Shown one piece after another: positions 1 through 64,000 of a stretch of 64,000 nt of DNA. This DNA is from an uncultured Gammaproteobacteria bacterium (GTDB lineage: Bacteria > Patescibacteriota > Microgenomatia > Levybacterales > UBA12049), in the NCBI GenBank assembly GCA_964503265.1, contig CAZCYO010000002.1, forward strand, positions 194,604 through 258,603. The letters are read 5' to 3'. A model generated the notes under the pieces. That model was not told the DNA's origin. It did no database searches and was given only the letters and a program-made list of their open reading frames with translations. How positions within the stretch are numbered: the stretch's first letter is position 1; every line of letters starts with the position of its first letter. Both the position numbers and the translations under genes were made by a program.

Positions 1-1
1 A

Positions 2-366
2 CGAGAACTCTATCATCATAAGATCTTACTTAATAACGATCTCTTTTCACTAGCAAAGAACCTACAAAAGGAATATCCTCTATATATCCTTGCGAACGAA
101 TCATTTGAAGGACTTCGTGTAAAAAAAATAAATTTCAATTAGATGATTACTTTACTCAGATCTTTAACTCTGCCGAACTCGGACTTTCAAAACCAGACCC
201 TAACATATTTGAAACAGTTCTTGAAAGAATACAAACTCCTGCAGAACATGTTCTATTTATCGATGATCAAGAGCGCAATGTGAAAGCAGCAGCAAAGTTA
301 GGAATAAAGAGTATTCATTACACGGATTTTGAGAAACTTATTGAAGAATTACCGTTTCTTTCACTG
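2..366 (+). pseudogene. HAD-superfamily hydrolase (subfamily IA-like); 5' end lies outside the window; reading frame broken inside an A8 homopolymer
   Basis: Frame 2 (2-139) reads ...LAKNLQKEYPLYILANESFEGLRVKKINFN*. Frame 1 (109-366) continues QLDDYFTQIFNSAELGLSKPDPNIFETVLERIQTPAEHVLFIDDQERNVKAAAKLGIKSIHY... with the HAD motifs KPDP and hhhDD. The two halves join only with a 1-nt shift inside aaaaaaaa at 121-128. This may be a sequencing error, slippage or a true pseudogene. Confidence 0.5.
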
Positions 367-373
367 TAGATAT

Positions 374-961
374 TTATATAATTGGATGGTTATATTTAGC
401 AACTAATGGCGCTAAATCTGGGAGACCAAAGAGTTCTGCCAAGGCATTAAAATTTCTCACTTTATCTTCCCCATACTTACTCACAAATGCTACGTAGGTA
501 TCAAACGTATTAAAGTTCGGATCTTTTGAGTGGAATTTATCTGCATACATAATGAGTTTTTCCTCCATCGTCTCTGCCAGATAATCGGCCACTGGAAGCG
601 GTAAGTTCTGTCTCACCACATCATCTTTCGTGATCCCTGCTCCTGTATGATGAATCGCAATACGACACAGTGCTTCTGGATAATTTTCCTCTTTTAATAT
701 CGCGTAGCCCTCAACGCCATGTCGAATATAATTCGGCCCGTCAAATACGCCATCACTACTAATTAATTTATATGCGCCAATGTCATGAAGCAGCGCCCCA
801 GCGATCGCCAACTCTTTATCAATTGATAAATCCTTCTTTTCCATAATCCCCTCGGCAATTTCTTTCACGATAAGACTATGAGTGAAGACAAGATCAAACA
901 CCTTCTCACTCGGTGCATGTTTATGATGAAGAGCTGTTATTTCAGATAGTGACGGTATCAT
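374..961 (-). CDS. HD-domain (HDIG-type) metal-dependent phosphohydrolase
   Basis: Motifs ALLHDIGAYK and IAIHHTGAGI (the H..HD...H...D pattern of the HD superfamily); 195 aa ORF. Confidence 0.75.
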   Translation of the reverse strand: MIPSLSEITALHHKHAPSEKVFDLVFTHSLIVKEIAEGIMEKKDLSIDKELAIAGALLHDIGAYKLISSDGVFDGPNYIRHGVEGYAILKEENYPEALCRIAIHHTGAGITKDDVVRQNLPLPVADYLAETMEEKLIMYADKFHSKDPNFNTFDTYVAFVSKYGEDKVRNFNALAELFGLPDLAPLVAKYNHPII

Positions 962-1102
962 AGATTAGTTCGACTTGATTGAGAGGCTCCTTGATAGATT
1001 ATTTTTCCCTGTTCCATATACGCAGTATAACAAAGATTAGTCTGTGTTTGTTTATCTAAGAAAACATGTTACTCAAAGAATTTATTCTGTATACTAGATA
1101 AA

Positions 1103-2149
1103 ATGACTACTGAAGATGAAGATATTCTAAAGGATGCGAAGCTTCGATTTTCGTCTGATCAAAAACCTGGATTTACGAGAAAAGTAGTTGGTGAACACTT
1201 CGAATATTTTAACCTGAGTGGTGAGAAAATTACAGACGAAAAAGTAATTGAGCGAATAAATAAACTCGTTATTCCTCCTGCATATAAAAATGTCTGGATC
1301 TGTCCATATGCTAATGGTTACCTCCAGGCAACCGGTCATGATGATCGAGGACGTAAGCAATATCGCTATCACCCGCAGTGGATAGAAGCAATGCAGGAAG
1401 AAAAATTCTCACATCTATTACAGTTCGCACATCTGCTGCCTAAAATCCGTCGTCGTGTAAATCATGATCTCAAACTACGTGGCATGCCAAAAGAAAAAGT
1501 TATGGCGACAGTCGTCTGGCTTCTCGAAAATACTCTTATTCGAATCGGGAACGAAGAGTATGAAAAAGAAAATAAATCGTACGGCCTAACCACACTTAAA
1601 AATAGGCATGTGAAATTTACGAGAAAACATAATACTCTTTTTGAATTTAAAGGGAAAAGTGGTGTGTATCATTCGGTGAGTATTTACAGTAAAAAAGTAG
1701 CAGCAATTGTTCGCAAATGTAAAGAACTTCCCGGCCAGGACTTATTCGAATATAAAGATGAAGATGGTGAGATTAAAAATATCTCATCATATGAAGTAAA
1801 TGAATATTTAAAAGAGATCACAGGAGCTGAAACCACTGCCAAAGATTTTCGAACTTGGGGTGGAACGGTTATGGCTGCAACTAATTTCGATAACTGCGGG
1901 ATCTGTGATGAAGAGAATATATCAAAGAAAAATATCGTCGAAACAGTGAAAAAAGTTTCAGGTCATTTGCGAAATCGTCCAGCAACATGCAAAAAATACT
2001 ACATTCACCCATCGATCATTAGTGCCTATGAAGACGGCAAAATAATTTCTAATATCGAACAAATGCTCAAAAAAAAGAAATACGAGAAAATTCGCGGACT
2101 AGATGAATGTGAAAATAAAGTCGTAGCACTTCTCACTGCAATGGGATAA
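1103..2149 (+). CDS. topIB: DNA topoisomerase IB (poxvirus/eukaryote-like type IB, bacterial TopIB)
   Basis: 348 aa; N-terminal DNA-binding region and C-terminal catalytic region typical of bacterial TopIB (…KDFRTWGGT…, …YYIHPSII…). Confidence 0.8.
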   Translation: MTTEDEDILKDAKLRFSSDQKPGFTRKVVGEHFEYFNLSGEKITDEKVIERINKLVIPPAYKNVWICPYANGYLQATGHDDRGRKQYRYHPQWIEAMQEEKFSHLLQFAHLLPKIRRRVNHDLKLRGMPKEKVMATVVWLLENTLIRIGNEEYEKENKSYGLTTLKNRHVKFTRKHNTLFEFKGKSGVYHSVSIYSKKVAAIVRKCKELPGQDLFEYKDEDGEIKNISSYEVNEYLKEITGAETTAKDFRTWGGTVMAATNFDNCGICDEENISKKNIVETVKKVSGHLRNRPATCKKYYIHPSIISAYEDGKIISNIEQMLKKKKYEKIRGLDECENKVVALLTAMG

Positions 2150-2165
2150 GTTGTCATCCTCAAAA

Positions 2166-2741
2166 TTAGTGGAATGTCTTTCCTTTTTCGAGCATGTTAA
2201 TAAATTCATTCATTAATCGTTCTTTCGTTTCTGTCTTTTTCGCATTCTGTAGTCGATAGCTCATCACATAGAGATTCACTCGTTTTAGCGTGTCAAAAAA
2301 TAGTTTGGCTTTTTTATTTTTTTCAAGTAATTGTAAAAATTCATCAGGAAATGTGGAGTTACTAAATGAATCGTATGCAGCATCCCATCTTCCATCTGCC
2401 TTTGCAGCGATAACTGCCGCAAGCCCACTTGGTTTCATTTTTTTCTCCATTACAAGTCGTTCTATATGTTCGGTGTTTACTTTAGACCATTTAGATCGCG
2501 GCCCACGAGGAGTAAATCGCTGCATATAGGAGTCTTCATCATATGTTTTCGTGAGCCCATCAATCCAACCATAACAAAGTGCCACGTCAAGTGCCTGATC
2601 GTAGTTAATAGATGTTTTCCCAGATGCTTTTTTATACATCTTAATCCACAGCTCAGTTGTGTCAGCATGATGACTTTCAAGCCATGCTTCAAAGTCCTTA
2701 GGAGTTACAAAAAGAGTTGGGATTACATGTAGGGTATTCAT
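2166..2741 (-). CDS. YdeI/OmpD-associated (DUF1801-like) family protein
   Basis: 191 aa; …GWIDGLTKTYDEDSYMQRFTPRGPRSKWSKVN… resembles YdeI-family bacteriocin-protection proteins. Confidence 0.6.
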   Translation of the reverse strand: MNTLHVIPTLFVTPKDFEAWLESHHADTTELWIKMYKKASGKTSINYDQALDVALCYGWIDGLTKTYDEDSYMQRFTPRGPRSKWSKVNTEHIERLVMEKKMKPSGLAAVIAAKADGRWDAAYDSFSNSTFPDEFLQLLEKNKKAKLFFDTLKRVNLYVMSYRLQNAKKTETKERLMNEFINMLEKGKTFH

Positions 2742-2755
2742 ACGCTAAAATAAAT

Positions 2756-2792
2756 ATTCTGTCATCCCAAATCAAGTTTGGGATGACAGAAT
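2756..2792. repeat. Extended palindrome, TGTCATYCC…GGRATGACA family (copy 1)
   Basis: attctgtcatcccaaatcaagtttgggatgacagaat; near-perfect; downstream of the tktC stop. Confidence 0.85.
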
Positions 2793-2803
2793 ATAAGAGA
2801 TTA

Positions 2804-3793
2804 CTATTTTCTAGAAATAACTTTTTTAACGGCTTCTTTGATCGCGGGGGCGTCCATGTGGTATTTCGCGAGGAGTTCTTTGGGTGTTCCTGATTCGGCG
2901 AACGTGTCTTGGAGGCCGATAAATTCCTGAGGGGTGGGATGATGTTTTGCGAGTGTTTCAGCAATCAGACTGCCTAATCCCCCCATTACTTGATGATCTT
3001 CAACAGAGACGATTGCTCCAGTTCGTTTCGCAAGTTCGACGACGGTGTCGGAATCAAGTGGTTTAATCATCGCGACATTCGCAACTAGCACCTGGATTCC
3101 CTCTTCTTCAAGCTCTTTTGCGGCAAGTAAGGCATAGTAGAGCATGTAGCCAGTGGCAAAGATTGTCGCAACTGGATTCTCGTTCACCCAGAAGGTTTGG
3201 ATTTTATGAGCGTCAAATGGTGTCTCTTCTGTCGTGATGAGTGGCGTTTTATCTCTGGTATAGCGAAGATATGCTGGTCCATAGTGACTTCCGACATATT
3301 CTGTGGCTTTTTTCGACTCAATTGCATCACAGGGAACTGCAATTTCAATGCCTGGCCATGCGCGAACTGAGGCAATATCTTCTGTCGCTTGGTGTGTCGC
3401 TCCATCTGGTCCAGTCATGATTCCAGCATGATGTCCAGCTACTTTGACGTTTGACTCGTTATATACGATCGTTGTTCTGATCTGCTCCCAGTTGCGGCCT
3501 GGATTAAATGTCGCATATGAGGAGATAAAGGCTGTTTTCCCACTGACTCCCATACCAGCTGCAATCGTCGCCATATTTTGCTCTGCAACTCCCACATCAA
3601 AGAACCGTTCTGGAAATTTTTTCTCAAACGCATCACATCGAGTCGATTCTGAAAGGTCTGCAGTGAGGACGACAACGTTTGGATCTTTTTCTCCAAGTGC
3701 GACGATACCTGTGCCAAATCCATCACGAGTTGCTTTCTGTTCGACATCAGCATCAAAGAGTTTTTCGTTAAGTTTTAAATCTTTATTTAACAT
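2804..3793 (-). CDS. tktB: Transketolase, C-terminal (pyrimidine-binding) subunit
   Basis: 329 aa; transketolase Pyr and C-terminal domains (…TRDGFG…, …HQVMGGLGS…); directly downstream of the N-terminal subunit gene. Confidence 0.9.
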   Translation of the reverse strand: MLNKDLKLNEKLFDADVEQKATRDGFGTGIVALGEKDPNVVVLTADLSESTRCDAFEKKFPERFFDVGVAEQNMATIAAGMGVSGKTAFISSYATFNPGRNWEQIRTTIVYNESNVKVAGHHAGIMTGPDGATHQATEDIASVRAWPGIEIAVPCDAIESKKATEYVGSHYGPAYLRYTRDKTPLITTEETPFDAHKIQTFWVNENPVATIFATGYMLYYALLAAKELEEEGIQVLVANVAMIKPLDSDTVVELAKRTGAIVSVEDHQVMGGLGSLIAETLAKHHPTPQEFIGLQDTFAESGTPKELLAKYHMDAPAIKEAVKKVISRK

Positions 3794-3807
3794 ATTTTTC
3801 TTATAAT

Positions 3808-3832
3808 TGTCATCCTCGACTTGATCGAGGAT
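3808..3832. repeat. Family palindrome (partial) overlapping the 5' leader of tkt C-subunit gene
   Basis: tgtcatcctcgacttgatcgaggat; the minus-strand RNA reads …tcgaggatgacaatta… 14 nt before the ATG. Confidence 0.7.
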
Positions 3833-3871
3833 CTATTAGATAAATTCCTAATATAAGGATAGATCTAAAAG

Positions 3872-3896
3872 ATTCCCGTTTTCACGGGAATGACAG
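3872..3896 (-). terminator. Family palindrome acting as intrinsic terminator of tkt N-subunit gene
   Basis: Minus-strand reading: tgtcattcccgtgaaaacgggaat + cttttag directly after the stop. Confidence 0.65.
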
Positions 3897-3897
3897 A

Positions 3898-4779
3898 TTA
3901 TACTGTCGCCATTCTCATATGTAGCTCGTCTTCGATTTTTTTAAGTTCTGTTAAGGCTTTTTCTGCTTCTTCTGCATTTGGTGGTTTACCATGCCAGGTG
4001 TAGTCTCGCTCCATGAAACTCACTCCCTTACCAGGATTCGTATGCGCCATAATAAGTGTCGGTTTCCCATGTAACTGCTTCGCTTCTTCAACAGCTTTAA
4101 TAACTGCAGCCATATCATTTCCATCGACTTCAATCACATGCCAGTTAAATGCTTCGTATTTCGCTCGAAATGGTTCAAGCGGCATAACCTTACTCACTGG
4201 TCCATCAATCTGAATATCATTATAGTCAATTATTTGAATCAGATGGTCAAGTCCCCATTTGCCAGCACTCATCGCTGCTTCCCAGGTACTTCCCTCCTGA
4301 TGCTCGCCATCAGATGTTAAGACATAGACATAATGAGATTTCTGATCAAGTCTGGCTGCGAGTGCAATACCAACTCCCTGAGAAAGTCCTTCACCTAGTG
4401 GTCCTGATGTCGTCTCTAAACCCGGAAGCACAGTTCTATGTGGATGCCCCTGGAGTCGGGAGTTAATTTTGCGAAGTGTTTTAAGTTCTTCAATCGGGAA
4501 ATATCCAGCTGTCGCCATCGTGACGTAGCGCACAGGACAGATATGACCATTTGAGAGAAGTAATCGATCTCGATCTGGCATATCTGAATTCGTCGGATCA
4601 TGGTGAAGCAGATGAAAATAGAGTGCTGTAAAAATATCGGCCATACCAAGTGGACCAGCAGAGTGCCCGGATTTGGCTTCAAGAAGCGTCGTCATGAGAA
4701 GCTGGCGAACAGTGTTCGCCTTCAGTTGTAGTTCGATGAGTTGTTTTTCAGATAGTTGTTCCATATAGTTAATTGTCAT
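3898..4779 (-). CDS. tktA: Transketolase, N-terminal (TPP-binding) subunit
   Basis: 293 aa; TPP-binding motifs GHSAGPLGMADIF and LTSDGEHQEGSTWEA. Alternative start at M6 (4764). Confidence 0.9.
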   Translation of the reverse strand: MTINYMEQLSEKQLIELQLKANTVRQLLMTTLLEAKSGHSAGPLGMADIFTALYFHLLHHDPTNSDMPDRDRLLLSNGHICPVRYVTMATAGYFPIEELKTLRKINSRLQGHPHRTVLPGLETTSGPLGEGLSQGVGIALAARLDQKSHYVYVLTSDGEHQEGSTWEAAMSAGKWGLDHLIQIIDYNDIQIDGPVSKVMPLEPFRAKYEAFNWHVIEVDGNDMAAVIKAVEEAKQLHGKPTLIMAHTNPGKGVSFMERDYTWHGKPPNAEEAEKALTELKKIEDELHMRMATV

Positions 4780-4802
4780 CCTCGATCAAGTCGAGAATGA
4801 CA
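4774..4802. repeat. Family palindrome overlapping the tkt N-subunit start codon
   Basis: tgtcatcctcgatcaagtcgagaatgaca; the annotated ATG (4777-4779) lies inside the left arm. Confidence 0.8.
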
Positions 4803-4813
4803 TGTATAATATC

Positions 4814-6088
4814 TCACTTCTTATAAATAATCATCAAGTCTGAGACGTTCGATTCTAGTTTTCCAGTGTCGATTCCGTCTCCTATTTTTGAAAAGAATTC
4901 GTAACTATTATCATCTGCCAAAAAACTCTGAGGGTCAAGATGCATTTCCTGCGCTTTTTTAACAGTACTGCTATCAGCGATCGCTCCAGCAAAGAAGTAA
5001 AAATCCATTCCATCACTATCAAATGATGCAAAGGTAGTCTTTTCATCAAGATGTGGTAAGCTTCCTAGAACTAATGTTTGGTTCCGCCCACCTTTACCTG
5101 TACCTGTTACATGTAACGTCGTTTCTCCACCAAGTAACGTTAAACCAGGTTGCGCATCAGCAAGTAATTGTTTTGCGAGAGTTTTCGCATCTCCCTGTGT
5201 TTTATCAGATCCGATGGTGACAGAAATTCCTAACGATTCAGCTTTTTTCTTCATCGCTTCCATGGCTGTTCTGTTACTCACAATGAGAAGATTTGAGACG
5301 TTAGAAAAGTATTTATCATCTGTCGCTATTTCTGAAAAGTCGCTATCTGCAAGAGTCAAATCTTCAGGAAGTGGATATTTCGTGAGAAGTTCACGCACTG
5401 TTTCCATGGTTGATTCTTCTTTTACCGTCGGTCCTGAAGCGATCACTGATAGTACACTTCCTGGAACATCTGAGAACATCAAACTCATCACACGAGAAGG
5501 ATACAAATGCTTGGCCAGTCCCCCACCTTTTACTTTTGAAAGATGTTTACGAATGACATTCATTTCTGAGATCGTCGCACCACTTTTCAGCATGGAGTCA
5601 AATACTTTTTTCAATTTTTCAAACTCTAATGCATATGGTGCTTCAAACATAGCCGATCCACCACCGCAAATCACAACTAATACTAAATCTTCTTCTGTTA
5701 GATCATGGATATTCTCAAGAACCTGTTTTGTAAATGCGATATTTGTTTCAGATGGTAGTGGATGTGTACCGAGTGTAAAGTGAATTTTTGAAAATGTTTG
5801 TTCGACATTATCGATCACATAACCGTCTGTTAACCTGTCTCCAAGTGTCTTTTCAATAATTTGCGCAATCCCGGCTGAACCTTTTCCAAACCCAATCACG
5901 AACACACGCTTGTAGTGATTCAGATCTACTGATTCATTCATGATCGTGAGCATCGAATCGTTAAGTGAAACATGCGTATTCATCGCGTTTGCCGGCTGGA
6001 TTGAAGTGAAGGCTGTTTCAATAAGATCGAGGATAACTTTTCGTTCTGGAGTCGTAGCTAATGTGTCGTAATTTTTAATAACGCTCAT
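4814..6088 (-). CDS. Glycerate kinase (MOFRL/DUF4147 family, glycerate 2-kinase)
   Basis: ORF 4814..6124. Probable start M13 (MSVIKNYD…) at 6088. Glycine-rich GKGSAG and LLGGETTLHVTGTGKGGRNQ motifs typical of MOFRL glycerate kinases. Confidence 0.75.
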   Translation of the reverse strand: MSVIKNYDTLATTPERKVILDLIETAFTSIQPANAMNTHVSLNDSMLTIMNESVDLNHYKRVFVIGFGKGSAGIAQIIEKTLGDRLTDGYVIDNVEQTFSKIHFTLGTHPLPSETNIAFTKQVLENIHDLTEEDLVLVVICGGGSAMFEAPYALEFEKLKKVFDSMLKSGATISEMNVIRKHLSKVKGGGLAKHLYPSRVMSLMFSDVPGSVLSVIASGPTVKEESTMETVRELLTKYPLPEDLTLADSDFSEIATDDKYFSNVSNLLIVSNRTAMEAMKKKAESLGISVTIGSDKTQGDAKTLAKQLLADAQPGLTLLGGETTLHVTGTGKGGRNQTLVLGSLPHLDEKTTFASFDSDGMDFYFFAGAIADSSTVKKAQEMHLDPQSFLADDNSYEFFSKIGDGIDTGKLESNVSDLMIIYKK

Positions 6089-6210
6089 TAAGATAAATAT
6101 ACAGTGTGTCCTGAGGGAAAGCAACTCGGTATTTACTCAAACAAGCTATAGTATCATCCATTTCGAGAACCATGACGTGCCGGAACCGATTCTGGTAAAG
6201 CTTTCAGCTT

Positions 6211-6296
6211 TCTAGAATGACAATAATATAGGTGTCATCCCAGACCCCGCCAATGTTTTAAAAGAGCGAGTTGGGGGTGACAAGCATACTACATGA
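6211..6296. repeat. Cluster of degenerate family half-sites in the divergent region
   Basis: tctagaatgacaat…gtgtcatcccagacccc…gggggtgacaag. Confidence 0.4.
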
Positions 6297-6311
6297 ATAT
6301 ATAATTACCAT

Positions 6312-6815
6312 GTGATCCACTATTCATTTACTACATCATTCGTTATTAACTCGTCACTCCCAGCTGTTTGGAAAACACTTCTGGATTTTCCGCAATGGAA
6401 AAGCTGGTGGCCAGGTGTGAAATCTCTGAGTGTTTCTGCTAAAAAACTTTCGCCAATACTCCACCTGAGAATTGGATTTCCGTTTTATTCCCTCGCACTT
6501 AATCTTCAAATCACCCATATTGATACAAAAAAAGTCATAGCATTTACGACAAGTGGAGATCTTATCGGAAATGGCATGTTCATTCTCAACACAAAAGGCG
6601 AATCTACAGAAGTCATATTCGATTGGAATGTCGCCACACCAAAATTATGGATGAATATCGTTGGAGCACTAGCCAAGCCTATTTTTGAATTCTCGCATAA
6701 TGTAGTGATGCGATGGTTTGTAGAAGGTCTTGCAAAACAGCTGCGAACAAGTGCGTCAGATGTGTCCTATACAGTAAACAAAACACCACCTGTAAGAGAA
6801 GAATTTACAATCTAA
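6312..6815 (+). CDS. SRPBCC (polyketide cyclase/START-like) family protein
   Basis: 167 aa; N-terminal …SLPAVWKTLLDFPQWKSWWPGVKS… matches the Polyketide_cyc2/SRPBCC signature. Confidence 0.55.
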   Translation: MIHYSFTTSFVINSSLPAVWKTLLDFPQWKSWWPGVKSLSVSAKKLSPILHLRIGFPFYSLALNLQITHIDTKKVIAFTTSGDLIGNGMFILNTKGESTEVIFDWNVATPKLWMNIVGALAKPIFEFSHNVVMRWFVEGLAKQLRTSASDVSYTVNKTPPVREEFTI

Positions 6816-6875
6816 CTTAGATATTACGTAAGAAGACGTGTCATCGTGTGGACTGTACAAAACAATGACTAACGT

Positions 6876-7694
6876 TTAGTTTCGACTTGAATCAACGATA
6901 GATTGTACGCTTTTACTACCACGAAAAAGATGTTTTGCACGATGCAGTCGCATTCGAACAGTTGACATAGGAACATCTAGTTCTCGGGCGATATCGCTAT
7001 AGCTTAGGTCACCAAAATATCTCAACTCTACGATTCGTCGATAATCATCAGGTAAGGTACCTATAACCCGTAAAATTTCATTCGAAGTTTCATCGCGTAA
7101 TGTATATTCTTCAGTTCGTTCACCTGAAACCAGCGTTCCTAGATCCTGATCACCAAAACCCGCATGTTTAGTTCTACTCCTTTGCTTTCTCAGTTCATCA
7201 AATGCTTTATTCCGAGCGATCTTGGCTCCCCACGGACCTAATCCTCCCCGATCTTCGACAAAACTATCCCGGTGTATCCACATTGCGAGGTGTGCTTCTT
7301 GAACTACCTGCTCTGCAATTCCACGATCACCAACTATTCTCTGTACAGACACAACTGTCTTTTCCCTATCATCTTCAAAGTAACGCTTCAATTTTTCTTC
7401 TAATTCATGTAAATCTTTGGGTTCTCGTTTTGTACTAATGGGCTCTGGAAGATGGTGTTCTCCATGTTCTGGTAAGGAAACGTCTTCAGCACGTAGTGTG
7501 CCTGAAGTATCATACATATCGTGATCAGACACATACCCATTTCCATTCGTACTATCTTCCAATCCATTACTGGATATATGGTCAATAGAATTGATAGGTA
7601 CATCAAATGGTAAGGTGAGATCCGCGGGAACCTGATATTCTCCCATATCTTCTGCAACTTCTAGTGGTGTAGTACGTTTAAATTCCATAAGCAC
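6876..7694 (-). CDS. ECF-type sigma-70 factor with a ~100-aa acidic N-terminal extension
   Basis: C-terminal half has sigma region 2 (…VVQEAHLAMWIHRDSF…) and region 4 HTH (…RYFGDLSYSDIARELDVPMSTVRMRLHRA…). N-terminal 100 aa is D/E-rich with no recognisable domain. Confidence 0.75.
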   Translation of the reverse strand: MLMEFKRTTPLEVAEDMGEYQVPADLTLPFDVPINSIDHISSNGLEDSTNGNGYVSDHDMYDTSGTLRAEDVSLPEHGEHHLPEPISTKREPKDLHELEEKLKRYFEDDREKTVVSVQRIVGDRGIAEQVVQEAHLAMWIHRDSFVEDRGGLGPWGAKIARNKAFDELRKQRSRTKHAGFGDQDLGTLVSGERTEEYTLRDETSNEILRVIGTLPDDYRRIVELRYFGDLSYSDIARELDVPMSTVRMRLHRAKHLFRGSKSVQSIVDSSRN

Positions 7695-7801
7695 AAGTGC
7701 GGATTATAGGATATTTTATATGTTTGGTCAACCGTTGTTATCACATAACAGTAAGAACAGTTAACTATTGACAATTATAAAATCAGGAGTATAGTTAGTG
7801 T

Positions 7802-8509
7802 ATGAAAGACACTAAGATAATTGCTTTACCAAACGAGACGCAACCAAGAAATCTTCAGGAGTTAAAAAAGCCTGCTGTTTCAATCCAAGTACTTATTTTT
7901 TCAATCCAACATAATAAACTCACAGTAGCTCTCATTAACCGTCCACGAGAACCATTTCTTAATTTCTGGAGTATTCCGGGAGACATGATCGAGGAACATG
8001 ATCCACTTGAAACTGCTGCACGATCTATTTTATTTCGAAAAACAGGTATTCGAGACGTCTATCTCGAGCAGTTATATACATTTGGAGATATAGATCGAGA
8101 CCCAAGAGGAAGAGTTATCACCATCGCCTATTTCGCGCTTATCCCTCATACAAGTATCGATTTAACGAAAGCGCCACTAACACTTAAAGCAAAATGGGTA
8201 AATGTGAATGCTCTACCAGAATTAGCCTTCGATCACGCAAAAATTATTCAGTATGCAGTAGAACGGATCAAAGCAAAGCTTCTCTATAGTGACATCGCTA
8301 AAGCGCTCCTCCCTGAAAAATTTAGATTATCCGAACTCCAGCAGGTGTATGAAGTCATTCTCGGAAATTCACTTGATAAACGAAATTTCAGAAAGAAAAT
8401 GCTCTCACTGCATATTATCGAACCGACGCTAGAAACATATAAAGAAGGCAGTCATAGACCTGCCAAATTATTTCGATTTTGCACGAAAGAGCTAGTCATT
8501 TTTGATTGA
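7802..8509 (+). CDS. NUDIX-family hydrolase-like protein (NrtR-like architecture with C-terminal extension)
   Basis: 235 aa; degenerate Nudix box around WSIPGDMIEEHDPLETAARSILFRKTGI. C-terminal ~90 aa unassigned. Confidence 0.5.
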   Translation: MKDTKIIALPNETQPRNLQELKKPAVSIQVLIFSIQHNKLTVALINRPREPFLNFWSIPGDMIEEHDPLETAARSILFRKTGIRDVYLEQLYTFGDIDRDPRGRVITIAYFALIPHTSIDLTKAPLTLKAKWVNVNALPELAFDHAKIIQYAVERIKAKLLYSDIAKALLPEKFRLSELQQVYEVILGNSLDKRNFRKKMLSLHIIEPTLETYKEGSHRPAKLFRFCTKELVIFD

Positions 8510-8729
8510 TTTTTTTTGAACAAGAGTTAGTGTATTTAATACATTAACTAAATTACTGATTATTGCTATATATTTTACCTTATAGTAAAATCTCTTAGCA
8601 AAACTTATAGGCTGAATATATGCGTCAGGCGCATCTATTTGTCTAGAAGTACTAGGCAATTGTACTCCAAGTGAGACAGGCGAACGCTCGCCTATCCTCT
8701 CGCAAGGAGTGCTCTTTGACAAGTGAAGA

Positions 8730-9680
8730 GTGTTACATAATAAGAAGGAGGTACTATTGCGTCAATCTGCTAGTGAGCTGCTTCTGGGAGTTATCCTAGG
8801 CGCAGCAGACACATCGCTTGTTCATGTAGGAAACCATGAAGGAACTACGGGCACGTTTGAGATCTTTGGAAATGGCATATATGGTGGGTACACCCCACTC
8901 GCCAGCACCGATGATTTCAACATCTTCGCCACACGTTTCCCGAGTGGACAGATGGGGCTGATGAAAATCAGTAAAACCCCTGAGGCCGTTACTCTCCTCC
9001 TCAAAGAGGAGAAAACGCTCCGCACACTACAAGCGATCTCAGCACAGATCGATGAGGACTCAATTCGGAAAGGAGGCAATGCCTTCTACTACGGATCGAT
9101 GTTTCCCCGAGTGCATGACTCATTCCATGAGACAGACGTCACGGTACTATTCCTGGGTTTCGACCCTAATACAATCGCATCGTATCGACAGTTCGTCCCG
9201 CTCTCCGTTCTAACGCACGAACGCCGAGTAGATATCCAGACCTCGGTCTGGATTCTCGGCAAAGCACTGAAATTGCTCGACTTCCTGCACTCCAACGGTT
9301 ACACCTTGGGATTCATCGATGGCACAAACATGTTCTTGGAGACAAGTCTCCATGGAGTGTTCATGCTCGATTTCTCAAGCGCTGATGCCGTGACTTCGCA
9401 AGAAGCCCAGCGTGCAGAAGTCATCACGCTCGCTCATATCGTTTGGGAAGCTGTCGGAGGAACTGATTCCTCAGATCCTCCCTTTGCTAACCAGCAGATG
9501 ACGAGTACTGACTTTACAGATTTCATAGCCTTCTTCAAGCATCTGACCAATGGGGTCAGTGCTATCGAAGCTCACAAAGCTCTCTACGAGCTGGCTGAGC
9601 GTATTTGGGGAAAGGGGGAAAAGAAAGCCTCAGGCAACTATGGCCGACCATTCCATCCGTACATAAGCTACCCTCGGTAG
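8730..9680 (+). CDS. Divergent protein-kinase-fold protein (atypical or pseudo-kinase), GC-rich island gene
   Basis: Kinase-like order of elements: Gly-rich FGNGIYGG; LMKISK (VAIK-like Lys); …FLHSNGYTLGFIDGTNMFLETSLHGVFMLDFSSA resembles the YLHSxxIIHRDLKPxNILL…DFG catalytic segment with HRD->LGF and DFG->DFS substitutions. Strong RBS aaggaggt at 8743-8750 suggests the true start may be TTG at 8756. Local GC is about 50-55%. Confidence 0.45.
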   Translation: MLHNKKEVLLRQSASELLLGVILGAADTSLVHVGNHEGTTGTFEIFGNGIYGGYTPLASTDDFNIFATRFPSGQMGLMKISKTPEAVTLLLKEEKTLRTLQAISAQIDEDSIRKGGNAFYYGSMFPRVHDSFHETDVTVLFLGFDPNTIASYRQFVPLSVLTHERRVDIQTSVWILGKALKLLDFLHSNGYTLGFIDGTNMFLETSLHGVFMLDFSSADAVTSQEAQRAEVITLAHIVWEAVGGTDSSDPPFANQQMTSTDFTDFIAFFKHLTNGVSAIEAHKALYELAERIWGKGEKKASGNYGRPFHPYISYPR

Positions 9681-9695
9681 CGAAAGAAGGAGAAC

Positions 9696-10892
9696 ATGGG
9701 AGATAAAAGTAAGGTAGCAGGGTATAACTCTGCTGTCTACCACGAAACCGTCGAACGAATCACGAGGCGAGGAGGAGACCTCCACGACGAAGGGCGTCAG
9801 CAGTATTCCCAAACTGGGCGACTGCATCCGTACGTTGACCTCAGCACAGGAGGCCCAAGGCGGTCAATCAATGCGCTGATTCAGCGCGAAGACAGTCTCT
9901 GGGTTCTCTCAAGTGGTGTGAAGCTCCACGTCATCTATTGGACAGATGGCACGGGATCGTTCAGGACCTTCATGCGAGGTGTCTTCCGAAGCATGGAAGA
10001 AATCTTCGGCTATCTCGAAGGACTACGCAGTCAGTATCACATCGATATCGCGTTCGGCGTCATCCAGGATGATGAAGATCCACATCCCCCTGCACAACTC
10101 AGCGAAGCTGAAGGAAACGAAACTATCGTGCAACATATCCCCAAACTCGTCGCAGACGGCGGCGGGGGTGATGATCCCGAAGAATACGATCTGGGCCTGG
10201 CGGCGCTAGCATGGCGAACGCAATCAGACATCAATCTTTTCTACGGCCTGCGCGGACTCTCCGTAATGGTCGGCGATCAGATTGGACGAGGATGGGTATC
10301 CGGACCCGGACAATCCTTCAGGGGAAACACCATTCCAAGCGTCTACAGGCGACTTGGTATCCGTCCAACGGAACTCGAAGGCGTCGGGTCACTTCCCACG
10401 CGTGAACTCATGCAACTGGTGCTGCAGAAGTGGCATTTCTATATGTTGCTCCTGCGGCATGACTACGACCGGTACATCACCAACTGGTGGAAGCAGATCG
10501 TCGGCCCCAGCCGCGTCATCGAAATCTTCGATGGAAGCCTCGTCACACCGACTTGGGCAGGGCTTGCGTACATCACAGAAACGGCTCAACCGAGCCGCGA
10601 TGGGCTCGATCATTTCCTCAATAGCCAGCAGAATAAACTGGTCGACAAGAGGACGGTCAGCCTCGTCTGGGATGCGCTGCAAGCCGCCGAAGAGAACTTC
10701 GGCGCTCAGACTCGTCTCCCGGGATATGCTGAACTTCCCAAGCCTGGCGATTTGTTTATCGATCGTCGTGACCCGTGGCCGATCGGTCACCGTCGCTTCA
10801 GCGAAAACCCTTCCCAGGTAGCCCTCCAGCCGAACGTTCAGCCAGTTGCCGCAAAACGGCGAAGTGGCATCGACTGGAAGAAGTTGAGCTAA
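9696..10892 (+). CDS. Hypothetical protein (GC-rich island), 398 aa
   Basis: RBS aaggag 9 nt upstream; Arg/Gly-rich with acidic patch DGGGGDDPEEYD; no recognisable motif. Stem-loop 10909-10941 follows the stop. Confidence 0.6.
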   Translation: MGDKSKVAGYNSAVYHETVERITRRGGDLHDEGRQQYSQTGRLHPYVDLSTGGPRRSINALIQREDSLWVLSSGVKLHVIYWTDGTGSFRTFMRGVFRSMEEIFGYLEGLRSQYHIDIAFGVIQDDEDPHPPAQLSEAEGNETIVQHIPKLVADGGGGDDPEEYDLGLAALAWRTQSDINLFYGLRGLSVMVGDQIGRGWVSGPGQSFRGNTIPSVYRRLGIRPTELEGVGSLPTRELMQLVLQKWHFYMLLLRHDYDRYITNWWKQIVGPSRVIEIFDGSLVTPTWAGLAYITETAQPSRDGLDHFLNSQQNKLVDKRTVSLVWDALQAAEENFGAQTRLPGYAELPKPGDLFIDRRDPWPIGHRRFSENPSQVALQPNVQPVAAKRRSGIDWKKLS

Positions 10893-10908
10893 TACTCTTC
10901 ACTTCACT

Positions 10909-10941
10909 CCGCGGGGCGGCAGAGAAATTCTCTGTCGTCCC
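10909..10941 (+). terminator. GC-rich stem-loop after GC-island gene B
   Basis: gcggggcggcagagaaattctctgtcgtcccgc (nested palindrome); weak T-tract. Confidence 0.4.
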
Positions 10942-11260
10942 GCTACCTATTCCGATCACATCGGAACTGATGAGTTCTAGAAAATATAACGCATTTTCAC
11001 AGAACGAAAGGTAAATAGACTTATAATATGTCTTAATGATATAATATAGGCTGTTAATTGCACATTAATAATGAGCGAAATAGTAATAGCTGTTCAATGC
11101 GAACAATCCTGTCACTATTTTTCTCTTCATACTATCGATATTTACTAGTATGACTGGTAGCTTCATGTCCCGAAATATTTTCGAGATAGCAAGCTATCAG
11201 TCATGACCTTATGACTGATTTTTCCCGTGGCTGGGAATGGTTCTCTCTCTATGAAAGGAG

Positions 11261-12119
11261 CATGCCTTCTATGGATGATGCATTGAAAGCCCGTCTAGTG
11301 GAACTCGGACTCAACGAGGAACAAGTCGGCAAGATGGCTGAGGCTGGCGCACAATCCGCACCGGATATGGCGCTCACCTCGGCCGAGGACATCGTCGCAA
11401 TTACCGGCATCGGCATTATCGCCGCCCGCCGCATTGCGCACGCATTCGCTCCGACGATCGAACCTACTCCGGCCCCACCCGCTGCCGTCGCTGCTACTCC
11501 GCTGCCAGCGGTCAACGTCACCGTCACGAACAACGACCCCGGCACCATGCGGGTTTCGGAGCTTTTGACAGCTGTTGCCCAAGGCGAGCGCGATCGCGAT
11601 TTCGTCCAAGCGCTCACCAAGAAGGTCGGCGCACGAAGGCGTGTCTATGTCCGCGACGAAAATGGTCGCCTCGACGTCGATGCAACGATGGATCTCATCA
11701 ATGAGGACATCCACATCGGCGAAGAACCGGCATTCTGGGGCAATCAGCCCACAGAAACACTCACTGAAGTGCTTGATGTTCAGCGGTTCAACGACCCGCT
11801 GACCGGCGAACCCATCACCCGCGGCAATCCGTGGTTGAAGCTTCCCATCGACGACATGGCAGCCGTTGCCTATGCGAAGATGAAGAACTTCCTCCGCGGC
11901 ACGGAAGATCCCTATACCATCGTCAACGAGGCCCAGTCGGGTAATTCCGAGCGGTGGACGCGCGTCCAGAATCTCTGGAAGCGCGGTCTGCGTAGCACCG
12001 ATCCCATGACACTCCAAGCTCGGGCGGCCATCTATCGCCGTTCCGGCGAAGGGATCACCACTCCACGCGAGGAGGTGTCGGCTACGGCCGGCCCGCGGTT
12101 TCGCTACGACAAGGAGTAG
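11261..12119 (+). CDS. Hypothetical protein with a helix-hairpin-helix-like motif (GC-rich island)
   Basis: ORF 11211..12119. RBS gaaaggagc precedes ATG at 11261 (MPSMDDALKAR…). …AEDIVAITGIGIIAARRIAHAF… resembles an HhH DNA-binding motif, followed by an Ala/Pro-rich linker. Confidence 0.55.
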
Positions 12120-12204
12120 TTTCTTCTCGGACTACCTTCGGGTAGCACGAGAATCTTCCAACGCAACACAGTTCGGAATCTGGCTCAGGGATCATGCGAG
12201 GGAA

Positions 12205-12510
12205 ATGACGAGTGCGATTTTTTCTCCAGAGAATATCTGGGAAGATCTCGCACCTGTACATGTCCTCGCACTTAGGGCCCTTGCACCTGAACGTGTGTTC
12301 ACCCCGGGAAACCGGGAAGAATATCTCAAGCGAGTAACTGACGATCAGACGTTACAACAGATCGCAGACGCGATCTTCAGTGACGATTTTGGATTCGTCC
12401 GTTCCCTTCCAAAGGAATTCCAGGACTTGGAAAATCTGCTGATCCAGCTCGTACAAATCGCGTACCGCGAAGGTATCCGCCCTGCGGATGCTCGCGTTAA
12501 GGCGATGTGA
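12205..12510 (+). CDS. Hypothetical small protein (GC-rich island), 101 aa
   Basis: Intact ORF with upstream gcgaggga; last gene of the GC-rich block. Nested GC-rich hairpin 12513-12572 follows. Confidence 0.5.
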   Translation: MTSAIFSPENIWEDLAPVHVLALRALAPERVFTPGNREEYLKRVTDDQTLQQIADAIFSDDFGFVRSLPKEFQDLENLLIQLVQIAYREGIRPADARVKAM

Positions 12511-12626
12511 GCTGAGAGCGTATCGATAGTATTACCGGGGAGCGGGGTCTCATCATGAGACGTCGCTCTCCACCCTATTCTGATGTGTATCAGGACTGAT
12601 GATTCCGAAAGGATGAAAGGGAATTT

Positions 12627-14099
12627 ATGAATAGAGAACTTGTCTCATTCGTCGGAATAGGAATCGGCGAAGAAGCAAAAGGTGCTGCTACAGAATGGGC
12701 CACAGGCGAAACACAAGCGCATACGGTTTGGCGGTCTGGTGGTTCCCAAGCAGGCCACAATATAGTCCGTTCAGATGGACGCGAACATACATTTAGCCAC
12801 TTTAGTACTGGCACATTTGACGGCGCCCGTACATACCTCAAACATATGGTGATAAACCCCGTCGACCTTTTTACTGAAGGAATTGCTCTGGAAGAAAAAG
12901 GCATTGATAATCCCTTTAAACGAATCGTTATCAGTAGTGACTGTCTCACCACCACTCCGTATCATAGTGCAATGAGTCGATTCCGTGAAATAATGCGTGG
13001 ACCAGATAAAAAAGGAACCATTGGCACAGGTGTCGGCGAAGCAGTCATTGATGCACAAGAACATCCAGATCTCGCAATCCGTGCGGGAGAATTTACCGGT
13101 GATAGAGAGGCACTGCTTAAAAAACTTGAGGCAACTCGAAGATATAAAATAGATCAGGTTACGAGATTTATTAGCCAAGAAGGTTTTAGTGAGCTTCCAC
13201 CTGAAGCGATTGCAGAACTGAGAGTATTAGGGAATGAAACACTTAAAGAAAAAATCGCTGACTCTTTTCAAGGTATTGGCCAAATAGTCAGAATCGTTGA
13301 TGATTCGTACCTGGATGAAATGCTTGAGACAGAAGGAACAATCGTTCACGAACCTTCACATGGAGCACTTCTCCATCCAAGAGATGGCTTCGTCCCACAC
13401 GTTACGCAAATAGATCCACTCGGAAAAGACGTTTTTCGTTCTTTAGGAGAACGATTTTATCGCGGCAATGTTCTTCGCATCGGAGTATCGAGGTGCTATA
13501 TGACCAGACATGGTGCTGGACCTCTGGTTTCTTATGACCAAACAATGACACGAAATATTCAAGATGTCCGTAATAATGCAAATCAAAACGCAAATGAATG
13601 GTTAGGCGAAGTAAGAAACGGGCCATATGATATCGTCGCGACAAAATATGCTATAGACATCGCAGGTGGACCAGAGATGTTTACGGGATTAAAAATAAGC
13701 CATCTCGATGAACTAGCAAAACAACAACAGTGGGAGGTTTGTGAAGGATACAACTATACAGGCACTGAAGAAGATCTTAGTGATTTTTTTGAAACAAATA
13801 ATACTGGCGACATCATCCGAATCAAACGCCATCCAGATGATGGAAGCGATAGGCATTATGACCATCAACGCAAACTCACAAAGCTCTTAAAAGAGTGTAA
13901 GCCTATTCTAAATACACTAAAACCGACAGAGGAAAAATCACTTGAAGATGTATTCATTGATTATGTCGAAGAACAGTTGGATGTTCCTGTGGTGGCTGTA
14001 GCAAGAGGTCCACGAAAAGAAGATCGAGAACTAAGACCTGGATGGGAAGAATTATTTATGAACGGAAAACATACGAGAAAAGAAGTAAGACTCGGATAA
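12627..14099 (+). CDS. Adenylosuccinate synthetase-like protein (PurA family), divergent and extended (490 aa)
   Basis: PurA-family blocks align: GIGEEAKGA (vs GDEGKGK), GGSQAGHN (vs GGHNAGHT), KKGTIGTGVGEAV (vs TTGRGIGPAY), HEPSHGALLH (vs FEGAQGTLLD), MTRHGAGPLVS (vs STRVGAGPFP). The P-loop is altered (Asp->Glu, Gly->Ala, second Lys->Ala) and the protein is about 60 aa longer than canonical PurA. Confidence 0.65.
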   Translation: MNRELVSFVGIGIGEEAKGAATEWATGETQAHTVWRSGGSQAGHNIVRSDGREHTFSHFSTGTFDGARTYLKHMVINPVDLFTEGIALEEKGIDNPFKRIVISSDCLTTTPYHSAMSRFREIMRGPDKKGTIGTGVGEAVIDAQEHPDLAIRAGEFTGDREALLKKLEATRRYKIDQVTRFISQEGFSELPPEAIAELRVLGNETLKEKIADSFQGIGQIVRIVDDSYLDEMLETEGTIVHEPSHGALLHPRDGFVPHVTQIDPLGKDVFRSLGERFYRGNVLRIGVSRCYMTRHGAGPLVSYDQTMTRNIQDVRNNANQNANEWLGEVRNGPYDIVATKYAIDIAGGPEMFTGLKISHLDELAKQQQWEVCEGYNYTGTEEDLSDFFETNNTGDIIRIKRHPDDGSDRHYDHQRKLTKLLKECKPILNTLKPTEEKSLEDVFIDYVEEQLDVPVVAVARGPRKEDRELRPGWEELFMNGKHTRKEVRLG

Positions 14100-14104
14100 G
14101 AATA

Positions 14105-16084
14105 TTATTTCACACCAAGATCTAGATCTGGTAAAAATACTCTACTGACAAATGTTTGTGTAGCCACTCTTCTATATCCTGGATCATAAAAAGATCCTTG
14201 ATGATCAATCAGTTCTCCCTCCTGTATTTTTTCATTGTTATCTGGATAAAACCGGGCATACCCTTTATGAAGTAACCGTGACTGTAACAGATCATTTTCG
14301 AGCTGACGGAGAAGGTGTCTTCGTACGTCATCTTTTTGATCACCCGAACGAGAAAGATCTACATATCGTACTAACAGATCATCTCGTACCTGCTGTAATT
14401 TCGCTAAGTCCCCTATCCATGCACCACCTAAAAACGAATGGATTTCTGTAAAACTAATAACAGGAATTCGATCCTTACTTTCAATTGGTTGACGGAAAAC
14501 GAGCTGACCATCCTTTTTGTCTAACCAGAATTCTTTAACTAACCCAAGATTCTTAATTTCTGGCAATTCATAGAGGGGTGTAATCACTTTATGTCTATCT
14601 TCCGCTTTTACTTCTGGTCTCACAAAGACTACCGTATCAAGGTCTGATGTAAGACCTGCGTATCCTTTCATTTGTGATCCACAGAGTAAAAATCCGGGAT
14701 AAAATGTGTGCGAAAGCGCTGGAGTATCTGTTAGTTTTGTCGCAGCTACGCTAAGAAGACTCGCTTGATTACTTTCAAGTGTAGTAAGATCAACAGGAAA
14801 AACCTGTTGGAGATCTGGAATAGGAATACCTAAGACTTCTCCCTTTTCTTGTTCTAACATCCCTTCACGAACAAAATAGTTAATACATCTACTTACCTCT
14901 TCTTTAATTTCGCTATCTCCCTCAGCAAAAAATGACACAAGTGTATCCCATGCAGCATCCGCAAAGGCAACACCCTGACCTTTATCAATTCGAGCATAGT
15001 CTTCCCCGAGCTTAAGAATCGTTCTAACGGCTAGTCTATTTACATCCTTACCAGCAAATAAACTCTCAAGGGCAAGTAATGTATCTAGACCCCCATCCGC
15101 GTTCATCATACATGATGCAATGTCTTGTGCTGTTTTATCAATCACATCATTGATTCGTACATCTTTTTCCCAACGAACTCGAGCTTCACTCATACTTTTT
15201 GCATACGAAGAGGTAATAGGATCATATGTTTCTTCAATCGTTCGCATAGTTTCATTGAACTGAGAAGTAACGTCACTGATCGAATGTGCTTGGAGCTCAT
15301 ATTTGGAGGCTATACTACTATGCAGTACCGTATCAATTACCTGATTATTCCGGCCCAATATTCCGACAAACTTCCAATCTTCCTCTTTTACATCACCATT
15401 CGCATACGCAACTCTGGTTCCTTCTGTTACTGCTTCTGCTAGTTCATCGTCATTACTAAGCCGCAGGACCTCAAGAATATCTTCCGAACGAAGTAATCCT
15501 TTCCGTAACGCAAACGGGATTACATGCCCAGCTTTTACTACCCATTTTGGTTCTCCCATCCCTGGTTCAAGAACATCTCCATCAACAAAATTTGCGCGCA
15601 CATCGGTCTCACAGAGTAATCTAACCCATGCATCTTTATATTTCTCGGCAAATTTCTGTTCGCTTTCCTCAAGTTCCTCTGAATCTTTTTTAACTCTTCG
15701 ATCTGGGAGGATTTGGGATGGGAGATATAAAATGAGGCGGGCGTTATTTTCATCTGTTTCAAGAAAATTAGTGAGTTGAGAGTAGACGGCTCTCGCACTG
15801 TCAGCGGAAACGAGCCCTGTATTCATCGCCTCAGATATATCCATTCTCGGATCTGGAATCGCTGCGAAAAGAGTGCCGAGTGAATCATATAATTCTCGTC
15901 TCTCTGCCGCCTCTTTGAGAAGTCGTGGGTGTTCTAGTACTGACTGAGGTAAATTATTTTCACTGCCATCTCCCGCATAAAAAAGATCCACCCCTATAGG
16001 GCGCTGAAATGTAATATGTGGTTCTGTTTCTTTTCTTTCAGAAATAGGCTGATTTTCGCGTAACATATGCCTGAATTGTAGCAA
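14105..16084 (-). CDS. Large hypothetical protein with C-terminal Pol-beta-superfamily nucleotidyltransferase motif
   Basis: 659 aa; …GSQMKGYAGLTSDLDTVVFV… (residue ~465) fits the GS-x(9-13)-DhD minimal NTase signature. ~440-aa N-terminal region unassigned; ~190 aa follow the NTase motif. Confidence 0.6.
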   Translation of the reverse strand: MLQFRHMLRENQPISERKETEPHITFQRPIGVDLFYAGDGSENNLPQSVLEHPRLLKEAAERRELYDSLGTLFAAIPDPRMDISEAMNTGLVSADSARAVYSQLTNFLETDENNARLILYLPSQILPDRRVKKDSEELEESEQKFAEKYKDAWVRLLCETDVRANFVDGDVLEPGMGEPKWVVKAGHVIPFALRKGLLRSEDILEVLRLSNDDELAEAVTEGTRVAYANGDVKEEDWKFVGILGRNNQVIDTVLHSSIASKYELQAHSISDVTSQFNETMRTIEETYDPITSSYAKSMSEARVRWEKDVRINDVIDKTAQDIASCMMNADGGLDTLLALESLFAGKDVNRLAVRTILKLGEDYARIDKGQGVAFADAAWDTLVSFFAEGDSEIKEEVSRCINYFVREGMLEQEKGEVLGIPIPDLQQVFPVDLTTLESNQASLLSVAATKLTDTPALSHTFYPGFLLCGSQMKGYAGLTSDLDTVVFVRPEVKAEDRHKVITPLYELPEIKNLGLVKEFWLDKKDGQLVFRQPIESKDRIPVISFTEIHSFLGGAWIGDLAKLQQVRDDLLVRYVDLSRSGDQKDDVRRHLLRQLENDLLQSRLLHKGYARFYPDNNEKIQEGELIDHQGSFYDPGYRRVATQTFVSRVFLPDLDLGVK

Positions 16085-16117
16085 AAAATGAAGATAAAAA
16101 CAAACTATAGGTTTATT

Positions 16118-16651
16118 TTACTTTTTATCTGGAACGAAGTAGAGAGCTTCTGAGTTCATACAATATCTTTTATATGTCGGGGATGGGCCGTCGTCAAAGA
16201 CGTGACCTAAGTGTCCCCCACATTTGTCTAAAACTTCAATTCTTTCCTGTCCAGGTACGCTGTCATCTTTTCTAAGGACGAGTGCTTCTTTAGAAATTGG
16301 GTCCCAGAAGCTCGGCCAGCCGGTTCCTGAATCGTACTTCTGCTCGGACCTAAACACTGGTTCGTCACAGCCCACACTATAGAATGTTCCTTTTCGATGT
16401 TCATCCAGGAGCGCCCCGGTAAATGGAATTTCTGTTCCCGCTTCACGCAGGATATGGTATTGGTCAGCTGTTAAGAGTGTTTTCCACTGCTCATCTGTTT
16501 TTACTTTCGCTTTATCGAAGCTTCCTGAGATGATAGAGGAAGAATCTGATGTAATAGTCGAAGGAGTGACGAGTTTCGTAGTATGAATCATCATCCAACC
16601 AAAGACGATTATGGCGATGACTAAGAAAGTAAAGAAAAGTTTTATGTTCAT
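16118..16651 (-). CDS. msrB: Peptide-methionine (R)-S-oxide reductase MsrB, exported or membrane-anchored form
   Basis: N-terminal hydrophobic anchor MNIKLFFTFLVIAIIVFGWMMI; catalytic RYCMNSEAL and GHLGHVF motifs; lacks the two zinc-binding CxxC pairs. Confidence 0.85.
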   Translation of the reverse strand: MNIKLFFTFLVIAIIVFGWMMIHTTKLVTPSTITSDSSSIISGSFDKAKVKTDEQWKTLLTADQYHILREAGTEIPFTGALLDEHRKGTFYSVGCDEPVFRSEQKYDSGTGWPSFWDPISKEALVLRKDDSVPGQERIEVLDKCGGHLGHVFDDGPSPTYKRYCMNSEALYFVPDKK

Positions 16652-16664
16652 AATGTAGTTACAT

Positions 16665-16746
16665 TGTCATTCCCGCGAAAGTCGCGATCCTTCGAAGGGG
16701 GACGGGAATCTTTTAAATAGATCCCCGATCTGGTCGGGGATGACAT
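16665..16746. repeat. Two adjacent family palindromes between the CcdA-Trx gene and msrB
   Basis: tgtcattcccgcgaaagtcgcg…cgggaatc and atccccgatctggtcggggatgacat. Confidence 0.75.
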
Positions 16747-16764
16747 ATTACTTTTTAGCTTAAA

Positions 16765-18531
16765 TCACCCAAACGTATAGGCGAATGCTTCTAGTCCGGG
16801 GGATTCGAAGATGAGTAATAATTTGTGTTGTTCTGTTTTTCCTCTCAAATCCACGATGTCGTAGAGGCGGTCAGAGTCGATAGTAATCATGCCATCTGTG
16901 ACATCGGCGCCAGACATGCTGCTATCGATCGTTTTCCCATCGAGTATTACTTTTACTTTACCCGTAGTAGCTGAACCTTTTTTAATCACTAAATAGACAT
17001 GTCCTGCATTAAACGTATAACTAATTGATGCGTTTTTTTTCGCTTCTGCATATTCTGGAGTTATATTCCATGTTCCGCCAAAAGCAAATGAGTTAACAGG
17101 GATAGCTGAGGGAGTTTCAAATGCTTGCTCGCCCTCATCTACTTTACCGTTTGGAAAAAGATAAAGCATTCTTTTGGCACCGAGATATGTTTCTGGTGAG
17201 ATTCGTGACACTGGTGTCTCGTCCGGCATGGACTGAATCTTCGTATCGACGTTCTGTCCTGCTTCTTTAAGAAGGTTTTGGATGGCGAGTTCCATCTGAT
17301 CATACTCCCCTTCTCCGAAATGTGTTCGACGGACAATTCCTTTCGCATCGATCAAGTATTCCGCAGGCCAGTACTGATTCGTATAAGCATTCCATGTCGC
17401 GTAATCGTTATCCTGTGCTACTGGATAGTGAATGTTGAATTTACTGATGGCAGACAGCACATTTGCAGTTTCTTTTTCGAACGCAAATTCTGGCGTGTGA
17501 ACACCAATCACAACGAATCCTGAGTCTTTATATTTGTCATACCAACTCGTCACGTGTGGGAGTGTTCGCACACAGTTAATACACGTATACGTCCAGAAAT
17601 CGACCAACACTACTTTCCCTTTTAAACTTTCAAGAGTGATAGGTTTACTTTCTGTCCCTGTTCCTGAGGGATTATTTAACCACTGAGTAATACCAGTAAA
17701 TTCTGGTGCAGGGACGTTCGCGTTAAATAGATCACGCGGATCTGTCGTGACGGTAAAGAGGCTTTCTGCGCCACCTTTAAGATTGGTAAGTTGTTTCGTC
17801 ACCACGTCACTCGTTTCAAAACCATTGAAAACTGCATCGAGTGCTGGGAAACGGTTAGCAAGTGCGAGCTGAAAATCCTGGACTTTATTTGTGTAAATAA
17901 GTACAGCAGTTAGAATCATCACGACGCCAAATGCTTGCTGGATTCGTCCTGTATAGGGAGAAAGTCTGCGTGAGTTTTTAAGGAATCTCTGTCCTGCATA
18001 GGCAAATACAAAGAGTGGAATACCTACTCCTGTCACGTACGCGAGTGTCACGAGAATTACTTGGAACGAAACCTGCCCTGTCGCAGCGAGTGTCGCGATA
18101 GCAGCTAATATAGGTCCAGCACACGGGCTCCAGACGAGTCCGAGTGAAAGACCTGTTACAAATCCAGCACCAAACCCACTTCCCTGCTCCTGACCTGATG
18201 TGCCGAAACGACTCGTGAGTCTACTAATTCCAATCTCCATAATTTTCGTAAATCCTGGCACGATCATCGCGACACCTAAGAGTGAAATAACGACCACAGC
18301 AAAAATACGAAGGATGTTCGGGTCTAAGTGAAGAAATTTGACAAGATACGAAACAGAAAGCGTGAAGATAGTAAAACTCGCCATGATACCAAGCGTTATG
18401 CCAAGTGGACGACGATGGCCGCCATTTCCGGCAATACTACTTGAAAGGATTATTGGCAATAAAGGCCAAATACATGGGGCGAGAATAGTGACAAGTCCTG
18501 ATAAGAATGCGAACCCAAGTAGTAAAATCAT
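16765..18531 (-). CDS. Fused CcdA/DsbD-type thiol-disulfide transporter + thioredoxin-like (TlpA/redoxin) domain + extra C-terminal domain
   Basis: N-terminal polytopic region with the two conserved Cys (LAPCIWPLLP…, …WSPCAGPIL…) as in CcdA. WTYTCINCVRTLPHV is a thioredoxin CxxC motif. 588 aa. Immediately upstream of the exported msrB in the same orientation. Confidence 0.8.
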   Translation of the reverse strand: MILLLGFAFLSGLVTILAPCIWPLLPIILSSSIAGNGGHRRPLGITLGIMASFTIFTLSVSYLVKFLHLDPNILRIFAVVVISLLGVAMIVPGFTKIMEIGISRLTSRFGTSGQEQGSGFGAGFVTGLSLGLVWSPCAGPILAAIATLAATGQVSFQVILVTLAYVTGVGIPLFVFAYAGQRFLKNSRRLSPYTGRIQQAFGVVMILTAVLIYTNKVQDFQLALANRFPALDAVFNGFETSDVVTKQLTNLKGGAESLFTVTTDPRDLFNANVPAPEFTGITQWLNNPSGTGTESKPITLESLKGKVVLVDFWTYTCINCVRTLPHVTSWYDKYKDSGFVVIGVHTPEFAFEKETANVLSAISKFNIHYPVAQDNDYATWNAYTNQYWPAEYLIDAKGIVRRTHFGEGEYDQMELAIQNLLKEAGQNVDTKIQSMPDETPVSRISPETYLGAKRMLYLFPNGKVDEGEQAFETPSAIPVNSFAFGGTWNITPEYAEAKKNASISYTFNAGHVYLVIKKGSATTGKVKVILDGKTIDSSMSGADVTDGMITIDSDRLYDIVDLRGKTEQHKLLLIFESPGLEAFAYTFG

Positions 18532-18570
18532 ATATTGTTTTAATTATTATTCTATACTAAATATTTCAGC

Positions 18571-18600
18571 CTGGATCCCAAATCAAGTTTGGGATGACAG
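18571..18600. repeat. Family palindrome (near-identical core to copy 1)
   Basis: ctggatcccaaatcaagtttgggatgacag vs copy 1 tgtcatcccaaatcaagtttgggatgacag. Confidence 0.8.
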
Positions 18601-18617
18601 TATGTATATATACTAGC

Positions 18618-18680
18618 AGTTATTAGTTATTAGTTATTAGTTATTAGTTATTAGTTATTAGTTATTAGTTATTAGTTAAC
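18618..18680. repeat. Heptanucleotide microsatellite (AGTTATT)8 + AGTTAAC
   Basis: Read directly: agttattagttattagttatt… 8 perfect units then a variant unit. Lies in the 525-nt divergent intergenic region between the CcdA-Trx/msrB operon start (18531) and purF (19057). Confidence 0.95.
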
Positions 18681-19056
18681 TTGCAATTGCTGAGACTGGT
18701 TGATGTGAATAGAACAAAAATTAGCTTACTACCAGCTGATACTTTTTCAAAAAACTAAAAACAGCTCCCAGAGGTAACTGAGAGCTGTAGTGAGAATACG
18801 CTATATCCTCTATTAAGCGGACTTATTATCAAGAAAAAGATAACAGCATCATTGTTCGGTTTATAAACATATCCATATACTTGTTAGATACCCTAAGAGA
18901 AGCAGTATTTCGATCTAGTAGCAATCTCATATAGACACTATACTGCCCCTGACTGAATAATCGCTGAATGCAACAGAGTAATGTTCTAGCCAGTAATAAC
19001 TATTCATACTGATGACTTGCTACAGAATATATTTCGACGTACTATAGTTATGTGAC

Positions 19057-20601
19057 ATGGTAGAAGGATACTCTCCCGCTCCACATTCTTCAGAGTCATA
19101 TGACTCTGATACTCTTCGCGAAATTAAAGATCATTGTGCTGTCGCCGGAATTATCGGCCCTGATATTCAGTATGCAGGAAGATATGCATTTACCATGGCA
19201 AAAGCACTCCAGCACCGCGGACAAGAAAGTTCTGGAATGGTGCTCACAAATGGTGATTGGTTTTATGCTCATAAGAAACTAGGACTGGTAAACGATGTGT
19301 ATCGTGAAGGAGATGAACTCGATGGCATCCCAGCAGATCAAGCGCTCGTTCAGAATAGATATTCGACCTTTTCTCCTGGATCAGCCGAAGACCATATGCA
19401 ACCAGTTCTTGATGAAGATAAGGATTTTACACTGGCTCACAATGGCAATATCGCCAATACAAAAAAACTGGATGACGCACTAACTAACTTCGGCATTTCC
19501 TATGAACATCTGAATGACACTGAGCGAATTCATGCTGTCATGGCACATTTCATCAAACACGGCGCATCACTTGAGGATGCGATGGCTCGAGTTCTGCCAC
19601 TTGCTGATGGTGCAGCGTCACTCATCGCAATGGATCGAAATAAAATGGTCGCTGCGAGGGATGAACATGGGATTCGGCCATTGGCATTTGGGAAACTCGG
19701 GGAAAATGTCGTCTTCGCATCTGAAACACATGCTCTAGATGAAATCGGAGCAGAATATCTCCGTGAGGTCAGACCTGGAGAAATGATCGTCGCAGATAGA
19801 CGTGGAATCGGAAGTGTAAAAGAATATCAAGTCATCACTGACGAATCGAATAATGTCCCCAGAGAGAGGCTAGACATCATGGAGTTCTTTTATTTCGCTC
19901 ATCCTGATAGTCAGCTTTATGGAAGATGTGTACGAGATGTACGAGCAGCACTGGGAAGGCAACTTTTTTCAGAAATGCCCCGTGAAGGAGATCTCGTAAC
20001 TGGAGTTCCCAATTCTGCAATTCCAGCAGCGAGAGCATTTGCAGAAGCTGCGGGTCTCGAATATATCGAGGCAATCACTAAGAATAAGAGAAAGAAAAGT
20101 ACGAATGAGCAAATTCTTCGCACATTCATCTCATCAGACCCACTGGAAGCGGCACGAGAAGCATATAATATAAATGCCGATCTAATTCGAGGAAGAGATC
20201 TCGTCGTCCCAGATGATTCACTGGTGCGAGGAACAACACAACGTGTGTTAAATGAGTTGCTCTGGCAAGCTAAACCAAAAAGTATTCATAATAGAATTGT
20301 CTCTCCCCCTTTTCGCTATGTCGAAGTTCATGGACTGGATGTTCCAGACCAGAGACCACTTATCGCGTATGGGAACTCAGTCGAATCAATTCGAGAGATG
20401 GTCGGTGCGACCTCACTCGGATTTCTCTCGATAGAGGGATCAGTTAACGCAATCGGGAGAACACTGGCAGACTTTTCAACTGGCCCATTTACCGGTGAGT
20501 ATCCCACAGATATCGGTGAGGAGAAAAGACGTAACATAGATTTTAATCATTATTACTTTTATAACGATCTGTATGCCGGACCACAAAAGCGTCGTCGATA
20601 A
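19057..20601 (+). CDS. purF: Amidophosphoribosyltransferase (glutamine PRPP amidotransferase)
   Basis: Ntn class-II glutamine amidotransferase with propeptide then catalytic Cys (…DHCAVAGIIG…). C-terminal type-I PRTase motif VVPDDSLVRGTT. 514 aa. Confidence 0.85.
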   Translation: MVEGYSPAPHSSESYDSDTLREIKDHCAVAGIIGPDIQYAGRYAFTMAKALQHRGQESSGMVLTNGDWFYAHKKLGLVNDVYREGDELDGIPADQALVQNRYSTFSPGSAEDHMQPVLDEDKDFTLAHNGNIANTKKLDDALTNFGISYEHLNDTERIHAVMAHFIKHGASLEDAMARVLPLADGAASLIAMDRNKMVAARDEHGIRPLAFGKLGENVVFASETHALDEIGAEYLREVRPGEMIVADRRGIGSVKEYQVITDESNNVPRERLDIMEFFYFAHPDSQLYGRCVRDVRAALGRQLFSEMPREGDLVTGVPNSAIPAARAFAEAAGLEYIEAITKNKRKKSTNEQILRTFISSDPLEAAREAYNINADLIRGRDLVVPDDSLVRGTTQRVLNELLWQAKPKSIHNRIVSPPFRYVEVHGLDVPDQRPLIAYGNSVESIREMVGATSLGFLSIEGSVNAIGRTLADFSTGPFTGEYPTDIGEEKRRNIDFNHYYFYNDLYAGPQKRRR

Positions 20602-20605
20602 GTAA

Positions 20606-21619
20606 TCAATCTGAATTCTGGTTTTGAATGTTTCTCACCTTTTCTTCAATCTCTGCAAACATCTTTCTTCCCTCTAAAAATCGTGCTTGATCGCGATTTG
20701 CAGTCGCTGGAACTGTCATAGATTCACGAAGTTGGGCGTCAAGGAGATTATATTCGTTCATGAGTTTAGCTTTTTGAGGACTTCCCATGATCGCTTGGTA
20801 TGAATCAAGAGACGTATAGCCCTCATCGAGTCTGTGTCTGGAATTTAAGCGCTGAATAGCAAGTGTCTCGTACCGTTCTTCATTCCAGTCCTGAATCCCT
20901 AATATATCAGTATCTGAATGTCCCCCGTCATACCAAGGAGGAATGCGAGAATAGACAACGCTCGTGGTAATTTCAGAATCAGGAAACGCAGTAGCAAATG
21001 TCTCCTGCATCGACTTTATCGTCTCACCCGATTGACTAAAGTCATCAATGCACAGAATACGTTTATAAGGAACAGCGAAATACTGATCTGAAGTCTCGTC
21101 TTTTACTTTTCTCACGTAGGTTCGGCGTACTTGCTCTGCATCCTGAGTGGCAACTTCCGATTTTTCAATCGTAAAAGAAGATATGTCACTTGGATCACCT
21201 CCATCACTTCCAAAAGAACCTCGCTGTTTCGTTCCGATATCGATATAACGAACAACAGGTCGCACAGCATCTGGATAGTAATCATTCCACAGATCCTTAA
21301 ACATAAGACCGATGGGTAGCCCGGCTTTCAGCGCCACTATAAGGACTTCTGGGGCTGTGCCATTCTCAATTGCAGGGCGAAAAGATTCCATAAATGCGTG
21401 TGTTTCTTCTGCTGTCTCATCAATACTCAGCGGTAGTTCTCTTTTACGAAACTCAACTAATCCAGATAAATTTGTCGTTCCAACTATCCCAACACGCGTA
21501 GCAGGGTCAAACAGACTTGCTCTCATGCCTTCCTTTCTCGCCTGCCGCCGCTCATTTTTCGCAGCAGCCTTCTGTTCTTTTTTAGACATCGCATCGTGTC
21601 CCGATACTTGTTCAGACAT
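20606..21619 (-). CDS. PRTase-domain protein of unknown specificity
   Basis: 337 aa; …YKRILCIDDFSQSGETIKSMQ… matches the PRPP-binding hhhhDDhhxSGxT motif; remainder unassigned. Confidence 0.5.
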   Translation of the reverse strand: MSEQVSGHDAMSKKEQKAAAKNERRQARKEGMRASLFDPATRVGIVGTTNLSGLVEFRKRELPLSIDETAEETHAFMESFRPAIENGTAPEVLIVALKAGLPIGLMFKDLWNDYYPDAVRPVVRYIDIGTKQRGSFGSDGGDPSDISSFTIEKSEVATQDAEQVRRTYVRKVKDETSDQYFAVPYKRILCIDDFSQSGETIKSMQETFATAFPDSEITTSVVYSRIPPWYDGGHSDTDILGIQDWNEERYETLAIQRLNSRHRLDEGYTSLDSYQAIMGSPQKAKLMNEYNLLDAQLRESMTVPATANRDQARFLEGRKMFAEIEEKVRNIQNQNSD

Positions 21620-21699
21620 ATATGTATGGTATGAGACAGACAGATGATTTGCAATATTAATTTATAAACCTGTCTTGACAGGTACTGTATACTAGAAGT

Positions 21700-22092
21700 A
21701 TGAATAAGCTCACTTTTGATGAGACACGAGTGATTGTCGGGAAAGGGACTGAGGAGCCGTTTACGGGTGAGTATGATAATTTTTATAAAGACGGGACATA
21801 TATTTGTCGGCGATGTAATAATCCCCTCTACTCTGCGAAAACGAAATTTGATGCGCACTGTGGATGGCCAGCATTTGATGATCATTTCGAAGGTGCGGTA
21901 AAGAGAAATCCTGATCCCGATGGCAGACGAGTTGAGATAGTATGCGCCAACTGTGATGCACATTTGGGGCATGTATTTACCGGTGAACAATTGACAGAGA
22001 CGAATACGAGGCACTGTGTGAATTCACTTTCGATCAAATTCATTCCTGAAGGGACAGAGCTGCCGGAGGTGTTAGACAAAGAGGAGGAATAG
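21700..22092 (+). CDS. msrB: Peptide-methionine (R)-S-oxide reductase MsrB, cytoplasmic zinc-containing form
   Basis: 130 aa; two CxxC pairs (CRRC…, CANC…) plus HLGHVF and RHCVNS catalytic motifs. Confidence 0.9.
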   Translation: MNKLTFDETRVIVGKGTEEPFTGEYDNFYKDGTYICRRCNNPLYSAKTKFDAHCGWPAFDDHFEGAVKRNPDPDGRRVEIVCANCDAHLGHVFTGEQLTETNTRHCVNSLSIKFIPEGTELPEVLDKEEE

Positions 22093-22093
22093 T

Positions 22094-22166
22094 TGTCATC
22101 CTGGAATGGCAAAGACCATGATAGGATCTCACTTATTGTCATTCCGGACTTGATCCGGAATCCAGG
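22094..22166. repeat. Nested family palindromes between msrB and msrA
   Basis: Outer tgtcatcctgga…tccagg with inner tgtcattccggacttgatccggaat. Confidence 0.7.
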
Positions 22167-22237
22167 CTCCTACTGTTACTGAAATAAAAGCAACTGGATC
22201 CTGAATCGAGTTCGTGGCCGCAGGCTCCCTTCGGGAG

Positions 22238-22813
22238 ATGACTTATATTATGAATAACAATACTACTACTGAAATTGCAACATTGGCTGGAGGATGTTTC
22301 TGGTGTACGGAGGCGATATTTAAACGACTTAAGGGAGTGATGTCTGTTCTTCCTGGGTATGCTGGTGGGCATGTGGAGAATCCAAGCTATGCTGAAGTTT
22401 CGGAAGGAACGACGGGACATGCTGAGGCGATCCAGATCGAGTTCGACCCGACTGAAATTCCTTTTGAGAAGATCCTTGATATTTTCTGGCATACGCATAA
22501 CCCGACGACGATCAACCAGCAAGGAAATGATGTCGGACCACAGTATCGATCGGTCATTTTCTATCACGATGAGCAACAAAAAGAAATAGCTGAGAAATCA
22601 AAAGAAGAACTTGAAAAAGATAATCCCTATCATGCGCCGATCGTGACAGAAATTACTGAGTTTACGAATTTTTATGAAGCTGAGGATTATCATAAAAATT
22701 ATTTCGACCGCAACCAAAACCAAGCCTACTGCAACTTCGTCATCGATCCAAAGATTCACAAGTTATTAACGATGTATAAAAAAGATGTGAAGGATGAATA
22801 TATAGAGGAATAA
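22238..22813 (+). CDS. msrA: Peptide-methionine (S)-S-oxide reductase MsrA
   Basis: ORF 22214..22813. GGCFWCTEA active-site motif at the N-terminus. Start at ATG 22238 or 22250 (RBS gggag 22233-22237). Confidence 0.9.
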   Translation: MTYIMNNNTTTEIATLAGGCFWCTEAIFKRLKGVMSVLPGYAGGHVENPSYAEVSEGTTGHAEAIQIEFDPTEIPFEKILDIFWHTHNPTTINQQGNDVGPQYRSVIFYHDEQQKEIAEKSKEELEKDNPYHAPIVTEITEFTNFYEAEDYHKNYFDRNQNQAYCNFVIDPKIHKLLTMYKKDVKDEYIEE

Positions 22814-22822
22814 TATACTCTG

Positions 22823-22863
22823 TGTCATTCTGGAAAACAGATCCTGGACAAGCCAGGATGACA
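22823..22863. repeat. Nested family palindrome after msrA stop
   Basis: tgtcattctgg aaaacag atcctggacaagccaggat gaca. Confidence 0.8.
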
Positions 22864-22922
22864 ACTAATTTTTTTACCGTAAATCCAGGGTGTCGACTTT
22901 TAAAGAAACAAGTTGTGAAATT

Positions 22923-23306
22923 CTATACTGTATTAACGAGTGAGAGAAGTGCATCGGTGTTAAACGGTTTAGGTAAAAATGCGTTCGCACCACACTGAAT
23001 CACTGTTTCTTTCGCAGATGGGTGAGCTGAAATCATGATGACTGGAATTTGTTTTGTATCGTCTTGTTTTTTAAGTTGTGTACAAATCGTTCGTCCGTCT
23101 ATTCCTGACATGAGTACATCAAGAATAATTACATCTGGACTAAATTCTGCAATTTTCGAGTATGTTTCGTCGCCTTTCAAACTTGTCGCGACAGTAAAAC
23201 TTGCATCTTCTAAAATAAAAGAAATTGCTTCTAAAATACTTTCATCATCATCGATAACAAGAACTTTTTTTCTCATATTCATTTTAGTGTAGTTCGGCGT
23301 AATCAA
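22923..23306 (-). CDS. Stand-alone response-regulator receiver (CheY-like) protein
   Basis: 127 aa; KVLVIDDDESILEAI…VIILDVLMSGIDG…KPF; receiver domain only, no output domain. Confidence 0.85.
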   Translation of the reverse strand: MITPNYTKMNMRKKVLVIDDDESILEAISFILEDASFTVATSLKGDETYSKIAEFSPDVIILDVLMSGIDGRTICTQLKKQDDTKQIPVIMISAHPSAKETVIQCGANAFLPKPFNTDALLSLVNTV

Positions 23307-23356
23307 ATTGTCTATGGATTGGATGTATGATTCTCGTAAGCATGGCGGTGAGGATG

Positions 23357-24844
23357 TTATCTTTTCTCGACAGGGAGAGAGAAAAAGAAGGTTGAGCCAC
23401 TTCCCTTTTCACTTTCGACCCAAATTTTCCCGTGATGACGTCTGATAATTTCTTTAGAAATGTAGAGTCCCATGCCAAAACCTGGAAATGTTTTTTCTTT
23501 ATCGTCAGCGACTTGGTACAATCTATCGAAAATCTTATTCTGTTGTTCTTTCGCAATCCCAATCCCATGATCTGCCACGCTGACAATAACTTCGTCTTTA
23601 TGTTTCGTTAAACGAATTGTTATCGCACCCGTCCCGACAGAATATTTGATCGCATTAGTAATCAAGTTTGTTACTACTTGATAGATTCTGAATCTATCTG
23701 CCTTCACGTCTGTCGGTACTGTTTTGACAAGCACCAGTCTATTTCCAGCTGACGCTTGGAGCTCGTCTACTGTCTCACTGAGTAGTTCGTCAAAGCGAAA
23801 TTTTTCCATTGAAAACGTTAACTTTCCTGTTTGAATTCGTGAAACATCAAGTAAATCATTGACCAGTTCTTGTAAGCGCTCAGTTTGGGTTTTGATACGT
23901 GTGACAATCGTAGTAACTCGAGCATCCTTCATGGATGCTGTTCGTAGCTGTAAAGAATCTATGTAGAGTTTCATACTCGTTATTGGAGTTTTAAGTTCAT
24001 GTGATGCCATATTTACGAAATCATCTTTGCGTTTTTCGAGTTCTTTTTGGGCGGTGATATCTGTGATGATCGAAGCTGCAGCGACGATCTCTCCTCGCCT
24101 GTTTTGAATAGGTGTCGCATTAACCGTAACATATATTTTTTTCTTATCTTTTCGTTCAATCGTGAACTCTTTACGAAGCACAGGCTTGCCACTTGTTACT
24201 GCTTGAAAGACTGGAGATTGAGATGGAGAAACAACTTTCTCATCGATAGTACTTTTTATGTCATACTGCTGTCTCCCCATTAAAAATCCGATCGGAATTT
24301 TCGATCCAATGATCTCCTCAAGTCTTTTATTTGCCTGTACTACTTTCCCCTCATTATCTGTGATAATCACACCCACAGGCAGCTGCTGAATGATGGCTTC
24401 AAGGCGGCGGCGACCATTTGACTCGCGCTCAATTAATCCGTCAATCGTCTGTTTTAGCCATCCGATGATCAGTGCTAAGAAAAAATAAATCGCACTTAAG
24501 ATAACAGTCGTATCGATCCCACTCGCAAGCTGATTTCCTTCGTACTTCCGGCTGTAAATAATATAAAAATAATATGCAATCGTAATCGCGACTGTCACAA
24601 ATCCACCGAGTATTCCTGCACGAAATGCAAAATACATAATCTGTGGAATAAAAAAGAAAATTGCAGCCAGTCCAATACTATTTGGGTCATGTGCGACTGA
24701 ATAGGAGTACCACTCAAGCAGAACAATCGTTATCCCAGGTAAAAGAACTGCAAACCAATATGGATAGCGTTTATCCCCTAAGTGAGCGATAGGGTTAAGA
24801 AAAATATATACTTTTTTTATCATGGGTAATGGGCATTTTAACAC
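23357..24844 (-). CDS. Sensor histidine kinase (N-terminal multi-TM sensor, PAS-like, HisKA, HATPase_c)
   Basis: MASHELKTPITSM (H-box) and …VADHGIGIAKEQQNKIFDRLYQV…GFGMGLYISKEI (N/G boxes). Possible start M8 at 24823. Confidence 0.85.
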   Translation of the reverse strand: MLKCPLPMIKKVYIFLNPIAHLGDKRYPYWFAVLLPGITIVLLEWYSYSVAHDPNSIGLAAIFFFIPQIMYFAFRAGILGGFVTVAITIAYYFYIIYSRKYEGNQLASGIDTTVILSAIYFFLALIIGWLKQTIDGLIERESNGRRRLEAIIQQLPVGVIITDNEGKVVQANKRLEEIIGSKIPIGFLMGRQQYDIKSTIDEKVVSPSQSPVFQAVTSGKPVLRKEFTIERKDKKKIYVTVNATPIQNRRGEIVAAASIITDITAQKELEKRKDDFVNMASHELKTPITSMKLYIDSLQLRTASMKDARVTTIVTRIKTQTERLQELVNDLLDVSRIQTGKLTFSMEKFRFDELLSETVDELQASAGNRLVLVKTVPTDVKADRFRIYQVVTNLITNAIKYSVGTGAITIRLTKHKDEVIVSVADHGIGIAKEQQNKIFDRLYQVADDKEKTFPGFGMGLYISKEIIRRHHGKIWVESEKGSGSTFFFSLPVEKR

Positions 24845-25065
24845 AGAATAATTAACTACTAGTAAGAGTAGTTATCAAAGTATCCCTGTTGGAAGAAAGA
24901 AAATAAAAAGAACATCATCCTATAGCTTTAATTTCTCTCTCTGAACAGGTATAATGCATTCACATTTTCAACTCTTAAGCATTCGCGCTTTTATGAGTTA
25001 AAAACGTATTATAATTTTCGCACATTTACAAAATTCTCCGATGTAATCGGAGTTAGTTACGAAGA

Positions 25066-25133
25066 TCTCCATCCCTGGTGGCATAGTGTGTATTACGCTT
25101 AGTACACAGTGTGCCACCCAAGAGGGATGGAAC
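25066..25133 (+). promoter_or_regulatory. Long imperfect inverted repeat in the leader of GC-rich ORF 25155..25603
   Basis: ccatccctggtggcatagtgtgtattacgcttagtacacagtgtgccacccaagagggatgg: outer arms ccatccct/agggatgg and ggtggca/tgccacc plus imperfect inner arms; ends 10 nt before the RBS aaggagg. Confidence 0.4.
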
Positions 25134-25154
25134 GAAGAAGAAAGGAGGCCATAG

Positions 25155-25603
25155 TGAAAATGCCGAACGGCTACGAAGCGTTTCTCGCTGTCATGGAAGT
25201 CTTAATCGCATTCAATCATGAATTGAGGCGACGGAACATTCCGCCAGAGAACACTCTTCCACATCTTAATCCACGTGGATCGCAGAATGAATCAGGGATA
25301 CTCCTTGAGGTGCTTGATGACGGTAACACCGTTCTCATAACCGAGTGGGGATCTGTACGCATTCTTGAACACCCGGAACTCACACTGACTCAGAAAATCC
25401 AGATACGTGAGATCGTGATGAATCGTCTTGGTGCGAATCCGCATCACACAGATGACTCATCTCGAGCAGCTCTCTACCGTCTCTCCCAACTGGAAGACGG
25501 CAGGCCTCTGCCACAATACCTGAAACGGTACGAGAAGCGTAACCCATCAGTCCTGAGCGAGGAATGGGAACGGCTTCTCACGTTCTACTTATTACTACCA
25601 TAA
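25155..25603 (+). CDS. Hypothetical protein (GC-rich), ~149 aa
   Basis: ORF 25109..25603; RBS aaggagg at 25143-25149 precedes GTG 25155 / ATG 25160. The first ~45 nt of the long ORF overlap a long inverted repeat and are unlikely to be coding. Confidence 0.5.
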
Positions 25604-25663
25604 GGAAACCTACTACGTGAGCATGCGCTCACGTATCGTGTTCCATATACAGGAGAACGTAAC

Positions 25664-26074
25664 ATGACTGGCGGACAGATCACGCCCCCTCATCGTCCGG
25701 ATGTTCACATCGTTGGCCCGAATAACACGATACTGCAAGTAGTTCGGCCTCTCCGTCCCGTCACGGGTCAGGAGATCATGAACGCTCTACGCAGTATCCG
25801 GATGCAGGGCACACGCTACATCGCACGGCAAGTCTCCCCGCGAAACGGCATACCGTATTTTCAGATCGGCCGCCAAGGTGAACAGGTGCAGCAGCACTGC
25901 ATCGTTCGGGCCGGAGAAGATTTCACCGAAACCGCAATCGCCGCGACTGAAACATACACGACGTTCGCCCTGGGCGAACACGTCTGGGGTAACACCCAGG
26001 TCCGCAAGCGGGATGCCTATCGAGGGTGGATTAGCGCCACCTGCGAACAGTTGTATCTCCATCTTCCGAAGTAG
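25664..26074 (+). CDS. Hypothetical protein (GC-rich), 136 aa
   Basis: RBS caggag upstream; no recognisable domain. Confidence 0.5.
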   Translation: MTGGQITPPHRPDVHIVGPNNTILQVVRPLRPVTGQEIMNALRSIRMQGTRYIARQVSPRNGIPYFQIGRQGEQVQQHCIVRAGEDFTETAIAATETYTTFALGEHVWGNTQVRKRDAYRGWISATCEQLYLHLPK

Positions 26075-26102
26075 GAAGACGAGACTAAAAAGGAGTAACG
26101 TC

Positions 26103-26480
26103 ATGCCTGGAGTTCAAATCCGCACGAATACATCACAGTACCAGGAGCTGAGTGAGCGAGAACGACTCGATATAGCCACTGACATCTGTGGCACGATTGT
26201 AGGCGAACTCGATCTCTTGGAGGAGAGCGAAAGTGTAGCCGTATCCTGGACAGCCCCTTTTGAGGGAGCCAGTTCGATGAACGAAGTCGACTTCACTGTC
26301 GAAATTGAGTTCTCGAAACGCTACAAAAAGAAGCACATCAAGAGCCTAGCTCGTACAGTCGCTCAAGAGCTCAGCCGCTACACCTGTGTTCCAGCTGGAT
26401 CGTCGATCGGAGTCTGGATCAAGACTCCCTACCGGTACTACTGGTATCAAACCCAGAAATCTACCGAGGACCCTTCGTAA
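26103..26480 (+). CDS. Hypothetical protein (GC-rich), paralog of 33319..33708
   Basis: RBS aaaaggag then ATG 26103 (MPGVQIRTNT…). Shares the block …VAVSWTAPFEGASSMNEVDFTVEIEF… with …VLVSWASPFDEESSHNMPSFYITVKLVVEI… of the 33319 gene. Confidence 0.55.
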   Translation: MPGVQIRTNTSQYQELSERERLDIATDICGTIVGELDLLEESESVAVSWTAPFEGASSMNEVDFTVEIEFSKRYKKKHIKSLARTVAQELSRYTCVPAGSSIGVWIKTPYRYYWYQTQKSTEDPS

Positions 26481-26595
26481 CAACTGACACGTGCGAAATC
26501 GGCACTGTGTGCTTCATGAAATTGAGAGTAAATCTCTTCTTCATGAGGTCACAGTGCCTTTTTTGTGGTAAAAAAATGTATTCCTAAGGTCAATT

Positions 26596-26619
26596 TGTCA
26601 TTCTCACGAAAGTGAGAAT
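26596..26619. repeat. Family palindrome
   Basis: tgtcattctcacgaaagtgagaat. Confidence 0.75.
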
Positions 26620-26687
26620 CTATTAGACTATTCCTATGACAATTACTTATATGAGAGTCTGTTATATGTTAAGGAATTCTCTAAGAG

Positions 26688-26714
26688 ATTCTCAGTCAAG
26701 CTGAGAATGACAAT
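26688..26714. repeat. Family palindrome
   Basis: attctcagtcaagctgagaatgacaat. Confidence 0.75.
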
Positions 26715-26739
26715 AGTGAATATCTAATCCTTCTTTTTC

Positions 26740-28173
26740 TCAAAAATTCCCCCAGAGTACCTGATTTGTGACTTCGTGATGATAGAGAATTTCTGATGAT
26801 TTAATCACTGTCCCAAGCTCTCTGGGTGATCTATCGGCGGCTGCTTGCTTATAGGCAGCATATTTTTCTTTATTCTGAGAACCGAGTAGCTTCTCGATGA
26901 AGTCACTGGATTTAAATAATTTAATGGCATCATACAGCGTCCCTGGAAGAAACCTGATGCGATCTCGTTTTTCTTCATTTTTCGTCAGTGGAGTTCCCTC
27001 GATGCCAGTTTTTAAAATCGTATACATCACGAGGTATGGATTCGCATCTGGAGCGACCGATCTGACTTCGATTCTGGCACTTCGTTCATTTGCGACCGGA
27101 ATTCTGATCATCGAACCACGGTCAATCGCTGAGACTTTAATTTGATTCGGCGCCTCAAAGTGTGGATCGAGTCGACGATACGCATTTACACTACTATTAA
27201 GAATGAGACAAATTTCAGGCGCGTGATTAAGCAGTCGTGTAATCATATCCCAGGCGGATTTAGAGAGGCCATCCTGCCCTTTCGCGTCATAAAACATATT
27301 TTTGCCGTTTTTTGAAAGTGAAACATTCGTGTGCATGCCAGAACCGTTAATACCGCTCACTGGTTTGGGCAGAAATGTCGCTGTCATACCCATGGAGTTC
27401 GCGACTTGGCGACAGACGAGTTTATACAGCTGAATTTTATCGGCTGCACGCTTCATATCTGCATAAGTGAAGTTCATCTCGAACTGTGAGGGCGCGACCT
27501 CTGGGTGATCTTTTTCATTACCAAACCCCATGGCACGCTGCGCTTCGGCCGAGGCATCGATAAAGCGGCGAAGTTTATCTAGTGGAAGTGAATGATAGTA
27601 GCCACCCGTCGAGATCAGTTCAAATCCCTTCCCCTCTGTAAAGATCTGCTCCGCATTCACTCCGTCGACTAAAAATCCCTCAATTTCAGCCGAAGCATAC
27701 GCTGTAATACCTGACTTCTTTTTCAACGCTGCTGAATACTCCATGAGTTGACCTCGAAAATCTGACATATAGGCTGTGCGGTCACGATTTAGCACGTTCG
27801 CAAAAAGAATGACTTTTCCGGGTCCGAAGATATCTGAAGGGAGCCAGTAAATACTCGTCCAGTCTAGATCAAGACGAAGATCTGATTCTGACTGCTGGGT
27901 AAAGCCACGAATCGATGAACCGTCAAAGGTCAGATTTTCGAGGTTATCGAGGAGAAATTTCTTATCATAATCAAGCATGTGAAACCTGCCTTCGATATCT
28001 GTGAAGCACACAGTGACCGCTTTAATACGCTTTTCCAAAATGAGGTAATCAGTATATTCTTTCTGAAGTTGTATTGGATCTTCCGTCTCTGCCCGCAGTC
28101 GAGCCTTTGTGTTCATTATTTCGAGTGTATCGTACGGAATTTCCAGGAATGTTTTTAATTTATTTTCTTCCAT
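26740..28173 (-). CDS. glnA: Glutamine synthetase family protein (GlnA-like, ~477 aa)
   Basis: GS catalytic-domain blocks (…SGMHTNVSLSKNGKNMFYD…, …FGPGKVILFANV…, …RIPVANERSARIEVRSVAPDANPYL…). Confidence 0.75.
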   Translation of the reverse strand: MEENKLKTFLEIPYDTLEIMNTKARLRAETEDPIQLQKEYTDYLILEKRIKAVTVCFTDIEGRFHMLDYDKKFLLDNLENLTFDGSSIRGFTQQSESDLRLDLDWTSIYWLPSDIFGPGKVILFANVLNRDRTAYMSDFRGQLMEYSAALKKKSGITAYASAEIEGFLVDGVNAEQIFTEGKGFELISTGGYYHSLPLDKLRRFIDASAEAQRAMGFGNEKDHPEVAPSQFEMNFTYADMKRAADKIQLYKLVCRQVANSMGMTATFLPKPVSGINGSGMHTNVSLSKNGKNMFYDAKGQDGLSKSAWDMITRLLNHAPEICLILNSSVNAYRRLDPHFEAPNQIKVSAIDRGSMIRIPVANERSARIEVRSVAPDANPYLVMYTILKTGIEGTPLTKNEEKRDRIRFLPGTLYDAIKLFKSSDFIEKLLGSQNKEKYAAYKQAAADRSPRELGTVIKSSEILYHHEVTNQVLWGNF

Positions 28174-28315
28174 ATTTATATTAATTTAATAATTATTTAA
28201 TATAAAAATAATATAAATTAATTTATACATTGTTGCAATAGATCAAACTGGAGCAAGATTGGGGATGGTTGAGAAATACATTCTCAACCATCCCCGAGAA
28301 AGATACAAATGAATG

Positions 28316-28753
28316 CTATTGGACAGGTGCCTGTGGACTCTGCCGTTCAGCTTCGAGTAGCATGAATTTGCGACGAAGATCGTCCAGCTCCTGAGCGCGA
28401 GTGCGAGTGCCAAATGACACTTGCTCATGACGCAGGAGATATCGTATCTCCACTTCGAGGTATTGGATCGCCAGCACGTACTCACCTCGCTCGAGTGCCG
28501 AGATGACAGATTCGTAATAGTCGATCCGCTGCTGCCAGATATCTACATCCTTTTGAGAGTTACTCACAGCACCTCGAACGACCCAACGTTCGATACGCCA
28601 TCCGAGAGTCCACCAATGGAATACTTCAGCAATCTCCGTTAGGAGACCTTGGTTGTACCTCAGTTTTCGAGTGGCCTCCTCGAGTTCCAACTCTCCCTGG
28701 TGCTTTTCGTTCCGCAAGAGTTCAAGCGTCCGACTAACGACATCCGATGACAT
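28316..28753 (-). CDS. Hypothetical helical protein (GC-rich), 145 aa
   Basis: Intact ORF. The terminator module (29050-29110) of the upstream paralog cassette lies further upstream. Confidence 0.45.
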   Translation of the reverse strand: MSSDVVSRTLELLRNEKHQGELELEEATRKLRYNQGLLTEIAEVFHWWTLGWRIERWVVRGAVSNSQKDVDIWQQRIDYYESVISALERGEYVLAIQYLEVEIRYLLRHEQVSFGTRTRAQELDDLRRKFMLLEAERQSPQAPVQ

Positions 28754-29049
28754 CTCGCCCTCTCCTTTCTGAGAGATACTCCGTGTTTTCCTACGATTCT
28801 AGGGTAGATGATTTCAGCTGGATAAGCTTTTTGCTCCTCCTTTGGTTAGTTTCACATCATCACAGGTGATGACTTCCTAGGTATTTTGAAAAAATACACA
28901 CGAAGCCATCACCTATTACCCAGTACATTCATTCTGTATCAATGTGCTAAAAATCTCTCGACGACTAGAGACAGCGTTCTAGTCTAAAGCGTCAAAAAGA
29001 ATGAGGGAAGTTTAGCACAAACTGAAGGAAATTAGGGAAAAAGACTGCT

Positions 29050-29110
29050 AAAACGCGAAACGCCCCGGGGTAAGCCGGGGCGTATTTCGCACGAAATGTT
29101 AGTTACGGAA
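29050..29110 (-). terminator. Duplicated terminator module, copy 1 (two hairpins + T-tract on minus strand)
   Basis: Minus-strand: stop, catttcgtgcgaaat (hairpin), cgccccggcttaccccggggcg (8-bp GC hairpin), tttcgcgtttt. The 61-nt copy differs from 30257-30317 at 3 positions. Confidence 0.75.
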
Positions 29111-29941
29111 TTTGTACGCCATTTTGTCTGCCTCTTCTGCGGGCAGAGTAGCGGAGCTGATGTACTCCCTCCTGGTGACGATCCAGCCGTCCAGAATCTC
29201 AGTGACCCTGTAGACAATGATTCGCCAAGAAGTCGAACCTTTCTCTGCAAGCAAGAGACTGTTACCCGTGAAGATGATATCTCCTACTTTCACAGGAACG
29301 AGCGTGTGGTGCAAGAAGAGATCATAGCGATCTCGTTGCGTGCGATACACATAGGGCGAGACTCGCTCGCCTGACAAGTCGCTGCTGAGCAGATAGATAT
29401 TCCCCGCAGACGGAGGAAACTCATCGACTGTCCAGAGGGCATTATGCCCACCTGAAGTCTTCTTGATCTGGAAGAACAGTTCCCGAGGGAACTGTTCCTG
29501 CGGAACGATCTCCGAATCGCGGAGGGCTGCGATAGCATCCGCCACGACGCGGTTCCTGTCTGAGTGAGTTGTAAATCGACGAATATAGCTCAGTTTATGC
29601 ACCATATCCTCGATACTGCAGAGATGCGTCGCCCACCATGCACACGTGTAGCGACCACTCACGCGAGTCTTCTCATGCCCAGCTGACAAACCATCTGTCG
29701 AATATTCGGGAAGCCCGATATCCTTCAGAACGGTGTTGAGAGCCTGGACCGATTCGAGCTGCGAATAGCCAAAACCCGTTATGGTCATCGTACCAGTCAA
29801 GTTTTGGCCGAGTGTGCGCTCGACACCCTCAAGGTACGCCTTTTCACTGGCCCCGCGCAACACTCCAACAAAAAGATTGCCGTCCCGAAAGGACTCAGGC
29901 GTCATGTGTTCGAACCGTGATGGCATAATGGTCGTAGTCAT
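29099..29941 (-). CDS. Hypothetical protein; C-terminal domain paralogous to 30310..30717 and 30731..31183
   Basis: ORF 29099..29971; RBS ggaggaagg precedes M11 (MTTTIMPSRF…) at 29941. C-terminal …HNALWTVDEFPPSAG… matches …LLWTDDDFPSEV… and …VLWTIEDFPDSL… of the tandem paralogs. Confidence 0.6.
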   Translation of the reverse strand: MTTTIMPSRFEHMTPESFRDGNLFVGVLRGASEKAYLEGVERTLGQNLTGTMTITGFGYSQLESVQALNTVLKDIGLPEYSTDGLSAGHEKTRVSGRYTCAWWATHLCSIEDMVHKLSYIRRFTTHSDRNRVVADAIAALRDSEIVPQEQFPRELFFQIKKTSGGHNALWTVDEFPPSAGNIYLLSSDLSGERVSPYVYRTQRDRYDLFLHHTLVPVKVGDIIFTGNSLLLAEKGSTSWRIIVYRVTEILDGWIVTRREYISSATLPAEEADKMAYKFRN

Positions 29942-30017
29942 GCCTTCCTCCACATGTAAGTGAAACAACAATCAGGGCAACCATACAGGAAAGAAATCTT
30001 TCTTTCATCTATGGCAA

Positions 30018-30125
30018 CCCCGATATAAATCCGTAACTTATTAACGTGCCTGCCCGCCTATAATCGCTCTTTAAGCCGCTCCCTGATATACATCGGGAAA
30101 AGGCGAAAAGGAAGATATAGTGGGC
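30018..30125 (-). repeat. Conserved ~108-nt leader repeat, copy 1 (upstream of 29099..29941)
   Basis: ccccgatataaatccgtaacttattaacgtgcctgcccgcctataatcgctctttaagccgctccctgatatacatcgggaaaaggcgaaaaggaagatatagtgggc; about 90% identical to 31220-31329. Confidence 0.85.
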
Positions 30126-30256
30126 TATAAAAAATGACTATGTTCCCTTAGAAAGCTTTCAAATGAAGCTAAAAAGAGAATATATTCGAGGAAAGTATAA
30201 CAAAAAATCGCACTGAAGTCAAACTATAGGATTATTTACGTGGGTTGTCTAGCCCT

Positions 30257-30317
30257 AAAACGCGAAACGCCCCGGGGTAAGCCGGGGCGTGATTCGCACG
30301 AAATGATAGTTACGGAA
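30257..30317 (-). terminator. Duplicated terminator module, copy 2
   Basis: Same architecture as 29050-29110, directly after the stop of 30310..30717. Confidence 0.75.
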
Positions 30318-30717
30318 ATAGTACTTGCTTTGCCAGACGTCCTGGCAAGACCGAGACCGGTACATGGATCGGGACCAGAGCGACCCAGCCAATCTTCTTG
30401 AACAATCCCACGACTATGTAGCCGGGGATTTCGTAGGTGTTATTCCGCCTCCTGGCACGAGTACTTTCAGCGGTGAAAACAACAAAGTTCTTCCGAAGTG
30501 GCACTAGGTGGATACTACGTGACACGTCAGATAGATCCCGCTTTGTGCGAAGATGTGGGGGATCGATAAAAATCCCCTTCGAATAGTCGAGGATGAGCAA
30601 CTTTGTGCCTATGACTTCGCTGGGAAAATCATCATCCGTCCAGAGGAGCGGTTGACCTTTCCAACTGACGAGTGTCTGGAGGTAGCGATTGTTTACGAGA
30701 TAGTCTTGAAACGCCAT
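30310..30717 (-). CDS. Hypothetical protein, paralog family member (135 aa)
   Basis: MAFQDYLVNNRYLQTLVSWKGQPLLWTDDDFPSEV… aligns with the adjacent 150-aa gene; 13-nt gap suggests co-transcription. Confidence 0.6.
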   Translation of the reverse strand: MAFQDYLVNNRYLQTLVSWKGQPLLWTDDDFPSEVIGTKLLILDYSKGIFIDPPHLRTKRDLSDVSRSIHLVPLRKNFVVFTAESTRARRRNNTYEIPGYIVVGLFKKIGWVALVPIHVPVSVLPGRLAKQVLFP

Positions 30718-30730
30718 GGTATTCCTCCTC

Positions 30731-31183
30731 TTAGGCCAAACAAACCTGCTCTACCAGATAGTCTGGCAAGGCAGAGAGTTTGACATGAGACGCAGCCAGA
30801 GCAATCCAGCCACGCGCTTTAGTAACGTACTTCACATAGTGACATGTGACGAAGTATTCCCCGTTCCGAAGGATCGCTTTACGACTCACTGTAGTGAGGA
30901 TGATGTGTCCTCCACGAACGCGAACGAGTGAAAGGGTGCGTGAAACATCATAGGGATCGACTTCGGTACGAAGTGGTCGCGGACGAACCAGCTTGCCCTC
31001 ATCATACGCGAATATCTGCAAGCCGGTTTCCGGGAGTAGCGAGTCAGGAAAGTCTTCAATCGTCCAGAGGACAGGTAATCCTGAATCACTAACTAGCGTC
31101 TGGAAGTATCGTTTGTCAACGAGCTGATCTACGAGAGACATGGTGCCTCCTCCACAATCTATTGGTCTCCTATCAGAGACCAC
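30731..31183 (-). CDS. Hypothetical protein, paralog family member (150 aa)
   Basis: …LVDQLVDKRYFQTLVSDSGLPVLWTIEDFPDSL…; RBS ggaggagg; preceded by the conserved ~108-nt leader repeat. Confidence 0.6.
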   Translation of the reverse strand: MVSDRRPIDCGGGTMSLVDQLVDKRYFQTLVSDSGLPVLWTIEDFPDSLLPETGLQIFAYDEGKLVRPRPLRTEVDPYDVSRTLSLVRVRGGHIILTTVSRKAILRNGEYFVTCHYVKYVTKARGWIALAASHVKLSALPDYLVEQVCLA

Positions 31184-31219
31184 CAGAGAAAAAATAACTA
31201 ATTACGCTCTCTCTGGTGG

Positions 31220-31329
31220 CCCTGATAAAAATTCCGTAACTTATTAACGTGCTTGCCCGCCTATAATCACTCTTTAAGCCGCTCTCCGAAAATACATCGG
31301 GAAAAGGCGAAAAGGAAGATATGGTGGGC
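31220..31329 (-). repeat. Conserved ~108-nt leader repeat, copy 2 (upstream of 30731..31183)
   Basis: ccctgataaaaattccgtaacttattaacgtgcttgcccgcctataatcactctttaagccgctctccgaaaatacatcgggaaaaggcgaaaaggaagatatggtgggc. Confidence 0.85.
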
Positions 31330-31434
31330 GAGAAAAGAACTATATCCCTTTTATCGTTATCACATAAAACGAGAAAGAATATATAATTCAGAGTGAAGTA
31401 TAGCAAAATGAAGGTAAATTATACAACTATGGGG

Positions 31435-32163
31435 TTATCTTTGGATAACTTTTCGAAGTTTCTCTACTTCCTCACCCGTCAATTCCCTATGCTCCCCTTC
31501 TGGAAGGTCGCCAAGTTCGACTGGGCCGAATTTCACTCTCGCTAAATTAATGAGTTTGATCCCTGTCACCAGACACATTCGTCTGACCTGTCTATTTCTT
31601 CCTTCATGAATCGTCAGTTTAAGAACCGTCTCATCTTTTGATGCAGTAACTACGCTCACTTCGGCCGGGAGCGTCTTTCCATCATTCAGATCTACTCCAT
31701 CTCGTAGTGTCTCAAGTTGGTCTTTTGAAACCATGCCTGCGATCGTCAATCGGTATACTTTCGGCACATGGTATTTCGGATGCGTCAGCTGGTGAGTGAG
31801 TTCTCCATCATCTGTCAGAAGAATGATCCCCGTCGTATCTTTATCAAGTCTTCCCACAGGATAAATCGCTCGTGTGGTCTGGATATTCGATGTCACATCT
31901 TCTCTCCCCAGTTCATCAGAGGTCGTCGAGATAACATTTTTGGGTTTATGCAGCAAATAGTAGACAAATAGTCCCTCTGTTCGTGCTTCGCCGTTAAGCG
32001 TTATCGTATCAATTGCCGGATCAATTTTCGTTTCAGGCGTAGTTACATTCGTCCCGTTAATGGTCAGAGCATTTTCTTTAAGAAATCTTCTGGCGTTACG
32101 CCTAGAACTCAGACCAGTCTCTGAAAGATATTTATCGACCCGTATGCTGCTGTTCTTTTTCAT
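31435..32163 (-). CDS. Pseudouridine synthase, RsuA/RluB family (S4 domain + catalytic domain)
   Basis: ORF 31435..32205; probable start MKKNSSIRVDKYL at 32163. S4 RNA-binding N-terminus; catalytic …GRLDKDTTGIILLTDDGELTHQLTHPKYHVPKVY…. Confidence 0.85.
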   Translation of the reverse strand: MKKNSSIRVDKYLSETGLSSRRNARRFLKENALTINGTNVTTPETKIDPAIDTITLNGEARTEGLFVYYLLHKPKNVISTTSDELGREDVTSNIQTTRAIYPVGRLDKDTTGIILLTDDGELTHQLTHPKYHVPKVYRLTIAGMVSKDQLETLRDGVDLNDGKTLPAEVSVVTASKDETVLKLTIHEGRNRQVRRMCLVTGIKLINLARVKFGPVELGDLPEGEHRELTGEEVEKLRKVIQR

Positions 32164-32335
32164 GTCGCTATTATAGCAAGCACGCAACGTAAATCCCATA
32201 GTCAAAGATTGTGCTATAATTTAGCGCGTAACACAGTCGATTTGTACGTTTGTTCTTTAACATTACCTCCTTGTTAGGCCTTTGGATATGACGTGTGTCA
32301 TATCTAAAAACCCTGATCGTTAAAGGAGGTTCTCG

Positions 32336-33031
32336 ATGCTCCGTAAGATTCAGCCGAGGCATGTGACGACTGTGGCAGTACTGGTATTCATCCTCTTCGT
32401 CATCAACGTTGGAATTGCGTATCGCGAAGATCAGCAGGCGAAGAAAGCCTTCTGTCCTCGCCCACCAATTCTGTCGATGAACGGATCAAGCGTATATGTC
32501 GTCCCAGAAGTCGATGTGGTCCATAACCCACAGCAGACAAATACGCTCTATCTCAAGGACGAGAAGAACAACCAGAGGACGCTTGCTCGGTTTACCGGCA
32601 TCCGCTTCTCCGCTCCAAGTTGGTCACCGACTGGAAAGTTCATCGTCTTCGTGGCTACGTATGTCGGAGAGAATACTCGCAGTGAAATCTGGCGAGTTAA
32701 TCCCGATGGCACAGGCTTACAATCCTTAGTCGGCTTCGAAGACACGTTCCAAAATCCCAACCACCCTCAGGTCTCGCCTGACGGAAGGTATGTGATTCTT
32801 GATGCCTATTCAGGCATTATGGAACTTGATGTCGAGACGCTTGCAGTAGCATGGGTGGTCGTATCCAAAACCGAGCAACTCGATGCCTCTGACTGGTACT
32901 ACTTCACCAACCCGACATACATCGGCACTGACGGTGCAATCTCGTACACATATTCTGGAGCCCACGAATCTGGCTTCGGCTATACCGACGAAAAAGGCGA
33001 GAACTACAACGTAACACCGTGGTGTAAATAA
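32336..33031 (+). CDS. Membrane-anchored TolB/PD40-like beta-propeller repeat protein
   Basis: N-terminal TM (VAVLVFILFVINVGIAY); repeats …SWSPTGKFIVF…, …PQVSPDGRYVIL… typical of PD40/WD40-like TolB blades. GC-rich. Confidence 0.55.
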   Translation: MLRKIQPRHVTTVAVLVFILFVINVGIAYREDQQAKKAFCPRPPILSMNGSSVYVVPEVDVVHNPQQTNTLYLKDEKNNQRTLARFTGIRFSAPSWSPTGKFIVFVATYVGENTRSEIWRVNPDGTGLQSLVGFEDTFQNPNHPQVSPDGRYVILDAYSGIMELDVETLAVAWVVVSKTEQLDASDWYYFTNPTYIGTDGAISYTYSGAHESGFGYTDEKGENYNVTPWCK

Positions 33032-33318
33032 CCACGACTATCAGGACGGGAGATGTGAAGAATATGGGTAACCTATCTTCACATCTCCCACCCCCTCACC
33101 ACATAAGCAACTAATCTTTTCCTGACAAATTCCAGACGAAATAGTCCTATAGCTTTACTTTTGTGGCTATTTTTGATACCATCACAGTATACTGATTATC
33201 AGTATGAACATTAACAATTTTTGAAAGTGACTATTTGGCCGTGCCAGAAGAGACATAACACACGTTATTTCCCTCCTGGCAACTGTGCCAAATAGATCTC
33301 ATACAGGAGTAAGACCGC

Positions 33319-33708
33319 ATGAAGGCGCTCGTGACGATCCTTTCTTCCGATTTCTACTTCGAAAAAACAGGACAGCAAGGTCGCCATGACTTAGCATATG
33401 CGCTAAGTGAGCGAATCGATTCGGAAATTAACCGACGGACACGAACAGGACATGATGTCCTTGTATCCTGGGCCAGTCCATTCGACGAAGAGTCGTCTCA
33501 TAATATGCCTTCGTTCTACATCACCGTCAAACTGGTCGTCGAAATCAATGGCGATCAGATCCTGAGCATCGTTTCAGAGATCAAGCGTGCCTTCGAGATC
33601 TCTCCTGCGATTCAGTACGGATCTATCTTCATCATCGAGATCATGCCCCATGGCTCGATCGACTCAAGTACCTTCGAGCTCGTGAAGGAGTATATGGAGG
33701 TTCGATGA
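33319..33708 (+). CDS. Hypothetical protein, paralog of 26103..26480
   Basis: 129 aa; shared VSW(A/T)(S/A)PF(D/E)… block. Its stop overlaps the start of the next gene by 4 nt (ATGA). Confidence 0.55.
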   Translation: MKALVTILSSDFYFEKTGQQGRHDLAYALSERIDSEINRRTRTGHDVLVSWASPFDEESSHNMPSFYITVKLVVEINGDQILSIVSEIKRAFEISPAIQYGSIFIIEIMPHGSIDSSTFELVKEYMEVR

Positions 33709-33995
33709 ACGAACTCGCGAGGGATCTCATTCTGATCTTCGGCCCGATGGCCGCATCTGCTCTCGTAGCAGTCGTCTACTGGAGGTGGCCGAGTCTGGAT
33801 ACGGACGATTCATTCCCTTACATCGCTCTTTGCTTCATCGCAGCGTCGTTCGTCCTTCCATGGCTTGGCTTCATGTGGCTGTCTAATCTCCACTGGATCA
33901 TAAGATTTATGTTAAGCGTAACATGCGCTTGTATAAGTTTTGTGATTCTCTTGGTGCTAACAGTGCGCCTCCCGGCCAGAAGTCCGACCGAGTAA
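33705..33995 (+). CDS. Small membrane protein (3 predicted TM), translationally coupled to 33319
   Basis: 96 aa, hydrophobic segments; ATGA start/stop overlap. Confidence 0.5.
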   Translation: MNELARDLILIFGPMAASALVAVVYWRWPSLDTDDSFPYIALCFIAASFVLPWLGFMWLSNLHWIIRFMLSVTCACISFVILLVLTVRLPARSPTE

Positions 33996-34264
33996 CACTT
34001 TCAAAAATTGAACACCACAAGCCCTGAAGGGCATAAAGGAGCGTGTGCGCTATCGTTGCATGAAAGCGCAACGAACTGAGCCCACTCTCCCACTCTTCAG
34101 GGCTCTTTTCGTTACCCCCAAAAAAAATTACAAAGTAATAGTTCCTTAGTATATACAAGAAAGCACCGGTTGGTAGCGACGTACCAACAGTATGCTTCTT
34201 GTCCCGCAAGTGGGAAGCCGAAGTCGTACTACAACACGCCGCACCAAGTTCCGGTGCTTAAAGA

Positions 34265-34903
34265 TTATGTTCGAGAGAGTATGTTCAGGATGAGATCCAT
34301 AGCCTCACGATGAAACTGAATAGCTTGGCTTCGCCAAGCCAGGCCAGCCGATGAATGACTAAGAAGTCCCTCTGACTTCTCTAGTAGTCCACGTTCGCTG
34401 ATAGCCCTGCGCATATCGGGATGTAACTCCCTCATCATCCTGAGCGTACTGGTGTCTGCCCTGAGCGTTTTGAGCAGCCACTGATCGAGTTTCGACCACC
34501 AGGTCTCCAGATCATACGAAGGCTGCGTATCGATCCAGGCAGCAAGCTCGGTTCCGGTTAGTTCCCAGTCGTCAAACTGTCCCCAACCGGAAACATACTC
34601 CCTGGCAAATGCCTCTGCATAGTATTCCCACGGGAATACAAAATAGAGAGGCACATCGCTACGCCGTTTCAAGTCACCTCCCACGAAGAAATGATACAAG
34701 ATGCTTTGTGCGAGAGTGAACGATCCAGTTCCAGTAGAGCCCCATTCGAATTGGAAGGCCCATGTAGGGATCTTCGTAAGTGGGGCGTGATTGACAGTAA
34801 CCACCCGTGAGTTATCACGTAAGACAAACCTACCTCGATAGACTACCGTGAGATCAAATTCAGACACGGGATCCTCCTTATGAGTATCTGGTACTACCTC
34901 CAT
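34265..34903 (-). CDS. Hypothetical protein (GC-rich), 212 aa
   Basis: Intact ORF, Trp-rich; no recognisable domain. Confidence 0.45.
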   Translation of the reverse strand: MEVVPDTHKEDPVSEFDLTVVYRGRFVLRDNSRVVTVNHAPLTKIPTWAFQFEWGSTGTGSFTLAQSILYHFFVGGDLKRRSDVPLYFVFPWEYYAEAFAREYVSGWGQFDDWELTGTELAAWIDTQPSYDLETWWSKLDQWLLKTLRADTSTLRMMRELHPDMRRAISERGLLEKSEGLLSHSSAGLAWRSQAIQFHREAMDLILNILSRT

Positions 34904-35101
34904 ATGGGCAGCTTGTAATAGACTGATATCTACTAAAAGCTACCAATGTGAATCACTGTGAAAAGAGCGACATGCGAACCGATGAGATTATATCGTATCT
35001 GCGAGCACGAATTCAACTATGGGATATGATTTAGTACGTAACTAATGTCGAAGTCCACATGTGGAGTATCTCAACCGCGATTTTTAGCTTATCCAGTTTC
35101 A

Positions 35102-35527
35102 TTATTTCCCGACAGATTCGATGGTGAGGATACCGATGGTCGGATATTTGTCATCAGTTTTAGGTTGAAATGTACCAGTAATAGAGACGTTTTCATTCAT
35201 CGGAAGTTGACTCATATGCGCATAGGTCGGGTCAGAATCAACGACAGCATAGTATTTCCCGTCTACTCCTTTAAGCCCAATCGCACATTCCATACTGATA
35301 GGTCCACTCGTATTTTTATGGGGCAGACACATAACTTTTCCTTTTATGGTTACTTTTTCACCAGGCGGCAGTGTCGCAGTCGCATCAATAGGCTGGTCAC
35401 TTGGAACCATTCGATCAGAATATGCTGACGGAGCTTTTTTTTGCAGTGAGAAAAATGCGAGGCCACCGATGAAAGCGAAGAGCAGAATAACAAACAGTAG
35501 AAGTAACCGAGATTTAGTATTACTCAT
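35102..35527 (-). CDS. Signal-anchored exported protein of unknown function
   Basis: ORF 35102..35620; likely start MSNTKSRLLLLFVILLFAFIGG (signal anchor) at 35527. Confidence 0.5.
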   Translation of the reverse strand: MSNTKSRLLLLFVILLFAFIGGLAFFSLQKKAPSAYSDRMVPSDQPIDATATLPPGEKVTIKGKVMCLPHKNTSGPISMECAIGLKGVDGKYYAVVDSDPTYAHMSQLPMNENVSITGTFQPKTDDKYPTIGILTIESVGK

Positions 35528-35697
35528 ATCCACATCTAGCATAACACAAGTGAAATATGCGAATAAATACCCGTACCTATTGTTTTTCGTAGCTTGTATG
35601 GTAGTTTTGACCTCACCCATAGCACTAGTAGAGTAAATTGCTTTCTCTATGAAACACGATTGATTAATCCCCGAAAAGTTACTACACTACCCATACT

Positions 35698-36099
35698 ATG
35701 TATTATTCATACAAATGTCCCTACTGCGGACGAGTTTTTTACACATACGATACAAATAAAGAACGGGCATCACGCACACTTTATTTCACGATCAAACAGC
35801 ACCTCATCGACTATAACGAAGATCATAAAGAGTATGTCTTAGATGACGGAGAAGAAGCAGATAGTGATCAGATTTATGAAGAAATGGTAGAAAGCAACAT
35901 CGCACCCCCAGGAGGATATAAAGCCACGCTGACCAGTCTCAATCAACCTGAAACACACTCTTCACCTTCATCCTACTCAAGTGTAGGAGCGATCATTTTT
36001 CTCGTCGTCCTCATCGGTCTACTCATCGCCATATTCGTCTTTTTCCCAAATCTCGTTACCTCATTCATAGCATCTCTCTCAGCTCCGTTTCAAAACTAA
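35698..36099 (+). CDS. Zinc-ribbon (CPYCG) membrane protein
   Basis: N-terminal YKCPYCGRVF zinc-ribbon-like motif; C-terminal TM helix; intrinsic terminator 36164-36208 downstream. Confidence 0.5.
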   Translation: MYYSYKCPYCGRVFYTYDTNKERASRTLYFTIKQHLIDYNEDHKEYVLDDGEEADSDQIYEEMVESNIAPPGGYKATLTSLNQPETHSSPSSYSSVGAIIFLVVLIGLLIAIFVFFPNLVTSFIASLSAPFQN

Positions 36100-36163
36100 T
36101 CCCTTTTGAAAATCCCTCCTTAAAGAATTTTTATCTTGAGAACATACTACATTCTAAGTAAAT

Positions 36164-36208
36164 CGGGGTTCTCCAGTTTTATATACTGAAGAACCCCGTA
36201 CGTTTTTT
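36164..36208 (+). terminator. Intrinsic terminator of 35698..36099
   Basis: cggggttctccagttttatatactgaagaaccccg + tacgttttttt. Confidence 0.65.
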
Positions 36209-36210
36209 TG

Positions 36211-36552
36211 TTACTCTGCTGACCACGAGTTCACGAACTGGGCAAGCGATTTCGCCCGTCGATTCCTCTCTTCAGCACACTCGCGGCCATCCCCACAGTG
36301 AATACCATGCCGATCCTTTAACGACAAATGAAGGCAGACACGAGTATCGGCTGAAATCACGTCTGCCATGCGTTTGGCATCAGCAAGTGATTCGAGTAGA
36401 TAGAACCTACGAGAGGGAGAGTACTTAGAGTTTTTGCACCGCTCCCCTTCTGTGTTTTCGTGTTCAGGCAGCGAGTAATCATTCAATCGCAAATCCTGAC
36501 CACACTCTCGACAATGTCCCATGACGACGAATGCAAGTTCTTCCATGCTCAT
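36211..36552 (-). CDS. Hypothetical Cys-rich protein (GC-rich), 113 aa
   Basis: Cys pairs (CRECGQ…, …HCGDGREC) suggest a metal-binding module. Confidence 0.4.
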   Translation of the reverse strand: MSMEELAFVVMGHCRECGQDLRLNDYSLPEHENTEGERCKNSKYSPSRRFYLLESLADAKRMADVISADTRVCLHLSLKDRHGIHCGDGRECAEERNRRAKSLAQFVNSWSAE

Positions 36553-36633
36553 CCTCCTGTTGAAATGACTACTCCGAAACTTTCGGATTTCACGGATTAT
36601 AGCAAATATGATGGAATATAAACTATGAAGAAT

Positions 36634-37047
36634 TTACCCGAGGAAATAAATGATTGCGGCGGCGATTTGGAGACATACGAAGATGGATCCGGCTTGGATT
36701 GCGATTTTTTGTACCATCCATTTTTTCTCAGTTCCACCGAAAATCACTGAACTTACCTCTGTTGGGAAAACGAATCCCATCCAGCAGAATGCAGCCAGTG
36801 CAAACGGATTCCAGCTTGTATTGGCGACGAAAATCGCTAGAACTGTCGTAGTGATCAGTGTCATGAGGATTTGAAGACCATAGAATGGTCCCATTTCTTT
36901 CTGCATTTTCTGCTGAACTTCTTTAGAAAGCTTATCAAATCCATGCATTTCCCCCCACTGCTTCCCAAAAAGCAAACCGAACCAAAGAGCACCGGTTATA
37001 AACTGGAGTACTGTAGCGATGATAATTGCGAGGTAATTTATTTGCAT
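36634..37047 (-). CDS. DUF1761-like membrane protein (paralog of 39692..40078)
   Basis: 137 aa, 4 TM; the two paralogs share …YL(A/A)…G(A/Y)LW(F/Y)…F(G/A)K(Q/S)W…. Confidence 0.5.
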   Translation of the reverse strand: MQINYLAIIIATVLQFITGALWFGLLFGKQWGEMHGFDKLSKEVQQKMQKEMGPFYGLQILMTLITTTVLAIFVANTSWNPFALAAFCWMGFVFPTEVSSVIFGGTEKKWMVQKIAIQAGSIFVCLQIAAAIIYFLG

Positions 37048-37127
37048 AGGCGTACTCTCTACATAATAAAATCTTTCTGCCCGTTTTGCAAGAGAAAAAA
37101 TACTTGAGGTAATTACACAGTTCGACG

Positions 37128-37748
37128 TTATTTGAAGATTTCCAGTGTGGAGAGTATTTTATCGACTTCTGATTGGAATCCTACACTCGCTGGATCATTG
37201 ACTGAGGTTGAGATGAGGACAGCAGTGTCTGAGCTACTATCTTTTTGGAAGACATAATTTTTCGATTCCCCGAGCCCACGTATTGTATAGGTGTATCCAG
37301 TATAGTTATTCAACTTCACTTCTTTTTTCGGTATCGTTATTTCAGATGTTCCATCAGCGGTACTTTCTGTTATATGCGTATCGACCCAGTCACTGAGGTT
37401 CTTTCTAGCAAGTGGTACCACTTCGAAGACGACGAGTACTCCGTCATACATTTCTGTCTGCCCCCTCTGTGTCGCGCCTATTTTATAGATACGGATATGT
37501 TTGGGATCTTTTGTATCGAGGATGAAATCTGCTGGATAAAGGAATGTATACGCTCCACTTGCTTCACGATAACTACTTCCCCCAGCTTTTAGTTCCCTCG
37601 TATCCACACTCGGCACGACCTCTGTCATTTTCTCAGTAGGAGTTACAACAGCGTTATTAGAAGGTAGATTACTTTTTTTAGTCAAAAGAAACACTGCGCC
37701 AATTCCGACGATAACGATAAGAAGAACTAACACCCCACTTTTTTTCAT
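37128..37748 (-). CDS. Exported or lipoprotein-like protein of unknown function
   Basis: N-terminal signal/TM MKKSGVLVLLIVIVGIGAVFLL; 206 aa. Confidence 0.45.
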   Translation of the reverse strand: MKKSGVLVLLIVIVGIGAVFLLTKKSNLPSNNAVVTPTEKMTEVVPSVDTRELKAGGSSYREASGAYTFLYPADFILDTKDPKHIRIYKIGATQRGQTEMYDGVLVVFEVVPLARKNLSDWVDTHITESTADGTSEITIPKKEVKLNNYTGYTYTIRGLGESKNYVFQKDSSSDTAVLISTSVNDPASVGFQSEVDKILSTLEIFK

Positions 37749-37806
37749 AACCCTCTTTCACTAGTAGTGTAAGCTATTGCACGAGAACATTCAAACTCAG
37801 CCGTGA

Positions 37807-38112
37807 CTAAATAACACCAGAAATAAGCAGCAGTAACACGAGTACCGTAAAAATCGCGAAGACACCCACAGTACGAGCAAATAGCCGGAGTGCTTCTTTT
37901 TTCTTTCCATCGATAAACAGTTGCAGTGGTTGATAAAAGAATAGATACGCCATGACGGTCACAGAGAGCGTGAGCAGTGATAAAAATACGAGTGGAGCAT
38001 ATGCAGTATCTGGTTTATTCATTTGCATCTGAGAGATGAAATTAATCACACTGACCACCAGAGCGATATATGAAGCAGCCCCGAGCGCATTAATAATAGG
38101 ATTCTTACTCAT
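37807..38112 (-). CDS. Small membrane protein
   Basis: 101 aa, 3 hydrophobic helices. Confidence 0.4.
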   Translation of the reverse strand: MSKNPIINALGAASYIALVVSVINFISQMQMNKPDTAYAPLVFLSLLTLSVTVMAYLFFYQPLQLFIDGKKKEALRLFARTVGVFAIFTVLVLLLLISGVI

Positions 38113-38156
38113 AAATATAGTATATCAAATGTAGATCATCTCTATGAAGAGTTCTC

Positions 38157-38804
38157 TTAGAACAATTCTTCTTCATTTGGTGTATGTGGCATCTCTGAAA
38201 CGATCATTTTATAATACACTTCCCGTGTGAGCACCACATCTTTCATACAATACGTCGCGATCTCCTCTATCCGTCCCTCCTGAAAATACTTCCACACATC
38301 TCCCCCATTCATTTCATCCTTTGACGTCTGAAGACCGAAGACTTTAGACAGCAGATCCAGTTTTACAGCCTTTCGACTATCTCCCCACAGATCCCATTCT
38401 TTCATCGTGTCATAAATCGGCACATTTCTGTACCGTGCGAACGAGATATCCATCCTCGGCATGACTCCCAGAATTCGTGACCGTTTATAGATAAATGGGA
38501 AATCGAACTCATATATATTATGCCCGACGAACTGATGCACTCCCTGTGCGATCTCCCAGAACTTCGTCAGCATGTCTTTTTCCTCACCCGTAAGCACTCC
38601 CTCCTCGATTACTCCCGCATCATTATCCTTTATATACCCGATAGCACAAACCCGCCCGAAAGCCCCATCAAAAGACATAGATTCATACAGCTCCCTTTCT
38701 TCTTTCTCCGCATTCCCATTCTTAGCCCGCATAATCTCCACGAATTTTTCGCGGTTATCTTCATCACAAGGAATTGTTTCAATATCAAAAAATAATCTGA
38801 TCAT
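38157..38804 (-). CDS. DEDD-family 3'-5' exonuclease (RNase H-like fold)
   Basis: Exo motifs FFDIETIP (Exo I), FVGHNIYEFDFPF (Exo II), YCMKDVV (Exo III, Y-x3-D). Confidence 0.7.
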   Translation of the reverse strand: MIRLFFDIETIPCDEDNREKFVEIMRAKNGNAEKEERELYESMSFDGAFGRVCAIGYIKDNDAGVIEEGVLTGEEKDMLTKFWEIAQGVHQFVGHNIYEFDFPFIYKRSRILGVMPRMDISFARYRNVPIYDTMKEWDLWGDSRKAVKLDLLSKVFGLQTSKDEMNGGDVWKYFQEGRIEEIATYCMKDVVLTREVYYKMIVSEMPHTPNEEELF

Positions 38805-38844
38805 ATAGTGACATTATAGTACACGGTAACTACTAATATTAATA

Positions 38845-38899
38845 TGTCATTCCGGTCTTGCTTGCCGGTCGTAGCATAGGCGAAGTCTGGATCCGGAAC
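38845..38899. repeat. Family palindrome (composite)
   Basis: tgtcattccggtcttgcttgccgg…tctggatccggaac. Confidence 0.55.
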
Positions 38900-39088
38900 C
38901 CAGCAACTAATTATCTTATCTATTGTTTTTTCTCTTTATTCTCGGTAGAATCTCCTCAGTTATGGCCGATAATCCCAGAAGAACTGAAGTAATAAGAAAT
39001 CCACATACAGGAAGCGTCGGGCCTCGCCCACAGCCAGATAGAGCTCCCGCACAACCAGCATCACAGCCGCCTGCCAACCCTAAACCAA

Positions 39089-39586
39089 ATGAGTCAAGCA
39101 AATAAGTACGAAGAAGCAAGAATTCGAAATAAAGAAGTCGGAGAACGCAGAGAAGAGCTCTGGATTACAGAAGCGAACAATCGTCTCATCGAACTATCTC
39201 GGCTATTTTTGACCGTAACCTTTCTGATTTTTACTCTTTCTTTTGCTCTTCTATCAGACAAATTACCTATTATACGAGATGAAACACTCAGAACGCTCCT
39301 GATACTGAGCTGGGTTTCAAATATCTTTTCACTGATCAGTGGGGTCATATTTATTATTTCCGAAATATTTTACTTTCTAAAGCTATCGCGAATATACGGG
39401 AAGTATGTGAGTGCGTGGAGTGAAATAGAGGGTGACTACGAGAAAATGTCAGAAAAAGCACATGACGCATTGAAAAATTTTTCAGAATCCTCATCACTTA
39501 TCCCACTAGTCCTCCAAATAGTGTTTGCCTCCATTTCTCTCTTCCTATTATTCTCTCTAGGTATAATCACCATTGTTACGAAATAG
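39089..39586 (+). CDS. Membrane protein of unknown function
   Basis: 165 aa, multiple TM helices. Confidence 0.4.
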   Translation: MSQANKYEEARIRNKEVGERREELWITEANNRLIELSRLFLTVTFLIFTLSFALLSDKLPIIRDETLRTLLILSWVSNIFSLISGVIFIISEIFYFLKLSRIYGKYVSAWSEIEGDYEKMSEKAHDALKNFSESSSLIPLVLQIVFASISLFLLFSLGIITIVTK

Positions 39587-39691
39587 AGATTTACTACGTA
39601 GTTTTTATGGGAAATTATTACGATTGTTCCACCTGATGGAATCTTTTAAAACCCATCATTGAAATACTCTCTGGGGAGATACGTAATGTAT

Positions 39692-40078
39692 CTAGAAGAA
39701 CCCTATGATAAGTCCCATTAGAGAAAGAAGAAGTATATTATACCCAGCATTTATGAAATACAGTTTCAACGGTCGATGTTCGAATAAATAATTACTTCCA
39801 AAGGCCATCGCCACCCAGCCAAACCCTGCTGCGAGACCTGCAAAAAGTCCAAAAAAAGGAGACTGACCAGGCCCAATAAATGCGGCGAGGTTCAAAGCCA
39901 TAACGAGAGTCAGCAAGTACGAACCTAAAGCGCGCTTAGGCATACCGTTTTTCATTTGGTTTTCACTAACTCCTGACAATTTTTGCCAAGATTTAGCAAA
40001 AAATACAGAATACCAAAGATACCCTAAGATAAGACCAGTGAAAGATGCAATAAAAGCTGCTAGAAAATTAATTTCCAT
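39692..40078 (-). CDS. DUF1761-like membrane protein (paralog of 36634..37047)
   Basis: 128 aa; see paralog. Confidence 0.5.
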   Translation of the reverse strand: MEINFLAAFIASFTGLILGYLWYSVFFAKSWQKLSGVSENQMKNGMPKRALGSYLLTLVMALNLAAFIGPGQSPFFGLFAGLAAGFGWVAMAFGSNYLFEHRPLKLYFINAGYNILLLSLMGLIIGFF

Positions 40079-40182
40079 ATCGACTATTATTGTAGCAAAT
40101 TAAAAAAAATTTATATATGTGAGATAAAATCTTGGCTGCACCTTATGGACTCGTTTAGAATCTATTTGGTATACTCATACTT

Positions 40183-40361
40183 ATGAATAATGCATTAAAA
40201 GATGGCGATACATGTAAAGTTATTGCTGGTACACATAAAGGAAAGACTGGTAAGGCAGTAGACATCAATACAAGTAAAACTGGAGTAATTACTATTACGG
40301 TCGTGCAAGGCAATGGGGAAAGATTTAAGACACTTGCCAAAAACGTTACTATTGTTCACTA
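40183..40361 (+). CDS. Small (59 aa) Tudor/KOW-like DUF2945-type protein, not in the ORF track (<60 aa)
   Basis: MNNALKDGDTCKVIAGTHKGKTGKAVDINTSKTGVITITVVQGNGERFKTLAKNVTIVH*; GD.V…H.GK.G.V pattern of small hypervirulence-associated TUDOR-domain proteins. Hairpin cttctgctctaccagaag + T-rich tract follows. Confidence 0.45.
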
Positions 40362-40393
40362 AAGACTTCTGCTCTACCAGAAGATAAATAAAT

Positions 40394-40696
40394 CTATCTT
40401 TTTATTTCTAGAACTAGAGTAACTTTTTCATCTGCAGATATTTTTTCGTTTTTTCTCACGTCTTTTTTTATGGGAAGCAGGTATCCTTTTGATTTTTTAT
40501 CAGGGAATATTGATGTTTCCCATATTGTTTTTCCGATGCGCGCTTTGACAGAGAGCGACCCCCATCCTCGTTTCAAATCTCCAAATTGGCGATTTATATC
40601 ATCTGATATTTCTTCAGGTATAGTTACAAAATGCCATCCTGCCATACCAGGGTACAACCAAACAACCGTATCTATTTTATATTCGTTATATTTCAC
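40394..40696 (-). CDS. DUF1905-domain protein
   Basis: 100 aa; …WLYPGMAGWHFVTIPEEISDDI…G…SLSVKARIGKTIWETSIFP… matches DUF1905. Confidence 0.55.
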   Translation of the reverse strand: MKYNEYKIDTVVWLYPGMAGWHFVTIPEEISDDINRQFGDLKRGWGSLSVKARIGKTIWETSIFPDKKSKGYLLPIKKDVRKNEKISADEKVTLVLEIKR

Positions 40697-40821
40697 AGAT
40701 GAGATGATTATAACAAAAGGTTCGAATATCTACCTTTGGGTAAAGAAAATTTTCTGTGAAATAGGCGTCTTTGGGGGTGAAACCGCAGACGCCTGGAAAT
40801 AGTGTTGAAAAAACGGTGAGA

Positions 40822-41199
40822 TTAGGCTGGGACTAGACTAGGGTTAGGTACGTGGTGTTTGCGCTGGACATCCGCCTGTTTTTGCTTGGGTTTACCCCGA
40901 AGTTTGTACAGAACGGCGATCTTGTAGATAGATGTTGGGTCGTCGACGACCATCAGTGCGACTACGTTAGCTGCGACGAGATCTAAGAGATAGATACTCA
41001 TCGCAAGTGGTGGTATGTTGATGTGACTTCGACTGAGATAGGATACTTCAGCGATTACCTCCTTCTTAGTCAGTGGACCATACTTCAGAGATGTGACGAT
41101 GAGATCGTTTACCTCCTCCTTCTCATGTCCACCGAGATGGACCATGATCATTCCCATAGCTTTCACGATGTGAACGATCAGCCACGTAAATAGATCCAT
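40822..41199 (-). CDS. Hypothetical protein, 125 aa
   Basis: Intact ORF, moderately GC-rich; no motif. Confidence 0.35.
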   Translation of the reverse strand: MDLFTWLIVHIVKAMGMIMVHLGGHEKEEVNDLIVTSLKYGPLTKKEVIAEVSYLSRSHINIPPLAMSIYLLDLVAANVVALMVVDDPTSIYKIAVLYKLRGKPKQKQADVQRKHHVPNPSLVPA

Positions 41200-41317
41200 A
41201 GCTCCCTCCTCCGTTTACTTCAATTGACAATGTGCGAGCGTCACGAGCCAGCAATGAGGCTAGCGATACTCTGGGGGAATTATACGAAGAGAAAATAGAA
41301 AAAGCAAAGTTGAAGAC

Positions 41318-42424
41318 TTATGTAATTATCTTCTCCCACGGAAACTCTTCTCTCCCGAAGTGGCCGTAGGAGGCGGTTTTTAGGTACAGGGGTTGGCGCA
41401 GATTCAGGCCAGTGAGGATTCCGGATACTGAGACGTCGAGTAACTCTTTTATAAATTCTTTGATCTCTGCATCACTCACAGTTCCAGTTCCGAATGTATC
41501 GATTTCCTGGGCTACTGGGTATTTCTCACCGATGCAGTAGGCTAGTTCTATTTCTATTTTCTCGGCCAAGCCTTTCGCGACGATGTTTTTAGCTAAATAT
41601 CTCGCAGCGTAGGCGCCAGATCTGTCGACTTTCGTCGGGTCTTTTCCTGAGAATGCGCCGCCTCCGACTCTGGCGAAACCGCCGTAGGAGTCCACGATGA
41701 TTTTTCTCCCTGTGAGACCAGTGTCACTCGCTGGGCCGCCGATATGCCAGACACCGGTACCATTCACGATGATGTCTTTCATGGCGATAGTGAAGCCATA
41801 TTCACTCAGGACTGGGACGACGACGGTTTCGTAGAGATCGTTTTTGACATTTGTGAGTTTCTTTTCTTCTGCGTGGGGTACTGCGAGGACGACTGATGGT
41901 ATCTTGACTGGTATATTATTTTTATACAGCACACTGACCTGGGTTTTCCCATCTGGACGAAGATACGGGAGGGTTTTTGAGGTACGGACGTGATCCATTT
42001 TTTCAGCCAGCTTATGTGCGAGGGTGATCGGCATTGGCATGTATTCAGTCGTGTCCAGACAGGCGAAGCCGAACATCATTCCCTGATCCCCTGCTCCCTC
42101 TGTGTCGACTCCTGTCGCGATTTCTGGGGATTGTTCATGAATGTAAATATTAATTGGTGATTCAAAGGTAAATCGAAATCGAGGATCTGTATAGTCGAGG
42201 TTTTTGATCGTATCCCGGGCGATCTTTTCGAAATTCACTTTCGCAGTCGTCGTCACTTCCCCTGCCAGGACAATTCTATTTTCTGTGACGAGAGTCTCCA
42301 CAGCCACACGGCCGTTGGGATCTTTTTTGAGAACAGCATCCAGAATTGCATCACTGACTTGGTCACAGATTTTATCGGGATGTCCTGCACAGACAGATTC
42401 AGAGGTAAATAAAAAGTCTTTCAT
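41318..42424 (-). CDS. metK: S-adenosylmethionine synthetase (bacterial MetK type)
   Basis: MKDFLFTSESVCAGHPDKICDQVSDAILDA…; GGGAFSGKDPTKVDRSGAYAARY; 368 aa. Confidence 0.95.
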   Translation of the reverse strand: MKDFLFTSESVCAGHPDKICDQVSDAILDAVLKKDPNGRVAVETLVTENRIVLAGEVTTTAKVNFEKIARDTIKNLDYTDPRFRFTFESPINIYIHEQSPEIATGVDTEGAGDQGMMFGFACLDTTEYMPMPITLAHKLAEKMDHVRTSKTLPYLRPDGKTQVSVLYKNNIPVKIPSVVLAVPHAEEKKLTNVKNDLYETVVVPVLSEYGFTIAMKDIIVNGTGVWHIGGPASDTGLTGRKIIVDSYGGFARVGGGAFSGKDPTKVDRSGAYAARYLAKNIVAKGLAEKIEIELAYCIGEKYPVAQEIDTFGTGTVSDAEIKEFIKELLDVSVSGILTGLNLRQPLYLKTASYGHFGREEFPWEKIIT

Positions 42425-42612
42425 AGTTTGTTAGGTAATAACCGCATTTCAGATCGATTTAGCACCCATACTAGTCAGGGTTGCCGGATAAGTAGTAACG
42501 AGTCGAAACTCTCCTTATCACTCAAAATGCTATAACCATTTAACCAGACCGAAACTACATTTACAATATCCTTTTTTGCTAAATCCCTATAGTTTTATGC
42601 TATAATCCCTAA

Positions 42613-43275
42613 ATGCGTGCCATTCATTTGCCAGAGAATAAATTTTTGAAGATTTTTGTCCTGTTTTGGGGACTGGCTCTGGGGATGTATGTTCTCCCCT
42701 TTATTCTCGGCGGATTTTTACTTTACTTCGTGTATAAGAATCTCGATAATCTCATCATTCGAAATTCGATCTTAGTCGCGATCGTACTTCCGACGCTCCT
42801 TTTCGGCTCGATTTGGGTAGCTGGGATTACACAGGGTATCACTTCCCCGACTCCAGCCACCGTCAGTACTCCGGCACCTACTATTCTCCCTAGCAGTACT
42901 CCCGTTCTAACGATTACTCCGACTACGACCGTAGTTCCAACAGCTACACCGAGCACGAAAGTAATCCTTTCCCCTACACCTGCTGTACAGTCAGTCAAAA
43001 AATCTATTCCGACACCGACCTATCATATAGTCATCCCAGATAAAGCGAAACTAACCCCGACTCCGATTCCGATCTATGATCCCCCAGCCTCGACATCGTC
43101 GAATAACTCAGTACCTATAACAAATAACCAATCTAGCGGATTTACCTGTAATTGCGCGAAAACATGTCCGAATATGATCTCCTGTGCCGAAGCACAATTC
43201 CAACTAAATTCGTGTGGATGCTCAGCTCGTGACTCAGATCACGACGGAGTCGCCTGCGACGCCCAGTGTCAGTAA
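42613..43275 (+). CDS. Membrane-anchored Thr/Pro-rich protein with C-terminal Excalibur Ca-binding domain
   Basis: N-terminal TM helices; T/P-rich linker; C-terminal …CNCAKTCPNMISCAEAQ…DSDHDGVACDAQC (Excalibur DxDxDGxxCE motif). Confidence 0.6.
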   Translation: MRAIHLPENKFLKIFVLFWGLALGMYVLPFILGGFLLYFVYKNLDNLIIRNSILVAIVLPTLLFGSIWVAGITQGITSPTPATVSTPAPTILPSSTPVLTITPTTTVVPTATPSTKVILSPTPAVQSVKKSIPTPTYHIVIPDKAKLTPTPIPIYDPPASTSSNNSVPITNNQSSGFTCNCAKTCPNMISCAEAQFQLNSCGCSARDSDHDGVACDAQCQ

Positions 43276-43349
43276 ACTCTGTGTAACTGGGGCACCTTTA
43301 TCGGTAATTATTCGTACTAAGTAATTCTCTTTTTGTTTAGAATAGATAT

Positions 43350-44873
43350 ATGACGGTGAAAAAGGGGTGGTTGTATGTGGGGATGTTTTTTCTGGCGTTT
43401 TTCGTCCAGATGATTGGGCTAAATCAAATCGGGCGGACGTGGGATGAACAGTATAAGGCAGATAATGGCTTTGTCGCGTTGGATAGGATGTTTGCCGGAG
43501 ATGTTTCACTTTCTTCGTGGAATGTCGGAACAGAACATCCGATGGTCGCTAAATATATCTACGGACTATTCCTTCGTCCAGAAGCGATTCCGATACGCGG
43601 AAAAGACGTCACGATCTCAGATGACGAGATTACGAGGATTAAAAATGGCACATATCTGCGGACGATTTTATGGGATAAAGAATACGCAGTTCCCTATGAT
43701 TTTACATTCCCACGAGTTATCTCTGCATTCGCACTCGCACTTGCTGTAGTACTTACTACAGTACTTGCTGGATTTGTGATCGAAAGTATGTGGTGGAGTA
43801 TGTTGCCTGGAGTATTTCTACTACTTACTCCTCGATTCGTCTATCTAGGTCAGCTGATGACATTTGAATCTCTCTCTGTCTTTTTCTTCTGCACGATTCT
43901 CCTTCTTTTTTCGAAATTATTTACAAACCCCGTCAAGCTTCGAAAATTCATCACACTTGGTATTCTCTGCGGACTTTTTTTCTGGACTCGGTATAATAAC
44001 ATCATTATTTTCCCCCTCCTGATAGGCTGGCTCGCTGTTCATTATTACTTTTTTAAAGATAAAAAAATCTTCGATCCTCGACTCCTTCTTATTCCCGTTA
44101 TCGCATTTTTCTTAGGCGTTCTGATCTGGCCACTGCTCTGGTATGAATTTCCGAAATACTTACTCCAAAGTTTCTCGTTTCATGAGCACCGGTTTGTGGG
44201 GATTTCACTGTACTACTGGAAATATTTCTTCATCACGACACCTATACCTGTACTTATTGGTGCATGTATCGGGATCTATTATTACGTGAAAGAACGAACG
44301 TATTGGAACATGAGTATGCTGTGGTTGATCATATGCATTGTAGGTATCTATAGCCTTCTCGTGATCGAAACAGGCGGAACGAGATATGTGATTATTCTCT
44401 ACCCCCTTCTGGCTATTACAGCCTCTTACGGATATTTTCGAATACTCAAGCATAAGTACGCTCTCATCCTTATCCCATTTGTAACCTATATGCTTATCGA
44501 ACAAATGCGTTTTTTCCCGTACTATTTAGATTATTATAATGTGTTTACAGGCGGTGCGACCGGTGCGATTCATCAGGGGTATGAATTTTCCTGGTGGGGA
44601 GAGGGACAGAGAGAGGCAAATGACTGGATCACGAAAAACGCTCCTGCTGGTTCCACAGTTGGCCTTATCACCTCCCCAAAATACGTTTTTCCCTCGATGC
44701 GGCGAGATCTAAAAAATAAAGAAAACGTCGATGAAAAGACAGACGCAGACTTCGTCGTTATCTCTCGGACCATGATCCCCAGCCTTTCAAAAACCTTCTT
44801 TAAAACCCACGAAGTAACCTACCGAGCATCGATAGATAATGAGTGGTTAGTTGAGGTCGTAAAGAAAAAATAA
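43350..44873 (+). CDS. GT-C glycosyltransferase of the PMT/ArnT (GT39/GT83) family
   Basis: 507 aa polytopic; first periplasmic loop carries …GRTWDEQY… (the DE motif of PMT/ArnT-type GT-C enzymes). Confidence 0.65.
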   Translation: MTVKKGWLYVGMFFLAFFVQMIGLNQIGRTWDEQYKADNGFVALDRMFAGDVSLSSWNVGTEHPMVAKYIYGLFLRPEAIPIRGKDVTISDDEITRIKNGTYLRTILWDKEYAVPYDFTFPRVISAFALALAVVLTTVLAGFVIESMWWSMLPGVFLLLTPRFVYLGQLMTFESLSVFFFCTILLLFSKLFTNPVKLRKFITLGILCGLFFWTRYNNIIIFPLLIGWLAVHYYFFKDKKIFDPRLLLIPVIAFFLGVLIWPLLWYEFPKYLLQSFSFHEHRFVGISLYYWKYFFITTPIPVLIGACIGIYYYVKERTYWNMSMLWLIICIVGIYSLLVIETGGTRYVIILYPLLAITASYGYFRILKHKYALILIPFVTYMLIEQMRFFPYYLDYYNVFTGGATGAIHQGYEFSWWGEGQREANDWITKNAPAGSTVGLITSPKYVFPSMRRDLKNKENVDEKTDADFVVISRTMIPSLSKTFFKTHEVTYRASIDNEWLVEVVKKK

Positions 44874-45147
44874 GTAGTTTTACCCTTTTAGTCCCATAAT
44901 GATCGACTTCAGGCATGGGTTTTGCTATACTCCATTCGTAATTTAGTAATCGAACATATTTGCTTGTTTCTTTACTACCTACACAATCTACTCTTTTGCA
45001 CATTTATAATTTGTCCCGATTACATCGGGAATTGCGGATACTAGTACGTGGATAGCACTCTGAACAGGAATAGTTCATGTGTAGGGTGCTATCCATGAGG
45101 ATAGTCAGTGAGTCCTCTGACACGATTCAGAGAGAAAGGATATTCCC

Positions 45148-45636
45148 ATGCCGATCGTTCCACTCGAACATTCAGGACAAGACTTCGCTGTTGACCCACG
45201 GGCCATCACGTTATTTGATCTCCAAGCCAGGCGCGAGGGAGATAAAGTGGTCATGGGTCACTATCTGTCCGATCCGAACGCGCCGTATCTCTTGAAACTC
45301 TTCCAGCTCGGACCAAACTACCTGGAAGCGGTCATTTCATCAATCCAGGACGATGAGCGAGCTGGGAAAGGTAATCTGACGAAACGAGTTATCGTAGATA
45401 ACCGCACGGCGATATTACTGTACCTCCAGGGGGCGCTTACACTTATCGATTTCAGCGATGTCCAACACCGGGAAATCGACCTGGGTAAGATTACCGGAAA
45501 TCCGGCAGTTCACGTCCCCACCCTGCTCTTGAGGCCGATCAAATGGGGCATCTACAGTTTCCCACTCTTGATCATCAGCGAGCGCTGGTTCGGTAACTTC
45601 CGCGCAACGCTCGATGAGAATGACGACGTCGTCTAG
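45148..45636 (+). CDS. Hypothetical protein (GC-rich), 162 aa
   Basis: RBS agaaaggatattcccatg; no motif. Confidence 0.45.
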   Translation: MPIVPLEHSGQDFAVDPRAITLFDLQARREGDKVVMGHYLSDPNAPYLLKLFQLGPNYLEAVISSIQDDERAGKGNLTKRVIVDNRTAILLYLQGALTLIDFSDVQHREIDLGKITGNPAVHVPTLLLRPIKWGIYSFPLLIISERWFGNFRATLDENDDVV

Positions 45637-45731
45637 ACTATCCTAACTACTCACACTCCGCGCAAAAGAGAAGCGCTTGGAAGAACGATAAATATTTTTT
45701 ATCAATCCTACAAGCGCTTTTTTTATGTCTC

Positions 45732-46121
45732 TTATTTATCATCGGCCGCATCATAAAATCGTGCAGGCTCTCTAGGAATAAGTGGTCGAATACTGGGAAG
45801 AGGCAACCCTTCTGGTACTTTCGCCCCAGGATATATCCTCCCTTGTTCTTCCATAATATCATCGAAATACAAATTAAATCCCAAAGCTAACGCATCAAAG
45901 GTCTCATGACAATTCCCTTCTCCAGCACAAAGTCCCACAGCATTGTTTCTCGATCGTATTTGCGCCCTACTCCATCCCAGACTATCAGCCTGAATTTCAG
46001 GTACGATATGGTGAATTTCTAAACATCCATCACTTCCGCAATATGCACAACAATTATTTTGTTGCATACGCACCTTTTCTCTGGTTTTCTGGGAGAAATT
46101 AACTCGTTTCTCCAATGACAT
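45732..46121 (-). CDS. Stand-alone HNH endonuclease-domain protein
   Basis: 129 aa; …CCAYCGSDGCLEIHHIVPEIQ…N…CAGEGNCHE… = CxxC…HH…N…CxxC/H HNH motif. Confidence 0.65.
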   Translation of the reverse strand: MSLEKRVNFSQKTREKVRMQQNNCCAYCGSDGCLEIHHIVPEIQADSLGWSRAQIRSRNNAVGLCAGEGNCHETFDALALGFNLYFDDIMEEQGRIYPGAKVPEGLPLPSIRPLIPREPARFYDAADDK

Positions 46122-46304
46122 TTAGCTCTTCACTCCTTTGCAAAAAGTAAGGATAAGAATTTTTAGGGGTGGCTGACACTGAGGGGTTGTTAAAGAAGAA
46201 ACACTATACGTATAGAATCGTTTTTGTTCTATCATCAGCTATCTGTAATTAGTATAGATAATTATTGTTTAAAAATATAGGAGTCGGCCTGGTATAATCT
46301 AGAT

Positions 46305-47147
46305 ATGAATAAAGTAAAAAAGATTGCAAAGAAAAAAAATGGTTCATTCCTGGGACTATATAAAACACAATGGATAATTCTCATAGGTGGCGTCAGTATC
46401 ATCTGTGTATTACGTTTTATTTCAGTAAAACTCCATGAAAGAGATGTTAATTCCTATGGCTATAATTCTACTTCTATTCCCCCTCTCACTCGAGTATCTC
46501 CAAGACCGACTGAAATTATAGAACCCGACGCAGCAGAAGTAAAACAATCATCAGCAAGTGTGACTCCTAGCGGTTGCGAAAAAATATATAATAGTACTTA
46601 TGCTGACCTTTCATTTCCATATAATAGCTGCGCATGGACGATAAATGAAATACAAGAAAATGCAGATAGTGAATCAGCACCAGACACTATTATCGCGACT
46701 CATTCGATTTCCCAAGCGGAAGCCATTATTGATTTTGTCCCAACAGGTTTTGATGGCGGCTTCCCTTTTTGTCGGAATATCAACTCAGCAACGATAATCA
46801 CCAGCGATATAATTCGAGTAAATATCAAGCCTACAAATCCTTATCAGACCAATAACTTGATTAGATATCTCACCTCAAAACATAACGTGGGTATCAAGGG
46901 ATATAGCGGACCAAACGGTCAAAGTAAGTTTGCAGAATTTTCATTTCTTAATAAACAAGACTACCTTCCTTATAACATCTGTTTTAATGATGGAGGTATG
47001 GTACCTATTCCGATGATTGATTTCTCTCAAAAAGTTGATGTCCGCATGAGTCTTCCTTTTATCGAGGAATCGGCTAGCTCTAAAATGTATTTTTCAGATG
47101 CAGACACACTTGCTAGAGATGTTTACTCTGTAGCATTACACAAATAA
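46305..47147 (+). CDS. Secreted or signal-anchored protein of unknown function
   Basis: 280 aa; N-terminal TM after a Lys-rich leader. Confidence 0.45.
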   Translation: MNKVKKIAKKKNGSFLGLYKTQWIILIGGVSIICVLRFISVKLHERDVNSYGYNSTSIPPLTRVSPRPTEIIEPDAAEVKQSSASVTPSGCEKIYNSTYADLSFPYNSCAWTINEIQENADSESAPDTIIATHSISQAEAIIDFVPTGFDGGFPFCRNINSATIITSDIIRVNIKPTNPYQTNNLIRYLTSKHNVGIKGYSGPNGQSKFAEFSFLNKQDYLPYNICFNDGGMVPIPMIDFSQKVDVRMSLPFIEESASSKMYFSDADTLARDVYSVALHK

Positions 47148-47177
47148 TTTTTTTGTACATGTTGCTATACTTTCTTT

Positions 47178-47411
47178 ATGGTCATCTATCAGAAGCCAAA
47201 TAAAGAGCTTATGTTTGCTGGATCTGGATTTCTTGTATCTCTTATAACCCACGGTATACTTCACTTCTGTGCACTCATCGTATTTACACTTTTTGGACTT
47301 ATTTGGGCGTATGAAGAAATCACCTCGGGGGTCAACTGGTTTCGTCGCATGCTTGGAGTACTAGCACTACTGTTTATTCTGTTTTATCTCTATCATCAGT
47401 TCCGCTCATAA
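47178..47411 (+). CDS. Small 2-TM membrane protein
   Basis: 77 aa hydrophobic ORF. Confidence 0.35.
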   Translation: MVIYQKPNKELMFAGSGFLVSLITHGILHFCALIVFTLFGLIWAYEEITSGVNWFRRMLGVLALLFILFYLYHQFRS

Positions 47412-47523
47412 GTGATCTATACGAAAAGCTCCGCTGCCAAAACCAAAGTGGTCTGACAGCGGAGCGAGAAACGAAAAAAGAAGACAAGTCCTCCACAGAA
47501 TGTGCTTGCGCACAAATTCTGGT

Positions 47524-47871
47524 TTAAGACATAGTCTCTTCAGTCGTCTCAGATGGGAGAGGAAGTGTTCCGGAGACGTATCCCGCGATCGTTTTTTTCC
47601 ACGGTTCGTCTGGCCACCTAAGTTCACTGCCAAGAGTGGCAGCAAACGTTCCCCAGATGTGGGGCCAAGCATCAGGAGAACAGCTTTGTGCTGTGAGTAA
47701 CCGAGCAGCGAGAATTTTCTCAAGCTCAGGATACCTTCCTTTAGGAAGTTCTCCCAAGACTGCTTCGATCACCGGAGCTGGATTGCGAGCCATGCGATGT
47801 CTCCCTATCCTATCCAAACCATAGTTGCCATAGAGCAACCAGCGCTTATTTGCGCGGAGTGTAGTATACAT
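47524..47871 (-). CDS. Hypothetical protein (GC-rich), 115 aa
   Basis: Intact ORF; Trp/Arg-rich; no motif. Confidence 0.4.
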   Translation of the reverse strand: MYTTLRANKRWLLYGNYGLDRIGRHRMARNPAPVIEAVLGELPKGRYPELEKILAARLLTAQSCSPDAWPHIWGTFAATLGSELRWPDEPWKKTIAGYVSGTLPLPSETTEETMS

Positions 47872-48055
47872 CTATTGTATTTCCATGTCAAACTATAGGT
47901 CTCATATAACTATACTATAGTTTTCAGCTCCCTCTTTCGCCATACTTACACGATTATCATCCCAGCATTACACAAATCCTGTTAACTAGTTATCTAAGTT
48001 AATTAATTTTCAATTGGCTTATATCCAAATACTTTCAAGGAAGGGGGTGAAATAA

Positions 48056-48796
48056 ATGACACAACTTAAAACAAGACTATCTACAGCTATCGTAACCGGC
48101 GCAGTAATGCTCAGTGCTTTCGCACCAGCAGCGTTCGCATCAGACATCACTGTCTGGGGTAATGGAGCTGGTTCACAAACTTCAGTAAACATGAATTCAA
48201 ATGAACAACATTCAGTAACGCAGAGTAACACTACTCGTGTTTCGAACAATGTTCAAACGAATACTACAACAGGTGGAAATACTTCTGGTGGAAACACTGG
48301 AGGAAATACTTCTGTTACTTCAGGAAGTGCTAACACTACCGTTGGCATTATCAATGAAGGTAGTAGTAACATGCTTACTATGCCAAACTGTGGCTGCAAT
48401 ACAACATCTGGAACAACTATAAGCGTTTCCGGAAACGGTGCAGGTTCACATACAGCTGTTAGTACAAACATGAATCATGCTATGAACACGTCTCAAATGA
48501 GTAATTCACAAACACAGAATGCTGTGATGACGAATACTACAACAGGAGGAAATGCTTCTTCTGGAAATACTGGCGGTTCAAGTATGCACTGGAATCCTTT
48601 TATGAATAATTCTAATTGGATGACGACCCAGAACTCTGCCATGAATTGGTGGATGACTCACAATGGTTGGACATGGAGTAATGGTATGTGGAACTATTCT
48701 GGTAACACAGGAAACGGTTCATCTACCACTATGAGTGGAAACGCATCAACAATCGTTGGCATCTTTAACGGTGGCAACTCGAATATGATGCACTAA
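48056..48796 (+). CDS. Secreted Thr/Asn/Gly/Ser-rich repeat protein (imperfect internal ~70-aa repeats)
   Basis: Signal peptide MTQLKTRLSTAIVTGAVMLSAFAPAAFA. Repeats …(V/W)GNGAGS(Q/H)T(S/A)V…TNTTTGGN(T/A)S(G/S)GNTGG… occur twice; the repeat-end motif (…TTVGIINEGSSNMLTM, …STIVGIFNGGNSNMMH) occurs once more at the C-terminus. RBS gaagggggtga. Confidence 0.6.
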   Translation: MTQLKTRLSTAIVTGAVMLSAFAPAAFASDITVWGNGAGSQTSVNMNSNEQHSVTQSNTTRVSNNVQTNTTTGGNTSGGNTGGNTSVTSGSANTTVGIINEGSSNMLTMPNCGCNTTSGTTISVSGNGAGSHTAVSTNMNHAMNTSQMSNSQTQNAVMTNTTTGGNASSGNTGGSSMHWNPFMNNSNWMTTQNSAMNWWMTHNGWTWSNGMWNYSGNTGNGSSTTMSGNASTIVGIFNGGNSNMMH

Positions 48797-49077
48797 TCAT
48801 GTTTCTTCAAATCCTGCCCCTTCATAGGGGTAGGATTATTGAAGATACCCTCCCCTACTACTTTTTTCTTCTTAAGAAAATACCCATACACAAATCTCAA
48901 TCTTCTCTTACTAAATCATCATACTTCCCCGCTAAGATAAATAAATAGTTTGAGGCGCCACATTTCTAAAAAAATGCGGCATCTCGAGGCTTAGACAAGC
49001 CGAGATCCTGGGATCATACAGATCCAGGGCCATACTATTATAGATAACTAATCTAGGAGTGAGGGGGTGAATAATAT

Positions 49078-49686
49078 ATGACACATACAATACTTGGAAT
49101 TTTTGCTGACAGAGCAAATGCTGAAGAAGCGATTAATCATCTTGAAGAAGATGGATACAATCCGAAGAATATCTCAATCGTCATGAAAGATTCAGGCGAG
49201 AGAACAGAACTCGAAAATAATACTGGTGCAAATGTTGCAGGAGGAGCACTATCAGGTGCTACGACAGGCGCAGTTGTGGGAGGGATTGCGGGATTACTCG
49301 CAGGAACTGTTATGCCAGTACTTGGTGGACTTCTTATTGCAGGGCCTATCGGTGCAGCACTCGGATTCACAGGAGCTGCCGCGACAACTGTTTCTGGTGC
49401 CGCAACTGGCGCAGTCGCAGGAGGATTACTCGGAGCGTTGATGGGACTTGGAGTTCCAGAAGAAACAGCCAGAGTATACGAGGATCGAGTTAATGAAGGC
49501 GGAATCTTGATTGCTGTTCCAGCAAATGAAGATAGAGTTGAGGATGTTAAAGATATCTTAGAAGAATTTGATGCCGAAGATGTACAAGTGGTCTCCACAA
49601 AAGAAGAACACAAATCACATTTTACGTCACATAATCATTCAGATGATGTAACAATTCATACTCGTGGACAACATAGAGTAGAATAA
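49078..49686 (+). CDS. General-stress-protein-like protein with Gly-zipper membrane segment (DUF1269/YflT-like)
   Basis: N-terminal …ILGIFADRANAEEAINHLEEDGYNPKNISIV…; central GxxxG-rich hydrophobic stretch; strong intrinsic terminator downstream. Confidence 0.55.
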   Translation: MTHTILGIFADRANAEEAINHLEEDGYNPKNISIVMKDSGERTELENNTGANVAGGALSGATTGAVVGGIAGLLAGTVMPVLGGLLIAGPIGAALGFTGAAATTVSGAATGAVAGGLLGALMGLGVPEETARVYEDRVNEGGILIAVPANEDRVEDVKDILEEFDAEDVQVVSTKEEHKSHFTSHNHSDDVTIHTRGQHRVE

Positions 49687-49713
49687 TATATTTTTTTCTA
49701 CAACAAAAACACG

Positions 49714-49740
49714 AAAGCCCCAGTTGGGGCTTTTTTGTTG
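49714..49740. terminator. Bidirectional intrinsic terminator
   Basis: aaagccccagttggggcttttttgtt; A-tract upstream and T-tract downstream serve both the 49078 gene (+) and the convergent 49867 gene (-). Confidence 0.75.
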
Positions 49741-49866
49741 AGGAGAACTTTCCACGGACAAAGCACCATGAAGGCTTCGAGTATCGAAGCAATCTAGTGC
49801 ATCTGTCCGTCTACGCATGTGTAGCCGTTAACGCATATGATCGCTCCTTTCTCACCGTTATGGTGC

Positions 49867-50691
49867 TTATTGTGCCGACTTGGCTTGAGCGATGAGTTCA
49901 TGAAGCTTTGATTCAGCTTCCATGAAGTCATCAGCATCAATTCCGAAGTCTGGCGAATAGTTCATGGGCAGACCTGCCAGATTTTCATACGCAGGTGTGC
50001 CCTCAGGTGTTAGTACTTCGAGTTTCCACTCCTGGACCATTCGTGAATGAGCAGGCAGCAGAGCGCGCCCGACCCATCCATCATCTTCGACGGTAATCCC
50101 ATCAACCCAGCGTGGCGCTGGCGGCTCGGAATAGTCACGAACGACAGCTCCCTCCAGCGTGATCTTCTTCTCGCTTTCAAGCTTTTCAGCTATATCCCAG
50201 ATCTCCCGCGTAGGAATTCCGAGAATCGCTGCAAGCGATTGCAGATAGAAGTATCCGCCCCAGAATGAAGCCCCGTTTCCATCCTCGATGAACTCTCCAT
50301 CTCGAGCCTTCTTTTTGAGATCATCGACGATCTCACTCACATGCTCGATTAGAGATTCACCATGAACCTGAACATATTCAGCGTGGAGCTCCTGGTAGCG
50401 AAGCTCCTGGACGTGCTTTCGAACCGGACAGTTATCCTTCCCTTGCAGGGTATATCGCTGTCCGTTTTCTACCTTCCAACCGACATTTTCAGTGAAAGTA
50501 CACTCACAGTAGAGTGCATGTCCATCGTATGACTGGCCCTCGCGGCCTTGTCCCATGATGTCAAATGTCACAGTCCCTGAGAACTTCATCCAGGCCACTT
50601 CGTGACCGTCGATCACGAATGAACGGATGATTTCATACGTCGGATTCGTGCCGTTTGCCTCGTAGTAACGAGCCATGTGCGAATCGATCAT
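49867..50691 (-). CDS. Hypothetical protein (GC-rich), 274 aa
   Basis: Intact ORF; no motif. Confidence 0.45.
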   Translation of the reverse strand: MIDSHMARYYEANGTNPTYEIIRSFVIDGHEVAWMKFSGTVTFDIMGQGREGQSYDGHALYCECTFTENVGWKVENGQRYTLQGKDNCPVRKHVQELRYQELHAEYVQVHGESLIEHVSEIVDDLKKKARDGEFIEDGNGASFWGGYFYLQSLAAILGIPTREIWDIAEKLESEKKITLEGAVVRDYSEPPAPRWVDGITVEDDGWVGRALLPAHSRMVQEWKLEVLTPEGTPAYENLAGLPMNYSPDFGIDADDFMEAESKLHELIAQAKSAQ

Positions 50692-50904
50692 GACGTCCTC
50701 TCTTTCGTACTAACTCACCTGTCAAAGAACTCCACTTCGCTAAAGCTTCGCGGAGCAAGCCCAGCGAGCCTATCGAAACGGTGTATTGATCTCGCCCTCC
50801 TTAGCGTTATGCGAAAGAGAGAAAGAACAAATTCATCATACTGTGGTTCAGGCTTTCACGCTTGATCTAAAAATGATATAATAATGACGTAATTAGCTTT
50901 ATTT

Positions 50905-52029
50905 ATGAAATATAATTTTAAAGAGAAAGAATTATCTGCAGACTTTAGCGTAAATTTGACATCAGAAGTCACCCGTCAGCTTACTCCTGCTGGTCTTTTT
51001 ACGCTTTCTGGAATGTCAGGTGTGGGTATTTCTTTTTTCATTCGCTTTTTAGTAAGTCAAAAATTAGATAAAAGTATTTATATCGATATTCTGTCTTTAT
51101 CTACTCCTACCAAAGCAGCTGTTTATGAAGCGCTTCTGAAAGAACTCGGAGGAAATGTAGCAGGTAACACAGATGTTCTCGAAGCATGTAAAAAACGACT
51201 AGAAATAGTTCTTAAAGAAGAAAACCACATAACAATTATCTTTAATCGCTTTGATGAACTAGGAAAAGAAATTGATAAGCAGTTTTTAGGTAGTCTTCGA
51301 ACGCTTAGACACGGGGCGGCAGATAAAGTCTCGATGATTTTCGTGACACACTCGTCGATGGTAAAACTTTTTCCAGAAGCAGTTGCAAATGCAAATCTCG
51401 ATTTATTTTCAAATATTGTCTGGTTCTCCCCTTTTTCTAAAGATGATTTACTCGCCCTCATAACACTTCATTCACCTGAACTTGTCACTGATCCGGAGGT
51501 TTTTACGTCAGCATACATAGCATCGGGTGGACATTACCAATTATGTAAATTGTTCTTAAAATCTTCATATAAAACTTCCCCACTTCAGGACCCAACAATT
51601 CTCTATTCCCTCCAATCTCTCTACGAAGGCTTTAGCTATTCTCAGAAAAAACAGTTACAACGAATTGTGCAAAAAAAAGGTATTAAAAACATCGATCCTG
51701 ATCTTCTTAATCTAAAAGCCGTTATCTTTACAAATGATTCATACACACTCTTCTCCCCTCTTCTTGAAGAGTATATTAAAAAATTCTCACGGCTTAAATT
51801 ACCTGTTAAAGAAGCGATAATATTTAAACTGTTAAAACAAGCCAGAGGAAAAGTCGTTTCGAAAGAAGAACTCTTTAGATCTCTCTGGTCAGAAGATGCA
51901 GAAGAATTTGGTTCTGACTGGGCGCTTAATTCACTTATCTATCGCCTCAGAAAAAACCCGACCTTTATCTCACAGGGATATGTGATCGAAAATTATAAAA
52001 AAGTAGGGTACACCCTACTTAAAGATTAG
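50905..52029 (+). CDS. Regulator-like protein: N-terminal degenerate P-loop NTPase-like domain + C-terminal OmpR/PhoB-type winged-helix DNA-binding domain
   Basis: SGMSGVGISFF (Walker-A-like but lacking Lys) and IIFNRFDEL (Walker-B-like). C-terminus …VKEAIIFKLLKQARGKVVSKEELFRSLWSED…WALNSLIYRLRKN matches trans_reg_C. Confidence 0.5.
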   Translation: MKYNFKEKELSADFSVNLTSEVTRQLTPAGLFTLSGMSGVGISFFIRFLVSQKLDKSIYIDILSLSTPTKAAVYEALLKELGGNVAGNTDVLEACKKRLEIVLKEENHITIIFNRFDELGKEIDKQFLGSLRTLRHGAADKVSMIFVTHSSMVKLFPEAVANANLDLFSNIVWFSPFSKDDLLALITLHSPELVTDPEVFTSAYIASGGHYQLCKLFLKSSYKTSPLQDPTILYSLQSLYEGFSYSQKKQLQRIVQKKGIKNIDPDLLNLKAVIFTNDSYTLFSPLLEEYIKKFSRLKLPVKEAIIFKLLKQARGKVVSKEELFRSLWSEDAEEFGSDWALNSLIYRLRKNPTFISQGYVIENYKKVGYTLLKD

Positions 52030-52103
52030 TAAGTCCCCTGTTTTTTCCATTGCGATAGTGAATTAGTAATAGAAGTCTGGTTCGAAATAGTCGTAAGTGG
52101 CCC

Positions 52104-52132
52104 CTGCTGTCATTCCCGAAGGATGACAGCAG
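52104..52132. repeat. Family palindrome between convergent genes
   Basis: ctgctgtcattcccgaaggatgacagcag, near-perfect. Confidence 0.85.
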
Positions 52133-52213
52133 GGATGGAATTCAGATAAAGGATATCCTCTGCTAAAAGATGCACGCATCTTTTAGGGTAAGACATGCTT
52201 ATCTTGCTTTCCG

Positions 52214-52480
52214 TTAGGAGACATTGTTTTGCATAATGGCTGAAATCTGCCGCGCCCAGGGAGTATCTACACCCTTAAGTTCATTGGTCAGAATCGCTGC
52301 CATTTTCTGCCAATCCAACGACATGTTCTCAAGTGGCGTATATGGCACATCATCACGAAGACTAATAAGCCGCTGGCGGAGGTTATGGTATCCTTGTTTT
52401 GGAATTTGTTCCAGAACCTGATTAATGACAGCCTGAATATCACGCACGTTGCACCTCCAAAGTCCTAAAAAAGCTACCAA
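52214..52480 (-). CDS. Hypothetical small protein (GC-rich), 88 aa
   Basis: Intact ORF only; weak. Confidence 0.3.
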   Translation of the reverse strand: MVAFLGLWRCNVRDIQAVINQVLEQIPKQGYHNLRQRLISLRDDVPYTPLENMSLDWQKMAAILTNELKGVDTPWARQISAIMQNNVS

Positions 52481-52559
52481 ATAGTAGCTTTACGCAGTAG
52501 CGCGCTCAAATTTTACTATAAAAATAATTATTAGTCAAACTATGGGATATCATCTTTGT

Positions 52560-53600
52560 CTATTTGAGGTATTTTTTATAAAATTCCACAGTTCGCTCCA
52601 TCGCAGTGCCGAAACTCGGATCAGTGATATTGTGTCCACCTGTCGAGTATTCATAATATTCGTGAGGAATCGAAGTTTTATCCAGGAGCGCCACGAGATC
52701 TCGACTATAGCCGATATTCACCACATCATCATCCTGTGCATGATGAATTTCTATCGCTCCTTTGATATCTGATAAATAGTTAGTCGGTGCGACCTGTGAC
52801 CAGAACGGACTACTCGCACTTGGGCTGCCTACTTTTTCAAGTAATTGCCGTCTCAGGTTTGTTCGCTGTGTTACCTCAACTGGTGGACGATAACTCGTAT
52901 CATTAAGTCCATATTTGAGTTGATCTTCATACGAATACACTGCACCCGCCCAGATGACAATAGCAGGAATTGTTTGTTTAATCACAGCTGAGCGAAGTAA
53001 TGTATTTCCAGCCATCGAGTGTCCCCACATTCCCACTGCATCTTTATTGACGAAGTCAGCTGACTGCATCGCAGCATAGGCATTAAGCGTATCGACTACA
53101 TAATCAGATCCGTAGTAGCCCCCACCTGCTTTTCCTTCTGATTTTCCATGACCTCGCAGATCAATTTTAAATACCACAAATCCATTTCTTGCGAGTGAGT
53201 CCACATACGCGATATATTTTTCAGTTGTTACATACTGTGTCGGTGGAATATATCCATGAACGAAAATAACTGCCGGCCAGCCCCCGTTAGGCTTCTCTCC
53301 GGTAGGTTTTGTTACCAGCGCATTAATGTTTAATCCATCTGACTGATAGCTCGTTAGATACGAGGTGTAACTCCCGTTATCTGAAATTTGTTCAAGTGCT
53401 CCTAATTTGCTTGTATAACTACGCGAACGAAGATATGGGATTGTCATGTGCTGATATATTTCCGGGAATGCAGAAAGTAACAATTGAGATGTAGCATTCA
53501 TAGTAGTACGTGCTTTCTTAGAAATACCAAAGTAACTCAGTACAACTACAAATAGAACAAGTAACACGGAGATTATACCGATAAGTAGTATTCGAGACAT
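52560..53600 (-). CDS. Alpha/beta-hydrolase (dienelactone hydrolase / S9-like), signal-anchored
   Basis: N-terminal TM; …VIFVHGY…, nucleophile elbow GHSMAG, C-terminal …GGHN… His. Confidence 0.7.
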   Translation of the reverse strand: MSRILLIGIISVLLVLFVVVLSYFGISKKARTTMNATSQLLLSAFPEIYQHMTIPYLRSRSYTSKLGALEQISDNGSYTSYLTSYQSDGLNINALVTKPTGEKPNGGWPAVIFVHGYIPPTQYVTTEKYIAYVDSLARNGFVVFKIDLRGHGKSEGKAGGGYYGSDYVVDTLNAYAAMQSADFVNKDAVGMWGHSMAGNTLLRSAVIKQTIPAIVIWAGAVYSYEDQLKYGLNDTSYRPPVEVTQRTNLRRQLLEKVGSPSASSPFWSQVAPTNYLSDIKGAIEIHHAQDDDVVNIGYSRDLVALLDKTSIPHEYYEYSTGGHNITDPSFGTAMERTVEFYKKYLK

Positions 53601-53704
53601 ATCGAAGAGAAGGTATACTATAACACATCGTAATGAAAATGAGAAAACTATCCACTACCCCTTCCTTCCCCGTAATAGGGGAAGGAAGGTCTAACAAACA
53701 ATGC

Positions 53705-55285
53705 TTAGTGAACAAAAACAACACCGTTCACTACGTTAAAAGGGCCATCAGCCGGCGAAGTCATCGCACTTACTCCAGCCTCTGCTAGAGTTTTCGTGGT
53801 AAAGCTTCCCCAAATCTGATCCGGACTACCATCTTTTACTTTCGCAAAAAGCCACTGGCCAACCCATGATGGATTGCTTGCCTGTGCAACTTTTCCAGCG
53901 AAGTACGCATACTGTCCCGAGACGCTAACACTCGAAATTAAGAGCCGATACCACGAACCATTTGCGTCTTTATACGTAAATGCTCCGTTCTGATCAGCAG
54001 TATTCGCGACGAACTGTGCAGTTCGAGTTAATCCATTAGCCGAGTACGTAGCGTTTCCTAAAATTGAGTGTGAATTCGCTCGCACGTATGCGACACACTG
54101 ACCTTGGTTTGGAAATGTAGGAGAATTAAACGTACTCCATCCTCCATTTTTACACTGATCCACAGTCGTCGGTGGACCGATAACTGGAACTACCGTAATG
54201 TGATACGGATTTTCTACACCGTTAGTCCATGCTGAGGTAACTAACGCTCCGTCTCGTGCACGAACCCTGAGATAGTACTCTCCTGGAGGTGTTCCAGCTG
54301 TTGGAATTTCAGACACTGTTAACCACCCACTCGAATAAATATTCGACGTATATAACGCATCAGAAAATGCTTCGTACTGATATTCATACGGTGGATTTGT
54401 ACTTCCAGATGAGTCTGTCCAATCAACTTTCACCAGTGCACTACTTAAAACACTTACCCCATTTGTGGGAATTGTTATTACTGGAGTTGAGGGAGCGACA
54501 TTTGGTTCGAAATCAAATGTCTTAGTACCAGATGCTGTACCTAGTTTAAACGCATCAATATTTTCTGTATAACCATCAGCATAGGGTTCACCTACACGAA
54601 TCCCCATCCATGAATCTGTTACTCGAACTCGAATTCCTGGAAACGCTGTTAGTAGTGAACTCCATGTTCGGTATTCACTAGTATTATTATCTGGCCATTT
54701 ATTACCATTGCTAGCATATCCTGACCATGTCCATAATCCGTTTCCTCCATTGACCCCGTCCCATTCTTTCCACGTATTTTGTGGAATAGTTCCGACAGTA
54801 TTTGCTGCAGGAACATATACTAATCTCTTTTGCCAACTATCTACTGGGTAATACGCAACATTATTAAAGTCGACATTAAAATTTAAGTATCCTGAACGAT
54901 TCGCACTTGCGGCTGCTCCATTTCCACTCGATGGATTATAGGTACTAAACGTAAGCGTTGTAATATTCGCAAGTGGTGTTCCACTAAATTGGTATGTTGC
55001 AAGATTGCGGCGCTGTGACCCAGTGACACTAATCTGTGCACTCCCAGTTCCAAGCGGTGCGACCACTGGTCCATTCACAAATGAACCAAGCGCATTATCG
55101 ATAACATCAGTTTCATCGTTATAGAAAAACCATTTTTCAGGATGAGCGATAACATCTGAAATATTTGTTGCAAGACTAGGCGCTGTCACGACAGTAGTCG
55201 TATTTACTGCAAAAGCAGGCAAAACTGTTGCAAAAAGAAGTGAAAGTGTGGCAAGAAAAGAAATTGCTAATTTTCTTATATTCAT
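53705..55285 (-). CDS. Large secreted protein of unknown function (526 aa)
   Basis: Signal peptide MNIRKLAISFLATLSLLFATVLPAFA; Thr/Asn/Gly-rich, probably beta-rich. Confidence 0.5.
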   Translation of the reverse strand: MNIRKLAISFLATLSLLFATVLPAFAVNTTTVVTAPSLATNISDVIAHPEKWFFYNDETDVIDNALGSFVNGPVVAPLGTGSAQISVTGSQRRNLATYQFSGTPLANITTLTFSTYNPSSGNGAAASANRSGYLNFNVDFNNVAYYPVDSWQKRLVYVPAANTVGTIPQNTWKEWDGVNGGNGLWTWSGYASNGNKWPDNNTSEYRTWSSLLTAFPGIRVRVTDSWMGIRVGEPYADGYTENIDAFKLGTASGTKTFDFEPNVAPSTPVITIPTNGVSVLSSALVKVDWTDSSGSTNPPYEYQYEAFSDALYTSNIYSSGWLTVSEIPTAGTPPGEYYLRVRARDGALVTSAWTNGVENPYHITVVPVIGPPTTVDQCKNGGWSTFNSPTFPNQGQCVAYVRANSHSILGNATYSANGLTRTAQFVANTADQNGAFTYKDANGSWYRLLISSVSVSGQYAYFAGKVAQASNPSWVGQWLFAKVKDGSPDQIWGSFTTKTLAEAGVSAMTSPADGPFNVVNGVVFVH

Positions 55286-55435
55286 AATAATTCACCTCCT
55301 CTCTCCCTGATTATTTCTTATATATAGATTAGTTATCTACAATTGAATATGATTGTGCAAGGCAAATTTTAAGCATGAGTATATTCTTAGATAAGAATAT
55401 CGTATATCTTCTAGTAAATGTGTGCAAGTAAGAAA

Positions 55436-55678
55436 TTATACCAATCCGGGGAAAAAATCGGTGACGATATGAGGTGGTTTGACTCCCATTTGTTTGAGCG
55501 TTGACTCATATGAATGTACCATTCCGTGCGGTCCTGAGAGATAAAAAATTCGTTCTTTCCAATCTGGCACCTCTGTTTGAATTAATCCTGAATCTAATCT
55601 TCCAACTCGCCCAGTCCACTGATCGTACTGTCTCTCTGTATCGGTAATCGTGTAGATAGTTTTTATCCCTAATCGCAT
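55436..55678 (-). pseudogene. Remnant of an FNR-like oxidoreductase (C-terminal NAD(P)-binding end only)
   Basis: 80-aa ORF ending …RIFYLSGPHGMVHSYESTLKQMGVKPPHIVTDFFPGLV matches the conserved C-terminus of ferredoxin-NADP-reductase-type NAD-binding domains. No FAD-binding N-terminal part upstream. Confidence 0.4.
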
Positions 55679-55811
55679 TTCTGCTTCATCAAAAATATCT
55701 TTATATACTATGTCCTGTGGATATTTATTCGCAAAGAAATGTACGATATCTCTTTTTTCATCTATGTATGATACTGCACATTTCTAATTCTAGCTTAACT
55801 TTAGTTGTACA

Positions 55812-56411
55812 TTACTGTGCTGAAGATGAAGCAGAAGGAGTACTTGTCACAGCTGATCCCTTATAGGTAAAATTTCGTGTTAACGATTTACTATCACTCG
55901 ATACGGTACTTGTGACACGCAGTTGAAATGACACGTTTCCACTTGGCAGATTATAGAGACACGGTGCATTCGTATTATATTCTGACCATGATCCCCCATT
56001 TATTCGATACGACCAGACGACAGAACAGTAATTCTCATCTGGATAACTGATCGTAAAACAGACTGGATTATCGCTAATCGTTTCCCCTTCAGCTGGTGAA
56101 CTAATACTAATTGGGCCTACGGTTTTTTTACAAACATTTGAGTTCGTTGGCTGCACGATGATATTCGGAGCAGTAGTGGTCTTTTCGGGAACTACTATGA
56201 CTTGTGGTGTAGGTGTAGCAGTATTTGTAGACGGTTTTTTAGCGATATTACTAAAGTTAACGATTAATCCCATGATAAGTAGCGGAATCGATAAAATCCC
56301 TGCCACATAATCCAAATGCATCTTCTGTGGTCTAAGTTTTTTAATCTTCCGAACCAGCCTCAAATTCTTTTCTTTCAAATCTTCAATCGCACTCATATCT
56401 TTATTGTACAA
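55812..56411 (-). CDS. Membrane-anchored Thr/Pro-rich surface protein
   Basis: TM helix then T/P-rich linker and Cys-containing beta-rich C-terminal domain. Confidence 0.45.
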   Translation of the reverse strand: MYNKDMSAIEDLKEKNLRLVRKIKKLRPQKMHLDYVAGILSIPLLIMGLIVNFSNIAKKPSTNTATPTPQVIVVPEKTTTAPNIIVQPTNSNVCKKTVGPISISSPAEGETISDNPVCFTISYPDENYCSVVWSYRINGGSWSEYNTNAPCLYNLPSGNVSFQLRVTSTVSSDSKSLTRNFTYKGSAVTSTPSASSSAQ

Positions 56412-56697
56412 AAATTCCCCTCATCAGTCCAGGAACCATTACAGCTAAGTCGTCCGTGTGAACTTTGCGTTAAAAAAAATTATCGGAATGAGCGTTAAAA
56501 AACTGTAAGGCGAAGCCCTATATAACTAAAGCTGAGTCCGGAGTTTTAGCCCCGATTTAATCGGGGTTAGCGAATGGAGAAGGATTTTTAGTATTGTGGA
56601 ACTTTAGGACGAGACCCGCCTTCATCGCTATGCGAAGCATTGCGGGCAGGGTTTTGGTACTTTTTCGGCAAAAAGTACGATAAAAAATAAAAGATTG

Positions 56698-57099
56698 CTA
56701 TTTCACTACCGCCGTACAAAACTTGCATCTCTTAGCCTTAAGAGGGATGAGGCTTAAACATTCAGGACACGTTTTATCTGTAGGATCAACTTTTTCTTTT
56801 CTTTTAATTCGATCTGTCAGTTTATTCATCGGAAGAACGATAAAGAAGTAAATAACCCCAGCGATGATAAGAAATGAAATTAACGCGTTAAGAAAGTCCC
56901 CGACTAAAAATTTACTTTTATTAATCGTAAAATAAATTCCTGAAAAGTTAGGTTCTCCCCCAAATGCTCCGATAAATGGCGTAATCACATCTTTAACCAA
57001 CGCATCTACGATCTTTCCAAATGCCCCACCGATCACGACCGCGACAGCCAAATCAACGACATTCCCACGAAGTATAAAATCTCTAAATCCTTTTAACAT
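56698..57099 (-). CDS. mscL: Large-conductance mechanosensitive channel
   Basis: MLKGFRDFILRGNVVDLAVAVVIGGAFGKIV… canonical MscL N-terminus. Confidence 0.9.
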   Translation of the reverse strand: MLKGFRDFILRGNVVDLAVAVVIGGAFGKIVDALVKDVITPFIGAFGGEPNFSGIYFTINKSKFLVGDFLNALISFLIIAGVIYFFIVLPMNKLTDRIKRKEKVDPTDKTCPECLSLIPLKAKRCKFCTAVVK

Positions 57100-57106
57100 A
57101 AAATAC

Positions 57107-57130
57107 TGTCATTCCCGACCTGATCGGGAA
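57107..57130. repeat. Family palindrome between photolyase stop and mscL start
   Basis: tgtcattcccgacctgatcgggaat. Confidence 0.75.
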
Positions 57131-57151
57131 TCCATATAGTAATTTCTATTA

Positions 57152-58504
57152 TTACAAATCATTCACATATTGTACATATGCTTTTATATCAAACTTTCCT
57201 TTTGCTCCGTTATAACTCATATATCTGATCTTTCCAAATATCTCCCGTTCAAACCATGCCCGGTCATGCACCCCACCCATCGACCATGCAATTCCTGTAT
57301 ATCCGTTTGGATCTCTTCCATCGAGAAAATACTTATCGTTAAGATAGATCGCGTGCTTCATCGCGTCTTCTGGTGTAGCACTCCATTCAAATATTTTTTT
57401 TGCCCAATACATCCGTAAATACCCATGCATTTTCCCTCGTTTTACCATTTCGAGTTGTGCAGCATTCCATAAGTCATCATGAGTCTGACCCTGTTCTAAC
57501 TCAATGAGTGAATAAACATACTCCCTTTTATCTCTTCTATGTTCATCAAGCGTTTTTTGAGCCCATGCAGGAAATCCTTTCGTCGTATCATAGTGAGGAT
57601 TATAGAAACAAAAGTTATCAGATAATTCTTTTCGAACAATGAGTTCTTCCAAAAATGCTTTTTTAGAAGCTGAGTTAGTCGTTGCTCTCTCTACTTCAAG
57701 GGCAATTCGTTGTGATGCGACATGACCGAAGTGAATATATGGCGATAATTCAGATTGTGCATGTTTAGTTGGATCATTTCTTTCTCCATCATATGCATAT
57801 AGTCGATTTTCAATAAATTCACTGAGCGCTTTTTCTGCCGCAATTTCTCCAGGAGTAATCCAATCAACTACTGAGACAGTTATATCTTCTCTAATGTTCT
57901 TTCGAACCTTTTCCCAATCAACAGGTGTTGTTTTTTCAAACCATGGTTTCTCTTGTTTCTTAACAGATGGAAATTCTGTTAAATAGTCTGGTAGTAATCG
58001 CTGAATTTTGGGACGAATAGTATATGCGCCGAATTCTTGTTTTTGAGATGCTATCCATACTGGAACAATATTATGGGTATCTACTTCATAAAAGGGAATC
58101 TCAATTGTTTGACGAATACTCTCCTTCCACGCTCTATTATATCGAAGTGGCGAGAAGTCAGTGACAAGTGCACCAATTTTCTTTTTCGCAACAAACTTTT
58201 CTATTTCTTTTACTGGAGTTCCCTGCAAAAAATAAAATGGAATATTTTTTTCATTCAGAATCTTCTCTACTTCTTGTATTCCATCTAACATGAATTCTAT
58301 TAGCCGAGATGTAGCATGTTCAAATTCTGTTCGTAAACAAAATACGACAGCAAATGGAACATTATGTTCTAAGGCCAATTTCTGTGCAAAAATAAGTGCC
58401 CAGTTATCATTCACGCGTTGATCCCGACTCATCCAGTAAATAATTGGACCTGAAGAATATGATGCATCATTTAGTTGTCGAACACGATCGAGATTGTGAC
58501 TCAT
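57152..58504 (-). CDS. phr: Deoxyribodipyrimidine photolyase, class II CPD photolyase
   Basis: 450 aa; class II signature …PIIYWMSRDQRVNDNWALIFAQ… and C-terminal FAD-binding region …GYTGIAWSMGGVHDRAW…. Confidence 0.85.
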   Translation of the reverse strand: MSHNLDRVRQLNDASYSSGPIIYWMSRDQRVNDNWALIFAQKLALEHNVPFAVVFCLRTEFEHATSRLIEFMLDGIQEVEKILNEKNIPFYFLQGTPVKEIEKFVAKKKIGALVTDFSPLRYNRAWKESIRQTIEIPFYEVDTHNIVPVWIASQKQEFGAYTIRPKIQRLLPDYLTEFPSVKKQEKPWFEKTTPVDWEKVRKNIREDITVSVVDWITPGEIAAEKALSEFIENRLYAYDGERNDPTKHAQSELSPYIHFGHVASQRIALEVERATTNSASKKAFLEELIVRKELSDNFCFYNPHYDTTKGFPAWAQKTLDEHRRDKREYVYSLIELEQGQTHDDLWNAAQLEMVKRGKMHGYLRMYWAKKIFEWSATPEDAMKHAIYLNDKYFLDGRDPNGYTGIAWSMGGVHDRAWFEREIFGKIRYMSYNGAKGKFDIKAYVQYVNDL

Positions 58505-58544
58505 ATATCTATTATACTCTCACTTTTAACTACACGAGGTGTAA

Positions 58545-58582
58545 CCAAAAGAGAGAGGCCGAACTGTTTTTTCGTTCGGCCT
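58545..58582 (-). terminator. Intrinsic terminator of 58620..59240
   Basis: Minus strand: gaggccgaacgaaaaaacagttcggcctc + tctctttt. Confidence 0.6.
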
Positions 58583-58619
58583 CGCCTCCTCTCACATCTG
58601 TGAGAAACTACTTATGCGA

Positions 58620-59240
58620 CTACGAGCCGCCATTGAAAATCGGCCATTCCCGCACGCGCTGCCACCACGGGCGACGCTGCGGCTTCAACCGCGCAAGCAC
58701 ATACTCACGAAACTCCGAAACCCGCTGTTCAGAGTTATCGTCACCTGAGGTGACATACGCACCTCGTGCGGCGAGAAACTCAATCGCAGCCTTGAGTGCT
58801 GGCCCAGTCTTGGAGAACTCCACGTAGCTCACTTCATCCATGAAGTTGAAGTGAGTTTGCGTGATCAACTCGTCTTGCGTCAGCAGCTGCCTGAATACCC
58901 GCAAACCGGACTCTACAGATAGACCTGATAAGTCTGGCAGGATCACGAAGTTAACACTCCCAGCCTTCCGTTCTGTAGGCGAAGAGAGAGTGATTGCCCG
59001 CTCGATCAGGGTATTTGAGAGCTGGTGTGTTCCATCAGGTGGGATCCGAAGGGTCGTCACGACCATTTGATCGAACTGAACCTCTACAATGAGAGGCATC
59101 TGGGTGACGTTATGAACACCGACGAACGGCGCTCGCCCATCTAGAGTAAGAAACGTGTGATATCCACCACACGCACATAGCTTGGGAGAAAGCCTCGACC
59201 CATTTTCAGGATCGTAGACTTCCAGATCAACGAACTGCAT
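58620..59240 (-). CDS. Hypothetical protein (GC-rich), 206 aa
   Basis: Intact ORF; terminator hairpin 58555-58582 downstream. Confidence 0.45.
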   Translation of the reverse strand: MQFVDLEVYDPENGSRLSPKLCACGGYHTFLTLDGRAPFVGVHNVTQMPLIVEVQFDQMVVTTLRIPPDGTHQLSNTLIERAITLSSPTERKAGSVNFVILPDLSGLSVESGLRVFRQLLTQDELITQTHFNFMDEVSYVEFSKTGPALKAAIEFLAARGAYVTSGDDNSEQRVSEFREYVLARLKPQRRPWWQRVREWPIFNGGS

Positions 59241-59574
59241 CTGTTAGTCCTTTCGGTAACATTCATTGAACGAAAATCATTCGTCACCAGTTACGGCTTG
59301 TGCATTTCCTCTTGCGCATGAAGACGAATGATAAACCACATCATAAACAGAATATCTGCTGTTTATAATACGGCTTACCATAGTCCATGAACAAGGAATA
59401 TAAGTAGTTCATAGGGAGGCGATCTAAAAATAAATAATTTTCAAAAAGTAGCTTTCCATTTTCTGCAAATAGAGAATGGAGTACCGTCTGTTACTAGTTA
59501 TTTATTTCCAGATTACTCCCTACAATTTTTTTTAAGGTGCAATTTTTAGATTATAGGATATTATTCGAGGCTAG

Positions 59575-60696
59575 TCAACGGATAAAATGAAGTATAACAG
59601 TGATAGTTATTATAAATCCAGTCACGAGATTGAAGTACATAAATTTTCTAAATAATCCAGAAATCATAGTGCGATCAAGTAAGGACCAAATTGGAAAAAC
59701 AGTGTATCCACCTATAACTGATCCGATGAGAAAGTAATCCTTTCCCTGAAGTAAAAGTAATACGGCTGATATCGCATAAAAGCAAAAGATAGCAAATGAA
59801 GTTTTCGTTTCACCCAGCACTGTCGCGATGGTTTTCATCCCTGCTTTTTTATCTGGAATTATATCTGGCAATGCACCGAGCATATGTGATGCAATTCCCC
59901 AGAAAAAGAAACTCAAAAATTCTATCCTGATTATCCCCTCTCCTCCTCCCCAGAGAAATCCGATCATAGCTGGTAACACAAAGTGAAGTGATGATGTAAT
60001 TGAATCAAGGCCGGGTTTAATTTTCGTGCGAATCGGAGGAACTGAGTATGCGATTGCTAGAAATATCGCAGAAAGATAACTTAAAAAAAGAACATTACTT
60101 CTTAGAAACCCTGGAAAGAATATCAAAGCACATCCGGTACTTACCCACAGCATTAGTTTATGAAGTTTCTTGGGTAAAATAGCACCTTCTATTGAGGCTT
60201 TACGCGGATTTTTTATATCTGTTTCATAATCATAGATGTCATTTATTCCGTAAACGAGTAAGTTATACGGAAGTAAAAAAAACACAACACAAAGTATATC
60301 TTCTAAAATGAATGTTCCCCGCGCAAGAAATATAGCAAGTCCCGCAGGATATGCAGTATTAACCCACGAAAATGGACGAGAAGAAAACATAACCATTCGC
60401 CAATCTTTCCAGGAAAACTTCATTAATGAAGGAATAGAAAAAACAGTAAGAATAAGAGCAAATCCATAGAAAAAATCTTCAATCGGAATCGTTCCAATCA
60501 TAATCCCACTAATAGCGTGTGCATTATAGACCACTATAGGAAGTCCTGTTAAATATGAATCAAAAAGCACCATACATACCATAAATATGCCAACCACTTC
60601 CCAAAACCCCTTTTTAAACATATATTTTTCTCCAATAAATACATCAAATGAAAGGATAATAAGCAGTGGAATAATCGTGAGTAATATATATGTCAT
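59575..60696 (-). CDS. Fusion protein: lycopene-cyclase-domain (CrtYf/CrtYd-like half) + UbiA-family prenyltransferase (lycopene elongase CrtEb/LyeJ-like)
   Basis: ORF 59575..60756; probable start MTYILL… at 60696, overlapping the upstream stop by ATGA. N-terminal ~100 aa: …FDSYLTGLPIVVYNAHAISGIMIGTIPIEDFFYGF (lycopene-cyclase-domain PxE(E/D) motif). Remainder: UbiA motif YGINDIYDYETD (NDxxDxxxD) and polytopic. Confidence 0.65.
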   Translation of the reverse strand: MTYILLTIIPLLIILSFDVFIGEKYMFKKGFWEVVGIFMVCMVLFDSYLTGLPIVVYNAHAISGIMIGTIPIEDFFYGFALILTVFSIPSLMKFSWKDWRMVMFSSRPFSWVNTAYPAGLAIFLARGTFILEDILCVVFFLLPYNLLVYGINDIYDYETDIKNPRKASIEGAILPKKLHKLMLWVSTGCALIFFPGFLRSNVLFLSYLSAIFLAIAYSVPPIRTKIKPGLDSITSSLHFVLPAMIGFLWGGGEGIIRIEFLSFFFWGIASHMLGALPDIIPDKKAGMKTIATVLGETKTSFAIFCFYAISAVLLLLQGKDYFLIGSVIGGYTVFPIWSLLDRTMISGLFRKFMYFNLVTGFIITITVILHFIR

Positions 60697-60995
60697 ATAA
60701 CCTTTCTCCATCTCCCAAGTAGTAGCGTTATATAACTTACAAGTACTAGAAAACATACCTCTTCAAACGGTATACCCGGCAAAATCCAAATACCGATAAC
60801 ATATGCCGAATTTGTGGCGAAAACTCCAAGCAGTACACCGAGTACATCAATTCCTAAAAACAGCAGTACCGTATATCCTATCGCGCGAACCCATGTCTGA
60901 TACTGTTTTTGAAATAATACTATGCTATATCGTTTATCAAGGATTACAAGTCCGATGAGTGAAAATAATAGAACACTAACATAAAGAATCTGCAT
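60693..60995 (-). CDS. Lycopene-cyclase-domain protein (CrtYe/CrtYc-like half of a heterodimeric carotenoid cyclase)
   Basis: 100 aa; …LGIDVLGVLLGVFATNSAYVIGIWILPGIPFEEVCFLVL… (PxEE motif). Confidence 0.65.
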   Translation of the reverse strand: MQILYVSVLLFSLIGLVILDKRYSIVLFQKQYQTWVRAIGYTVLLFLGIDVLGVLLGVFATNSAYVIGIWILPGIPFEEVCFLVLVSYITLLLGRWRKVI

Positions 60996-61019
60996 AAATT
61001 ATAGATAAGCGTATACTGC

Positions 61020-62051
61020 TTATTTTTCTCTTTTTGTGACAAAAGCTACGAGTTCTAGTAATACATGTTTATCTGCTTCTTCAAGTTTTATATTGTTAAT
61101 ACTCATCGTTGCTTCTTCTTCAAGTTTTTTTTGAATTTGTGCAATTTGTTCAGTAATCGCATAGCGTGAAATGAGTTGTTTTACAAAGAGTATGTGGGAT
61201 TCTGTTATATCCTTCCCCTTAAGATCTAAGAGTGTTTCTCTCTCCTCGTTTGTCACGTGTTGTAATAACAAATACCAGTAGAGCGTTTGCTTTCCTTCTT
61301 TGATATCAGATCCAACTGGTTTACCAATTTTTTGCGCGTCCCCATACAATCCTAGTGAATCATCGGTCAGCTGATATAGTTGTCCGATTGCTTCACCGAA
61401 ATGAGTAACATCTTTCATAAACTGAACATCTTCCCCTCCAAATAAACTTCCAAGTATCATAGGAAGTGAAAACGAATATCTTCCTGTTTTATACATGTAC
61501 AATTCTAGAATTTTTTCTTGCGTTATTTCCTCCGGCCACACATCTTGCATTTGTCCAAAACCTACAGTAATCAGCTCATGTGATAATACTTGAAGCATCA
61601 CATGTTTATGTGAAGTCTCAAGCTGTGACAGCACTTCAAATACCATGAAGAACATAATATCTCCGACACATATTCCCATGGAACTACCCATCTGGGCAGT
61701 GTTTACAAGATGTTTTTCTTTTGCTAGATTTCCATATTGTTGATGAATACTTACCTCTCCTCGTCGTAATCCATCCCCATCAATAATATCATCATGAATG
61801 AGTAGTGCAGAATGAATAAGCTCCATCAAAGATGCCAGCACCAATACTTCACGAGTTACGCTAACACCTTTTATCTGTGCTCCAAAAATTACTAATCCTC
61901 CTCGTAATAATTTACCTTTTTTACTATATGGAAATATTCTCGCAAAAACATCGGCAGCCCAAGGAAGATGATGATATTTTTTTTCAAATTCTATCTGTAA
62001 TTCTGTCAGAATCTGATCAATTTCTTTTCGATGATGAGTAAGAATATCCAT
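61020..62051 (-). CDS. crtE: Polyprenyl (geranylgeranyl) diphosphate synthase
   Basis: First Asp-rich motif LLIHDDIIDGDGLRRG; second YQLTDDSLG; trans-isoprenyl diphosphate synthase fold. Confidence 0.8.
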   Translation of the reverse strand: MDILTHHRKEIDQILTELQIEFEKKYHHLPWAADVFARIFPYSKKGKLLRGGLVIFGAQIKGVSVTREVLVLASLMELIHSALLIHDDIIDGDGLRRGEVSIHQQYGNLAKEKHLVNTAQMGSSMGICVGDIMFFMVFEVLSQLETSHKHVMLQVLSHELITVGFGQMQDVWPEEITQEKILELYMYKTGRYSFSLPMILGSLFGGEDVQFMKDVTHFGEAIGQLYQLTDDSLGLYGDAQKIGKPVGSDIKEGKQTLYWYLLLQHVTNEERETLLDLKGKDITESHILFVKQLISRYAITEQIAQIQKKLEEEATMSINNIKLEEADKHVLLELVAFVTKREK

Positions 62052-62053
62052 AA

Positions 62054-62878
62054 CTAAAACAATATTTTTTTCATAACTGTCATACCTATCTTAACTCGTG
62101 ATGGTTTTACTTTTCGTTCAAAAATAACCTGTGGGTTTTTATCAATTTCTTTAATAACATTCTCGTAAAGTTCAGCACAAACGACAATAGGTAGACGATA
62201 TTTTTTAGGGATTAACCTAAATCCTTTTTTCGATTCTGAAATCATACGTAGTATTCTCTCTGTTTGGAAATGTATAAAATTACCAAATTCTTTTTTCTGA
62301 TTTTTGACGACAGTTGCTGCTACTTCGTTAGGTAATCCAAACTTTTTTAGTTCTTCTTGTGGAAGATACACATATCCATTTTTTTGATCTTCATCTATGT
62401 CTCGAATAATATTCACTAACTGCATAGCACGACCAAGTAACTGAGCACTCGAATATGCTTTTTTAGGAATTTCGAGAACATAACACATCATAATTCCTAT
62501 GACTTCCGCAACACCATAGATAAATTCCTGCAGTTCTGCATAGCTTAAAAAAGTTTTTTTCTTGATTGCAACTTCTTGCCCCAAAAAATACTCTTCGATA
62601 ACTCTTCGTGGAATATGTTTTCTTTTAGCAAGACCTATGAAAGCTGCAATTATGACATGTTCACTTTCTTGTTTTCCATCAAATGCACGAAGTGTTTCAC
62701 GTTTATATTTTTTATATTCTTCAAGTTCTGGTGGAATAGCATCTACGAAATCATCCGCAATTCTCACAAAACTATAGAGAATAAAAACATCATTTCGCAC
62801 AGGTTTTGGAAATAACAGTGATGCAGTATAAAATGTTTTACTCGCTTTTTTTGTTATTTCTGCAAATTGATTATTCAT
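62054..62878 (-). CDS. crtB: Phytoene synthase
   Basis: …YGVAEVIG…, …GRAMQLVNIIRDIDEDQKNGYVYLPQEEL… squalene/phytoene synthase signatures. 8-nt overlap with crtI. Confidence 0.85.
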   Translation of the reverse strand: MNNQFAEITKKASKTFYTASLLFPKPVRNDVFILYSFVRIADDFVDAIPPELEEYKKYKRETLRAFDGKQESEHVIIAAFIGLAKRKHIPRRVIEEYFLGQEVAIKKKTFLSYAELQEFIYGVAEVIGIMMCYVLEIPKKAYSSAQLLGRAMQLVNIIRDIDEDQKNGYVYLPQEELKKFGLPNEVAATVVKNQKKEFGNFIHFQTERILRMISESKKGFRLIPKKYRLPIVVCAELYENVIKEIDKNPQVIFERKVKPSRVKIGMTVMKKILF

Positions 62879-64000
62879 ATGTTTTCCTTATTACTTCTTC
62901 AGTTGCTTTTGCAGATAACATCACTCCAGGAACACCAGCACCCGGATGTGTACTCGCGCCAACTAAAAATAACTGTTCAAATTCTTCACTTTTATTGTGT
63001 GGTCGAAAACTTGCACTTTGGAGAAGCGTTGGTTCCAAACTCCAGCATGCTCCCAGATAATTGTTTCGTTCTTTTTCAAAATCATTTGGAGTAAATACTT
63101 CACACACTTCTATATTTTTCTTTAAGTCTTTCATTCCAAAATCATGTTCTAGATACGTAAGTATTTTTTCTTTATAGTCATGTTTCGTTTCATCCCAATT
63201 GATATTTCTTTTTTTCATATTTGTAACTGGCACAAGAACATACATACTCTCACTTCCGTTTGGTGCCATTGATGGATCAGTTCTGGTTGGGATATGTAAA
63301 TACATTGAAAAATCGTCTGGGAGAATCTTTTTATCAAAAATGTCATGTATGAGTTCTTTATATCGTGGAGAAAGAATGAGCGTATGATGGAGTAACTGTG
63401 GATACTTTTTTTTAACACCCAAATACAATAAAAAACAACTCATCGAATAACGTTTTGATTGTATTTTTTTATTTGTCCATCTATTTCTTTTTTTAGCAGG
63501 AATAAGATCCATATATGTATGTGCTACGTGTGCATTTGAAACTACACCATCTGAGAGGATTTTTTTTCCCTTAACTTTGACCCCTACAACTTTTTTATCC
63601 TGAATAAGAATTTCTTCGACTGGACTATTCGTATATACTTTCCCACCAAGTTCTGTAAATAATTTTTCAAGTGCAGTAACCAAACTATACATTCCGCCTT
63701 TTGAGAAAAATACACCATCTTGTTTTTCTAAGTATGGAATCATCAAATAGACACTTGGTGCTGTAAAGGGATTTCCACCGATAAAAAGTGGATGAAACGA
63801 AAAAGCAAATCGTGCACGAAAATCATGAAAAAAAGTGGAGACTCGCATATAGACTGGGAGAAGTGATTGAAGTTTTATCGCAGTTGGAACAAATGAAAGA
63901 AAATCTTTCAGATAAAACGGTCTTCCTCCGACACCATCTAAAAGGACAAATTTATACAATTGTTTTGTATAGTGAATAAATCTGTCATATCCCGCTCCAT
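62871..64000 (-). CDS. crtI: Phytoene desaturase (C-terminal ~375 aa; N-terminus beyond window edge)
   Basis: C-terminal CrtI signature …FLVGASTHPGAGVPGVMLSAKATEEVI…; reading frame runs open to position 64000. Confidence 0.85.
   Translation of the reverse strand, partial: GAGYDRFIHYTKQLYKFVLLDGVGGRPFYLKDFLSFVPTAIKLQSLLPVYMRVSTFFHDFRARFAFSFHPLFIGGNPFTAPSVYLMIPYLEKQDGVFFSKGGMYSLVTALEKLFTELGGKVYTNSPVEEILIQDKKVVGVKVKGKKILSDGVVSNAHVAHTYMDLIPAKKRNRWTNKKIQSKRYSMSCFLLYLGVKKKYPQLLHHTLILSPRYKELIHDIFDKKILPDDFSMYLHIPTRTDPSMAPNGSESMYVLVPVTNMKKRNINWDETKHDYKEKILTYLEHDFGMKDLKKNIEVCEVFTPNDFEKERNNYLGACWSLEPTLLQSASFRPHNKSEEFEQLFLVGASTHPGAGVPGVMLSAKATEEVIRKTYE

Follow-up and report, generated by a model that had tools for sequence, protein, structure and literature searches.

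Cassette A (29048–30240) and cassette B (30255–31433), two tandem transcription units on the minus strand of the window (the whole stretch of DNA analysed, 64,000 nucleotides), probably represent mRNA 5′/3′ end-pairing of the hbs or hok kind used as a modular chassis, as judged from sequence comparison, covariation and folding. The repeats, the paralogy of the genes, the complementarity with its covariation, and the accessory status of the units were all established by computation. Both units follow a common plan of a sigma-70 promoter, a long leader with a 5′ box in two parts (GCAC...GTTACGGA), then a covarying stem-loop, GGAGG, one or more ORFs, a 3′ box (TCCGTAAC...GTGCGA) that complements the 5′ box and is placed on the stop codon or at most ~10 nt away, and a GC-rich terminator.

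Layout and duplication of cassettes A and B

The repeats described in a sequence-only reading of this DNA were all recovered in place. The 3′ modules (29048–29117 and 30255–30324) are 93% identical over 70 nt (92.9%), and 29050–29110 and 30257–30317 differ at 3 of 61 nt, exactly the number read earlier. The leaders (30018–30125 and 31220–31329), for which a duplication at about 90% had been claimed, agree at 100 of 110 aligned columns (~91%; 90.7% for the leader core), and homology continues more weakly (82% over 192 nt) up to 30205/31408, promoter included. A/B homology reaches past the boxes and spans exactly promoter to terminator. Each motif is present in two copies in the 64 kb window, with none expected from shuffles, and the repeat spacings all fall at 1203–1208 nt, so that two abutting units of ~1.2 kb are defined.

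The cassette A promoter (30194–30230, minus strand) consists of CCTATAG, TTGACT (−35, 30217–30222), a 17-nt spacer, and TGT-TATACT (−10, 30194–30199), with 10/12 matches and a TG extension in the promoter scan; its consensus also precedes homologs in L003, L005, L006, L008 and L009, and the type is lineage-wide, with >120 metagenome matches. A fold-based inserted stem-loop of ~75 nt (30052–30125, minus strand, GCCCAC...GGCGGGC) adjoins H1a, holds the CCGATGTA hairpin, and is what had earlier been taken as the conserved leader core; this derived insertion is common to cassettes A and B alone, and is missing in other genomes (L005, L008 and L009 leaders). The 5′ box (30030–30050, minus strand) comprises H1a (sense GGCACG, 30045–30050), a 7-nt loop, and H2a (sense AGTTACGGA, 30030–30038), and is complementary to 29087–29109, with pair probabilities of ~1 in the mini-mRNA fold. 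The large stem-loop (29974–30021, minus strand) lies between this box and the Shine-Dalgarno sequence GGAGGAAGG (29943–29951). Gene A (29099–29941, minus strand) encodes 280 aa in two domains, an N-terminal alpha/beta domain (~17–142) and a C-terminal beta-rich domain (~150–280), the latter common to B1 and B2. In the 3′ box (29087–29109, minus strand), H2b (sense TCCGTAACT, 29101–29109) is followed by an 8-nt loop and H1b (sense GTGCGA, 29087–29092), and the first base of the gene A stop codon TAA (29099–29101) is the last base of H2b. The intrinsic terminator (29048–29083, minus strand), ACGCCCCGG-CTTAC-CCGGGGCGT then TTCGCGTTTTAG, is ~81% identical to that behind the L009 homolog, and was not called by a generic terminator scan because its T-run is interrupted. 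A 'two-hairpin terminator' had been proposed here, but the first 'hairpin' holds GTGCGA, the 3′ half of the long-range helix, and is not a terminator element. The opposite-strand TATAAT noted earlier is present (plus strand, 30060–30065), but was given no −35 partner by the promoter scan and is not supported as a promoter; on the sense RNA its position falls within a stem.

The cassette B promoter (31397–31433, minus strand, CCCATAG-TTGTAT ... TATACT), located by alignment with that of cassette A, begins directly after the rluB stop codon (31435). The leader core (31232–31329, minus strand) contains the inserted stem-loop (31255–31329), H1a (31248–31253), and H2a (AGTTACGGAA, 31232–31241), and is followed by the large stem-loop (31174–31224, minus strand, ccaccagaga...tctctggtgg) and the Shine-Dalgarno sequence GGAGGAGG (31146–31153). 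The inverted repeat that had been noticed upstream of 31183 was confirmed, and represents the cassette B version of this stem-loop, of which cassette A has a counterpart of different sequence. Gene B2 (30731–31141, minus strand, 136 aa) starts at the ATG at 31141, preceded by GGAGGAGG, and is a short form with the shared beta-rich domain only; its paralog B1 (30310–30717, minus strand, 135 aa) lies 13 nt downstream with its own GGAGG. The 3′ module (30255–30317, minus strand) consists of H2b (TTCCGTAACT, 30308–30317), which contains the B1 stop codon, H1b (30294–30299), a terminator hairpin (30267–30290), and a tail (30255–30266). Cassette B was found in two independent assemblies (L001, L002) with the gene order and orientation of the window.

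Three paralogous genes had been recognised, and they are indeed arranged in two units with leader and terminator duplicated, with significant protein alignments (E 6e-32 to 4e-9): B1 and B2 are 41% identical (E 6e-32), and the C-terminal half of A (residues 148–280) is 27% identical to B1 (E 5e-10) and 33% identical to B2 over 84 aa (E 4e-9). For A the paralogy stands for this C-terminal half and fails for the N-terminal 147 aa, which are related to neither B1 nor B2. Protein A is nearer to P0004 (35%) than to B1 and B2 (24–27%), and flank phylogeny and cargo phylogeny disagree. A and B coding DNA is 56–60% identical, against 54.7% (~55%) for shuffles, whereas the flanks are 91–93% identical and are kept beside homologs of 24–35% identity elsewhere. 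The idea of a recent whole-unit copy does not survive this comparison, and the flank/cargo contrast indicates that the units are not such a copy. A neutral recent duplication, by which the flanks would be alike through youth or gene conversion and functionless, is for the same reasons extremely improbable, and compensatory changes in the boxes and the stem-loop also speak against it, although it would account for tandem units at a 1203–1208 nt spacing, and the derived insertion common to the A/B leaders points to intragenomic homogenisation of the flanks. The two units instead probably descend from a duplication in a rare protein family, after which the cargo diverged nearly to saturation, with selection on the RNA structure and concerted evolution inside this genome both holding the flanks.

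Complementary boxes and leader structure

The complementarity between 5′ and 3′ boxes covaries over nine cassettes with four unrelated cargo types. For eight cassettes, 73.7% of cells were paired, compared to at most 41% with the partner slid, and the covariation score of 0.207 was reached by 0/500 shuffles, in a pair-counting alignment that was anchored by hand on TACG/CGTA and favours structure; the sample is small (~11 units from few related genomes). Full compensation is seen in three H2 columns (UA/AU/GC, GC/AU, AU/GC/UA), and H1 is compensated as well in L003-3 (CTCTTGCAC/GTGCAAGAG). Imperfect cassettes also occur, with one uncompensated change in H2 of L009, and H1 missing from L003-1. 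The geometry of the boxes (H1 4–9 bp, loop 7–10 × 7–9 nt, H2 7–11 bp) includes spacers that show no mutual complementarity. In mini-mRNA folds, which exclude the coding region as a possible pairing competitor, the minimum-free-energy structure contained H1 and H2, and the pair probability of H2 was ~0.7–1.0 in 5/6 cassettes; for L009, only the CGG/CCG part of H2 formed. Read from sequence, the 3′ box extends into the final codons and the stop codon of A and of B1 in a frame that differs between the two genes, and therefore selection acts on nucleotides. Perfect 9-nt complements between 5′ region and stop region arose by chance in 9/122 control pairs of this AT-rich genome, so that the case for A and C rests on position and cross-cassette conservation, not on length.

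The 5′ box ends 60–100 nt upstream of the start codon and does not include GGAGG, from which it is separated by the large stem-loop. RNAalifold on five leaders gave 24 pairs for this stem-loop, 10 with compensatory changes, and 17 G.U versus 2 A.C cells on the sense strand, from which we conclude that it is a sense-strand RNA structure. The H1/H2 core has 3 G.U versus 6 A.C cells, without G.U excess, and therefore its covariation alone cannot decide between an RNA duplex and an inverted repeat in DNA. A conserved regulatory RNA or promoter architecture had been suggested earlier, and RNA folding and covariation agree with that suggestion in the covarying stem-loop and the complementary 5′/3′ boxes. 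A known Rfam leader, riboswitch or sRNA family was rejected, since the whole window gave 0 matches at gathering scores; in E-value mode over 28950–31500 the best match reached 17 bits, compared to thresholds of 33–114.

Related units, distribution, and cargo

Cassette C (24919–26558, plus strand) has the A/B architecture with unrelated cargo. Its promoter (24919–24955) is followed by H1a (TTTCGCAC, 25016–25023), a mini hairpin (25036–25052), H2a (GTTACGAAG, 25056–25064), a stem-loop (25069–25130), three genes (25160–25603, 25664–26074 and 26103–26480) without a family match, H2b (CTTCGTAAC, 26473–26481, including the stop codon), H1b (GTGCGAAA, 26491–26498), and a terminator (26501–26558). Unit D (33146–34113, plus strand) has a 5′ box (CAATTTTTGAAAGTG, 33215–33229), a stem-loop (33231–33295), two genes (33319–33708 and 33705–33995), a 3′ box (CACTTTCAAAAATTG, 33996–34010) starting 1 nt after the stop codon, and a terminator region (~34018–34113); its boxes are complementary at 15/15 positions, the top match of the window-wide control. 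Unit E (58545–59560, minus strand) has a 5′ box (AACTACTTAT, 59400–59409), a gene (58620–59240), a 3′ box (ATAAGTAGTT, 58606–58615) 5 nt after the stop codon that gives a 10-bp duplex, and a terminator, and its leader weakly matches covariance model R1. Units D (33215/33996) and E (59400/58606) thus share the A/B-type layout with wholly different box sequences, and their folds gave duplex probabilities of 0.85–1.0. In the unit D ortholog of a related species (L249), about half of the box positions have changed and 13/14 pairs are retained. By these comparisons, complementarity, and not a motif, is what is conserved.

The 5′ box, stem-loop, 3′ box, and GC terminator also flank homologs of 24–35% identity in independent metagenomes (L003, L005, L008, L009/L010), and the boxes flank unrelated cargo in cassette C, L003:11098–11937 and L003:4136–4738. 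In close relatives (GlnA in the same 90%-identity cluster), the rluB–glnA gap is 880 nt and holds neither A nor B, and the cassettes are therefore accessory. Their G+C is 0.50–0.58, compared to 0.425 for the window; directly beside them lie glnA, rluB, and a histidine kinase, and no DNA matches to phages, plasmids or viral contigs were found.

This distribution bears on a quite unlikely alternative, in which the boxes are DNA-level inverted repeats that end a mobile or invertible cassette (inverton, MITE-like or integron-like), moved or flipped by a recombinase or transposase between fixed promoter and terminator. Besides the accessory status, the deviant G+C, and the almost purely Watson-Crick box pairing without G.U excess, it could draw on unit D, which lies on the other side of rluB in a relative, and on the cassette C site, where a relative keeps the framework around a much shorter content, a short remnant. 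Against it, the boxes differ wholly between cassette families and changed at half of their positions among D orthologs, leaving no common recognition sequence; the spacers within the two boxes are not complementary; no target-site duplications around the boxes were read from the sequences; and the window is free of empty repeat pairs. A/B homology that runs beyond the boxes to promoter and terminator, the lack of phage, plasmid or viral-contig matches, and the constant order and orientation of cassette B in L001 and L002 also argue against it. As for inverton features, inverted repeats are present, the orientation is the same in the L001 and L002 assemblies, and no recombinase or invertase was seen among the scanned neighbours.

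Across units, the cargo consists of soluble proteins of 75–280 aa, often in several genes; AF2 models those of cassettes A and B as globular folds of beta or alpha/beta type. With 9 clusters among 1.84 billion representatives, the family is very rare; it gave no match to Pfam, PADLOC or PHROG, nor to PDB or BFVD in a fold comparison, and may be a new protein domain, being extremely rare and without a recognisable fold. A, B1, and B2 have no signal peptide and no clear membrane segment; by Kyte-Doolittle hydropathy (maximum over 19 aa 1.0–1.7), A and B2 are without any strongly hydrophobic stretch and B1 is a borderline case. The earlier suggestion of a polymorphic toxin/immunity or surface-variation locus found no backing in these searches, which gave no toxin, secretion or immunity domain in the cargo, and a polymorphic toxin locus was rejected for want of a Pfam/PADLOC domain or fold match. 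The wider possibility of a toxin/immunity, defence or surface-variation locus, whose flanks would be homologous-recombination handles for cargo swapping, is very unlikely: fast-diverging paralogs of a rare family, discordant flank and cargo phylogenies, and accessory content would suit it, but no toxin or secretion genes adjoin the cassettes, and the 5′/3′ flank complementarity would be left unexplained.

Proposed end-pairing and comparison with known systems

Under mRNA end-pairing, A and B would be self-contained accessory transcription units on a lineage-specific chassis, made of a strong sigma-70 promoter, a ~250-nt structured leader, a strong Shine-Dalgarno sequence, one or more fast-evolving orphan ORFs with raised G+C, and an intrinsic terminator, with predicted transcription start sites and 3′ ends. 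The 5′ strands H1a (GCAC...) and H2a (GTTACGGA) would pair with the 3′ strands H2b (TCCGTAAC) and H1b (GTGCGA) and loop the whole coding region closed, and the clamp would be bordered by the conserved stem-loop just before the ribosome-binding site, and by the terminator hairpin on the other side. The flank blocks would be near-identical because they are RNA elements. Since the 3′ strand overlaps the stop codon or follows it by at most ~10 nt, each terminating ribosome would have to melt the clamp, which is therefore expected only where translation of the mRNA does not run to completion. By analogy with B. subtilis hbs or hok mRNA, the most likely consequence would be a coupling of ribonuclease access and mRNA stability to translation, of which RNase III processing or re-initiation would be variants. 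Both the formation of this duplex in RNA in vivo and its effect are inferred.

An RNA-level variant, in which the 5′/3′ duplex serves chiefly as a processing stalk for RNase III that frees the mature mRNA from leader and terminator, like the 16S/23S rRNA stems, is unlikely. The two helices with an internal loop, or the 15-bp duplex of unit D, do resemble the geometry of T7 R1.1-type and rRNA-stalk RNase III substrates, but the duplexes are at or below the usual length need of ~two helical turns, and processing alone would not explain their placement at the stop codon.

Returning to end-pairing, this uncultured low-GC lineage may, tentatively, possess a generic, modular mRNA end-clamp for accessory, fast-evolving orphan genes, in which termination gates opening and the clamp governs stability, dormancy or ribosome re-use, a generalisation that we hold with some doubt. 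If true, this would amount to a control layer that acts transcript-wide, is coupled to translation, and is encoded by complementarity instead of sequence. In this DNA end-pairing appears as a portable design: five or more units within 64 kb, and further ones on related metagenome contigs, enclose unrelated orphan cargo in a shared arrangement of leader box, stem-loop, stop-codon box and terminator. If real in RNA, the cassettes would offer a natural system for how end-pairing and translation termination jointly set mRNA fate, explain why non-coding flanks are far better conserved than the genes they enclose, and provide a sequence signature for accessory expression cassettes in uncultured bacteria.

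Among known systems, phage morons (Hendrix and colleagues) are autonomous promoter-gene-terminator units inserted between conserved genes. The cassettes are similar in having their own promoter and terminator, deviant base composition, and a position between conserved neighbours from which they are missing in relatives, but they differ in having housekeeping neighbours, no prophage context, and no PHROG or phage/viral-contig match; morons are not known to have complementary 5′/3′ ends. Integron cassettes are likewise small units with imperfect inverted repeats, a 3′ repeat often over the stop codon, and variable orphan cargo. This candidate was rejected: GTTACGG/CCGTAAC, GATACGAAG and CAATTTTTGAAAGTG do not fit the attC core (GTTRRRY/RYYYAAC), boxes differ between units, each cassette has its own promoter and terminator instead of Pc expression, and no integrase was seen among the immediate neighbours (glnA, rluB, histidine kinase). 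In rRNA processing stalks and T7 RNase III sites, flanking sequences pair into a stem with an internal loop; unlike the cassette boxes, these flank rRNA or sit between phage genes, and are longer.

Closer precedents exist for pairing within one mRNA. In S. aureus icaR, the 3′ UTR pairs with the 5′ UTR of its own mRNA at the Shine-Dalgarno region itself (PMC3868564), whereas in the cassettes the 5′ box is upstream of the large stem-loop and the Shine-Dalgarno sequence is uncovered. In the hok tac/fbi stem, the 5′ end of the mRNA is paired with its 3′ end, which gives a closed, stable full-length mRNA, and pairing is kept by covariation across the gene family (PMC9841398). The cassettes match this long-range end pairing in complementarity, covariation, and computed folds, but hok encodes a ~50-aa hydrophobic toxin with an overlapping mok frame and antisense Sok RNA, while cassettes A and B encode proteins of 135–280 aa, with no small hydrophobic toxin ORF and no antisense RNA evident. 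In B. subtilis hbs (Braun, Durand & Condon 2017, PMC5737220), a ~14-bp 5′/3′ UTR duplex within one mRNA adjoins a structured leader and a strong Shine-Dalgarno sequence, and ties RNase access to translation. The cassettes share, by computation, the complementary 5′/3′ segments of one mRNA. They differ from hbs in that their pairing is bipartite, with the 3′ strand on the stop codon, and in that hbs is one conserved housekeeping gene, whereas the cassettes would be a reusable module, present at least five times in 64 kb with unrelated orphan cargo.

Genes and flanks of cassettes A and B

Cassettes A and B adjoin each other on the minus strand between rluB and glnA, and comprise gene A (29099-29941, minus strand, 280 aa), and genes B1 (30310-30717, minus strand, 135 aa) and B2 (30731-31141, minus strand, 136 aa), the last with its ATG at 31141 preceded by GGAGGAGG. 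The three-gene paralogy proposed in the sequence-only reading was borne out, B1 and B2 being 41% identical (E 6e-32), and residues 148-280 of A being 27% identical to B1 (E 5e-10); in the protein comparison, the N-terminal 147 aa of A were unrelated to B1 and B2. An origin of this half of A as a diverged B2 copy, suggested by matching unit lengths, was rejected on DNA, protein and fold: DNA identity to B2 was 54%, the shuffled level, no protein similarity was found, and the folds predicted in AF2 models differ. The AF2 models of A (pLDDT 82.6) and B2 (pLDDT 83.7, pTM 0.77) are confident, and were built on just nine sequences. The proteins of A, B1 and B2 had zero matches in Pfam, PADLOC and PHROG, and carried neither a signal peptide nor a convincing membrane segment, leaving nothing in favour of the toxin, immunity or surface role raised in the same reading. 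Profile searching across 1.84 billion cluster representatives returned nine proteins, making the cargo family extremely rare, with long forms (~270 aa) and short forms (~140 aa). Cargo G+C is 0.50-0.58 versus 0.425 for the window; phages, plasmids and viral contigs gave no DNA match to the cassettes, and Rfam gave no family match for the cassette region.

By repeat finding, the 3' module at 29048-29117 is 93% identical to that at 30255-30324 (92.9% in the identity comparison), and the leader at 30027-30132 is ~92% identical to that at 31230-31336, with homology extending more weakly to 30205/31408 (82% over 192 nt). The counts reported earlier were exact (3 differences in 61 nt for the 3' module, 100 of 110 aligned columns matching for the leader), and the leader and 3'-module motifs each occur twice in the window versus 0 expected. 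Since the repeat spacings are all 1203-1208 nt, A and B are two abutting units of ~1.2 kb, and each unit spans promoter to terminator. Recent copying of the whole unit, as had been claimed, does not fit the coding DNA, which is 56.5% identical between the A C-terminal domain and B1 and 60.4% between B1 and B2 (shuffled, 54.7%), whereas the leader core and 3' module of A and B are 90.7% and 92.9% identical.

Metagenome contigs with homologs 24-35% identical to A (L003, L005, L008 and L009/L010) were compared, and their non-coding flanks were recognisably the same; the terminators of A and of the L009 gene, for example, are 81% identical. Since the flanks are kept beside proteins this diverged, the comparison indicates that they are constrained in their own right. 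The A and B leaders also have in common a 75-nt derived stem-loop beside H1a, the first part of the 5' box, which is missing in L005, L008 and L009. Because this insertion is shared while protein A is nearer the homolog P0004 (35%) than B1 or B2, the flanks are taken to evolve in concert inside the genome.

Box layout and predicted end-pairing

Read on the sense strand, each unit starts with a promoter (CCTATAG-TTGAC(T), 17-nt spacer, TG-n-TATACT), followed by a leader of ~100-170 nt between promoter and 5' box, the 5' box (H1a (T)TCGCAC, loop of 7-10 nt, H2a GTTACGGA(A)), a stem-loop of ~50 nt 3' of the 5' box, GGAGG and the ORF(s), the 3' box (H2b (T)TCCGTAAC, loop of 7-9 nt, H1b GTGCGA(A)), and a GC hairpin followed by TTTCGCGTTTTAG. 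The 3' box is the reverse complement of the 5' box. RNAalifold on five leaders placed 24 pairs in the stem-loop, and because 10 of these show compensatory changes, and its cells hold 17 G.U versus 2 A.C, the stem-loop can be read as a sense-strand RNA structure.

The same box layout was found around unrelated cargo in cassette C (24919-26558, plus strand; three orphan genes; boxes GTTACGAAG/CTTCGTAAC and TTTCGCAC/GTGCGAAA), at L003:11098-11937 (a 279-aa protein outside the cargo family; boxes AGATACGAAG/CTTCGTATCT), and at L003:4136-4738 (two small genes; H1 CTCTTGCAC/GTGCAAGAG). No convincing boxes were read in L004 and L006, which carry the distant short forms P0009 and P0005, respectively. 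Pairs were counted in a hand-anchored alignment of eight cassettes, a small sample of boxes, in which 73.7% of cells form standard pairs (at most 41% with the partner strand slid), the covariation score is 0.207 (reached in 0 of 500 shuffles), and compensation is complete in three H2 columns (UA5/AU2/GC1, GC5/AU3 and AU3/GC2/UA1). The conserved regulatory RNA architecture suggested earlier thus gains from both the compensated stem-loop and the complementary, covarying boxes. In folds of mini-mRNAs with A12 in place of the coding region, H1 and H2 fell within the minimum-free-energy structure, with H2 pair probabilities of ~0.7-1.0 in five of six cassettes and H2 partly formed in L009. RNAduplex against shuffled 3' ends gave no discrimination (z -0.7 to -3.6), because long GC-rich hairpins pair promiscuously. 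All 118 loci (L011-L128) from a genome-contig scan with the 3'-module pattern GTGCGAN{2,5}CGCCCSGG...CCSGGGCG were chance matches in high-GC genomes, since the pattern is too GC-rich.

The H1 and H2 cells show no G.U excess (3 G.U versus 6 A.C), as would suit boxes that act in DNA as the ends of an invertible or mobile cassette, but the variety of box sequences between units, the lack of target duplications flanking the boxes, and the lack of a recombinase among the scanned neighbours count against this explanation. As a window-wide control, every 5' region was compared with every downstream stop region for the longest perfect complement; 9-mer complements were possible by chance (9 of 122 pairs), and the top matches were further real units, D (33215-33229 with 33996-34010, 15/15 bp) and E (59400-59409 with 58606-58615, 10 bp). 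The D and E boxes are unrelated in sequence to GCAC/TACG and are placed as in A-C, in that the stem-loop directly follows the 5' box, and the 3' box lies 1-5 nt past the stop codon. The unit D ortholog in L249, a related-species locus, carries other box sequences, TAGTTTTTTAATAG and CTATTATAAAACTA, in matching positions. Since the D and E boxes are unrelated, and those of L249 have changed yet keep 13 of 14 pairs, the property conserved is complementarity and not the motif. This speaks for a nucleic-acid duplex rather than for sequence-specific recognition by a DNA-binding protein, recombinase or transposase. The reading best supported by sequence and folding models is that the cassettes are accessory transcription units whose mRNAs would close on themselves by predicted pairing of their 5' and 3' ends.

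A small hairpin with CCGAUGUA is common to the A, B and C leaders (30085-30101, 31287-31305 and 25036-25052, respectively). In A and B it precedes H1a, but in C it falls between H1a and H2a; the hairpin may be an independent element for protein binding or tertiary contacts. Motifs resembling the 5' box were also seen at 55427-55390 (minus strand; TTGCACACATTTACTAG...ATATACGAT) and 11058-11080 (plus strand; TTGCACATTAATAATGAGCG), 12-15 nt 3' of TATAAT boxes; a complementary 3' partner is not evident for them, and T(C/T)GCAC-nTTnA may act in its own right at the transcript 5' end. A reading of the 5' box as the -35 of an inner promoter was set aside, as no correctly spaced -10 could be read.

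Promoter distribution and accessory status

In a metagenome contig scan, the promoter CCTATAGTTTGA-N19-TATACT was found at at least 120 low-GC loci, many of them leaderless, and it also lies upstream of ordinary genes in the window. This spread shows the promoter to be a consensus shared across a broad low-GC group. Among the matches listed, the 590 kb of promoter loci contained no GCAC/TACG boxes, so promoter similarity does not single out the cassettes, and the box chassis is limited to close relatives. The extended promoter (CCTATAG-TTGAC, 17 nt, TG-n-TATACT) recurs on the minus strand of the window at 30224-30194, 47899-47863, 52546-52510 and 16111-16075. The metagenome matches (L129-L248, at least 120; contig G+C 0.26-0.53) include 0.1-um groundwater fractions and one 1.15-Mb contig. 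An ATG stands within ~10 nt downstream of many extended promoters, which suggests leaderless mRNAs, and the extended promoter may mark a lineage, possibly one of CPR/Patescibacteria-like bacteria.

The GlnA cluster of the source genome (at least 90% identity) is present on many contigs, the longest of 1.52 Mb. In these relatives, the rluB-glnA gap is 880 nt with a convergent two-gene unit homologous to D inside, and cassettes A and B (2.4 kb jointly) are missing; the cassettes are accessory. The cassette C site in a relative keeps the TCGCAC box and terminator with ~200 nt between, and L008, from another relative, has a long-form family gene immediately 3' of rluB, as in the window.

In the window, unit D (33146-34113), which encodes a 129-aa protein and a membrane protein of 96 aa, is located past rluB, and its homolog at L249:9100-9900 lies between rluB and glnA in reverse orientation, in relatives of the same 90%-identity GlnA cluster; since position and orientation differ, such units relocate between close genomes. 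A DDAH-family gene (267 aa) stands immediately 3' of glnA in the relative (L249:11440-12243) and is absent in the window (26563-26740). Because the terminal hairpin of cassette C (26501-26558) is homologous to the terminator 3' of that gene, the cassette seems to be using a bidirectional terminator that was already there. The last gene of cassette C (26103-26480) and the first of unit D (33319-33708) are distant paralogs (21% over 98 aa, E 2e-5) with V(S)W(T/A)(A/S)PF(E/D) in common and no family match for either, and the C3 protein is a singleton in a 5.8-billion-protein index. Between cassette A and glnA, a unit at 28316-29047 holds a 145-aa orphan ORF (no family match, G+C 0.52), has a leader of ~290 nt that is highly structured, and ends in a perfect 15-bp hairpin (28261-28295); it is likewise missing from the relatives, and contains no 5'/3' complement of at least 9 nt. 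A G+C-rich island (8730-12119; 0.51-0.55), immediately upstream of the adenylosuccinate synthetase gene (12627-14099), has three ORFs (316, 398 and 302 aa) that match nothing in Pfam. The island shows no clear 5'/3' boxes and may be another accessory insertion.

Position of the predicted helix and known end-pairing mRNAs

Each of the nine TACG-type cassettes, like units D and E, has a 3' strand that either holds the stop codon or starts ~10 nt or less after it, and the reading frame that crosses this 3' box differs between A and B1. Given the known footprint of the ribosome, a terminating ribosome would have to unwind the helix between the boxes. A functional consequence of the end-pairing is inferred.

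The closest precedents for the predicted end-pairing are the 14-bp 5'/3' UTR interaction of hbs, which modulates RNase Y cleavage (PMC5737220), the tac/fbi end-pairing of hok (PMC9841398), and the 5'/3'-UTR pairing of icaR (PMC3868564). Unlike these, the cassettes reuse one modular end-pairing layout over unrelated cargo, with a helix that is bipartite and sited on the stop codon, and these features are what is new here.

Follow-up and report, generated by a model that had tools for sequence, protein, structure and literature searches.

A predicted cyclic C50 carotenoid operon with a fused cyclase-elongase gene in a probable Patescibacteria contig

Organization of the operon

The window, the whole 64,000-nucleotide stretch of DNA that was analysed, ends in five confirmed open reading frames (ORFs), all on the minus strand between positions 59575 and 64000 (Table 1). 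In minus-strand order these are crtI, crtB, a polyprenyl-diphosphate synthase gene, a gene for one lycopene cyclase half (here called cycA), and a gene in which a second cyclase half is fused to a UbiA-type elongase. The first-pass annotation of this DNA had given the same order, which the ORFs and domain matches bear out. It had also described several junctions as overlapping by 4-8 nt. This holds for two of the four: the crtI stop and crtB start overlap by 8 nt (62871-62878), and cycA and the fused gene by 4 nt. "Several" overstated the case, since the other two junctions are gaps, of 2 nt between crtB and the synthase gene and of 24 nt between the synthase gene and cycA.

Table 1. Features of the carotenoid operon and neighbouring genes (window coordinates)
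Feature	Position	Strand	Evidence
crtI (phytoene desaturase family), 3' 376 codons	62871..64000	-	TIGR02734 383 bits, cutoff 238
crtB (phytoene synthase, SQS_PSY family)	62054..62878	-	PF00494 177.5 bits
trans-Polyprenyl diphosphate synthase	61020..62051	-	PF00348 167 bits
cycA, stand-alone CrtYe/CrtYg/LbtA-type cyclase half, 100 aa	60693..60995	-	TIGR03462 40.7 bits, cutoff 39.4
Coupling site, cycA/fused gene	60693..60709	-	GGAGA 60705-60709; ATGA stop/start overlap 60693-60696
Fused gene, CrtYf/LbtB-type cyclase half + CrtEb-type lycopene elongase (predicted), 373 aa	59575..60696	-	PF18916 + PF01040
Cyclase domain, aa 1-95 of fused protein	60412..60696	-	TIGR03462 49.4 bits; three predicted membrane helices; PIED aa 69-72
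UbiA-fold elongase domain, aa 100-373 + stop	59575..60399	-	39% identity to C. glutamicum CrtEb
First Asp-rich motif NDIYDYETD, N152-D160	60217..60243	-	conservation in alignment
Second Asp-rich motif DIIPD, D278-D282	59851..59865	-	conservation in alignment
DNA photolyase (context, downstream of operon)	57152..58504	-	PF00875 107 bits
MscL mechanosensitive channel (context)	56698..57099	-	PF01741 124 bits

The crtI frame has no in-frame stop upstream and is open to base 64000, its 5' end lying beyond the window; the part present matches TIGR02734 profile positions 144-490, and in an identical contig (L001) the complete gene encodes 494 aa. From its context, CrtB is presumed to be a C40 rather than a C30 enzyme. 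The polyprenyl synthase scores below the cutoff of every NCBIfam equivalog model, its top matches being short-chain and GGPP synthase models; it occupies an equal operon position in three relatives (L056, L057, and L059) and is presumably a GGPP synthase, in the role of CrtE. No crtD- or cruF-like gene was found within 56.7-64 kb by ORF list and domain scan, and no regulator gene was seen adjoining the operon in the window; relatives carry TetR or MarR genes at that place. The photolyase and MscL genes are both syntenic in L056, at 72% and 82% identity, respectively. A photolyase gene is also present near carotenoid genes in L017, L020, and L028.

The fused gene

As a mechanical ORF, the fused gene extends from 59575 to 60756 and matches PF18916 (Lycopene_cyc, 48 bits) and then PF01040 (UbiA, 90.5 bits). 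Translation almost certainly begins with the ATG at 60696, because this codon forms an ATGA overlap with the cycA stop and has a GGAGA sequence 9-13 nt upstream, and because both the domain models and the homologue alignments begin there; the database copy of the protein (P0001) likewise has 373 aa. In the AlphaFold2 model (pLDDT 91.2, pTM 0.81) the cyclase domain forms helices at aa 3-20, 29-51, and 72-105, the last of which spans the junction as one continuous, high-confidence helix. The charge pattern of the loops in the predicted topology is compatible with a cytoplasmic junction.

The single ORF for cyclase half and UbiA domain reported by the first-pass annotation is confirmed by other assemblies and by relatives. 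Unfused relatives have the two genes very near each other; in L003 the stop of the crtYf-type gene and the elongase ATG are only 4 nt apart, in different frames, so a small error could merge two such ORFs. The fused ORF might thus be an artefact of assembly or sequencing, crtYf and crtEb being neighbours that were joined by loss of a stop or by a frameshift. However, the identical protein is present in NCBI, ENA, and Logan: the DNA is identical in L001, and an ENA assembly from a different sample (L002) differs at 2 positions out of 2722 nt, once in the synthase gene and once in an ORFan, but nowhere in the fused gene. In addition, the same operon with the same fusion is found in four diverged relatives (L056, L057, L058, and L059; 46-58% protein identity), in each of which cycA precedes the fused gene, with the same 4-nt overlap in L057 and L059. 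The architecture is also continuous in about 30 other proteins, the junction is modelled as a single helix, and it contains no long homopolymer. To the extent that assemblies can tell, no frameshift is involved, and an artefactual origin of the ORF is scarcely credible.

The UbiA-fold domain

The elongase domain passes the NF009608 (PRK13105) model with 243.5 bits (cutoff 217). BLASTP aligns it with C. glutamicum CrtEb at 39% identity across 280 aa, its full length (E = 4e-60); identity is 39.5% to CrtE2 and 37.5% to the LbtC part of LbtBC. With the same model the characterised enzymes CrtEb, CrtE2, and LbtBC score 489.5, 449.2, and 417.9 bits, respectively; the window elongase lies 26 bits over the cutoff, at about half of these scores. 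It has a predicted UbiA fold and both types of Asp-rich motif, NDxxDxxxD and DxxxD. In an alignment of 63 homologues, N152, D153, D156, and D160 of the first motif and D278 and D282 of the second are invariant, as are 47 further positions. The top Foldseek match in the PDB is an A. fulgidus UbiA homologue with DMAPP and Mg (4TQ4; target TM-score 0.73, E = 1e-6). The window elongase fails the NF009516 (PRK12875) model (141.9 bits, cutoff 205), which we take to represent the LyeJ family; L016 (245 bits) and L020 (221 bits), the two Patescibacteria homologues without cyclase halves that were scanned with it, pass.

This fold and these motifs are common to all members of the UbiA family, and the structural matches are generic UbiA homologues and DGGGP synthase. 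Taken alone, they would suit a non-carotenoid prenyltransferase (of the menaquinone, ubiquinone, haem O, chlorophyll, or archaeal-lipid type) that lies beside carotenoid genes by chance. Yet none of the models for MenA (15.9 bits, cutoff 102), UbiA (26.3, cutoff 275), ChlG (26.1, cutoff 313), or BchG (21.4, cutoff 212) is passed; with DGGGPS included, the MenA, UbiA, and ChlG models give 16-36 bits where 102-313 would be needed, in contrast to the pass with NF009608. Furthermore, the identity to CrtEb extends over the full length, and the domain is covalently joined to a carotenoid cyclase half. In a neighbour-joining (rather than maximum likelihood) tree of 150 sequences, it shares a clade with CrtEb, CrtE2, and LbtBC at 97% bootstrap; archaeal enzymes and the Patescibacteria ones without cyclase halves lie outside it. 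A chance neighbour with another function is therefore highly improbable. Clustering with menaquinone-type prenyltransferases, the outcome that the first-pass annotation had named as contrary to its reading, is not observed, and its assignment of the UbiA part to the lycopene elongases is supported by these sequence comparisons, from which the catalytic activity is predicted.

The two cyclase halves

Both cyclase halves score above the TIGR03462 cutoff, the N-terminal domain of the fused protein with 49.4 bits and CycA barely, with 40.7 against 39.4 bits; CycA has no Pfam match. By BLASTP, CycA is 31-35% identical to CrtYe (E = 3e-11 to 8e-11) and also matches LbtA and CrtYg, and its top CrtYf match reaches a mere E of 0.5. 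The fused N-terminal domain is matched over aa 1-95 by a Yf-type HMM and has no reportable match to a Ye-type HMM (E <= 0.01). It is 31% identical to the N-terminal LbtB part (E = 9e-6) and also matches CrtYf and CrtYh. Alignment with five reference subunits per half covered the acidic motifs, a D in helix 2 and PxE[E/D] before helix 3. CycA keeps the D of the WD.xG motif (IDVLG) and PFEE, and the fused N-terminal domain has FDSYL and PIED. Judged by these alignments, which the first-pass annotation had suggested, the halves sort cleanly: CycA is of the Ye type, with CrtYe, CrtYg, and LbtA, and the fused domain is of the Yf type, with LbtB, CrtYf, and CrtYh. Their proposed role in a C50 cyclase, as against a C40 heterodimeric lycopene cyclase of the CrtYc/CrtYd kind, is based on fusion and linkage to the elongase, the references being the pairs CrtYe/Yf, CrtYg/Yh, and LbtA/LbtB.

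Proposed pathway

The match to the elongase model and the presence of both types of cyclase half uphold the earlier assignment of the locus to a C45/C50-type pathway with a predicted cyclic product. Overall, the region is likely to be an operon that directs synthesis of a cyclic C50 carotenoid, arranged like lbtA-lbtBC of Dietzia sp. CQ4. In the predicted route, the polyprenyl synthase would supply GGPP, CrtB would join two GGPP to form phytoene, and CrtI would desaturate phytoene to lycopene. The UbiA-fold domain, with Mg2+ held by both Asp-rich motifs, would then put one DMAPP-derived C5 unit on each end of lycopene, yielding an acyclic C50 intermediate. Finally, the CrtYf-type N-terminal half and the separate CrtYe-type half would pair in the membrane, and the resulting heterodimeric cyclase would close the end rings. 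The ATGA overlap would couple translation of cycA and the fused gene. The fusion itself would set the ratio of cyclase subunit to elongase at 1:1 and keep the elongase beside the cyclase, so that the very hydrophobic intermediate may be spared diffusion. The pigment most likely serves in photoprotection or membrane stabilisation; a photolyase gene adjoins the operon.

In other bacteria, members of this superfamily that work as paired cyclase halves form C40 rings. The end product might thus be a cyclic C40 carotenoid such as beta-carotene, with the halves acting on lycopene, or an acyclic, bacterioruberin-like C50 carotenoid, with the halves idle on the elongated product. Many Patescibacteria loci (L015-L031) combine crtI and crtB with an adjacent UbiA gene but contain no cyclase halves. 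The bacterioruberin pathway (LyeJ/CrtD/CruF) has been noted in some Patescibacteria (PMC9948471), and LbtBC alone converts lycopene to linear C50 bisanhydrobacterioruberin (PMC5678898). However, the nine cyclase-less Patescibacteria homologues group apart, in a clade of their own (100% bootstrap), and NF009516, passed by L016 and L020, is failed by the window protein. The operon lacks crtD and cruF, both halves and their acidic motifs are kept across the window clade, and fusion of a cyclase half to the elongase is a trait of a characterised cyclic-C50 system. An acyclic or C40 end product is accordingly rather unlikely, and a cyclic C50 carotenoid is the preferred reading.

Host and origin of the fusion

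The first-pass annotation had referred the operon to a low-GC, small-genome bacterium. Low GC applies to the operon alone (34.6%) and not to the window (42.5%), the rest of which has 43.1%. The best named matches of MetK are to Patescibacteria (Levyibacteriota, 75%); the host is probably a member of this group and not of the Actinobacteria, and an ultra-small cell is likewise probable.

The same annotation had held that CrtYf and CrtEb are separate genes in known systems. This is incorrect, since lbtBC of Dietzia sp. CQ4 represents the same fusion, and 34 of the 120 best database matches are fused alike, including proteins of Mycetocola, Lysinibacter, Klugiella, and Leucobacter, with the architecture commonest in Microbacteriaceae among these 120. 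The window gene is thus a divergent representative of an already characterised fusion that is common in databases. In the neighbour-joining tree, the window clade is all-fused (bootstrap 94) and is sister to the other 129 cyclase-linked elongases (bootstrap 86). These include unfused Patescibacteria lineages, with actinobacterial fused clades nested inside; the deep nodes within this large group are weakly supported.

Since the fused architecture is most frequent in Microbacteriaceae and the operon stands out in composition (elsewhere in the window, no 4.4-kb stretch falls below 38.6% GC), the operon might be a recent transfer from Actinobacteria, or the contig mis-binned actinobacterial DNA, in which case the fusion would be actinobacterial. 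However, the shift in GC is downward, opposite to that of actinobacterial DNA, and the window clade, as the sister of every other cyclase-linked elongase, is not nested among the actinobacterial fused clades. The window junction is also without the ~45-aa linker of LbtBC, and both the operon and its flanking genes are syntenic in L056. An actinobacterial source is very unlikely.

The tree instead favours a fusion in the window clade that arose independently of LbtBC, because this clade branches as sister to the whole set of remaining cyclase-linked elongases and because unfused lineages separate it from the LbtBC clade; the ~45-residue difference in linker length points the same way, and repeated fission may be an alternative. 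What is new here is modest: a well-supported, all-fused sister clade whose host is probably a member of the Patescibacteria rather than of the Actinobacteria. The broader idea, that this clade represents an ancient, independent fusion in non-Saccharibacteria Patescibacteria with their own complete cyclic C50 route, possibly to an undescribed ring type, is tentative and falls somewhat short of probable. If true, an ultra-small, presumably host-dependent bacterium would possess a complete cyclic C50 carotenoid route of its own, together with a natural arrangement, compact and linker-less, that channels intermediates from UbiA elongase to membrane cyclase.

Comparison with known systems

The closest characterised arrangement is that of Dietzia sp. 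CQ4, whose LbtA/LbtBC pathway leads to the C50 beta-cyclic carotenoid C.p.450 (Tao et al. 2007, cited by PMC6393565 and PMC6669644). In Dietzia, lbtBC consists of a CrtYf-type half fused to the elongase N-terminus, with lbtA upstream and a 4-nt overlap (PMC6393565, PMC6669644), and LbtA together with the LbtB part of LbtBC is a functional C50 beta-cyclase (PMC6393565). The window likewise has a stand-alone CrtYe-type gene, a 4-nt overlap, and then an in-frame CrtYf-elongase fusion. The two fused proteins match the same NCBIfam models and are 37.5% identical across the elongase portion and 31% across the cyclase portion. They differ in that the window protein belongs to another clade of the elongase tree, is encoded in the order crtI-crtB-synthase-cyclase-elongase, and has a probable Patescibacteria host. 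Moreover, LbtBC (432 aa) has a Pro/Gly/Asp-rich linker that is ~45 residues longer, whereas the window protein (373 aa) has a direct helical junction of <10 residues.

C. glutamicum CrtYe/CrtYf/CrtEb (decaprenoxanthin) and M. luteus CrtE2/CrtYg/CrtYh (sarcinaxanthin) are encoded in clusters of <1.7 kb with overlapping frames (PMC6393565). The enzyme families and the logic of an elongase plus a heterodimeric cyclase are the same as in the window. However, both species have three separate polypeptides, with the elongase gene first in M. luteus, and their clusters are high-GC or actinobacterial, unlike the window operon. Clusters of this type carry the MarR-type regulator CrtR (PMC5401885).

The bacterioruberin pathway, also reported in haloarchaea and Arthrobacter, would by analogy share with the window a UbiA-family C5 addition to lycopene, and its genes likewise lie in a cluster together with crtI and crtB. 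Unlike bacterioruberin loci, the window operon includes cyclase halves but neither crtD nor cruF, and its elongase fails NF009516 and lies outside the clade of the nine cyclase-less homologues.

Organization of the carotenoid operon

Five closely packed open reading frames (ORFs) on the minus strand, 59575-64000, form the carotenoid operon, and their domain matches bear out the gene order of the first-pass annotation: crtI, crtB, a polyprenyl diphosphate synthase gene, a cyclase half (cycA), and a second cyclase half fused to a UbiA domain. Because the crtI frame is still open at base 64000, this gene is cut by the window end; in L001, a contig identical to the window over 7347 nt, its product is 494 aa at full length, and a cupredoxin gene lies directly 5' of it. 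The annotation had also described several overlapping junctions. Overlaps exist, at two junctions only: in the sequence, crtI and crtB overlap by 8 nt, and the cycA stop and the fused-gene start share ATGA (4 nt). The gap from crtB to the synthase gene is 2 nt, and that from the synthase gene to cycA is 24 nt.

Features of the carotenoid operon and other window regions discussed in the text
Feature	Position	Strand	Match or description
crtI, phytoene-desaturase family	up to 64000, 5' end beyond window	-	TIGR02734, 383 bits, profile positions 144-490
crtB	62054-62878	-	PF00494, 177 bits
trans-polyprenyl diphosphate synthase	61020-62051	-	PF00348, 167 bits
cycA, 100-aa membrane protein	60693-60995	-	TIGR03462, 40.7 bits, narrowly above the cutoff of 39.4
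Fused gene	59575-60696	-	Lycopene_cyc domain, then UbiA domain
Inverted repeat	59331-59378	-	Long, imperfect; 20 pairs including G-T, 8-nt loop
GC-rich island	58560-59250		Sharply bounded; 51-62% GC vs 28-40% either side
Island ORF	58620-59240	-	206 aa, GC3 0.59
GC hairpin and T-run	about 58545-58583		3' of island ORF stop
80-aa ORF	55436-55783	-	115 codons stop to stop
Secreted-looking protein	53705-55285		526 aa, no Pfam family
Second GC-rich stretch	10001-12000		54% GC
ORF in second stretch	9696-10892		No Pfam family
ORF in second stretch	11211-12119

The biological start of the fused gene is almost certainly the ATG at 60696. The sequence GGAGA lies 9-13 nt 5' of this codon, both domain models of the protein begin there, every homologue aligns from that residue, and P0001, an identical protein in the databases, has a length of 373 aa. 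On these grounds, the upstream ATG at 60756, which begins a mechanically called ORF of 393 aa, was rejected.

In a promoter and terminator scan of 58.4-64 kb, site counts did not rise above those of shuffled sequences, and no terminator was found immediately 3' of the fused gene. Between the fused gene and the downstream ORFan is a 334-nt spacer with an inverted repeat (table); the repeat may be meaningless, given that terminator-like sites in the region do not exceed shuffled expectation.

Reality of the fusion

Evidence of three kinds speaks against the fusion being a frameshift artefact: independent assemblies, diverged relatives, and the modelled junction. The fused ORF is also present, with identical DNA, in the Logan assembly of SRR12487046, and in ERZ4216102, an ENA assembly of a different sample. 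Over 2722 nt the latter differs at 2 positions, of which one falls in the synthase gene and the other in the downstream ORFan; the fused gene is free of mismatches. A continuous fused protein is found in four diverged relatives (P0002, P0004/P0005, and P0006; 46-58% identity), with the same operon order, crtI-crtB-synthase-cyclase half (98/100 aa)-fused gene. The 4-nt overlap between cyclase half and fused gene is repeated in two of the relatives' loci (L057 and L059), and in another, L056, the cyclase half is present though missed in the source annotation. Given the independent assemblies and the conserved homologues, the artefact was rejected at the assembly level. In an AlphaFold2 model of the fused protein (63-sequence alignment; pLDDT 91.2, pTM 0.81), residues 72-105 form a single unbroken helix, which begins as membrane helix 3 of the cyclase half and continues into the UbiA N-terminus.

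Identity of the elongase and cyclase parts

Reference proteins were taken from the supplementary ORF table of PMC6393565; translated LbtBC of Dietzia sp. CQ4 is 432 aa, consistent with the domain limits in PMC6669644. The stand-alone half, CycA, matches CrtYe (31-35% identity, E about 1e-11), LbtA of Dietzia, and CrtYg of Micrococcus luteus; Yf-type subunits gave no match. The fused protein's N-terminal domain does match subunits of that type: the LbtB part of LbtBC (31%, E 9e-6), CrtYf, and CrtYh. Acidic motifs (PFEE, PIED, and the helix-2 Asp) are kept in both cyclase halves. Direct joining to the UbiA N-terminus needs a cytoplasmic C-terminus of the cyclase half, and the pattern of Lys and Arg in the loops fits a three-helix half that would have this topology.

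Over 280 residues the elongase part shares 39% identity with Corynebacterium glutamicum CrtEb (E 4e-60); the values for the LbtC part and CrtE2 are 37.5% and 39.5%. Both of its Asp-rich motifs, NDIYDYETD (152-160) and DIIPD (278-282), are complete and show no variation across 63 homologues, and its top match among solved structures is a UbiA homologue from Archaeoglobus that was crystallised together with DMAPP and Mg2+. The possibility that this part belongs with quinone- or haem-type prenyltransferases, raised in the first-pass annotation, was decided in favour of an elongase: the fused protein passes NF009608, the NCBIfam model matched by cyclic-C50 elongases, with 243.5 bits against a cutoff of 217 (CrtEb, CrtE2, and LbtBC score 418-490 bits), and fails the MenA, UbiA, and chlorophyll synthase models with 16-36 bits against cutoffs above 100.

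Proposed pathway

By homology, the synthase, CrtB, and CrtI would produce lycopene. The UbiA domain would then add one C5 unit to each lycopene end, and the Yf-type domain, together with the translationally coupled Ye-type protein, would constitute the cyclase by which the C50 end groups are closed. We infer the chain length of the synthase product, the choice of C40 precursors over C30 ones, and the type of ring; for ring type (beta, gamma, or epsilon), an identity of about 30% to each of the three reference pairs gives no ground for a prediction.

The Dietzia LbtA/LbtBC system is a direct experimental precedent for the fused arrangement. In Dietzia sp. CQ4 one cyclase subunit and the elongase are encoded by a single in-frame fused gene, lbtBC, which overlaps lbtA by 4 nt, and the cyclase subunit of LbtBC together with LbtA makes up a C50 beta-cyclase (PMC6393565). 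By itself, LbtBC turns lycopene into bisanhydrobacterioruberin, a linear C50 compound (PMC5678898). With this precedent, and with homology, motifs, fold, and context, the C50-type assignment made in the first-pass annotation is well supported.

A photolyase gene lies downstream on the same strand in both the window and the syntenic relative L056, and photolyases are also found near carotenoid genes in three Saccharibacteria loci. This linkage is consistent with a light-protection role for the pigment.

Known fusions and origin of the fusion

The first-pass annotation took CrtYf and CrtEb of known systems to be encoded by separate genes and called their fusion in a low-GC, small-genome bacterium unusual. 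The former is wrong, and the data do not support a fusion that is unusual or without precedent: besides LbtBC, a Yf-type domain is N-terminal to the elongase in 34 of the best 120 database matches, including proteins of Mycetocola, Lysinibacter, Klugiella, and Leucobacter. Further fusion types in the elongase family are seen at 50% clustering. P0262, P0294, and P0297 (each about 515 aa), P0328 (852 aa), and P0349 (558 aa) are natural fusions whose architectures include Ye-type, Yf-type, and elongase domains in a single chain, a CrtI-like desaturase with an elongase, and phytoene synthase with an elongase; three other representatives of 534-719 aa (P0249, P0251, and P0256) carry a C-terminal family-2 glycosyltransferase domain. 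Given so many fusion types, the family fuses readily. The glycosyltransferase architecture suggests an elongase-CrtX-like fusion that would yield glycosylated C50 carotenoids. In several loci of Saccharibacteria and other Patescibacteria metagenome-assembled genomes (MAGs; L006-L011), the elongase ORF is about 680 aa long, at about 8130-10180 in each. In an unfused Saccharimonadales locus (L003), only 4 nt separate the Yf-type stop from the elongase start.

A neighbour-joining tree was built from 150 elongase domains with 100 bootstraps. In it the cyclase-linked enzymes group together as one clade (bootstrap 97). Within this clade, the window clade comprises five proteins (bootstrap 94), every one of them fused, and its sister is formed by the remaining 129 cyclase-linked sequences (bootstrap 86). 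This larger group includes unfused Patescibacteria lineages, inside which the actinobacterial group is nested (bootstrap 68); the latter holds LbtBC and the other fused clades (bootstrap 100 and 96). Whereas the window clade joins the two domains directly, the linker of Dietzia LbtBC is about 45 residues longer. Because of the sister position of an all-fused clade and its linker-less junction, independent fusion in the window clade would be the more economical reading of this neighbour-joining tree, whose deep nodes are weak.

Composition and neighbouring region

The description of this DNA as low-GC holds for the operon alone, which at 34.6% is the lowest stretch of its size in the window; the window as a whole, at 42.5%, is not especially low. 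The rest has 43.1% GC, the next-lowest 4.4-kb stretch 38.6%, and the operon genes have a GC3 of 0.19-0.29. The low GC may reflect foreign origin or merely the composition of membrane proteins; both the tree and the fact that the deviation is towards low GC speak against a recent donor among the Actinobacteria. The operon proteins (cycA, fused gene, synthase, and crtB) are 41-59% identical to those of L056, and the flanking MscL and photolyase are closer, at 82% and 72%. Elsewhere in the window there is a second GC-rich stretch (table), and the segment is a mosaic in composition.

A GC-rich island lies between the operon and the photolyase gene. Neither a structured RNA nor a known gene was borne out: the island has no credible Rfam match, and its ORF has no Pfam or NCBIfam match and finds only itself among 5.8 billion protein clusters. 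The ORF's only difference in the second assembly is synonymous (V96V), and L056 lacks it, with an unrelated 148-aa gene in its place. Farther along, an 80-aa ORF matches a 510-aa NAD/FAD-binding oxidoreductase of L056 at 68% identity, but only over the last 107 residues of that protein. The ApbE gene and adjacent 154-aa gene of L056 are absent from the window, where a gene for a secreted-looking protein takes the place of L056's genes. The 80-aa ORF looks like a remnant after deletion or replacement.

In three relatives a TetR or MarR gene is directly 5' of crtI (L056, 643-1209; L057, 5928-6371; L059, 5819-6388). These genes resemble CrtR, a GGPP-sensing MarR regulator of C. glutamicum. The region compared with these in L001 is 68-657; in the window's genome, crtI directly follows the cupredoxin gene with no regulator between.

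Host and cyclase-less relatives

The host is likely a member of the Patescibacteria. Neither rRNA nor tRNA genes were found in the window. MetK, encoded on the same 341-kb NCBI contig, has named matches in Candidatus Levyibacteriota (75%) and the Patescibacteria group (71% and 67%), and also matches one Acidobacteria-labelled protein (68%). Loci encoding elongase relatives come mostly from Saccharibacteria and other Patescibacteria MAGs; the best locus among scanned GTDB representatives is 42% identical. Numerous neighbouring ORFs have no Pfam family, and a Pfam scan of the genes at 42-56 kb found nothing related to isoprenoids, carotenoids, or rhodopsin.

In the searchable literature, no cyclic-C50 or fused elongases were found for Patescibacteria, whose C50 genes there are of the bacterioruberin type only (PMC9948471). 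In many Saccharibacteria and Paceibacteria MAGs (L015-L031), a UbiA gene, at about 8000-8850 in most, lies beside crtI, crtB, and synthase genes without cyclase halves. Nine such cyclase-less enzymes form their own clade in the tree (bootstrap 100), apart from the window protein, and L016 and L020, the two enzymes scanned, both pass NF009516, an NCBIfam model other than the one passed by the window protein. These loci probably represent the bacterioruberin-type system known from Lake Baikal Patescibacteria. In seven other loci, from Peribacteria, Absconditabacterales, and other MAGs (L032, L034, L036, L039, L042, L044, and L050), the crtI, crtB, and UbiA matches are split into short ORFs under code 11, which suggests stop-codon reassignment (e.g., UGA as sense) or pseudogenes.

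Significance and comparison with known systems

C50 carotenoids are uncommon pigments; their value lies in antioxidant activity and in modulating membrane fluidity. To our knowledge, characterised sets of elongase and cyclase number no more than a handful, and every one comes from Actinobacteria or haloarchaea. A highly divergent set, probably from a different phylum and about 39% identical to CrtEb and 31-35% to cyclase subunits, widens the sequence space for pathway engineering, and the linker-less fusion offers a natural template for stoichiometric elongase-cyclase enzymes. The operon is also a further piece of the scattered evidence for C50 pigment synthesis by some Patescibacteria themselves; the position of these genes near a photolyase gene points to exposure to light. 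The finding leaves the understanding of how C50 pathways work unchanged. The window protein belongs, as a divergent member, to the known LbtA/LbtBC kind; its fusion probably arose independently, and its likely host is an unusual one.
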